This document shows positions 1-64,000 of a stretch of 64,000 bases of DNA, piece by piece. Location: the NCBI GenBank assembly GCA_964035545.1, contig OZ037765.1, positions 33,913,504 to 33,977,503 of the forward strand. The letters run 5' to 3'. This DNA is from Bugula neritina. Taxonomy: Eukaryota > Animalia > Bryozoa. Each line of letters starts with the position of its first letter. The first letter of the stretch is position 1. Under the pieces are notes generated by a model. That model was not told the DNA's origin and made no database searches. It saw only the letters and a list, made by a program, of their open reading frames with translations. The translations under genes and the position numbers were made by a program.

Positions 1-1744
1 TGTGTAATAGTCAATTAACATGTGCTCTTTCTAGCTGTCCAATCGGTTTTGTGATATCTGCTATGGTTTATGAATGATTGGTGTTTTAATGAGCCATTCC
101 ATGGTTGGCAAGCTGGTCACGTGATTAGAACATAATAGCGCGAACTTTAATAATAGTTAAAATAGCGGCGTAGTGTAGAGCTCAACGTAATTAGGTATAA
201 TTTGACTGAGAATTGTTACTAATAATAAACATGGCGACTGGATCGCGCTGCAAGTTAATAGATAACAGATATTGACAATTTAAAAGAATGTTTCTACATT
301 GAAAATTAAGGACAAGGACTGAAGAGTAGTGGTGATAATAGTAATAATGAACTTAGTGACAACGGTGATACAAAAGAGTTAGATTTTATTATGAAACCAC
401 GTGGCATTATAGTATTAATCTCTCAGGATAATCATCAAAATGTTCTCATTATAATATTGATTATACTGAACTCAACTTTGAAATATTGATTAAGATATTG
501 CAGATATGAATTTTAAATTAATATTTTCATGATCAGCATAAAAAACCACCCCTAGTAACTAACTTTTGGGCTGATGAAGCTAATTGAAGACACTGTTGCT
601 AGGTAGATAAACAACGAATTTAGTACAATTTTGAGTCGACGAACTTTGACTGTTAATTACTCGCAATAATAAAAGGCGTTTGTTGTGGACTGCTGTGTGT
701 ATAACCTGGCATATTTCTGGTTCTATTTGACTGATTTTAAAAATTTAAAGTGCAATGTGATCACAAAGTCCTACTCTATTCATCCACATTAAAAAGTAAA
801 AATCTTGGATGACCCCCAAGAGACCAAAAATGACAGCAGCCATCACATATGTTTTCAATTTTGGGGTGGGGTTTGGAGTTTGAAGGAAGGGTTTGAGGTG
901 AGGATTTTGGGTTTGTACTTGGGGTTCTGGAGTTTGGGGTGGTGGTTTGAGTCAGGGGGTGGGTGTTCAAGAGTGGGGGGTTTACAGTGGAGGGTTTGGG
1001 GTTTGAGTTTGGAAAAGTTTAACATCAGTGTGCCATTTCTACCTAATTTTCCATTTGTGCCATTATTACCTGTGCCATTTTTACACGCACCAGTTTTACC
1101 TAAAATAATCGTGGGTTTCAACAAGCGAACTCTTCTCAGACGTAACTGACAAAACAGAGTTTTGGTGCCATTCAGCACCACCTATCCGTGTGAGGTAGGA
1201 TTCTCATCAATTCAAAGAGAAGAGAAACTGCCTTGACCTGCAGAGTGACCTAAGATGGGCCTGGTCAAAAACAGAGCCAGGCTTAAGCAAGTTAGCACAA
1301 AAGCATCAACTGCAGCCATAACATTAATAACTGAACTGCTCTGTGTTTCATAACATAAAATAAGGATAATAATGCTGTTATCATAATTATATTATATGCA
1401 AATATAATAGAACAAAATATATTGCATTGTATCATAAATTCTCATTCAGTAAGTCATAAAATCTTTTCGCTCTTCGAAAGGGGGAAAATTAATAGTAAAC
1501 ATTTATGAAAGGGGGGAATAGTATAAAAAAGGTTGGGAGCCACTGCTCTAACCCCTACAAGTAGCCTAGACTGTGGCTGCTCCCACCAATAAATTTCAAT
1601 AATATTACCATTAGTAAATCAAATGATTTACTAATGCTCCTAAACAAGATCGAAATGCAGTGCTATCACTATGTTTTGGTTAAATTAAAACTTTTTTACA
1701 TTGGCATTATCTTATGTGTAAAACTAGGTTTACTAAGAGTAAGT

Positions 1745-1948
1745 AACTAATACTAATACTAATACTAATAGTAATACTATGTATAACACCTCTACTTATA
1801 GTATTATTTATACTTGTGCTAATAGTAATACTCATAGTCATACTCATAGCCATATTCATACTGATACTGATACAGACAGTGATACTCATACTGAAACTGA
1901 AAGTGATACTCATACTGATACTCATACCGATACTCAGTCTCATACTGT
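1745..1948. repeat. 6-bp ATACT(C/G/A) tandem repeat
   Basis: Direct. Confidence 0.8.
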
Positions 1949-2915
1949 CACGGTCGCCAGTCGGTTTGTTTTTCAAAATAACATTTATTATTACCATTGT
2001 GACTGTTATTAAATTACTGTTGTATCAGTCACTTAGTCACACTAAATCTAATAGTGGTACATTTAGTGAGATACTCATACCAATAGAACAAATAACTGAA
2101 AGTAAATGATTTTTAAATTACATCAATAGCGATACTACTACGCGATCAGGAAGTAATTGGAGCGACTCCACTTGCAAGAGCTTCTCGCTCCATTTCAAGC
2201 GTTTTTATTGGTTGCTTTCGAGGCTCTGTACGCGCTATATTTATATTTATATTAATAACAAATAACAAGAACCAAATAGCCACAGAACAGAATGCTGATT
2301 TATGTAAGAGTAAAAACAAAATAAAATAAACCAATTTTTGTGATGCAGGTTTTCGGAGCAGCTCCCACAGTGAGGATTGCAGCAGTCCTGCAGTTTAGTA
2401 CAAGCTTTACGGCTCATATAAATGGCTCCAACATGTAATTAATGTGAATTTTCAGAACACCAGAGACAAGATGACTTACTTCTCATCAGTGATATATTTA
2501 ATATTTATATAGGTGGTAAATAAATGAATATTGGAACAGAAACATTGGACCAACTTTTAATCTTTAATAGCGTTCTATAGTATGGGCATGTTTGAGAGAC
2601 GGGGATATCAGGAGAGTATATGTAATGAGGATTATAGAGAGAAGCAGAAGGCGTGGTTGGCCAAAACAGCAGTGGAGCGACACAATCAAAACTAACCTCT
2701 GTTGGCTAGATCTAGACCAGAATGACGCAAGTGGTTGAGTGAGATGGAAAAGTTTGGTTCATCTGGAGGTTAGGCAAAAGCCGCCACCCGATCAGGAAAT
2801 GGCGGAGAAAGGTGCGAAAGAGCTCTATAACTAAAACTTGTTTTAAGTTGATTTTTGTGCTGCACATCTTTTGCAAGTCAGATACATGCATGATTTTTAA
2901 TTAAAGTGACTGTTG

Positions 2916-3198
2916 CAGGCCTAGCTATAACCTACACCTCAGGCCTAGCTATAACCTGGACCTCAGGCCTAGCTATAACCTGGACCTCAGGCCTAGCTAT
3001 AACCTACACCTCAGGCCTAGCTATAACCTGGACCTCAGGCCTAGCTATAAAACCTACACCTCAGGCCTAGCTCTAACCTGGACCTCAGGCCTAGCTATAA
3101 CCTGGACCTCAGGCCTAGCTATAACCTGGACCTCAGGCCTAGTTATATAACCTGGACCTCAGGCCTAGCTATAACCTGGACCTCAGGCCTAGCTATAA
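2916..3198. repeat. 24-bp minisatellite CAGGCCTAGCTATAACCTGGACCT
   Basis: About 11 tandem copies. Confidence 0.95.
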
Positions 3199-3268
3199 CT
3201 TACAAATGAAAATAAGTAGAAATGTCTGAGAACACAGTCACAGGTTACCATTGTCAGAGTTAACGCCT

Positions 3269-3520
3269 AAGATATGCTTACAGAGGATATGCTTACAAAA
3301 GACATGCTTACAAAACACATGCTTATAAAGAAACAGGCTTATAGAAGATATGATTACAGTAGATATGATTACAGAAGGCATGCTGACAGAGGACATGCTT
3401 ACAGAGGATATGCTTACAAAAGACATGCTTACAAAACACATGCTTATAAAGAAACAGGCTTATAGAAAATATGATTACAGAAGATATGCTTACAGAGGAC
3501 GAATGCTTGCAGAAGATATT
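3269..3520. repeat. 15-bp-based tandem repeat (GATATGCTTACAGAG) with higher-order duplication
   Basis: Direct. Confidence 0.85.
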
Positions 3521-3697
3521 TACCATAATTACTGAAATCTTGCAGACCCTGTATACATTACTATTTGGTTATAAGTTATAGGAATTCTAAATGCACACAA
3601 TTGTCACAAATAGTGATTTCATCAGCAATTTATAATAATATATTAATAGCGGTGATAAACTATAAGTCATTATTCAGTAATATGTGTAGGGCTATTT

Positions 3698-3855
3698 ATG
3701 TATGACAGTGTATGACAGTGTGTGACAGTGTGACAATGTGTGACAGTGCGTGACAGTGTGTGACAATGTCATACAATGTGTGACAGTGTATGACAGTGTT
3801 TGACAGTATATCACAGTGTGTGACAGCGTGTGACAGTGTATGACAGTGTGTGACA
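3698..3855. repeat. 10-bp TGTGACAGTG tandem repeat
   Basis: Direct. Confidence 0.9.
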
Positions 3856-5122
3856 TTATTTTGCTATAAATTTAGCCTCACTCTAATTGATCACAATTGT
3901 TCCATCCAAGATCGCTCTAGAGCAGGGCTGTCTAACAGGCGGCCTTCCAGCTATATTTGTGTGGCCCCCAAGGTATAGCAAGTTACAAATTTTTGTTTAT
4001 CAAATTTGCTAACTAGCCTGTAACAGCAGCACATGTATATAGGATAGTTGAGAGCATCCCACTAAGAATTTCTATTGAAATGTAGTTTGAGTTCTTGTAC
4101 AATATTGTTCCGTGGGTGGCATGTGTATTGCCTACTTGTCATTGTTTAGCCTGAGATCAAACTACAACCACTAACAGCAAGCTGGTCATTATAGCCTGTC
4201 CATCGAACTCAATAATATCTATTCCAGCTCAGTGAGCCTGTTAGCTAGCAAGCCTGTGACTTATAGTAATGTATACCCTCTTATATTATATTCTCATCTC
4301 TATGCTTTCACTGAAGTGTGAAGTGATGCACAGTGCTTACTACTCAAGAAGAAGCATACTATTTCCAGTGTATAAATCCATAATTTATATAAAATCTAAG
4401 TCATTGCTTTTTTATTCAAATATCATGTTTTCCTGCTAAGATATTTTACTGGTACTAAGAAAATGTTTTTTTTTCTATAACTTTGCAAAAGAATGAAAAG
4501 ATTCCAAAAAAGTTGCACTGGAAAAAAAGATTCACAACATAGTTTTAAATTTTGATTCTATAGTAGCCTACAATCAAATGAGATTTTTTTTACTGGTACT
4601 AAATTTTTACACAGTTACAATGCAAACCTCAGCAAGACAGTTGCAGCTAAAAAGTTGCCCTTAACTATCCTGTGCAAACAGATATTTCAAAGACATTTAA
4701 TCCGGACAGGCCATATAGAGAGAGACAAGACTTTTTTGAAAGTATAACTGTAAGATCTCATTTTTATTGACTGTATTGTGAAAGATTATAGTAGTGAAAG
4801 AATCCCTGACACACTTCACTTATGCAGTACTAAAATATTCTCATGCAAGGTTAGTTTTCATTTGCATACTGTTTTAAGGTTAGGTGCCTAAACAATTTTG
4901 TTTTATAATGAATTTTGTGTGAGTGTGTACTGAAATGATTTGGGATTTCTGATCACTTTGACCTTTGACCGCTTTGACTTTACTGCTAAGCACTATAAAA
5001 TTATAATAATTATAGCCAACTTTCATTGCATGCTATTGTTAGATGCTACACTGCACAGTATCATCACTGAGATGGCTTGAAGGTTTAAAGTTTGAACTTT
5101 CAGTCAAATGAAAGCCCACAAT

Positions 5123-6558
5123 CACCGGCTTTCCATGTACCGATCTCAGATCGATCTCGCTGAGATCGATCTGAGCACATCTCTCAGATCGATCGTTTTT
5201 CCATGAGAAGTGTCAAATCGATCTCACGGAGTTGCCTCCTCTTAAGTGAAGAGTACTTTAATAATATAATTTGTTCACAAATCTGGATGATTAAAGCTGC
5301 TGAGGTTAAAAAACAAGATTGTTGATGTCTAAATATTAATGGTGCTTGTAAACAATACACAACAAAGCTTTTAGTGTAAAGTAATATAGCCAATTTAAGA
5401 TAATCGCTTTTAATTTTTTAGCTTAACAGCTTAAATAAAATTAATAGCTATTTTGCAGATTATTCATAAACTTACAGGATTGTTAAGCTTGAAATTACGC
5501 AGCAAATAACTAATGAAAGTAAGTTTTACTAGTCATTTAAATTCAATTTAAATGCTCCAATTTTTTGTAATTTCTACCGCCTATAATTTTATATAGTAAT
5601 TGAGTTTTTTAATCATAGTACTGAAAGTCAACGTTTTGGCATCTGAAAATGTGGCTATCGTAATTATTAAGTAATTTGCTTAGTAATTATCAATAAGTTA
5701 TCATTTTTATCAGCGTGTAATGGATTTTAACGCTCTAGTAATTATATCGCGTCACTATTATAATGGACTTAGCGTAACTTTGTAAATACTGTAAATGCTG
5801 TAATTATAGCTAAGCTCCTTGCGTAGCTTTCTAATGCCTCAAATATTGTAATTATAGCTAAGCTCTTAGTGTAGTAAATAGCGTAATGATTGTGAATTGC
5901 CCTTTCTATTATTTTTGTTTGTTTACTGTAATAGTTTTTGTGAGTTGTATTCCCTGCCACTTTTCTTTTTGTTTTATAAATAATTAACTATGTGAGCCGA
6001 AGCTCGTCCGAGGTCGGAACCGATGTCGGAGGAGCTTGTCCGAGATCGGACCGGATATTCCGACATCGGTCGCCGGAACTCCGAACTTCGTACGAACTTC
6101 GGACCCCTCTGTATATAAGCGTGAGTTTTTCTAGTATGAATCAGTCTAACACTGGAGCTCACAGAGGAAACATCAATAAACACTATTAGAATCAATATTT
6201 TACAAAGACTTTATTTCTATCACAATAACTGGCATGCAGACTACTAGTCTATTCTTATAATCCACAAAATCACAACAAGCGGACAACATTTTAGCGAACA
6301 GTCTTTTTCTACTTCTCAGATCGATCTTTCGTCTTTCCATGGATCGATCTCACTGAGATCGATCTAAGTTCGAGCTCTACAGACCGACCAGCTCAGAACG
6401 ACTGAGATCGATCTTTGACATCTTTCCATGGATCGATCTCGCTGAGATCGATCTAAGATCGATCTAAGATATTTTTCAGCTTGCATTCACCGGCTTTCCA
6501 TGTACCGATCTTAGATCGATCTTAGATCGATCTTAGATCGGTACATGGAAAGCCGGTG
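5123..6558. mobile_element. Non-autonomous TIR element with GATCGATC subterminal repeats
   Basis: TIR CACCGGCTTTCCATGTACCGATCT, AAT on both flanks. Confidence 0.65.
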
Positions 6559-7296
6559 AATGCAAGCTGAAAAATATTTTTCAATTTTGAAATGATCTAG
6601 AAGTATATATACAGCGTTCCAGGTAATTAATGGCCCATGTTTACATTTTGTCTATTACATTCCTATAGTGAGTCAAGGCAAGTTGTTTGTACAAGCTGGG
6701 AACCTGTTAGGGAACCTGCTAGATAAATTAATTTTCTAAAACAAACAAGTTTTTGAATTTTGGACACATGTAGATATAACATGTTATTTATTTATTTATT
6801 TGACAGTTTGAGGTTTATCAATTGTATAATTAAAAGATAAAGTGTTTTGCTTTTCTATTTATAGCCAACTGTATTAAATGAGGTAATATTGGTGGGACAG
6901 CAAATGAAAACAGGAAACAGATAATATTGACACCCAGAGATAAAATGGTGGACTTCCTGAAAAGATAAGCCACTGCTGATGGAATACAACTTATATGACT
7001 CTTTCCCTACAGCAGAGGAAGCAAGCTGAATATACTGAAACACATGTTATTAAAATATGCTAATATCACTTTGTATAATTTTCTCATTAGCTAAGTATAT
7101 ATCTAGCCATCACTTTAGTACACTCTGAGAAATACTTTGATCATATTTCAAGCTGAATAAATACTAAACAATGTTGTTGAGCTATGCTAATAATTTCAAA
7201 GAAGGAAACAGAGTGCCAAGAGGAGGCTATAGTTGATACAGTATATTTACTATGTGTATACTCTAAGATAATAATACATCTATCATATACTTGCAG

Positions 7297-7508
7297 ACGA
7301 AAGAAAGCTTCAGGTCTACTTGGAACGGTTGCTAAGAGACAAAAGGAAACAGAGTGCCAAGATGAGGCAGCAGCTGACAGCATTTGAAAATCATCAAGAC
7401 GCTAAAAAGAGGCTGTGGAGCAGAACAGACGAACTTCAGCTCAGTAGACTAAACTTACCACAGATACAGTTGGGGAAGACGACTCTGAAGTCAGTTACAC
7501 TAGAGGAG
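7297..7508 (+). CDS. Penultimate exon of an unknown plus-strand gene
   Basis: ttgcag|AC...GAGGAG|gtaagt; open frame ERKLQVYLERLLRDKRKQSAKMRQQLTAFEN...TLEE. Confidence 0.6.
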
Positions 7509-7625
7509 GTAAGTAGTTGAGTTGAGTAGAAACATAATCCAAGGTTTTATATAAGCAAAACTAAACCTTTTGGCATACATTTAGTCTACCGCAAATATGA
7601 TAAGACATCATTGTTGTTTGTAACA

Positions 7626-7816
7626 GCTTCTTGTTACTACTTCCTCTCACTACTTCCTGTAACTACTTCCTGTAACTACTTCTTGTCCCTACTTCCTGCC
7701 ACTACTTCCTGTAACTACTTCCTGTCCCTACTTTCTGTTCCTACTTCTTGTAACTACTTTCTGTAACTACTTCCTGTCACTACTTCCTGTCACTGCTTCC
7801 TCTCACTACTTCCTGT
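7626..7816. repeat. 13-bp CTACTTCCTGTAA intronic tandem repeat
   Basis: Direct. Confidence 0.9.
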
Positions 7817-7963
7817 GAGAAATTTCTTCTCCTAACTTTGATTTACTTTCTTTATTGTGCTGTAAACAACGTGGTGATAAGAAATGATAATTCTAATATT
7901 GCAAAACATTTTATGAATATATGACTACTACTTCAGTTTACTTTTCTATTCCCTGTTCTACAG

Positions 7964-8284
7964 ATTTACAGAAAGCCTAAGAACCTGAAGACAGCGGAGT
8001 TCACGGTACCTCTGCTGCCAGTGATGGTAGGTGAAGACATGCAGAAGATTGTGGAGTACAACAAGCAGATATTCATTACCAGACTTCCCACAGTAGAGAG
8101 ACTTACAACCAGACAGATGAGGAGGTACAATGGGTACAAGGGTTCTCGTCTGTTAGAAGATAAGAAAGCTCTTCAAGATAAACGATTCAAAAGACTGTCA
8201 GATGCTCTGTCAGAAAGGAAAAGTGCAACAAAAATAAAATCTAGTAAAACTTTCTTTATGACCAGATCTTTGACTTACATGTAA
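7964..8284 (+). CDS. Terminal exon of the same unknown gene, convergent with gene B
   Basis: Polypyrimidine tract + ctacag|ATT; phase 0 matches the upstream donor; IYRKPKNLKTAEF...RSLTYM*. Confidence 0.6.
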   Translation: MYRKPKNLKTAEFTVPLLPVMVGEDMQKIVEYNKQIFITRLPTVERLTTRQMRRYNGYKGSRLLEDKKALQDKRFKRLSDALSERKSATKIKSSKTFFMTRSLTYM

Positions 8285-10264
8285 TGTATACTTTATGTTA
8301 TAATATTATTATATAATATACTGTGCTGTGTTATGTGATATACTGTGTGTTATATAATATACTGTGTAATATATAATATACTGTGTGTTATATAATATAC
8401 TGTGCTGTGTTATATGATATATTGTGTGTTATATAATATACTGTGTTATATAATATACTGTGTGTTATATAATATACTGTGTATTATATAATAGACAGTA
8501 TATTATATAACACACAGTATATTATATAACACACAGTATATTATATAACACACAGTATATTGTATATTACACAGTATATTATATAATACACAGTATAATA
8601 TACTGTGTATTATATTATTATAATTATAATTATAATTATTAAAATATTATTATATATTATACTCTGTATTATATACGGTGTTTCATATAATATACTGGGT
8701 GTTATATTGTACTTTGTGTTATATAAGACACAGTATATTATATATAACATACATTCCATTATTTTATAACATGCTGCATTTTATTATGGTATCTATTATG
8801 CAATATGTTGTATGTTACATTGTGTTTATTGCTAAAGAGGCTAAACATATTATTAAGTATTATTATGTTATGTTATACAATATATTATATTTTCCACAGT
8901 ATATGATATATAGTATTATATATTACACAATCTCAGCTTCAGTATTACAATATGAAAATATGTCTTCTAGTTACAAGAATATATTTTTCATTATCTTCAA
9001 TTTACGAATGAGAATAAAATCGGTTGAATTATCACGTGACTTTCGTTATACATAATACTATATACATAATATATTAGTATTACATTACATCAATATAATC
9101 TAATGTGGTATAATAGAATATAGCATTGTATTATGATACATGCTGTCATTGGCTGTGCTTGCTGACACGTATATGCAGTAACTCCTCCCTTGAATATTAA
9201 AAATTAGTAAACCAACTTGAAAAATAAAAAAGTGAAGCCGACTAACTCTCTGTTTGATTCTAATCATAGCTGTGTTTCCACAAACAGTTCAGTGTGCACT
9301 GCGGGCAAAGGAAAAGGCTTCCCAAGCTCGATGTTATTATTGGCAGAGAAAGAAGTTTATTACCTCATTAAATGCTCAACAAAAGATGACTGGAAGCTAT
9401 AACATATTTGAGTTTATCTGATACTGCACCTCCATATAACCAGGTATTTAGAGCCCTGAACAATGTGCAGTCTTCTCATTGTTTTGGTCAACTGTTTGTC
9501 AATCTATCTAGAAAACTATGTATAGTGATCTCCACACTAATTTATTACCACAATGCTCAAAAATTTGACTTAAGGCAATTTGAACATTGAAATTATTACT
9601 ATATATAACCTTACATTAAAACAAACTCAGTTGAACAAGAAAGGTTAGTGGAAACACTGGTTGCTGCTGTTTAAAACTTGCTATGCTCATATTTTCCCCG
9701 ATGTAAAGTTACATAAACAAACAAAATGGCGAGGGAATAAATCTCAAATAACCATATTTTATAGCTGAAAGCTGAACATTCAACTTTATTAATATAAATC
9801 ATACAGAAGATTATAAACTTGGCTACTGATATAAACCAGATGATCTTATAGCAGTTGGAGACACACAAACTAGATATAGTATAAGAGATGATCACCTGAG
9901 ACCTACTAAATGATAGAATCAGTTATTTGACACAGTATAATGATGTGAGATACGTAGTGTATCTGTTGGTTAGTAATTTGAAACATCTGGTTCTATGAGT
10001 AAAATATGGTAAATTAAGCCATTATATGGTAACCAAAACACAGAGTCTTAAGGTAATAATACCATAAAAAGCTAATAAAATACTTTTAGTTGTTACACAG
10101 CAGCAAAATAAAGCAGCAGAATAGAAGTGATTACATAATATTGAATTAAAAACATAATGAAAAGAAAATAAATATCAAATAACCATATTTTAGCTGACAA
10201 CTCAACATCTAACTTTATTAATATGAATCACACAAAACCATATAAAATACTGGTATAAAATTGA

Positions 10265-29886
<19,622 letters not shown>

Positions 29887-31482
29887 TTTGTAGTCACTGG
29901 TCGCAGCTGGACACTAATTTTGCAGTGTAATTCTATTATTCTCTATGCTTGTGTAAATAAAATAAATAAACCAATAGTTACCATATTTGATTACCCAGCA
30001 TTCAAACTGTCCTCACAACCATATGAATAAAACAAGTTCACTTTGGATACGTAGTAGACTCAGTTTTCACTGAAAATAGTTTTAGTTTTTGCATTTTAAT
30101 TTTGTGTATTTGAAATGTTTGAATAGATAAGCTGCCAATTTTTAACATATTATCATGCTAAACGGAGATAATGTAAAAAAGTTGAGAAAATTCAACGAAA
30201 TATAGAATGAGGCTCTTTAATTGTAATCAAGTAGTGCTTAACTGCTATTCAAATGCATTGAATTTGCAGATTTGCAAGCTAAGTTTGTACTCAAAACCTT
30301 CAGTTTGCATCAGCCTCTTAGCTACACACAGTGTGACTCAGTGAGTAAAATATGTGACTCTCTTAATAAGCATCAACAATACTAGCCTCAGTACAACTTG
30401 CTGAGAACTAAAGTCTAAAACTTGCTTGAAACTGCTACTCTTTCTGTTTCTAGTTGAAACCTTTAGAAAAGCTTATTTGCATGATTAACTAAACTTTGCA
30501 CATATTCAACTAATTATTCAACTATATACATTATTCAATATTATGATATCATGTTAAATATACTGTGTTGTTGCTGATCTTGGTTTAGAAGAAGCTGCTA
30601 CAATGAGTCAAATATAAATATACTGTAAACAATGTTGATGAAAATCACTGCTTTTAATTAGATTGAATATTTTTGCAGCTTTTTAATTCAGGTCACAGTT
30701 GTAAAAGAAAGTAAAAATTTCAAACACATCTTACTAAAGTAAATATTATATTCAGCTTTAGTACAACAACTAGCTTTTATATAAGTTATATTTATCTTGT
30801 CAATAATTCTTAAATGTATTGAAAGTGTAATATCTCATACCACAACTTAATTATTAAAGAGTAAAATGTAGATTATTTATCTTTCATATAAGTTATAGAC
30901 TTGACTAAATTATTAAAAATTTAGCTTTAGTATAAAATACATTATTTAATAATCTCCCATACTAGTTATATTACCAATCATGATACAATCTATAAATATA
31001 TTTAAAAGTGTAATATCTGTTTATAATGAACTATTTATTAAATAAGAATGACTAACTTACTCTCGGGTCACATCTCAGTACACTGACTCAGTAGCACATC
31101 TCAGTATACTGACTCACATGTTGTATAGTCATCTATATTACTGAGTAGATATAGTTCTTGTAACTAACTGACTGCTAGCTGTTCAAGAAGAACACATCAG
31201 CTATATTGAGCTATATTACTCAGAGTTGACTAGTAACAGCAAAGGTTGCTAAGATACTATGATACAAACAGACAATGGAATATTCTATCAATAGCAACTA
31301 CTATTCAGCCTGTTTGAGGTTTTCACATCCATATCAATAGAAACTAATATTCAGCTCATTGTATGACTTGTTTGAGGTTTTCACATTCATATTCAGTGTA
31401 ATTGTAGACTGGCTTAATCAATATGTGCTGTGCTAGTCCTGAAGTGTATACACTTATGCATGCATTCAAATTGTGCAAACTG

Positions 31483-31795
31483 GGTGTCCAGTAAAAATGG
31501 TACCGGCAAAAATACTGGCACAAGTAATAATGGCACAGGTAATAATGGCACAGGTAATAATGGCACAGGTAATAATGGCAAGGTGAAAATGGCAAAGGTG
31601 GCAAAATAGGTAAAAATAGTACATTTTCAATATTGAGGTTTGGGTGGGGGTTGGGGGTTTGGAATGGGGGTTTTTGGATTTAGAAAATTTACCACCAGTG
31701 TGCCATTTTTACCTGTGTCATTTTTACTCGTGCCATTTTTACCCGTGCCCTTTTTACCTGTGCCCTTTTTACCGGTACTATTTTTAACTAAAATT
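31483..31795. repeat. Fold-back repeat with 15-bp GGCACAGGTAA(T/A)AAT units (copies at about 860-1110, 37862-38160, 43812-44110, 46332-46650, 59435-59620)
   Basis: Inverted arrays of 15-mers around a GGGTTT-rich spacer, dispersed in the window. Confidence 0.7.
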
Positions 31796-31821
31796 GTGCA
31801 AACTGATCAGGTTTGGAATTA

Positions 31822-32030
31822 GAGAGCATCTCTGGTCTAGGGGTTAGAGCGTTTGCCTATAAGTTAACACAAAGTCATGGGTTCGAACCGACAAAGGCCA
31901 TTCATGATGCTAGGAAAAGCATTCAGTCATAATTGGCCCTGTGCCTCATCTGAGTAAGTCTATAGCCAAATTTAGCAAAAAAACCTTTTCCATCAGGGGC
32001 TTCTGACACGGATGAGAACTGTAAATTTTT
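31822..32030 (+). mobile_element. tRNA-derived SINE (also about 38188-38400, 44139-44350, 46685-46890)
   Basis: TGGTCTAGGGGTTAG...GGGTTCGAACC head followed by a conserved non-tRNA body. Confidence 0.7.
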
Positions 32031-32139
32031 GTGGATTTTATTAGGTTTAGAATAATTGTGTTGATTCAAAGAGCTTTACTTTGACTGCTTTATATGTCAG
32101 CTACGTACACCTGAAGGGTATTTTAATACTTTCAACAAT

Positions 32140-35100
32140 AGACCATGTAAAACTCAGCCAATCAGCGAAGTGTACCAGGTCAATGTCTTACCATTGTAAC
32201 TGATATAAAATTCTGCAAGTTCAATTGCAAAATGCATGCTTCTAAAAGCTAGTTGTGCAACTTTTTTTTCATGCATTATTTAATTTCATATCTTAAATTG
32301 ATGACTCTTGAAATGAATTTTTAAAATGTCTAAATTAAGTGTTTATAAAATGCAATTAAAAATTTCATGTCTAGAAAAATGACCTGGTACACTTTTGCAA
32401 CTTAAGGCCAATTATTACATAACTGCCAGCTTAGTAGTTATTTGTTGTTGCAGCTTGAATGGGTTATTGTTTAGTATTGGAAGCTTGCAGTAAACATCTG
32501 TGAATTTGGTACATGACTTTGATTGGCTGGTTTTTGAATTGCCCTTTAGTATATGCATCTGGATGGCTAAGTAGTGTAGACTCCGCCTACATCTAGCTAA
32601 TGTACAGTAGCCAATCCACAGTAGTATTACAAAATTTCTGTTTAACAAATGAAATATTCTGGTCATTTGTCTTGTACTTTACAATAGTAAATATTCTATT
32701 CAACTAGAATTTTATTGTATGTGAGCCATGGGAACTACTAAGAGGTTCAATCCACTGAACTGAAACTATAGGGATTATAGTTCAATGGTTAAATCAACCA
32801 CCCATGCTAGTAATATTGTAGCTCGCAGTAATAGCAAGTCCACACCATATAAATATACACATAAGCTATTATGTGCAGCTTATGAATGCTGAAATGACCC
32901 CATTTCTTACCTTCAATTTGAAAAAAATTGTATTACATATTCTGCCACTTCTGCACCAGGAACTTGTTTTCCTTTTAAATTTTGAAAATAGTGGTCAGTT
33001 TCTGCAGCAGTCAACATCCACAATAAACAACGTAAGCTTTCAAATAAACTATAAATATATGAAATATTAGTGTGGAAACAATGTAATTTATTCAATGCTA
33101 TAATGAAAAATTATAAGAATATTATATAAAAGCTAGATATAGATTTCTAGTAAAATGGCACAGGTAAAAATAACACATTTTTACTTCAAATTTTAAATTT
33201 CATCAGTCACCAATGGTGGCTGTAGATTACAGAGAGCACAGCAAACTATCATAATCTTGTCTAATAGAGGTGCCAACACCAAGTTCACACCTCCAGGACC
33301 ATTTAAAATATTGAACTCCTTTATTCTTTTGATTGCTCTTTTGACATGGATTCGAAGGTTAGCAATCAACTTTGTTTGCAGTAACTGCCTTTTAGTCATT
33401 TGCAAATGGCCTCTTTTCCCAGGTGGTATGGCCAACTTGGCTCCAGCGCCTATAAGTTCTTTTTCAATAAGAAAGCCTCTATCTGCCATAACCACATCAC
33501 CTGGGTTTATGAAGTCTAAGAACCCAGAGTCATTCACTACACACTTGTCTTAGGCTCTACCTCCCATTCCATGCGAAATAAAGCAAATAGTGCCCTTGGG
33601 TGTAATTGCAACCAAATAATTGATAGTGTTGGTCTTTTTATACTCACTCCATGTTAAAGATTGAGCCAGCTTTGATTGAGGCTTACAAATGAATATTTCT
33701 GTGCAGTCTATAATGCACCTAATGTTAGCATATTGGCTTTGAAAGCTCAGAGGAATGTTCAGCTTCTCTCTTGTTGGAAAAACTATTAGATTGTTTAGTT
33801 CTCTTGCTAAAATATCTAATGTGTCTTTGAAGGTTTTGCTTGCTAGCAATTTAGAGATATAAAAAAGGCCAGCAAGCATTTGAAACTGTAAATCTTGACG
33901 CAGCTTCATCAAAGCCAATAAAAGTTTATCTTGTCTTGTTAACTTTTTTTCTGAAAGTGAGAACTTTCATTTTCGGACACATAAATCTAAATATAGTAAA
34001 CAAAGAATGAAAATTAAATTATGATTCAAATTATAATGTATGTGCTAAATAAATTTTGTGCTTAGTTTGTATTCATTCAGCAGTTTTTACCCTCTGGTAA
34101 GTAAGTAGCTTCAGTTATATTTTGCAAGAACTATGAAGTTCAAGAACTGCTAGTTGAAGGCTTGACCCAATATATCACCATCCAAACAGAATGTAATGTG
34201 TGTCAACATGTGTTACATAATACTGTAACAGTACATAATAAGCTAGTTGTATGAATACATCCTTTGAATGAAGTCATGAGTTTAAACAAATACTGTGGAC
34301 AAACAATTATTACTTCATTTTATAATTATACTATAACTAATTCAAACCCATATTATTTCTAGAATAGCATTTAATAATGTTTGTGAATAAGTAAAACTAG
34401 TAACAAGTGTAAACCATTTTAGTTTTAAACACTGAGTTAGTTTCAGCTAAAAATTAGATTAGGAGGCCACTTTTGATAAGCTTTAAAATAACCAAGGAAA
34501 ATTTAAGTCAAAACAATTTACTTTTCCTGGAGAAAGTGAGTCAATTTGTCCACAAATAAAATACTGCTGCTTGTTTGAATAAAACCCTAAACTAAATAAA
34601 TCAAAGCATGCAGATGACCACTGTGGTATTTATGAATATCTTACATAAAACAACATCTTTAATAAGAAATGCAACAAATTTAATTAAAATGACAGTTTTA
34701 CTACACATCAAATTTAATCAATGTACAAATTTTAGCATAGTGAGACTTGCATTGTTTATTTGTAATAAACCATAGTCTATCTTTGCAATAAGAAAATCAT
34801 AATTTTTACCTTGCTAAAAAATAGTATAGAGAACGTGTAAGAATTCCAGTATAGAATTTAGTTCGCTCATCTGTAGTGGCGAAAGTTTTAAAAACTTTTA
34901 CTTTTTCAAAAGTTGCTTTTTGTTTAAACTTGGAACTTTTTGAGCCTTTTCTTCCAACTTTTGATTTTCGTCTATCAATAGAATGTGCAGATCTTTTTTT
35001 CTGAGTAGTTGATGATTCTGGTAACTCAGTTACTTCTGATAAAGTCTGACTATGAGGATGGCTGTCAGATGAGTTCTGTTGCTCTATATCAGCTGACTCT

Positions 35101-36325
35101 GTTGAAGACGTATTTTGTTCGCTTCTTTCACATGTTTCATTAAAACCACTGTTTTTTTGTGCGTCTTACATTATATGCTTTAGTGCGTTGGTAACCCAAA
35201 TGAAGGGTTGGAGTTGGATTTTGCTCAGTGGGCTGACCATCCTTATGATTATGATTATGATAGTCTGCTGTGCTCTCTGTAATCTACAGCCATTATTGGT
35301 GACTGATGAAATTTAGAATTTGAAGTAAAAATGTGTTATTTTTACCTGTGCCATTTTACTAGAAATCTATATCTAGCTTTTATATAATATTCTTGTAATT
35401 TTTTCATTATAGCAATGAATAAATTACATTGTTTCCACACTAATATTTTATATATTTATAGTTTATTTGAAAGCTTACGTTGTTTATTGTGGATGTTGAG
35501 TGCTGCAGAAACTGACCACTATTTTCAAAATTTAAAAGGAAAACAAGTTCCTGGTGCAGAAGTGGCAGAATATGTAATACAATTTTTTTCAAATTGAAGT
35601 TAAGAAATGGGGTCATTTCAGCATTCATAAGCTGCACATAATAGCTTATGTGTATATTTATATGGTGTGGACTTGCTATTACTGCGAGCTACAATATTAC
35701 TAGCATGGGTGGTTGATTTAACCTCTTAGTAGTTCCCATGGCTCACATACAATAAAATTCTAGTTGAATAGAATATTTACTATTGTAAAGTACAAAACAA
35801 ATGACCAGAATATTTCATTTGTTAAACAGAAATTTTGTAATACTACTGTGGATTGGCTACTGTACATTAGCTAGATGTAGGCGGAGTCTACACTACTTAG
35901 CCATCCAGATGCATATACTAAAGGGCAATTCAAAAACCAGCCAATCAGTCATGTACCAAATTCACAGATGTTTACTGCAAGCTTCCAATACTAAACAATA
36001 ACCCATTCAAGCTGCAACAACAAATAACTACTAAGCTGGCAGTTATGTAATAATTGGCCTTAAGTTGCAAAAGTGTACCAGGTCATTTTTCTAGACATGA
36101 AATTTTTAATTGCATTTTATAAACACTTAATTTAGACATTTTAAAAAATCATTTCAAGAGTCATCAATTTAAGATATGAAATTAAATAATGCATGAAAAA
36201 AAAGTTGCACAACTAGCTTTTAGAAGCATGCATTTTGCAATTGAACTTGCAGAATTTTATATCAGTTACAATGGTAAGACATTGACCTGGTACACTTCGC
36301 TGATTGGCTGAGTTTTACATGGTCT
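32140..36325 (-). mobile_element. ISL2EU/PIF-Harbinger-group DNA transposon, fold-back derivative with about 1.1-kb inverted arms
   Basis: Termini AGACCATGT...ACATGGTCT. AT target duplication, confirmed by the empty site caacaATtagaatgg in sister repeat units (about 38497, about 44448). DDE_Tnp_4-type transposase inside. Confidence 0.9.
33193..33918 (-). pseudogene. DDE_Tnp_4 (ISL2EU/Harbinger-like) transposase with a nonsense codon
   Basis: LMKLR (HTH), IIDCTE, YKK.NT..YLVAITP.G, GGRA*D (TAA at 33552-33550, same frame), MADRGF, RIHVKRAI (catalytic E replaced by K). Confidence 0.9.
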
Positions 36326-38691
36326 ATTAGAATGGATCTCTAAGCATAAACAACTATGTCATTGATTTCATAATAGTATGTGGAGCAGGAATGTATATTA
36401 TGACACTAACTGGTAGTAGGTAACAAGTAGCAGGTAGTAGGTACCAAGTAGCAGGGAACAAGTAACATGTTATAGTAGGTAGCAGGTAGTAAGTAGTAGT
36501 TAACAGGTAGTAGGTAACAGGAAACAAGTAACAGGTAACAGGTTATAGCACTTAACATGTAGTAGGTAACAGGTAAGAGGACAATCATTTAAGGGAAACT
36601 ACATAATTATAGGGAAAATTTCCTAATAAAAGTTGATTTTAAGTATTTTGAACATTATGTTTATCTATTGAATATGAATTAATTTGTTACATCTGCTTCT
36701 ATTGGTTGAGTAAAAGGCTGCAACTATAGCATAGAAATGTTGTGTTACCAGCATATATTGTGTACCTCTAAGCTACACACTGCATGTGTTACTCTGTGAG
36801 TAAAATATGTGTCTCTCCTAACAAGTCTCAACAATACTAACCTCAGTACAACTTGCTGAGAACTAAAGTCTAAAACTTGCTTGAAACAGCTACTCTTTCT
36901 GTTTCTAGTTGAAACCTTTAGAAAAGCTTATTTGCATGATTAACTAAACTTTGCACATATTCAACTAATTATTCAACTATATACATTATTCAATATTATG
37001 ATAGTTTAAACATACTGTATTGTTGCTGATCTTGGTTTAGAAGAAGCTGCTACACTGAATCAGATATAAATATACTGTAAACAATGTTGATGAAAATCAC
37101 TGCTTTTAATTAGATTGAATATTTTTGCAGCTTTTTAATTCAGGTCACAGTTGTAAAAGAAAGTAAAAATTTCAAAACACATCTTACTAAAGTAAATAAT
37201 ATATTCAGCTTTAGTACAACAACTAGCTTTTATATAAGTTATATTTATCTTGTCAATAATTCTTAAATGTATTGAAAGTGTAATATCTCATACCACAACT
37301 TAATTATTAAAGAGTAAAATGTAGATTATTTATCTTTCATATAAGTTATGGACTTGACTAAATTATTAAAAATTTAGCTTTAGTATAAAATACATTATTT
37401 AATAATCTCCCATACTAGTTATATTACCAATCATGATACAATCTATAAATATATTTAAAAGTGTAATATCTGTTTATAATGAACTATTTATTAAATAAGA
37501 ATGACTAACTTACTCTCTGGTCACATCTCAGTATACTGACTCAGATGTTGTATAGCCATCTATATTACTGAGTAGATATAATTCCTGTAGCTCACTAACT
37601 GGACGCTGTTCAAGAAGAACACCCTAGCTATATTGAGCTATATTACTCAGAGTTGACTAGTAACAGCAATGGTTGCTAAGATACTATGATACAAACAGAC
37701 AATGGAATATTCTATCAATAGCAACTACTATTTTGCTCATTCTATAAGTTGTTTGAGGTTGTCACATTCATATTCAGTGTAATTGTAGACTGGCTTAATC
37801 AATATGTGCTGTGCTAGTCCTGAAGTGTATACACTTATGCATGCATTCAAATTGTGCAAACTGGGTGTCAGGTAAAAATGGTACCGGCAAAAATACTGGC
37901 ACAAGTAATAATGGCACAGGTAATAATGGCACAGGTAATAATGGCAAGGTAAAAATGGCAAAGGTGGCAAAGTAGGTAAAAATAGTACATTTTCAATATT
38001 GAGGTTTGGGTGGGGGTTGGGGGTTTGGAATGGGGGTTTTTGGATTTAGAAAATTTACCACCAGTGTGCCATTTTTACCTGTGTCATTTTTACTCGTGCC
38101 ATTTTTACCCGTGCCCTTTTTACCTGTGCCCTTTTTACCGGTACTATTTTTAACTAAAATTGTGCAAACTGATCAGGTTTGGAATTAGAGAGCATCTCTG
38201 GTCTAGGGGTTAGAGTGTTTGCCTATAAGTTAACACAAAGTCATGGGTTCGAACCGACAAAGGCCATTCATGATGCTAGGAAAAGCATTCAGTTATAATT
38301 GGCCCTGTGCCTCATCTGAGTAAGTCTATAGCCAAATTTAGCAAAAAAACCTTTTCCATCAGGGGCTTCTGACACGGATGAGCACTGTAAATTTTTGTGG
38401 ATTTTATTAGGTTTAGAATAATTGTGTTGATTCAAAGAGCTTTACTTTGACTGCTTTATATGTCAGCTACATACACCTGAAGGTTATTTTAATGTCAACA
38501 ATTAGAATGGATTTCTAAACATAAACAACTCTGTCATTGATTTCATGATAAAATGTGGAGCAGGCATGTATATTGTGACACTAACGGGTAGTAGGTAATA
38601 AGTAGCGGGTAGCAGGTAATAAGTAGCAGGTAGTAGGTACCAAGTAGCAGGGAACAAGTAACATGTTATAGTAGATAGCAGGTAGTAAGTA

Positions 38692-41600
38692 CACAGAGAG
38701 AAATATTAGTGCAGCGCTTGCACTAAAGTTGTTCAAAGAGCCTTTTATTGTCGGTATAGCCTGCACCACACCTCTAATAGTTGTTAGACCTGCACTTATT
38801 TTGATGAATTTGAAAATTAATCCGATTAGTGTAAGCTGAAAAATATTTTGTAGTAGCTCTGAAACCACTTAGTTGTTAGGTCAACGCTACTTTTCACAAG
38901 TATTACGTAATCATCATCCTTAGGTCTGAATCCCTAGGTCTTGAAGCTAAACAGTAGTTGATAGAAGCAGAAAGCGAGATCAACACTACAACTACATATG
39001 TTCAAGCAAAATTTTATTTACATAAGAATAATGGAACAATCGGCAGTTGTTCACCTAACAACATTATTCGTTCACATGTGCACTAATGATGATCACAAAC
39101 CTTTATAGGAAGCTAGGATAGAGTTGAACCCTACATTTCGGTCATTTCAATTGGTGCTTCCCAGTTAGATGCTATTTATATATTTTCTGTGCAATTTATT
39201 TGAATACTATTGAAATATATGTGTATTTAACTAAATTTGAGTCAATTGCTTTTTAAAATTGGCACACAAATAAATTTCCTTGCTCTGCATAAACCTATTA
39301 ATTTTGCATTTTCTATATTTTTTGTTTTTTGAGAAAATGGTATTATTAATGCATTTAATGCTTTTTTTCAACACAAATTTGGAAAAATTTAAATATTATT
39401 GCAAATATATCATATTAATGGTTATTTTATGTTTAGCAATTGATATGAAAGTTATATAAGGGTATATAGATATATAATACTTAGTACCAAAACAAAAAAT
39501 ACAACCTAACTGGGGAGCATATAAGTGGAATGAAACTCCTTCAACCTACTAGCTGTTTATGATTTCCAAATTTTTTTGAACCCAAGACATTTTCAAATAG
39601 CTTGTTACTAGACTACTATTAAACATTGCCCCACTCCGTTTATCAAAGACTTGAGTTGAATTTATCAACAAAAAAATTCAACTGCACATATCTCTTGCAT
39701 GGGTAGTTTAGGCTTCACTAGTCAATTTCATTCACGGAAAAGAAAGCCAATTAATTTAAAATGTGTGTAAAAGAGAAATCAGGGAGATGCACCATTAAAC
39801 CCCAATGTACTCAGTTATCAGCAAATGTGTTTCAAACAAGAAGCTTAAAATTAACAATAAAACAAGCTACTGAATAGTGAATTGTGGATCAGGTGAACCA
39901 CTTTAAAAGCCTTGTGTAAATTTGTGTAAACTACCTGGTGGAACAAAAGAAGATGTTGCATAACAGAGCTATAGTAAGGAAATATTTAAATTGTAATTCA
40001 AAGGCAAGAAACTGGCTTACCAAGCATTGAGAGAGCAAAACAAAGGTTATTACATAACAGCACATAGTTTTCAGTCACTGCTATTGACAGAAGAAATATT
40101 CTGCCGGCATAGTGAACACCAGAGGCTCAGACTAAGAGGTTGTGCTTTGAGATTCAGTGAATTTGTGCTTCCAAACAACCTCACAACATGGAAAACATTG
40201 AATCATTTCATCACATGGGTAAAGATTGCAGCTACCTCTCAGAGATAGAAGATGATCACTTTCTTTCAGAGTTAGGAACTGAAGTTGTCATTGCAGCAAA
40301 AGGTAAGCTCAATCATTTGCTTAACGTTGTCATTTTATATCACCATGACAGTATGACTATTGCTGTAGACAGATAATTGAATTTGTTCAACTATAACTTT
40401 TGAGAGACCACATTGACTGATATTTCCCAAACTACTCTATTCCTATATCGATTTGATATGAGTTTTCCTGTAACAATCTATTTTCAAAAAATTTAGCGTT
40501 TTATTTCCACTTCACCTTCTAGCAATTTGTGCTAAATTCATTAATTTGAATTCCCCCCCATTGTAGAAGTATTTTTAATAATGCAGTTTAGCAGCCTACA
40601 AGTAGTTATTAGCCTAAAGCAGCTGCCAAGCTAGCTTCTTGTTTTATAGCTAAGTACCAAAATGCAAATATTATTAGTGAGTTGGCAAAGTTGGCAAAAT
40701 TTTTTATTAACTTCCGTACTACCAGTTTATTCTTTTATTTATCTTTGCACAGCACAATTAAATATAAAAACATTTTTAAGTAGCAATATTTTTCTTGGTA
40801 GTACTTTATTTGTTTTTCAATTTATAGACATACTGAAACTTATCAATATCTGTTATCTCAATATGAGGGGTCCATATAAAATGCTGACTTCAGCTTAAAT
40901 TGTGGTTCACTGACATTTTGAGATAATTTTAATGCAGAGAAGCTTCTATTAACTAAACTAATTATGCCCAACAGCTCTTACATTTGTACTTAAGAGAGAA
41001 GTAAAATAAAATGATGGCCAAAATCGTTACTAAATTTTGATAAGCTCAAACTAACCCAAACACTACGCAACATAATGATCATAAGTTTGCCAAAGCCTGT
41101 ATGGTTATTCAGAATCAAACGATTGGTACGATGGTGCTGAAAATATGTTGAGAGATTCATTGCTAGCCTTATTGATACTATTAGTTTTGACCTTAGACTT
41201 CAGCTTCTACAAAATTGAACTTAATTTATTTACGCTGCTTGTGATTGTATATCTTAACCATATTTTCACTGTTCATACTAATACAGTGTAAATATTACAC
41301 AACTTTCATCTGTTGTTGTAGATCCCATACCATTTTTCAAAAACATGCACTTGAAGATGCTGAATAAGAGCACAAAAAAGAATTTGATCGCCACAGAACT
41401 TCGAACCATGCAGAGACCTTCAGCCTGCAAGCAGACGCACTCACCACTACATTACAAGCGTCACTGGGTGCTCTCGACACTACACCTCACCCACTTCTCA
41501 AGAACTCAGCTGCTCTTTTTTATACCACTCCTTCAAGCTTCCCTGACCACTCAACTCCTCTCGGAGTACTACCACACTTTACTAACCGCTGGAATTAGTT

Positions 41601-42444
41601 ATAAAACTCCCCCCCCCCCTTACTTGAGTTACTCTCACAGACCTCGGACTTGCACACAGGTGTGCTAACCATTACACACCACAACTGCTTGGTTATCGCT
41701 ACACTACAGAGCAAGAATGTAATGACACACACTATGGTCTTAGCAGGTTCTGCTAATATTGAGAAAAGTTAACTAAATTTACAGTCGTAGAAAAATTCTG
41801 CAAATGTTTATTTTTATGTTTTTTTTCTTATTTTAATCTTTAAAAGTTATTTTTTGTTGCATTTCTTATATTCAACTATCATATACAATAAAATCCATAT
41901 TACTATACTCTCATACTGGTTAGAAGTTATGACAAGTTAGTTCAGAGTGATCAGTAATAATTTTTGCAAAAGCTTATTTCCAACAAAAATTAGAGCAGCA
42001 TGGAACATTTATAAGTTCAGCTTTGAATATAACTTAGTTCAGCATTGAGCATATCTAAGATCATCATTGAACAGAAATGAGATCACCATTAAACATATAT
42101 AATATCACTATTGAACATAAATAAGATCACTATTAAACATATATAATATCACTATTGAGCATAAATAAGATCACCATTGAAAATATATAAGCTCACCATT
42201 GAACATATATAAGATCACCATTGAACATATATAAGATCACCATTGAACATAACTTGGCTCATTGTGATAAATACAAAGAATCAACTTCACAACTATTTAT
42301 ATCAACATTGATCTAACATACTATTCACTGTGAACAGTACCTGACACTAATTTCTATTCACTGCTAGTCAATTTAGGGATCCAAAAAACGAGAGGTTTTA
42401 GTTGTCAGCTAATGTTCACTCTAACACTAATATTTCTCTCTGTG
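38692..42444. mobile_element. Non-autonomous CACTA/EnSpm-like (CMC group) element
   Basis: Perfect 20-bp TIR CACAGAGAGAAATATTAGTG; TA duplication confirmed by the empty site ggtagtaagTAgtagttaac in sister units; subterminal 21-bp repeats at 42050-42250; no transposase ORF seen. Confidence 0.8.
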
Positions 42445-45400
42445 TAGTAGTTAACAGGTAGTAGGTAACAGGAAACAAGTAACAGGTAACAGGTTATAGC
42501 ACTTAACATGTAGTAGGTAACAGGTAAGAGGACAATCATTTAAGGGAAACTACATAATTATAGGGAAAATTTCCTAATAAAAGTTGATTTTAATTATTTT
42601 GACCATTCTGATTATTTATTGAATATGAATTAATTTGTTACAGCTGCTTCTATTGGTTGAGTAAAAGGCTGCAACTATAGCATAGAAATGTTGTGTTACC
42701 AGCATATATTGTGTACCTCTAAGCTACACACTGCATGTGTTACTCTGTGAGTAAAATATGTGTCTCTCCTAACAAGTCTCAACAATACTAACCTCAGTAC
42801 AACTTGCTGAGAACTAAAGTCTAAAACTTGCTTGAAACAGCTACTCTTTCTGTTTCTAGTTGAAACCTTTAGAAAAGCTTATTTGCATGATTAACTAAAC
42901 TTTGCACATATTCAACTAATTATTCAACTATATACATTATTCAATATTATGATAGTTTAAACATACTGTATTGTTGCTGATCTTGGTTTAGAAGAAGCTG
43001 CTACACTGAATCAGATATAAATATACTGTAAACAATGTTGATGAAAATCACTGCTTTTAATTAGATTGAATATTTTTGCAGCTTTTTAATTCAGGTCACA
43101 GTTGTAAAAGAAAGTAAAAATTTCAAAACACATCTTACTAAAGTAAATAATATATTCAGCTTTAGTACAACAACTAGCTTTTATATAAGTTATATTTATC
43201 TTGTCAATAATTCTTAAATGTATTGAAAGTGTAATATCTCATACCACAACTTAATTATTAAAGAGTAAAATGTAGATTATTTATCTTTCATATAAGTTAT
43301 GGACTTGACTAAATTATTAAAAATTTAGCTTTAGTATAAAATACATTATTTAATAATCTCCCATACTAGTTATATTACCAATCATGATACAATCTATAAA
43401 TATATTTAAAAGTGTAATATCTGTTTATAATGAACTATTTATTAAATAAGAATGACTAACTTACTCTCTGGTCACATCTCAGTATACTGACTCAGATGTT
43501 GTATAGCCATCTATATTACTGAGTAGATATAATTCCTGTAGCTCACTAACTGGACGCTGTTCAAGAAGAACACCCTAGCTATATTGAGCTATATTACTCA
43601 GAGTTGACTAGTAACAGCAATGGTTGCTAAGATACTATGATACAAACAGACAATGGAATATTCTATCAATAGCAACTACTATTTTGCTCATTCTATAAGT
43701 TGTTTGAGGTTGTCACATTCATATTCAGTGTAATTGTAGACTGGCTTAATCAATATGTGCTGTGCTAGTCCTGAAGTGTATACACTTATGCATGCATTCA
43801 AATTGTGCAAACTGGGTGTCAGGTAAAAATGGTACCGGCAAAAATACTGGCACAAGTAATAATGGCACAGGTAATAATGGCACAGGTAATAATGGCAAGG
43901 TAAAAATGGCAAAGGTGGCAAAGTAGGTAAAAATAGTACATTTTCAATATTGAGGTTTGGGTGGGGGTTGGGGGTTTGGAATGGGGGTTTTTGGATTTAG
44001 AAAATTTACCACCAGTGTGCCATTTTTACCTGTGTCATTTTTACTCGTGCCATTTTTACCCGTGCCCTTTTTACCTGTGCCCTTTTTACCGGTACTATTT
44101 TTAACTAAAATTGTGCAAACTGATCAGGTTTGGAATTAGAGAGCATCTCTGGTCTAGGGGTTAGAGTGTTTGCCTATAAGTTAACACAAAGTCATGGGTT
44201 CGAACCGACAAAGGCCATTCATGATGCTAGGAAAAGCATTCAGTTATAATTGGCCCTGTGCCTCATCTGAGTAAGTCTATAGCCAAATTTAGCAAAAAAA
44301 CCTTTTCCATCAGGGGCTTCTGACACGGATGAGCACTGTAAATTTTTGTGGATTTTATTAGGTTTAGAATAATTGTGTTGATTCAAAGAGCTTTACTTTG
44401 ACTGCTTTATATGTCAGCTACATACACCTGAAGGTTATTTTAATGTCAACAATTAGAATGGATTTCTAAACATAAACAACTCTGTCATTGATTTCATGAT
44501 AAAATGTGGAGCAGGCATGTATATTGTGACACTAACGGGTAGTAGGTAATAAGTAGCGGGTAGCAGGTAATAAGTAGCAGGTAGTAGGTAACAAGTAGCA
44601 GGGAATAAGTAACATGTTATAGTAGGTAGCAGGTAGTAAGTAGTAGTTAACAGGTAGTAGGTAACAGGAAACAAGTAACAGGTAACAGGTTATAGCACTT
44701 AACATGTAGTAGGTAACAAGTAGCAGGGAATAAGTAACATGTTATAGTAGGTAGCAGGTAGCAAGTAGTAGTTAACAGGTAGTAGGTAACAGGAAACAAG
44801 TAACAGGTAACAGGTTATAGCACTTAACATGTAGTAGGTAACAAGTAGCAGGGAATAAGTAACATGTTATAGTAGGTAGCAGGTAGCAAGTAGTAGGTGA
44901 CAGGTAGTAGGTAACAGGAAACAAGTAACAGGTAACAGGTTATAGCACTTAACATGTAGTAGGTAACAGGTAAGAGGACAATTATTTAAGGGAAACTACA
45001 TAATTATAGGGAAAATTTCCTAATAAAAGTTTATTTTAATTATTTTGACCATTCTGATTATTTATTGAATATGAATTAATTTGTTACAGCTGCTTCTATT
45101 GGTTGAGTAAAAGGCTGCAACTAGTATAGAAATGTTGTGTTACCAGCATATATTGTGCACCTCTAAGCTACACACTGCATGTGTTACTCTGTGAGTAAAA
45201 TATGTGTCTCTCCTAACAAGTCTCAACAATACTAACCTCAGTACAACTTGCTGAGAACTAAAGTCTAAAACTTGCTTGAAACTGCTACTCTTTCTGTTTC
45301 TAGTTGAAACCTTTAGAAAAGCTTATTTGCATGATTAACTAAACTTTGCACATATTCAACTAATTATTCAACTATATACATTATTCAATATTATGATAGT

Positions 45401-47559
45401 TTAAATATACTGTGTTGTTGCTGATCTTGGTTTAGAAGAAGCTGCTACACTGAATCAGATATAAATATACTGTAAACAATGTTGATGAAAATCACTGCTT
45501 TTGATTATATTGAATATATTTGCAGAGTTTTAATTCAGCTCACGGTTGTAAAAGAAAGTAAGTGTTGACACACATCTTACTAAAGCAAATAATATATTCA
45601 GCTTTAGTATATGATGTACAACAACTAGCATTTATATAACTTATATTTATATTGTCAATAATCTTTAAATATAATCAAATGTTTAATATCTATTTATCAT
45701 AACTTATTTGTGGCAAAATAAAATGTAGATTATTTAACTTTTATATAAGTTATGGACTTGACTAAATAATTAAATATATAGCTTTAGTATAAAATACATT
45801 ATTTAATAGGCTCTCATGTTAGTTATATTACCAATAATCATACAATCTATAAATATATTTAAAAGTGTAATACCTGTTTATAATGAACATTAAATAAGAA
45901 TAACCAACCTACTCTTTGGTCACATCTCAGTATACTAACTCAGTACCACAACTCAGTATACTGACTCAGATGTTGTATAGTCATCTATATTACTGAGTAG
46001 ATATAATTCCTGTAACTAACTGGACGCTGTTCAAGAAGAACACCCTAGCTATACTGAGCTATATTACTTAGAGTTGACTAGTAACAGCAACGGTTGCTAA
46101 GATACCATGATACAAACAGACAATAGGATGTTATATCAATAGCAACTACTATTCAGCCTGTTTGAGGTTTTCACATCCATATCAATAGAAACTAATATTC
46201 AGCTCATTGTATAACCTGTTTGAGGTTTTCACATTCATATTCAGTGTAACTGTAGACTGCAGCTTATTCAACATGTGTACTAGTCCTGAAGTATTTACAC
46301 ATTTACGCATGCATTCAAATTGTGCAAACTGGGTGTCAGGTAAGAATGGCACTGGCAAAAATAGCAGAAGTAAAATTGGCACAAGTAAAAATTGCACAGG
46401 TAATAATGGCACAGGTAATAACCGCAAAGGTAGCAAAATAGGTAAAAATAGCACATTTGCAATATTACGGTTTGGGCTTGGGGGGTTTGGAATGGGAGGG
46501 TTGGGGTTGGGGTTTGGAAAAATCTAACATCAGTTTGCCATTTTTACCTACTTTCCTTTATGCCATTTTTACCTGTGCCATTTTTACCTGTGCCATTTTT
46601 ACCTGTGCCATCTTTACCTGTGCCATTTTTACTTTTGCCACCTTCACCTTAAATCGTGCAAACTCATCATGTTTAGAATAATTATGGAGCAGCCATGATC
46701 TAAGGGTTAGAGCATTTGCTTAATGAACACAAAGCGATGGGTTCCAACCCGACAATGGCTATTCATGATGCTAGGAAAAGTACCCAGTCATAATTTCTCC
46801 TGTGCCTCATCTGAATAAGTCCTTAGCCAAATTTAGCAAAAACCTTTTCCATCCAGGGGTTTCTCACAAAGATGGAAGTTATAACCTTTCTTAGGTTATA
46901 TTAGGTTTAGAATAATTGTGTTGATCCAAAGAGCTTTACTTTGAATGCTTTATATGTCAGCTACAAACGCCTGAAGGTTATTTTAATACTTTCAATAATT
47001 GGAATGGATTTCTAAACATAGACAACTCTGTCATTGATTTCAGATAGCATGTGGAGCAGACATGTATATTGTGACACTAACGGGTAGTAAGTAACATGTG
47101 GTAGGTAGCAGGTAATAAGTAGCAGGTAGTAGGTAACAGGTAGTAGGTAAAAGGTAGTAGGTAACAGGTAGTAGGTAGTAGGTAACAGGTAGTAGGTAAA
47201 AGGTAGTAGGTAACAGGTAACAGGTAGTAGGTAACAGGTAACAGGTAGTAGGTAACAGGTAGCAGGTAACATGTAGTAGGTAGTAAATAGCAAGTATTAG
47301 ATAGATTTAAGCTGGGCATTTAAGTTCATAAAGTAAATTAAACTACTTGTTATTATAAGATGTGTGATCACTTCCTGTTAAAGTTTACCTAATCTATTGA
47401 ATTAAAATAGAAATTGTACACCATGAAAAACGTGTTTGTCTAAAAAAGAAATTATTATAGTGGACAATCATTTGGTTGAGTGTATCACCACATAGCACTG
47501 CAGGACTTGCGTGTAATAATTTATGTTATAAATATTATATTATATTATATTATTATATA

Positions 47560-47948
47560 ATATAATGTGTATTATATAATATACTGTGTAAGATATAATA
47601 TACTGTGTGTTATATAATATACTGTGTATTATATAATATACTGTGTGTTATATAATATACTGTGTATTATATAATATACTGTGTATTATATAATATACTG
47701 TGTATTATATAATAAACTGGGTATTATATAATATACTGTGTATTATATAATAAACTGTGTATTACATAATATCATACTGTGTATTATATAATATACTGTG
47801 TATTATATAATATACTGTGTATTATATAATATACTGTGTATTACATAATATACTGTGTATTATGTAATATACTGTGTCTTATATGATATACTGTGTGTTA
47901 TGTAATATACTGTGTGTTATACAATATACTGTGAGTTATATAATATAC
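47560..47948. repeat. 18-bp TATATAATATACTGTGTAT-type satellite (related array, partly inverted, at 8305-8620)
   Basis: Direct. Confidence 0.9.
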
Positions 47949-48954
47949 CATGATTATACCATGACTAGATCTTTGACGTACGTGTAATGCATACTTTTTT
48001 CACATAATACAAGTTATATGATATGGTATACTTTACATTATGTATAATATGAATTTTAATATTTGATAACATGCGGCATTTGATTATATGGTATTTTATT
48101 ATGTAATATGCTATAATGTTGTATTGTGTATATACAGCTTAGGAAGCTAAACATAATACTAAGTTTTGTTTTCTTATGTCATGCAATATATTATATTTTT
48201 TCATGATATAAAACATCTACTCTTTTATATTACGCAAGCTCAGCTTCAGTATTAATACAATTTGCAAATATTTTTTTCCATTACCTTTAATCTATGATTG
48301 AGAATAACAAACGTGATATATACTACAGAATACACCGTAATATTATATCATTCTAATAAAATGTGATTAAACAGAATCACAACTTTATTATGATATAAAA
48401 TACTGTTTGACTAAATATTATTATACAATCAGATGCTTTATAATTCACATCTTAGGTTACTGACTGTGTAGACCTGAGTCTGCATTTGAATAGAAGAACA
48501 GGTAGTAGGTAACAGGTAGTAAGTAACAGGCATTAGGTAACAGGTAGTAGGTAACAGGTAGTAGGTAACAGGTAGCAGGTAACAGGTAGTAGGTAACAGG
48601 CATTAGGTAACAGGTAGTAGGTAACAGGTAGTAAGTAACAGGCATTAGGTAACAGGTAGTAGGTAACAGGTAGTAGGTAACAGGTAGCAGGTAACAGATG
48701 GTTGGCAGAAGATTGAATTATTTAAGAGAAACTAAGTATAGGGAAAATTTTCTAACTTGATTTCAATTCTTAATTTGAATATTCTTATTATTGGCTACTT
48801 ATTGAATAGGAATTTATTTGTTACAGGTGCTTTGATTGGTTGAGTAAAGGGTTACAACCACTGAACTGACACTATAAGGGTCATAGTTCAATGGTGGCAA
48901 CTAGGATAGAAATCTTGTTTTACCAGTATTATGTGCCAACAATTGCTTTATATG

Positions 48955-49497
48955 ATTGTATACTTACCTATATACTCTGTATATACTGTATACTTACTTT
49001 AACTCTTTATATACTGTATACTTACCTCTACTCTGTATATACTCTATACTTACCTATACACTCTATATATACTGTATACTTACCTCTACTCTGTATATAC
49101 CCTATACTTACTTTAACTCTGTATATACTGTATACTTACCTCTACTCTGTATATACTGTATACTTACCTCTACTCTGTATATACTGTGTACTTACCTCTA
49201 CTCTGTATATACTCTATACTTACCTATACACTCTATATATACTGTATACTTACCTCTACTCTGTATATACTCTATACTTACCTATACACTCTGTATATAC
49301 TGTATACTTACCTGCACTCTGTATATACTGTATACTTACCTGCACTCTGTATATACTCTATACTTACCTATACACTCTGTATATACTGTATACTTACCTA
49401 TACACTCTGTATATACTGTATACTTACCTGCACTCTGTATATACTGTAAACTTACCTCTACTCTGTATATACTGTATACTTACCTCTACTCTGTGTA
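48955..49497. repeat. About 26-30-bp TATACTTACC...CTCTGTATATAC tandem repeat
   Basis: Direct; explains the spurious Tyr/Leu-rich ORFs. Confidence 0.92.
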
Positions 49498-50297
49498 CAT
49501 ACATACGTAGACTGCTTTGCAGAAGTTACCTCCAACACTAAATAAGTTCTCAACCAGAGTAAAACTCAGTATGTGCTTCTACTGTCCTCCCTGGTAGACA
49601 ATGTTTCATGTTGAACTTTCCCTAGCTCTGCTCTAACAGTATCCCTATCTGATTGTTAACATCTTCACAAATAGTCTGTTATTTTATTAATTAAATAGAT
49701 AAATAATATAATGCTTCAATGTTATGTCAAGTTTTCTGAATATACATTGTAGTTATCTTCTCTTGACTAAGGAGACAAATAATCGAGGTGTATTACTTAT
49801 AATATATTTATTAAGATATTGAACACACAGGATACTATACTATATATAATATATTATAAAGATAGATACACAAATAAAGTACAACAGAGACAGATAAACC
49901 TGAGGCTGTGTTCAGGAAGGATTTGTTTGCCCCCAACCATAATACAAGTTCACAGTCTACACACAATGCAGGCAGTCCAGGTGCAGAAATATTTGCAGTA
50001 AAGTGTTAGGGCTTTGTTAAAAATGTCACAAGCTTGAATTTATAAGCACTGCATTCACATCATGGGCATAAAAGTTAACATAAAATGTTGTTTATCATTC
50101 ACAAGTAAGTGGGTGGAGTTTAAAAAATTCAAACCACCTGTCTCATAGTGTCACCTGTAATGACATGTCATAGTGTCTATATCTAAATTACTAGTTAGTC
50201 ATATACAATAAGTGTGTATATAAGTGTAACCATGTGGTTACAGTATGGAGTAGCTGTAGTAGGGTGTTTCGCAGAAATATTTGTTTAATGTAATGAG

Positions 50298-50444
50298 TTA
50301 GGAGTCGCCTTCTCTCCTGTAGCCATTAAACCCAGGAAACAGGTAAAGTTTTCTCATATGAGTGAGAGTATCCCAGACTACAACCAACTGTCCTCCACTT
50401 TCAAAATCCCGATCTACACACAGTTTTCTCACTTTAGTCTGCAC
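50298..50444 (-). CDS. Gene A terminal exon, caspase p10 C-terminus
   Basis: actcag|GTG; VQTKV...GQLVVVWDTLTHMRKLYLFPG...; stop TAA at 50300-50298. Confidence 0.88.
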   Translation of the reverse strand: MQTKVRKLCVDRDFESGGQLVVVWDTLTHMRKLYLFPGFNGYRREGDS

Positions 50445-53400
50445 CTGAGTAACAGTTGAAAATGTATATATATATAAAGATGCAGTCATCAGTTTTATAA
50501 ATTCACAGGCTTTTCAATATAGCAAAGTCATGTATGTATTGGTATCTTTTCAAATGACTAACTCAAAGCAACAGCTGTTAGAATGAATATGAAAGGCAAA
50601 TTAATTCCTTAATCATTTAGATCATTTATATTACACATACAACAATTGTTCCAGTAATATTTGAGAGATTTGTTTCAGTTTAGAAGAGTAGATTAGGTTT
50701 GGCTGGGAATTTGAAGCTGTATGACTTCTAACTCAATGATATGAAATCACCTCAAGACTCTCATTATGTTATACTCAACTCACTCTCTCATACAGTTAGT
50801 AGACATGCATATCCTAGTGTGGTGTAACTTAGTGCATTAAACCTTCAACATGTCTAACTGTACAATACTACACCTACTGTATAGTGGGTCACACCTACCT
50901 GTTTGAATATAGTGTAGAGGTCATGGTGACAGGCATGTTTATACATGGAGGATACAAGAGCTCTAATCATTAGAGATCCATACACAGGATGTCTCTTTGA
51001 TATGAATGCTACAAGTAAATTGTATAACAGGAAGATGCAAAATAGAAATGAGACTCTTTGCCAACATAAACTAATATCATATATGCAGTACAAGATAGTG
51101 TGTGTTACTTACACTCCATGCTAGATTTCACTACTAGCAGGTCATCATAGTTCAGTCTAGTCATAGCTTCAGCATTCTCTAATCTAGGAACTTTAGCAGG
51201 TGGGGGTGAGATACATTCCGACTCTTCTTTTTGTGAGTTTCCGATATCAAATCTGTCTATACCTCTATGGCCATAGTCACTCCTCTCTGTGAAATAAATA
51301 ACACCACTGTATATTCTTGAAATAATAAGCAGATAATTTCAAATACGCAAATCTTAATAATTTTAAAAGTTTCTAATAATAATATATAATTAATAGAACA
51401 TAGTATATACAACACACAAATGATAAACATGTTTATATCTGATCATGTCTATTACTCATCCCTATAACACAAAACAGTTCATATCTGTAAGTGGACTAGT
51501 CTAATCAAGTAAAAGTACACCACATTGTAGTCACTGGAGATAGCTGCGTCATACTGAAACTCTCAGTCTGTTCACATGAGGCTGATATTACATCATCACA
51601 CCATACAACTCTCTAAAATAAGCTTTTAAAAGAATACCTAGGACTATAGTTACTATAAGTATGTTGCTGCTAAAATAGAGTAATTTATAATTTTACTGTT
51701 GAAAAAACTTTAGTTGATTGGAGAGGGTATAATCATTGCTGCTACTATACAACTGTTCTTTGCATTATCCACCCTGTGAGATAGTCCACATATTAGAGCC
51801 GCTGCTAATGCCATTATAAATAAATCAATATGCAATGCAAGAGGGACAACTCACTATCAACTGTGCTTGACTTAAATGATTTGACCTTCACTAGAAACTT
51901 TGCCTAAAGTAACGACTTTGTCTAACTTACGGAATAAATATCTGTTGTGTAATAAACAACTGTGTAAACACGAATAGCATATTATTCTCTTTTTATAGCA
52001 GCTTTTTACCTCCACTACATGTTTCCAGTATAACAACTTTTGGTTTGCCAGCCATTCCTGTGAAGTTCAAAGGGGTCAAAAGGTCATACACATCTGTTAG
52101 TTTGACTCGTTTCAGGTCTGTACTATAGATGTGGTTGTTCAGCCCTCCATGAGTCATGATAACCAACACATGACATCCCAGATCTTCATGTTCCTCTTTT
52201 GTCACCTCAGATTTTATAGCAGACAGCATTTCCTATAAATTACCAGACAGTAAAATATTGAAATGGAATGGCGCATATAAAAAAAGACCATGAATCTATT
52301 TTTTTTAATTTAATGTTTTTAAAATAACCTACCTCAGCCTTCAAGTCTGTGTGTGTCACAACATGAAACTTGAGAGATTTCAACATGGCAGACATATTCT
52401 CAACATCTACATCTGAACCTTTCCTACATAAATCGGGTCTCTTATCAAAGTTCATGTTGTTTATTATCAGAGCTCTTCCTCGTTTTCTAGTCATAGTAAA
52501 CACCTGAACACAAAATATAACTAGCTACATGTTATATTGACATAGAGGTCATGCAATGCATCTAAACATGTTGAGTAACAATCTGATATTCTAATAACTA
52601 GAAACAATGTTTTGAAGTAATTTATTTTACCGTTATTTAACACATGTAATGATTACCCATAGTACATTATAATACAATTTCTTCTTCCTGTATACTATCC
52701 AACACATTCTATACATGAAATGAAGAATAATAACTAAAACTTTGTCAAATGGGAGAATTAATAAACATTAGCATTAGATATGTGATCACCTTGTCAGTGT
52801 TTGAGAACAGCTGCTTTATCTTTGGGTTACTAGTGGGATTCAGTCTGAGTCTTATAAACTTCATCTTTTCAACTTCCTTTCTATCAGGGAGCAGATTCTC
52901 ATCCTCATCAGAGAGATCACTGAGATCGTTATTGGCTATTGCAGAAGTTGTTCCATGATCTGATTGGCTACTGTTTGCAACTGCAAAGTATAAACATACT
53001 GCATTACAAAGGAGGACAGATGAAACTAGAAGTAGCAGACACAGTTTTCTTCCTGCAAATTTATTGAAGAATAAATGTAATTGAAACAGAAACTCAATAG
53101 ATTTTAGTTACCAGGTAGAGCTGAGATTTTCTGAGCCCTTCTAACTTTCAGATCTTTCACAAATTCTGTTAACATACCAATTTCTCTGTCCGACAATGTC
53201 TGACCTATACATAACATATTTTTAAATACTTGTTAGTCTTTTATTCTTGTGGTATCTTCAAATGATCAAGAGAACATAATAGTGTGTGACATTGAGTGAC
53301 AATTTGTCCAACACTCATGCAAGAAGAATATATAATTTTCAAGCCACCAGACAGTGATGTAAGTAAACTTACATGGGTATAAAAGTGCACTGGGAATCTC

Positions 53401-56400
53401 CTCATTGTTGCACAATGTCATTGAAAATCCAGTGCAGAGTCTAGCATCTGGTGGTGAGTATTTCAAGGAGCGAAGACACCATTGTGGGTGGAGCACTTTC
53501 ATAGGACAGGAAACTTCTAGCAGAATACAGTGAGCACAGTAGCATGTAGTGACTGGTCTACTCGCTGTCCAAGTTTGTAGAACATGTCTAAGAATGTTGT
53601 TGTTGGTGGTGATGAGTCTCTCCCACATTCTGCTGATGTTGGCAGCATTAGATGACACATAAAGTGATACTTTTCTAGACTTGTAGTCATGTACCAGCTG
53701 TGTGTAGAATCCATCTTGATAGACATTGGCTCCATTTCTTCTCACTTTTATCCTGGGACAGTCACCGGGAAACAACTCCAACAAGCCGACTGTCATTTGG
53801 TGGTAGACATATTGTGGCAGGGCTAGACCATTGAACTGTGTCTCAACTTGGAGAAGCATTTCCTTTGGTGGAGAGTACGCAGTAAAAAAAAACTTCCGGG
53901 CAAACTGAGGTACAATAAACTCAGGTTCTTCCGATTTGGTTTCTACCGGACCGTGCAGCAACCGGAATGTCTGAAGTACGCTGAGAGCAAGGTTAACATC
54001 CTTCGCTTTACTGAATGATGTCTCTTTTTCAATCAGATGAAAAAGAAGATGTTTCATCATCAAACCAGTGTCAGTGAAATGATTAACAGATTTCTCAAAG
54101 TCCTGCTTTTCAAAACGTATTCCAGTCTGTGAATAGTATGGCTGGAACTCATCAACCCTACTCTGCCATATGTTTGAATCATGATGATACAAGACACAGA
54201 GGAGTTTGGTAACTTGTGAAATCTTGTGGAATACGTATGGCCGGAGAGAGCTGATCTCTTTATACCACAAGACTTTGCCGCAGTCATGCATGTATGTGAG
54301 GATTATGTCCAGCTGACTTGACTCAATGTGTTGAAGTTCTGTTTGTATGTAATTCAGTATCTCATCAAAAGTACTGTACACAGAGGGAATAAACAGCACT
54401 TTTTCATTCACTTCTTCCCAAACCAGGGGTAAAGGTTTCACAAAATGTTGACTGCTTTGAAGAAGAGAATCTTTGATCAGGTCAAACACTTCGTACTTAT
54501 CATCTTTCCCCACCTCATAAATGTCCTCACCAAGAAAAACTCCTTCAGCTGACTCACTAAAATACTTGATTTGAGCAAACTCTCCACCCAATGCTTTTTC
54601 TTCCATGATCATCTCCTCACACAGTTGATTGGAAGTTTCAAGAAAATGTTTTTGAAGCTTTTGGAATTCTGTACTTTGAAACTTATCTTTATGTGTGAAG
54701 ATAAGTTTTGGAGCACCCAGAGTTGGGTTAGCCAGATAGAGGTGAGACATGTAATCAAAGGCTAATCTTCTAACAGCTTCTCTGTGTGTTGATTCACTTG
54801 AAATTTCATCATACTGTTCCATGTTGACTACTATGACTGGAATACAGTTCTGTCTCAGTGTCAGTTGATAGGTGATATGGTAGACCTCCTGGCCTCCCAT
54901 ATCAATGACACGGAGTACTGTACCATCCACCTCCACCTCTTCAACATTAAACACCTTTGTTGTCTCATCTCTCACAGCATCTGGCCCTCTGTTAGTCAGA
55001 ACTCTCTTTCTGTCAGCATTCTGTAATGTTCTGATTAGACTGGTCTTTCCAGCCATAGTATTACCCAGCACAGCTATAGTAGCGAATGGAAGACTTCTAC
55101 CAGCTCCTTTAGCCAAGTCTGTGTAGTATTGTCTCACAGCATCTACTCCTCTCTCACATACTTCTAGTGGAGGAGATGTGAGAGTATTACAACGTCTAAC
55201 ATGCAGTGTATGAAGCTGAGCTAGCTGTAGTATCTCAGGATCTAAGGATGTCAGGGAGTAGTTGGAGGATACATCCAGTTCCTGCAGACTACTCAGTGTG
55301 TACACATGCAGGAGATGGTAAACTAGTGAACTTATTTGATGATATGTTCAGCTCCTCTAACTTCTGTAGATTCTGCATGCTGTTAAATAACATACATAAT
55401 AAGAGATGTAAAAAGCAATATGACACATATAACATACACACTGTAGAAGAGAATGCACATAGATAATCGAATGATGAAATATTGTACATGCTTTTCCTAT
55501 TGCATGGACATCAGATTTTCTTACAAATACTTCAGCGCATGGAAGTACTTCAAGCTAATTGATAAAGTGGCAGGTCAAAGCTGAAAAATACTACTAATTC
55601 TCTTTATATTTTGACCAGAACTTATAGCAGCTATAGTATAATTGGATATCATTTCCTGCAGATCTTGACTTCATGCAGTAATTAGCTCACTTTCCTTGTT
55701 GAGGGATAATTCTTAATAGGGTGAACTTGCTAATAGGTCCTTCATATTAATAGATAACAGAAGCTTTAAAGTGATGATGTAATGAAGGGTAGTGTGTGTG
55801 ACCTTTGCATAAACTGTTCTGGTAAATATCACACATAATAGAGAGTTGAATAATTATTTAAAAAGATGTCATGATACACAATATCAGTATAGTCTGGCAG
55901 AACTGGGGGTTAGGTCCCAATCTCGGATAAAGTTTTTTTCTATTTTGAGAGTGCAGGTAAATGTTTCCAGGTGGGTGTGGACCTGCCACCCTTGAGCATT
56001 TCGAGAAATCCAAGATGCGGTTGTTGTTGACCCCTTTTATAACTTTAAAAAGCATAGCTAAAGTTTTAAAACTGACAATAACTATTACGTTGGCAGCTCA
56101 AAAAACTTTTTTGATAGGCATGCTTATAGTTTGAAATAAATTGCTATTTAGCTCATATGACAATGACATTGCATTTTAATTTTACAGAACCTCTTTTAGC
56201 TTTATTTGGTGGACATATTTGTAATGACCATATAAAATTACACCATATATAGTAAATTTTCATGAATTTAGAACAAACTGATGCAGAGATGAAAGGAAAT
56301 TATAAACACGGCAAGGCTATAGTAGGTTAAATTTGAAAAAATGTATGATTAAGGCTTAGCTTAGTTACCCTAGGGTGTCATTTGCCTATTACTCAATAAT

Positions 56401-59400
56401 GCACATGACAAAGGCACATGCATCTTTATTATATCAATTTAAAAAGATTTCAAAGCATTGGAACCTTAAATTTAGCCCCGATGGATAGGTGCATTTGAAT
56501 CATAAAAAATTGTCTGGTGCCTGGCGGCCATCTTGAATTTCTCTAAATGCTCAAGGGTAAGAAATCCACACCCACTTGGAAACATTTACTTAGACCCTAT
56601 ATTTGAATAATCAGGAGAGAAAAAACTTTATCCGGGATTGCGAACCTAAGTCAAAAATTGGCATTTTTCTGCCACACCAGTATATATCTATTCCTCTACA
56701 GAACTTGATAAAATATATAGTTTATTGTCATCTGGTAAAAGTTATATGACTTTACTGTATCCTCTTTGAACATAATATAATATTCACATCTTAATAATCA
56801 CTGCCTTTTATCTTAACTGTGCATACTGTAGATAGTCAATGTATATCTATGCTAGCCTGCAGCTGACACAAACCAGCTATACATACTAACATAAGTTTGC
56901 TAAATGTACCACTCAAATAATAGCAGCATGAGGTAGAAGTAGAACAACTCAGCCAAGCAACACTCAACAACAACCAGAAGAGTTGAGTCACCACACAATA
57001 CAAAGTTACACCTTCTACTGGTAGCTGGTCTAAGATCAGATAGCTGTGAGATAATACACTTATACCCTTAGAGTAAACAGTTATTAGTACTGCACACACT
57101 GTAAGCTACAAACTCTGTAGCTGTCAACCAATAGAAATATTGTCTCCTTAACCAATGACAATGCAAGTCACTTTCATAACCAATCATAACTAAGTGTAGG
57201 GCCACACTACTGCCACACACATTGCAAAAATGTATTAGCCAGTGGTGTTGGCGTTAAATTTACTGCTCGCTACAGGTGTTTGGATATTATAAAAGCGGGA
57301 ATGCAAACTATATAAAACTGTTTTAAAAGTTAAATCGTAAATTAAAATAAAAAAGTGTGCTTGCTAAATATTACATGATAATAAGCCAATTAGCTCAATC
57401 AGCTGAAAATCCCGCTCATGACGTCCAATTTTTGGGCTAAACGTGTGGCCCTACACTAAAAACTTTCTGAACTGAACAACCTGCTGTTATAATTAAATAG
57501 CTAGCTAGCAGTATGAATAGTCACTAAATAGCTAGCTAGCAGTATGAATAGTCACTAAATACTAGCTAACAGTATGAATAGTCACTAAATACTAGCTAAC
57601 AGTATGAATAGTCACTAAATACTAGTTAGCAGCAGGGTTGGGGTAATTGTAATTTGTAATTGTAATTGGCTGTAATTAATTACATTTTTTCAAGTAATTG
57701 AATGTAATTTGTAATTGAGGCTTAAAAATGTAATTGTAATTGTAATTGTAATTAATTACATATCTAATGTAATTGATTTTTACAATTACTTTATAATTAC
57801 ATGTCAATTACTTCAAACTTTTAAATCTTAAAAAACTCCTTCTTTTTCTACAATGCCTACTGTTAAATAACAAGTTCAGATAGTTAGGTCAATATAGTAG
57901 GGTCATTCCATGCCAGCTCACCGAATTGCACGCGTCTATTTGCGTCTCAGATTTTGTTCATGTTTACACCAAATAGACCTACACATGCCTCAAGTACTCT
58001 TCTTCAGTATTTCTGACCTGACACAAATTTTTTTGAGAACTGACTACTTTTGTGGACAAAGGTTGAGAAACATTTTGAGTAAAATTTGTGATTTCTACTT
58101 TTAGACTAATCTATAAACGTCTATATCTCAATCATTTTTCTAGCCTGAGCCTTAAAATTTGCTGTGTGATTTGATAATACCTATCAATTTGCACTAGTAG
58201 CAACACATATTACAGAATACTTTGTGTGCATATATGCAAAGTCATTGAATATGAACAAATCTTTGTAAATTTTGAAAAATTTCAATTACTCGCCTAATCA
58301 AATTTTAAATTACTTATAAATTGGTTTAAAAGTATAAATCACAAATTTTCCTCAAAATATTTTCCAACCTTTGTTCACCAAAGTAGTAATTTCGCAAAGT
58401 GTTTTTGTGTCAGGCCAGAAATATTCACGAATGGTGATCTGAACATGTGTAGGGCCATTTAGTGTAAATATGAGCAAAATCTGAGACACAAAGACTTGGG
58501 ACCCCTTGAAAGTTGGTTGATTTGGTATGGAATGATATAATAGTATCACTGTAGAAAACAAAAGAGGTTCACCACTGTCAACACTGCCCCTGGTAGCTAG
58601 ACCCTAGAAGTGACTTCTATTTATTCCTTGTGAGAACAAAAGTAATTGTAATTGTAATTAATTACATTGCCATGTAATTGTAATTGTAATTAATTACATT
58701 TATTTTTACTGTAATTATAATTGTAATTGTAATTGACAAATCTTCATGTAATTGTAATTGTAATTAATTACATTTACATGTAATTGACCCCAACCCTGGT
58801 TAGCAGTATGAATAGTCACTAAATACTAGCTAACAGTATGAATAGTCACTAAATACTGCAGCTAGCAGTATGAATAGTCACTATATACTAGCTAGCAGTA
58901 TGAATAGTCACTAAATACTAGCGAGCAGTATGAATAGTCACTAAATACTAGCTAACAGTATGAATAGTCACTAAATACTAGCTAGCAGTATGAATAGGTG
59001 GGAGTACTCTGTCTAGTGTATATTCCTCTCACTTGTTCACCATGATCAGCTATTATATATATTACAGTATCATCTTACACTATAATACAATACACACCTG
59101 TTTGGTAGAGTTGACAGTTCACATTGATTCATGTTCAACTCTCTCAATGATAGTAAGGATGTGAATATATTGTCAGGTAGACCTTCAGATAGCTTATTCT
59201 CTAATATATTCAATACCTCAAGATTCTTCAGTGAAGATATGCTGTAACATAACATACAGATATAGAAACACTCTGTAGCTCATACATACAAAGTGTGATA
59301 ACAGAGTTTTAGAATATTATTATGACTCTGTATTTCTATCATCTAACCTCTAGACAACCTTGGGCATAGCAGTTGTATTATGATGAGTGACAATTAAGGA

Positions 59401-62400
59401 AAAGCTATTATAATGAAAGAGTAGAAAAATCTTTTAAACCCAAACCCCAAACCTCAAACCCCTACCTCAATAACCCTTATTTATTGAAAATATAGGCAAT
59501 TTGTTAGTTACTTTACCATTTGTGTCATTATTACCGGTGCCATTATTACCGGTGCCATTATTACCGGTGCCATTATTACCGGTGCCATTATTACCGGTGC
59601 CATTTTTACCAGGCACTGTATACACTATATTACCATACTCATACAGTTTAATTTCCTTGCTGAATATTGCTATGGGGGTGTTAAAAAGACCACACTTTCA
59701 TGTAGCCATGTTACAGAGAGAACTTTGACTACTATAAATAACTCTAAACAAGTCACTCTGTCTACCAGAAGAAGAGATATATAATTCCATCACAGTAATA
59801 ACTTATATCAGTTACAGAACAGTATATCAACACCAGATGTTGCAGGTTTGGAGAAATAACCTCCAGATATTATGAGCTGCCAAACTTACTACTTCCTTCA
59901 AGATTGCAAATATTATTATAAAAACTGAGTGCCCATATAGCAAATTATTATTTCACAATTTGTAGCCTCAGCATACAAAGCTGGAGTAGTAACTGAATTT
60001 TAGAAAGTTAACATGACTCTGTAATTCTGGCATCTAACCTTTAGACAACCTTGGGTACAACAGTCGTACAGGTAGTTGTGGTATGACAATGTGGGTTAGA
60101 TTAGAGGGAAGATAACTCTAATATACAGAAGTAGTTTCTTGTATAGCCTAAATACTAGCAAGTCATAGACTGTGAACTAAACAGACAGGAAGATCAGTCA
60201 GTAAGAATGACTGAGTTAGCAATAAGATAGTATATATATGATGCTACGGTAAATTGATTATGGGACATTATATATATTACAGTATCATTCTACACTATAA
60301 TATAATACACACCTGTTTGGTAGAGTTGACAGTTCACAGTGCCACATGTGCAACTCTCTCAATGATAGCAAGGATGTGAATATATTGTCAGGTAGACCTT
60401 CAGATATGTTATTCCCTGATATATTCAATACCTCAAGATTCTCCAGTGAAGATATGCTGTAACATAACATACAGGTTATAATAAAAACAAAACAAAACAA
60501 AACATGAAAACTGCAATATGCATATATAGCCTGTGTTTCTTGAATGTTTCTATGGAAGTATTAGAGACCACACCCTTATCTAGCCATGTTACAAAAAGAA
60601 CTTTGACCAATAAAACAAGTCACTCTGTCTACCAGAAGAAGAGACATATAATTCAGAATGGTTTGTGAATATCATTATAAAAACTGAGTGCCCATAGCAA
60701 ATTATTTCACAATTTGTAGCCTCAGCATACAAAGCTGGAGTAGTGACTGAATTTTAGAAAGTTAACATGACTCTGTAATTCTGGCATCTAACCTTTAGAC
60801 AACCTTGGGTACAACAGTCGTACAGGTAGTTGTGGTATGACAATGTGGGTTAGATTAGAGGGAAGATAACTCTAATATACAGAAGTAGTTTCTTATATAG
60901 TCTAAACACTAGCAAGTCATAGACTGAGAACTAAACAGGCAGGAAGATCAGACAGTAGGAATGACGGAGTCACCAATAAGATAGTATATATATATATACT
61001 ACTACGATAAATTAATTATGGGATATTATATATTTAGTTACCAATAAGATAGCATGTATGCTAATATGATAAATTAATTATGCATAATTAATTTATCATA
61101 GTATAGCATATATATCATATGGGATATTATACATATATTTATCCTGGAAATATTCTACACTATAATATAAAACACACCTGTTTGGTAGAGTTGGCAGTTC
61201 ACAGTGGCTCATGTCCAACTCTCTCAATGATAGTAAGGATGTGAATATATTGTCAGGTAGACCTTCAGATAGGTTATTATATGATATATTCAATACCTCA
61301 AGATTCTTCAGTGAAGATATGCTGTAACATAACATACAGGTATAGAAACACTCTGTAGTTCATACATACAAAGTGTGATAACAGAGTATTAGAATATTAT
61401 TATGACTCTGTATTTCTACCATCTAACTTGGAGACAACCTTGGGCATAGCAGTTATATAATGAGTAACAATGAGGGGATAACTACTATAATGAAGAAGTA
61501 GAAAGCTCACTTCATATATAACCTAGGTACTAGCAAATCATAGACTGAGAATAAACGTAGTCAAGCAGCAGTGACTGAAAAAGTAATTAGTAAAAGTTTG
61601 AATGAGTTTGTTACAGTTTGGTTAGAGCTGCATGCAGAGTTCCTATGGCAGAGGTGGGCAACTGGGCCTCCTAGGGTCACCTGTGGCTCTTTGCCCATTT
61701 TTCAGCAGCCCTTTTAATGCTTAAGATAAGCAAAAACTGTCATTGTTATTCTGATTAACACAACAGATGTTTGGTGACAAATTACTTTATTATAATAAAA
61801 TTTATTATGTGTACAATCATGTGGCCCTTCATTTTGCTGACCTCTGAACTTGGCCCTCGAGTAAAATAAGTTGCCCACTCTTGCCCTATAATATGACAGT
61901 AGTATGAGAGACAGTGTTGGTTAGATTAGAGGAAATATAACTCTAATAAACATAGAAAGTGGTTTACTATATTATATCCTAAATACTAGCAAACTGTAGC
62001 CTGAGCACTGAATAAGTTGAAAGGCTATAGTTAGTGTTTTAATATATAACTTTGAATAGTTGTGACGCTAGAGCAATGATAGACCATGATCCTCAAATCT
62101 AGTGTTAACTGTACAAAACCTTTGCTATGTATACAGACAGTTGCTGAGTTACTGATGAAATATTATATACAAATATAAATCTAGTGTTAACTGTAGAAAC
62201 CTTTGCTATGTATACAGACAGTTGCTGAGTTACTGATGAGATATTATATTTATTACATAGTATGAATAGTCACTAAATACTAGCTAGGAGTATGAATAGT
62301 CACTAAATACTAGTTAGCAGTATGAATAGTCACTAAATACTAGCTAACAGTATGAATAGTCACTAAATACTAGCTAGCAGTATGAATAGTCACTAAATAT

Positions 62401-63756
62401 TAGCTAGCAGTATGAATAGTCACTAAATACTAGCTAGCAGTATGAATAGTCACTAAATACTAGCTAGCAGTATGAATAGTCACTAAATACTAACTAACAG
62501 TATGAATAGTCACTAAATACTAGTTAGCAGTATGAATAGTCACTAAATATTAGCCAGCAGTATGAATAGTCACTAAATACTAGCTAGCAGTATGAATAGT
62601 CACTAAATACTAGCTGGTAGCATAAATAGGTGAGAGTACTCTGTGTAGTACATATTCCTCTCACTTGTTTATAACATTTTATTGGCAATATATTTACATG
62701 TTATATTTATTACAGTATCATTCTACACTACAATATAATACACACCTGTTTGGTAAAGTTGACAGTTTACAGTTCTCCATGCTCAACTCTCTCAATGATA
62801 GTAAGGATGTGAATATATTGTCAGGTAGACCTTCAGATAGGTTATTATCTGATATATTCAATACCTCAAGATTCTTCAGTGAAGATATGCTGTAACATAA
62901 CATACAGGTTATAATAAAAACAAAACAAAACAAAACATGAAAACTGCAATATGCATATACAGCCTGTGTTTCTTGAATGTTTCTATGAAGGTATTAGAAA
63001 CCACACCCTTATCTAGCCATGTTACAGAAAGAACTTTGACTAATATAAAACAAGTCACTCTGTCTACCAGAAGAAGAGATATATAATTCACAATGGTTTG
63101 TGAATATCATTATAAAAACTGAGTGCCCATATAGCAAATTATTTCACAATTTGTAGCCTCAGCATACAAAGCTGGAGTAGTGACTGAATTTTAGAAAGTT
63201 AACATGACTCTGTAATTCTGGCATCTAACCTTTAGACAACCTTGGGTATAACAGTAGTATAGGTAGTTGTGGTATGACAATGTGGGTTAGATTAGAGGGA
63301 AGATAACTCTAATATACAGAAGTAGTTTCTTATATAGTCTAAACACTAGCAAGTCATAGACTGAGAACTAAACAGACAGGAAGATCAGTCAGTAAGAACA
63401 ACTGAGTTACCAATAAGATAGTATATATATATACTACTACGGTAAATTGATTATGGGATATTATATATTTAGTTACCAATAAGATAGCATGTATGCTAAT
63501 ATGATAAAGTAATTATGCATAATTAATTTATCATAGTATAGCATATATATCATATGGGATATTATACATATATTTATCCTGGAAATATTCTACACTATAA
63601 TATAATACACACCTGTTTGGTAGAGTTGACAGTTTACAGTCCCTCATGTTCAACTTTCTCAATGATAGTAAGGATGTGAATATATTGTCAGGTAGATCTT
63701 CATATAGGTTATTCTCTAATATATTCAACACCTCAAGATTCTCCAGTGAAGATATG
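50298..63756 (-). CDS. Gene A: spliced LRR-Roc-COR-caspase (Roco-caspase fusion); 5' end outside window; one 4-bp frameshift, so possibly a null allele or recent pseudogene
   Basis: Thirteen GT-AG exons with compatible phases: 63756-63613, 62889-62746, 61321-61178, 60456-60313, 59241-59098, 55379-53373, 53204-53112, 52980-52790, 52503-52333, 52232-52010, 51286-51113, 51008-50899, 50444-50298. Motifs: LRRs, P-loop GNTMAGKTS, DMGGQ, THKD, caspase MTHG / ETCSG / KLYLFPG. Confidence 0.85.
50899..51008 (-). CDS. Gene A caspase p10 exon
   Basis: ttgtag|CA...CAG|gtaggt; SFISKRHPVYGSLMIRAL...DLYTIFKQ (equivalent to SWR..GSWFIQ). Confidence 0.88.
51113..51286 (-). CDS. Gene A caspase intersubunit linker / p10 start
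   Basis: tcacag|AG...GAGT|gtaagt, phase 1-1; ...RLNYDDLLVVKSSME resembles the D-F-L-x-x-x-S-T strand of p10. Confidence 0.8.
52010..52232 (-). CDS. Gene A caspase p20 exon 2 with catalytic His/Cys
   Basis: ttatag|GAA...GGAG|gtaaaa; VLVIMTHG (His) and MAGKPKVVILETCSG (Cys, equivalent to QACxG). Confidence 0.92.
52333..52503 (-). CDS. Gene A caspase p20 exon 1
   Basis: ttcag|GTG...GAG|gtaggt; VFTMTRKRGRALIINNMNF...RKGSDVDVENM...FHVVTHTDLKAE, the canonical start of a caspase large subunit. Confidence 0.9.
52790..52980 (-). CDS. Gene A linker exon 2 (191 nt, phase 1-0)
   Basis: ttgcag|TT...AAG|gtgatc; open acidic linker ...DLSDLSDEDENLLPDRKEVEKMKF...TDK. Confidence 0.75.
53112..53204 (-). CDS. 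Gene A linker exon 1 (93 nt, phase 1-1)
   Basis: gtatag|GT...CCTG|gtaact; open frame CQTLSDREIGMLTEFVKDLKVRRAQKISALP. Confidence 0.75.
53373..55379 (-). CDS. Gene A large exon: last LRRs + Roc GTPase + COR domain (4-bp insertion at 55306-55309)
   Basis: Acceptor ttaacag|C (phase 2), donor CCAT|gtaagt (phase 1). Roco-typical LTSPPLEVCERGVDAVRQY LRR C-cap, G1 GNTMAGKTS, G2 ETT, G3 DMGGQEVY, G4 THKD, COR-like motifs (LPLVW, YMHDCGKVLWY, FIVP). Matches the 679-aa ORF 53266-55305. Confidence 0.92.
55890..56679. mobile_element. Non-autonomous DNA transposon, possibly Academ-like
   Basis: Imperfect TIRs TAGTCTGGCAGAA / TTCTGCCACACCA plus internal inverted GGATAAAGTTTTTT; GTA flanking duplication; absent from the paralogous gene B intron. 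Confidence 0.55.
57199..57451. mobile_element. MITE with the same GGGCCACAC termini
   Basis: TA|GGGCCACAC...GTGTGGCCC|TA; absent from the paralogous intron near 12050. Confidence 0.7.
57500..58997. repeat. Same 30-bp minisatellite, split by the hAT insertion
   Basis: Tandem units on both sides of 57633-58798. Confidence 0.93.
57633..58798. mobile_element. Non-autonomous hAT element inserted in the 30-bp satellite
   Basis: TIR CAGGGTTGGGG, perfect 8-bp TSD GTTAGCAG, subterminal TAATTG repeats. Confidence 0.9.
59098..59241 (-). CDS. Gene A LRR cassette exon (144 nt, phase 2-2)
   Basis: Same splice sites; ISSLKNLEVLNILENKLSEGLPDNIFTSLLSLRELNMNQCELSTLPN. Confidence 0.9.
60313..60456 (-). CDS. 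Gene A LRR cassette exon (144 nt, phase 2-2)
   Basis: Same splice sites; ISSLENLEVLNISGNNISEGLPDNIFTSLLSLRELHMWHCELSTLPN. Confidence 0.9.
61178..61321 (-). CDS. Gene A LRR cassette exon (144 nt, phase 2-2)
   Basis: Same splice sites; ISSLKNLEVLNISYNNLSEGLPDNIFTSLLSLRELDMSHCELPTLPN. Confidence 0.9.
61649..61883. mobile_element. Old hAT-type MITE
   Basis: CAGAGGTGGGCAAC...GTTGCCCACTCTTG with a degenerate 8-bp TSD. Confidence 0.5.
62259..62628. repeat. Same 30-bp minisatellite, about 12 copies
   Basis: Tandem units. Confidence 0.93.
62746..62889 (-). CDS. Gene A LRR cassette exon (144 nt, phase 2-2)
   Basis: Same splice sites; ISSLKNLEVLNISDNNLSEGLPDNIFTSLLSLRELSMENCKLSTLPN. Confidence 0.9.
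63613..63756 (-). CDS. Gene A LRR cassette exon (144 nt, 2 LRRs, phase 2-2)
   Basis: ttacag|C...CAAACAG|gtgtgt; ISSLENLEVLNILENNLYEDLPDNIFTSLLSLRKLNMRDCKLSTLPN. Confidence 0.9.
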
Positions 63757-64000
63757 CTGTAACATAACATACAGGTATAGAAACACTCTGTAGCTCATAC
63801 ATACAAAGTGTGATAACAGAGTTTTAGAATAATATTATGACTCTGTATTTCTACCATCTAACTTGGAGACAAACTTGGGCATAGCAATTATATAATGAGT
63901 AACAATGAGGGCAGAACTACTATAATGAAGAAGTAGAAAGCTCATTTTATATATAACCTAGGAACTAGTAAATCATAGACTGAGAATAAACGCATTCAGG

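Follow-up and report, generated by a model that had tools for sequence, protein, structure and literature searches.

Probable homogenising exchange and diversifying selection on binding-face codons in the LRR cassette array of a bryozoan LRR–Roc–COR–caspase gene

Described systems and the bryozoan locus

Among described systems, the closest to the locus reported here is the exon-shuffling LRR-ROCO family of the brown algae Ectocarpus and Saccharina, a set of proposed immune receptors in which recombination between recent paralogues is concentrated in the LRR region (Zambounis et al. 2012, PMC3341825; Teng et al. 2024, PMC11378527). In the LRR exons of the Ectocarpus ROCO genes, positions 3, 5, 7 and 8 of the LxxLxLxxN motif, on the concave face, evolve under positive selection (PMC3341825). 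Alternative splicing of LRR exons is a further trait of the algal system. The Bugula gene shares with this family an N-terminal LRR array followed by Roc and, putatively, COR, and the encoding of 24-residue LRRs on small repeated exons set between phase-2 introns. It differs in its animal host; in the presence of a caspase after the putative COR domain; and in the content of the repeated exon, which is 144 nt long and holds two LRRs, mainly the second being hypervariable. Further, Ectocarpus has inverted or inactivated LRR exons in its introns, whereas a blastn search of 202 kb of Bugula sequence gave 30 full-length matches, all on the same strand, with no inverted or inactivated LRR exons in the array introns. 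Hence, the Bugula pattern agrees with homologous recombination, as opposed to the shuffling of unexplained cause in Ectocarpus.

Plant NLR and Cf/Xa21-type genes present a second parallel: their solvent-exposed xxLxLxx residues are hypervariable, and they undergo unequal crossing-over and gene conversion (PMC3645687, PMC6032283). As in Bugula, diversifying selection does not extend beyond the x residues of the LRR beta-strand, unequal exchange within and between genes alters the repeat number, and the paralogues are clustered. However, plant LRR arrays mostly do not devote one exon to each repeat unit, and their switch is an NB-ARC rather than a Roc–COR module, with no fused caspase. In venom genes, coding regions outpace introns, and the snake three-finger toxins display the segment switching termed ASSET (PMC2474615, PMC2711939). 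There too, the exons of recent duplicates exceed their introns in divergence and short segments change several nucleotides together; but the toxins are secreted and have no repeat array, whereas the Bugula changes are tied to set positions in the motif of a solenoid repeat and are found again in other cassettes. The peptide-binding exons of MHC genes, with their homogenised introns (PMC3434948, PMC3652749), likewise combine an excess of exon over intron diversity with recombination or conversion and balancing or diversifying selection, but do so across alleles and loci as opposed to tandem exons inside one gene; moreover, the exon framework is also homogenised in Bugula, which argues against its exons simply being older. 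Finally, the lamprey VLRs bear their variability on the concave beta-sheet, where that of the Bugula gene is also predicted to lie. They are, however, built by somatic copying of non-spliced donor segments into an incomplete gene, whereas the Bugula cassettes are all ordinary exons that have splice sites and lie in frame, in series and in germline order. Our literature search yielded no account of an LRR–Roc–COR–caspase family with cassette exons, whether from bryozoans or from other animals.

Gene anatomy and extent of the cassette array

The gene runs on the minus strand in the order LRR array, Roc GTPase, putative COR and caspase, and the window (the whole 64,000-nt stretch that was analysed) holds its 5′ sensor arm; all coding features given below are on that strand. 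The terminal LRRs, Roc and COR share a large exon (53440–55305), in which Pfam places the Roc GTPase at residues 77–168 (PF08477, 31.4 bits, cut-off 27), directly followed by a putative COR region with a weak COR-A match (18.2 bits, below the cut-off of 35.3). Homologues at 36–42% identity also carry PF08477, and several of them have PF16095; one is labelled MFHAS1 homolog by NCBI. Just upstream of the Roc exon lies an open frame (55289–55489) with a non-cassette LRR exon (LRR_1, E = 8e-4). The caspase family (Peptidase_C14, PF00656) is matched on both of two further exons, one with the N-terminal part of the domain (52240–52503, E = 2e-10) and the other (51993–52229, E = 1.5e-9) with the His (THG) and Cys (ETCSGG) motifs in its translation, the two catalytic motifs of the predicted caspase both being there.

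Each cassette exon is 144 nt long, encodes two 24-residue LRRs and is in phase 2 at each end, the junction codon being AG|C (Ser). This 2-2 phase is found in 30 of 30 cassettes, and since phase-2 introns flank every one of them, any number of cassettes keeps the frame. The array in the window's gene consists of nine tandem cassettes, of which the last, 3′-most exon (59098–59241) was recognised by its translation and splice sites, while four of the nine are situated past the window end (exons at extended coordinates 64638, 65962, 66988 and 68270). The cassette at 60315–60455 matches Pfam LRR_1 (29.6 bits, cut-off 20.6, E = 3.3e-7) and LRR_4 (27.7 bits, cut-off 27, E = 3e-6); against the PDB its peptide finds LRR chains down to E = 2.8e-16, the best alignments being with VLR-type and VLR-derived or designed 24-residue LRR modules (LRRV). 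One array intron contains a 30-bp minisatellite (62259–62629), which is found again in other array introns.

The wider survey (blastn, E ≤ 1e-3, over the 202 kb, with the clusters at C1 34.2–35.0 Mb and C5 lying outside this span) recovered 30 intact cassettes across six paralogous loci of the same architecture, and a first look at the genome flagged at least 190 cassette candidates. All cassettes of the array would be spliced in series into one transcript, because their frames and splice sites are intact and a Watersipora RefSeq model has the same repeats. These observations also bear on whether the copies are an artefact, being either falsely duplicated haplotypes or dead pseudo-exons. The heterozygosity range of marine invertebrates takes in divergences of 3–7%, such as those seen between the copies. 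But the region is free of N and lies inside a 35.6-Mb contig; the array extends over more than four periods with differing exons and indels; an open frame and both splice sites (ttacag|...|gtgtgt) are present in 30 of 30 cassettes; the same architecture is found at all six loci; and the same cassettes occur in independent JGI contigs of a related species (sample 3300002729) as well as in the Watersipora RefSeq protein. We therefore consider an artefact to be scarcely credible.

Divergence by site class in the duplicate and across cassettes

One step of the array is a young duplicate, which the original prediction, made from the letters alone, described as a two-exon block whose exons had diverged faster than its intron. 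Our MAFFT alignment of 60200–61570 with 62633–64000 bears out the duplication: copy 1 (60268–61563) is 94.8% identical to copy 2 (62701–63998), with the array running on past the window end. The first exon pair, comprising 60313–60456 (supported by translation, splice sites and Pfam) and 62746–62889, differs at 12/144 positions, and the second, comprising 61178–61321 (translation and splice sites) and 63613–63756, at 13/144, precisely the counts that had been made by hand. For the intron, where 3–4% had been claimed, the two copies (60457–61177 and 62890–63612) show 22 substitutions over 719 positions (3.1%) and three 2-nt indels; the flanks differ at 13/242 (3′) and 2/45 positions (5′). The full repeat is wider, with 60268–62169 corresponding to 62701–64599, and its outer part is more divergent (about 12% between 61564–62169 and 63999–64599); the 3% block is a young segment within an older tandem period of 2.43 kb.

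The exons have diverged beyond the intron (Fisher p = 3.7e-4; dN against the intron, p = 7e-5), and a second, independent duplicate of 3.2 kb (63103–66296 versus 65451–68607) repeats the contrast, with 40/432 differences in exons against 81/2696 in noncoding sequence (p = 4e-8). The excess is, however, confined to particular codons: 17 of the 25 exonic differences (8 of 12 in the first pair and 9 of 13 in the second) sit in the 12 x codons of the LxxLxLxxN/CxL motif, so that differences occupy 17/72 positions in the x codons, 8/216 at the remaining exon positions and 22/719 in the intron. Thus, the apparently faster exon is a mixture of sites, with a framework that follows the intron and x codons that are almost randomised. 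By Nei–Gojobori counting, the first pair has 9.5 nonsynonymous against 2.5 synonymous differences and the second pair 12 against 1. The predicted excess of dN over dS is not significant in these two exons alone (pooled dN 0.107, dS 0.055, ratio 1.9; p = 0.47) but is upheld over 11 independent sister pairs defined by their flanks (overall ratio 2.1, p = 0.0015).

In these 11 pairs, for which pN and pS were obtained by the counting method, flank divergence is 0.031, exon pS 0.045 and framework pN 0.034, whereas pN at the x positions reaches 0.254, far above pS (p = 5e-16). Positive selection on the exons, as the original prediction had proposed, is thus well supported at the ligand-face codons. 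Framework pN is close to the flank rate, and hence the sister pairs give no sign of purifying selection on the framework. Overall, the x codons of cassettes are about eight times more divergent than the surrounding introns; in each exon, randomisation is almost complete at about ten codons, and the remaining sequence diverges in step with the intron.

It may be asked whether the exons are instead ancient, in the manner of the MHC, with introns rendered young by homogenising tracts that end at the exon borders. Noncoding divergence is indeed mosaic along the 2.43-kb period, at 3.1% for its inner and 12% for its outer part, the paralogues are mosaic too, and the sister pS of 0.045 lies between the flank value of 0.031 and the pool value of 0.058, being indistinguishable from both. 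However, the non-x sites of the duplicate exons (8/216) fit the young intron (p = 0.66) and reject the 12% rate (p = 9e-6); pS in the closest pairs is 0.005–0.034, following the flanks; and the pool piS is as low as 0.058 though the intron classes are unalignable, implying that the exons themselves are homogenised. Accordingly, we regard ancient exons as improbable.

Across the pool of 30 cassettes, piN at x positions is 0.284, so that the divergence at these positions between sister pairs already amounts to 90% of that between random pairs. pN is flat (0.08–0.13) over flank divergences from 0.01 to 0.33, and pS climbs with flank divergence and then levels near 0.06. The transition:transversion ratio is 42:45 in x codons versus 79:44 in the flanks (p = 0.024), a contrast that fits near-randomised sites without separating the mechanisms behind them. 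Hypervariability falls mainly in the second LRR of each cassette, at codons 34, 36, 38, 39 and 41, corresponding to motif positions 3, 5, 7, 8 and 10. We modelled the binding face on a Watersipora homologue in place of the window's own array, and in the AlphaFold model of its LRR arm (P0049:60-400, pLDDT 86.6) motif positions 3–7 form the beta-strand; the x residues would, on this model, form a concave binding face.

Given that variation in the pool is limited to x codons, sister exons would come to differ mostly at these codons through neutral micro-conversion by itself as well, and the case for selection therefore draws on pool diversity and not just on the sister-pair contrast. A wholly neutral account, in which micro-conversion from a large pool randomises patches with no selection for diversity, would be served by the at least 190 candidates from the first look at the genome, by a pool from which conversion brings in mostly x changes and by the excess of near-identical exons within unrelated flanks. 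But unselected conversion with drift would even out the x codons just like the framework, contrary to the gap between piN(x) and piS; the variable sites are the very motif positions expected a priori to face a ligand; and every one of the 30 cassettes is distinct, the closest being four differences apart. We hence judge purely neutral shuffling to be very improbable.

Exchange among cassettes and its probable interplay with selection

The original prediction had also pointed to a patchwork of variants across cassettes, and this is real: the K/E alternative at codon 5 recurs, and LE (TTA GAG, codons 13–14) is shared by the exons at 59098 and 63613, the flanks of which are unrelated. At a larger scale, the 5′ and 3′ intron classes are incongruent among cassettes. 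For instance, cassette 68268 has a 5′ flank differing at only 4/250 positions from that of 64636 and a 3′ flank at 5/248 from that of 63611. Exon similarity is decoupled from intron similarity, with the most similar exon pairs (4–6 differences) sitting in unalignable introns. Near-identical exons in unrelated flanks number 9 against 3.3 expected (p = 0.016), and among flank-unrelated pairs, the effect of belonging to the same as opposed to a different gene on exon similarity is weak (p = 0.03–0.05). The introns around the exon at 59098 nearly match those of cassettes in two genes paralogous to this one (2/250 and 9/248 differences), although the exon itself is 9 nt away from those cassettes. 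The paralogues are themselves mosaic, with a Roc pS of 0.05–0.15, 5.8% divergence in the intron between Roc and caspase, and a pS of 0.4–0.67 at COR codons 373–496.

These observations speak indirectly for exchange between cassettes, but formal tests do not detect tracts inside the exons, and the predicted focus of conversion on the exons is not demonstrated as such. Applied to the 30 exons, with 38 informative sites, PHI gives p = 0.35–0.60, with incompatibility that does not decay over distance and homoplasy as high between adjacent as between distant sites, and Sawyer's GENECONV-type SSCF on exons only finds no conversion tracts (p = 0.15). On the exon plus its core flanks, SSCF and MCF give p < 0.001, a signal that class-specific flank ends could explain.

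Could point mutation and positive selection after simple tandem duplication, without any exchange between cassettes, have sufficed? The synonymous and framework divergence of sister exons does equal that of their introns, as if they were of the same age; neither PHI nor the exon-only SSCF reveals tracts; and many x-codon states are singletons in our sample. However, pairs with flanks at most 1.4% apart are already 9 nt different, with 5 of those 9 changes in six adjacent bases (codon 38 AGT>GAG, codon 39 TAC>AGC); two or three nucleotides are changed in 21 of 103 differing codons; x divergence is near its random-pair value even between sisters; multi-codon states such as LE, SME, YMWNCK and MESCEL recur in cassettes with unalignable introns; and the flank classes are mosaic. 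Mutation and selection by themselves are thus an unlikely explanation.

We instead consider it probable that homogenising exchange and diversifying selection on binding-face codons act together in this LRR–Roc–COR–caspase gene. Briefly, non-allelic homologous recombination would act on a core of about 205 nt common to all cassettes, namely the exon with about 20 nt upstream and about 45 nt downstream, the points at which intron-class homology stops. Unequal crossing-over and gene conversion, both within the gene and between paralogues, would repeatedly duplicate and exchange exon–intron blocks, thereby giving rise to the two-exon duplicate, and would keep the exon framework and introns of the same class nearly identical. 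Against this homogenisation, diversifying selection would hold about ten codons per cassette different, these being the solvent-exposed x positions of the LxxLxLxxN/CxL motif, mainly in the second LRR. New states may come from point mutation, from micro-conversion out of the cassette pool or from some mix of the two. Selection for ligand diversity is the putative cause, the protein being a putative intracellular immune or allorecognition sensor and its cassette array the likely mark of a germline-diversified recognition receptor.

Two other readings were tried and rejected. A Roc–COR exon dS of about 0.30 between paralogues had suggested that the LRR arrays were only a tenth as old as the remainder of the genes, but a profile along the exon traced the high dS to a single COR segment, and Roc with the next intron is only about 5% divergent. 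The NNC appearance of the variable codons, reminiscent of DGR-like adenine mutagenesis, results from low synonymous change, and a template repeat is not evident.

Colonial animals such as bryozoans need to recognise self and non-self and to defend against infection without antibodies; to our knowledge, the receptors involved are almost undescribed in such animals. In the present gene, a GTP switch and a cell-death protease would be coupled directly to a fast-changing, VLR-like LRR surface, with a sensor arm that follows the rules of plant resistance and brown-algal ROCO genes, namely copying, exchange and the maintenance of differences at the contact residues. It would constitute a third, independent case of such a design, here in an animal. 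It further offers a natural experiment, with dozens of near-identical introns around exons that differ only at contact codons, in which the interplay of concerted evolution and diversifying selection can be measured, and the array helps in choosing candidate receptors for binding and cell-death assays.

More speculatively, and with little likelihood in our estimation, the array might be a substrate for regulated diversification within the individual, beyond slow germline evolution. The idea starts from the phase common to all cassettes and from a conserved stretch of some 40 nt directly past each donor site, which can pair with the acceptor-proximal region; such complementarity between intron ends, to be compared with the docking and selector RNA pairing of Dscam-like mutually exclusive exon clusters, is present in some of the introns only. 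The routes may include combinatorial skipping of cassettes and somatic or clonal exchange or, alternatively, a targeted mutational process that rewrites patches of x codons. Were this so, each colony or cell would have its own set of LRR–Roc–COR–caspase sensors, with a possible role in allorecognition between bryozoan colonies.

The gene and its tandem array

The features at 59–64 kb of the window lie on the minus strand and center on a 144-nt exon, hereafter the cassette (named by its start coordinate), bordered by ttacag and gtgtgt. One base at its start finishes a split codon and two at its end begin the next (AG/C, Ser); thus, the introns on both sides are in phase 2. Each cassette encodes two 24-residue leucine-rich repeats (LRRs; Pfam LRR_1, LRR_4), and the top PDB matches of its peptide are VLR-type and designed LRR modules. 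Downstream of the array on the same strand lie a non-cassette LRR exon (55289–55489), a large exon (53440–55305) coding for a Roc GTPase domain scoring above the Pfam cut-off and a putative COR domain (weak COR-A match), and two caspase exons (52240–52503 and 51993–52229) carrying THG and ETCSGG motifs. This arrangement points to a gene of the order LRR array–Roc–COR–caspase, whose serial splicing and expression are predicted. The exons were searched singly. Among named proteins, the Roc-COR exon comes closest to RefSeq entries of the bryozoan Watersipora subatra (37–39% identity), and it is 76–81% identical to JGI contigs of a closer species. Domain content, together with the mode of evolution described below, suggests a role as an immune or allorecognition sensor.

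When the sequence is extended past the window end, the gene comprises nine minus-strand cassettes, five within the window (59098, 60313, 61178, 62746 and 63613) and four beyond it (64638, 65962, 66988 and 68270), built of two-exon units with a period of 2.35–2.43 kb. The duplicate of the original prediction (60268–61563 versus 62701–63998) is one step of this larger array, whose tandem assembly is probably correct. A 30-bp minisatellite with the unit AGTATGAATAGTCACTAAATACTAGCTAGC (up to 41 copies) turns up repeatedly in LRR-array introns, including in a paralogous gene (window 22867–24100, 57494–57632, 58801–58997 and 62259–62629; extended 69530–70455), and could promote misalignment and, with it, unequal exchange.

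Divergence and probable selection at the contact positions

The exons of this duplicate had been proposed to have diverged faster than the intron between them, with dN exceeding dS. Formal alignment exactly reproduced the hand counts of 12/144 (60313/62746) and 13/144 (61178/63613) differences, against 22/719 in the intron (p=3.7e-4), which also carries three 2-nt indels, and 13/242 in the 3' flank. The dN of these pairs is also higher than the intron divergence (p=7e-5) and exceeds dS (pooled 0.107 versus 0.055), but the ratio of 1.9, computed on just 65 synonymous sites, is not significant by itself. The faster divergence holds for the 12 codons at the x positions, i.e., motif positions 2, 3, 5, 7, 8 and 10 of both LxxLxLxxN/CxL motifs, chosen a priori, which hold 17 of 25 differences; elsewhere in the exons, eight of 216 positions differ (3.7%), a divergence like that of the intron (p=0.66). 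The excess does not extend over the whole exon. The reader's block is a young core (3%) within a longer repeat that is 12% divergent in its outer portion, and the exon framework, i.e., the exon outside the x positions, is compatible with the young rate while rejecting the old one (p=9e-6); hence, the exons were part of the recent duplication event. A second, independent duplicate (63103–66296 versus 65451–68607), with three exon pairs, presents a stronger effect: 40/432 exonic versus 81/2696 noncoding differences (p=4e-8).

For a wider sample, a contiguous 202-kb stretch was analyzed, with 30 cassettes in six paralogous loci, from about 190 candidate cassette places flagged by a genome search. 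All 30 are minus-strand, and each has an open frame and its two splice sites. Five of the six loci have the Roc-COR exon, either at full length or cut merely by the stretch end (locus g1), and four of these five have caspase exons. Across 11 phylogenetically independent sister pairs, chosen on flanks alone, flank divergence (0.031), exon pS (0.045; not different from the flanks, p=0.21) and framework pN (0.034) are set against an x-position pN of 0.254 (p=5e-16 versus pS; p=1e-42 versus flanks). On this sample the predicted excess of dN over dS is borne out, with an overall ratio of 2.1 (p=0.0015) by counting methods. Further, pN is nearly independent of flank divergence (0.08 at 1.4%, 0.12 at 33%), whereas pS tracks the flanks initially and then reaches a plateau near 0.06; across all 30 cassettes, piN at the x positions is 0.284 against a piS of 0.058.

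Variability is strong at codons 14, 34, 36, 38, 39 and 41, where as many as ten residues occur per codon, and codon 5 varies less. Codons 34, 36, 38, 39 and 41 are motif positions 3, 5, 7, 8 and 10 of the second LRR (codons 32–42), which is hypervariable, while the first (codons 7–17) is nearly constant save for motif position 8 (codon 14). Thus, the binding face would alternate between constant and variable rungs. An AlphaFold model (pLDDT 86.6) of the LRR arm from a Watersipora homologue that shares the double-repeat cassettes places a beta-strand at motif positions 3–7 in every repeat. In LRR solenoids, the odd strand positions face solvent on the concave side.

The sister-pair contrast alone is no proof of selection because exchange within a pool varying only at x codons would also look nonsynonymous. 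Relaxed constraint is unable to raise pN above the neutral rate. Formally, a site-specific mutational process might drive the x-codon variation, although we consider this improbable. As for exchange itself, if unselected, it would even out the x codons just like the framework and synonymous sites; what we observe is a diversity five times higher precisely at the a priori contact positions, with no two of the 30 cassettes alike. Since this diversity is kept despite the homogenized framework and synonymous sites, the positive selection originally proposed is still needed.

Probable exchange between cassettes and paralogues

The intron flanks group in classes with near-identity within a class (0/250, 1/250, 4/250), while members of different classes can be aligned only over roughly 20 nt before and 45 nt after the exon. 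The 5' and 3' classes of a cassette can be incongruent: 68268 matches 64636 upstream and 63611 downstream, implying breakpoints within or at the shared core. Likewise, exon likeness is decoupled from flank likeness (Spearman correlation 0.18): the most similar exon pairs (4–6 differences) lie in unalignable introns, whereas pairs with near-identical introns differ at 7–13 positions. With the remnant locus set aside, nine exon near-twins in unrelated flanks were found against 3.3 expected under independent assortment of codon states (p=0.016). The proposed conversion between cassettes is thus favored by mosaic flanks and exon/flank decoupling, but a Sawyer test on exons only was not significant; neither was a PHI test on the cassettes, and codon states inside the exon look freely associated. 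Sister pairs with flanks diverged by ≤1.4% present whole-codon rewrites (e.g., AGT TAC versus GAG AGC), with the incoming state present in neighboring cassettes of the same gene. The x-codon turnover may involve new mutations and/or very short conversion.

The paralogues too are mosaic. Divergence is 5–6% in Roc and in the intron following the large exon (Roc pS 0.05–0.15; intron 5.8%), and COR codons 373–496 (window 53818–54189, minus strand) reach pS 0.4–0.67 and pN 0.16–0.25. This island of deep divergence, set in genes that are homogenized elsewhere, was either shielded against conversion or brought in from a distant paralogue.

The intron ends, i.e., the first ~45 nt past the donor and the last ~20–40 nt before the acceptor (e.g., 60268–60312 and 60457–60496), are conserved across all 30 cassettes (identity 0.82–0.96), with the rest unalignable between classes. 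Within an intron, the donor-proximal element is predicted to pair with the acceptor-proximal region. Of eight introns, two reach a dG of -25 kcal/mol (z about -4.4) and another two -19 to -20 (z about -2.8), while the others pair weakly. These ends may have a role in splicing or in the choice of exons, or they may just delimit the exchanged core.

Related systems and the remnant locus

The closest known system is the brown-algal LRR-ROCO family, with one 72-nt LRR exon per repeat and phase-2 introns; there, the LRR region forms a hot spot of recombination between young paralogues, and the motif positions under positive selection coincide with those here (PMC3341825; PMC11378527). In contrast, the present host is an animal, its cassette combines one nearly constant with one hypervariable LRR, its gene has a fused caspase, and the 202 kb hold no inverted or dead intronic cassettes. 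However, in a related species one cassette copy (JGI contigs L046 7809–7952 and L047 1787–1930) has lost its frame, with several stops, amid intact neighbors; hence, dead cassettes do occur in the family. No publication on an animal family with the LRR-Roc-COR-caspase cassette-exon design emerged from our literature search. The general pattern, in which coding contact residues diverge beyond the introns while copies are made and exchanged, is documented for plant resistance genes, venom genes and the MHC.

The sixth locus (window 10274–22714, minus strand) is a remnant of a paralogue. Its cassettes (12809, 13369, 14382 and 22571, minus strand) keep frames and splice sites and are 84–87% like the others; the first 67 residues alone of its Roc exon survive (10274–10474), and no caspase exon was found in it. 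The intron between 14382 and 22571 contains a GC-rich (52–58%) stretch (about 15400–20700, plus strand) whose translations resemble putative Ty3/gypsy-type pieces, protease/RT-like and integrase-like. Elsewhere in the window, tandem repetition on a larger scale, with a ~6-kb period (31500–47300), is marked by paired 15-bp arrays of AATAATGGCACAGGT and its near-complement TGTGCCATTTTTACC (31511–31786, 37869–38152, 43820–44103 and 46561–46649), with GGTAGCA-type arrays adjoining.
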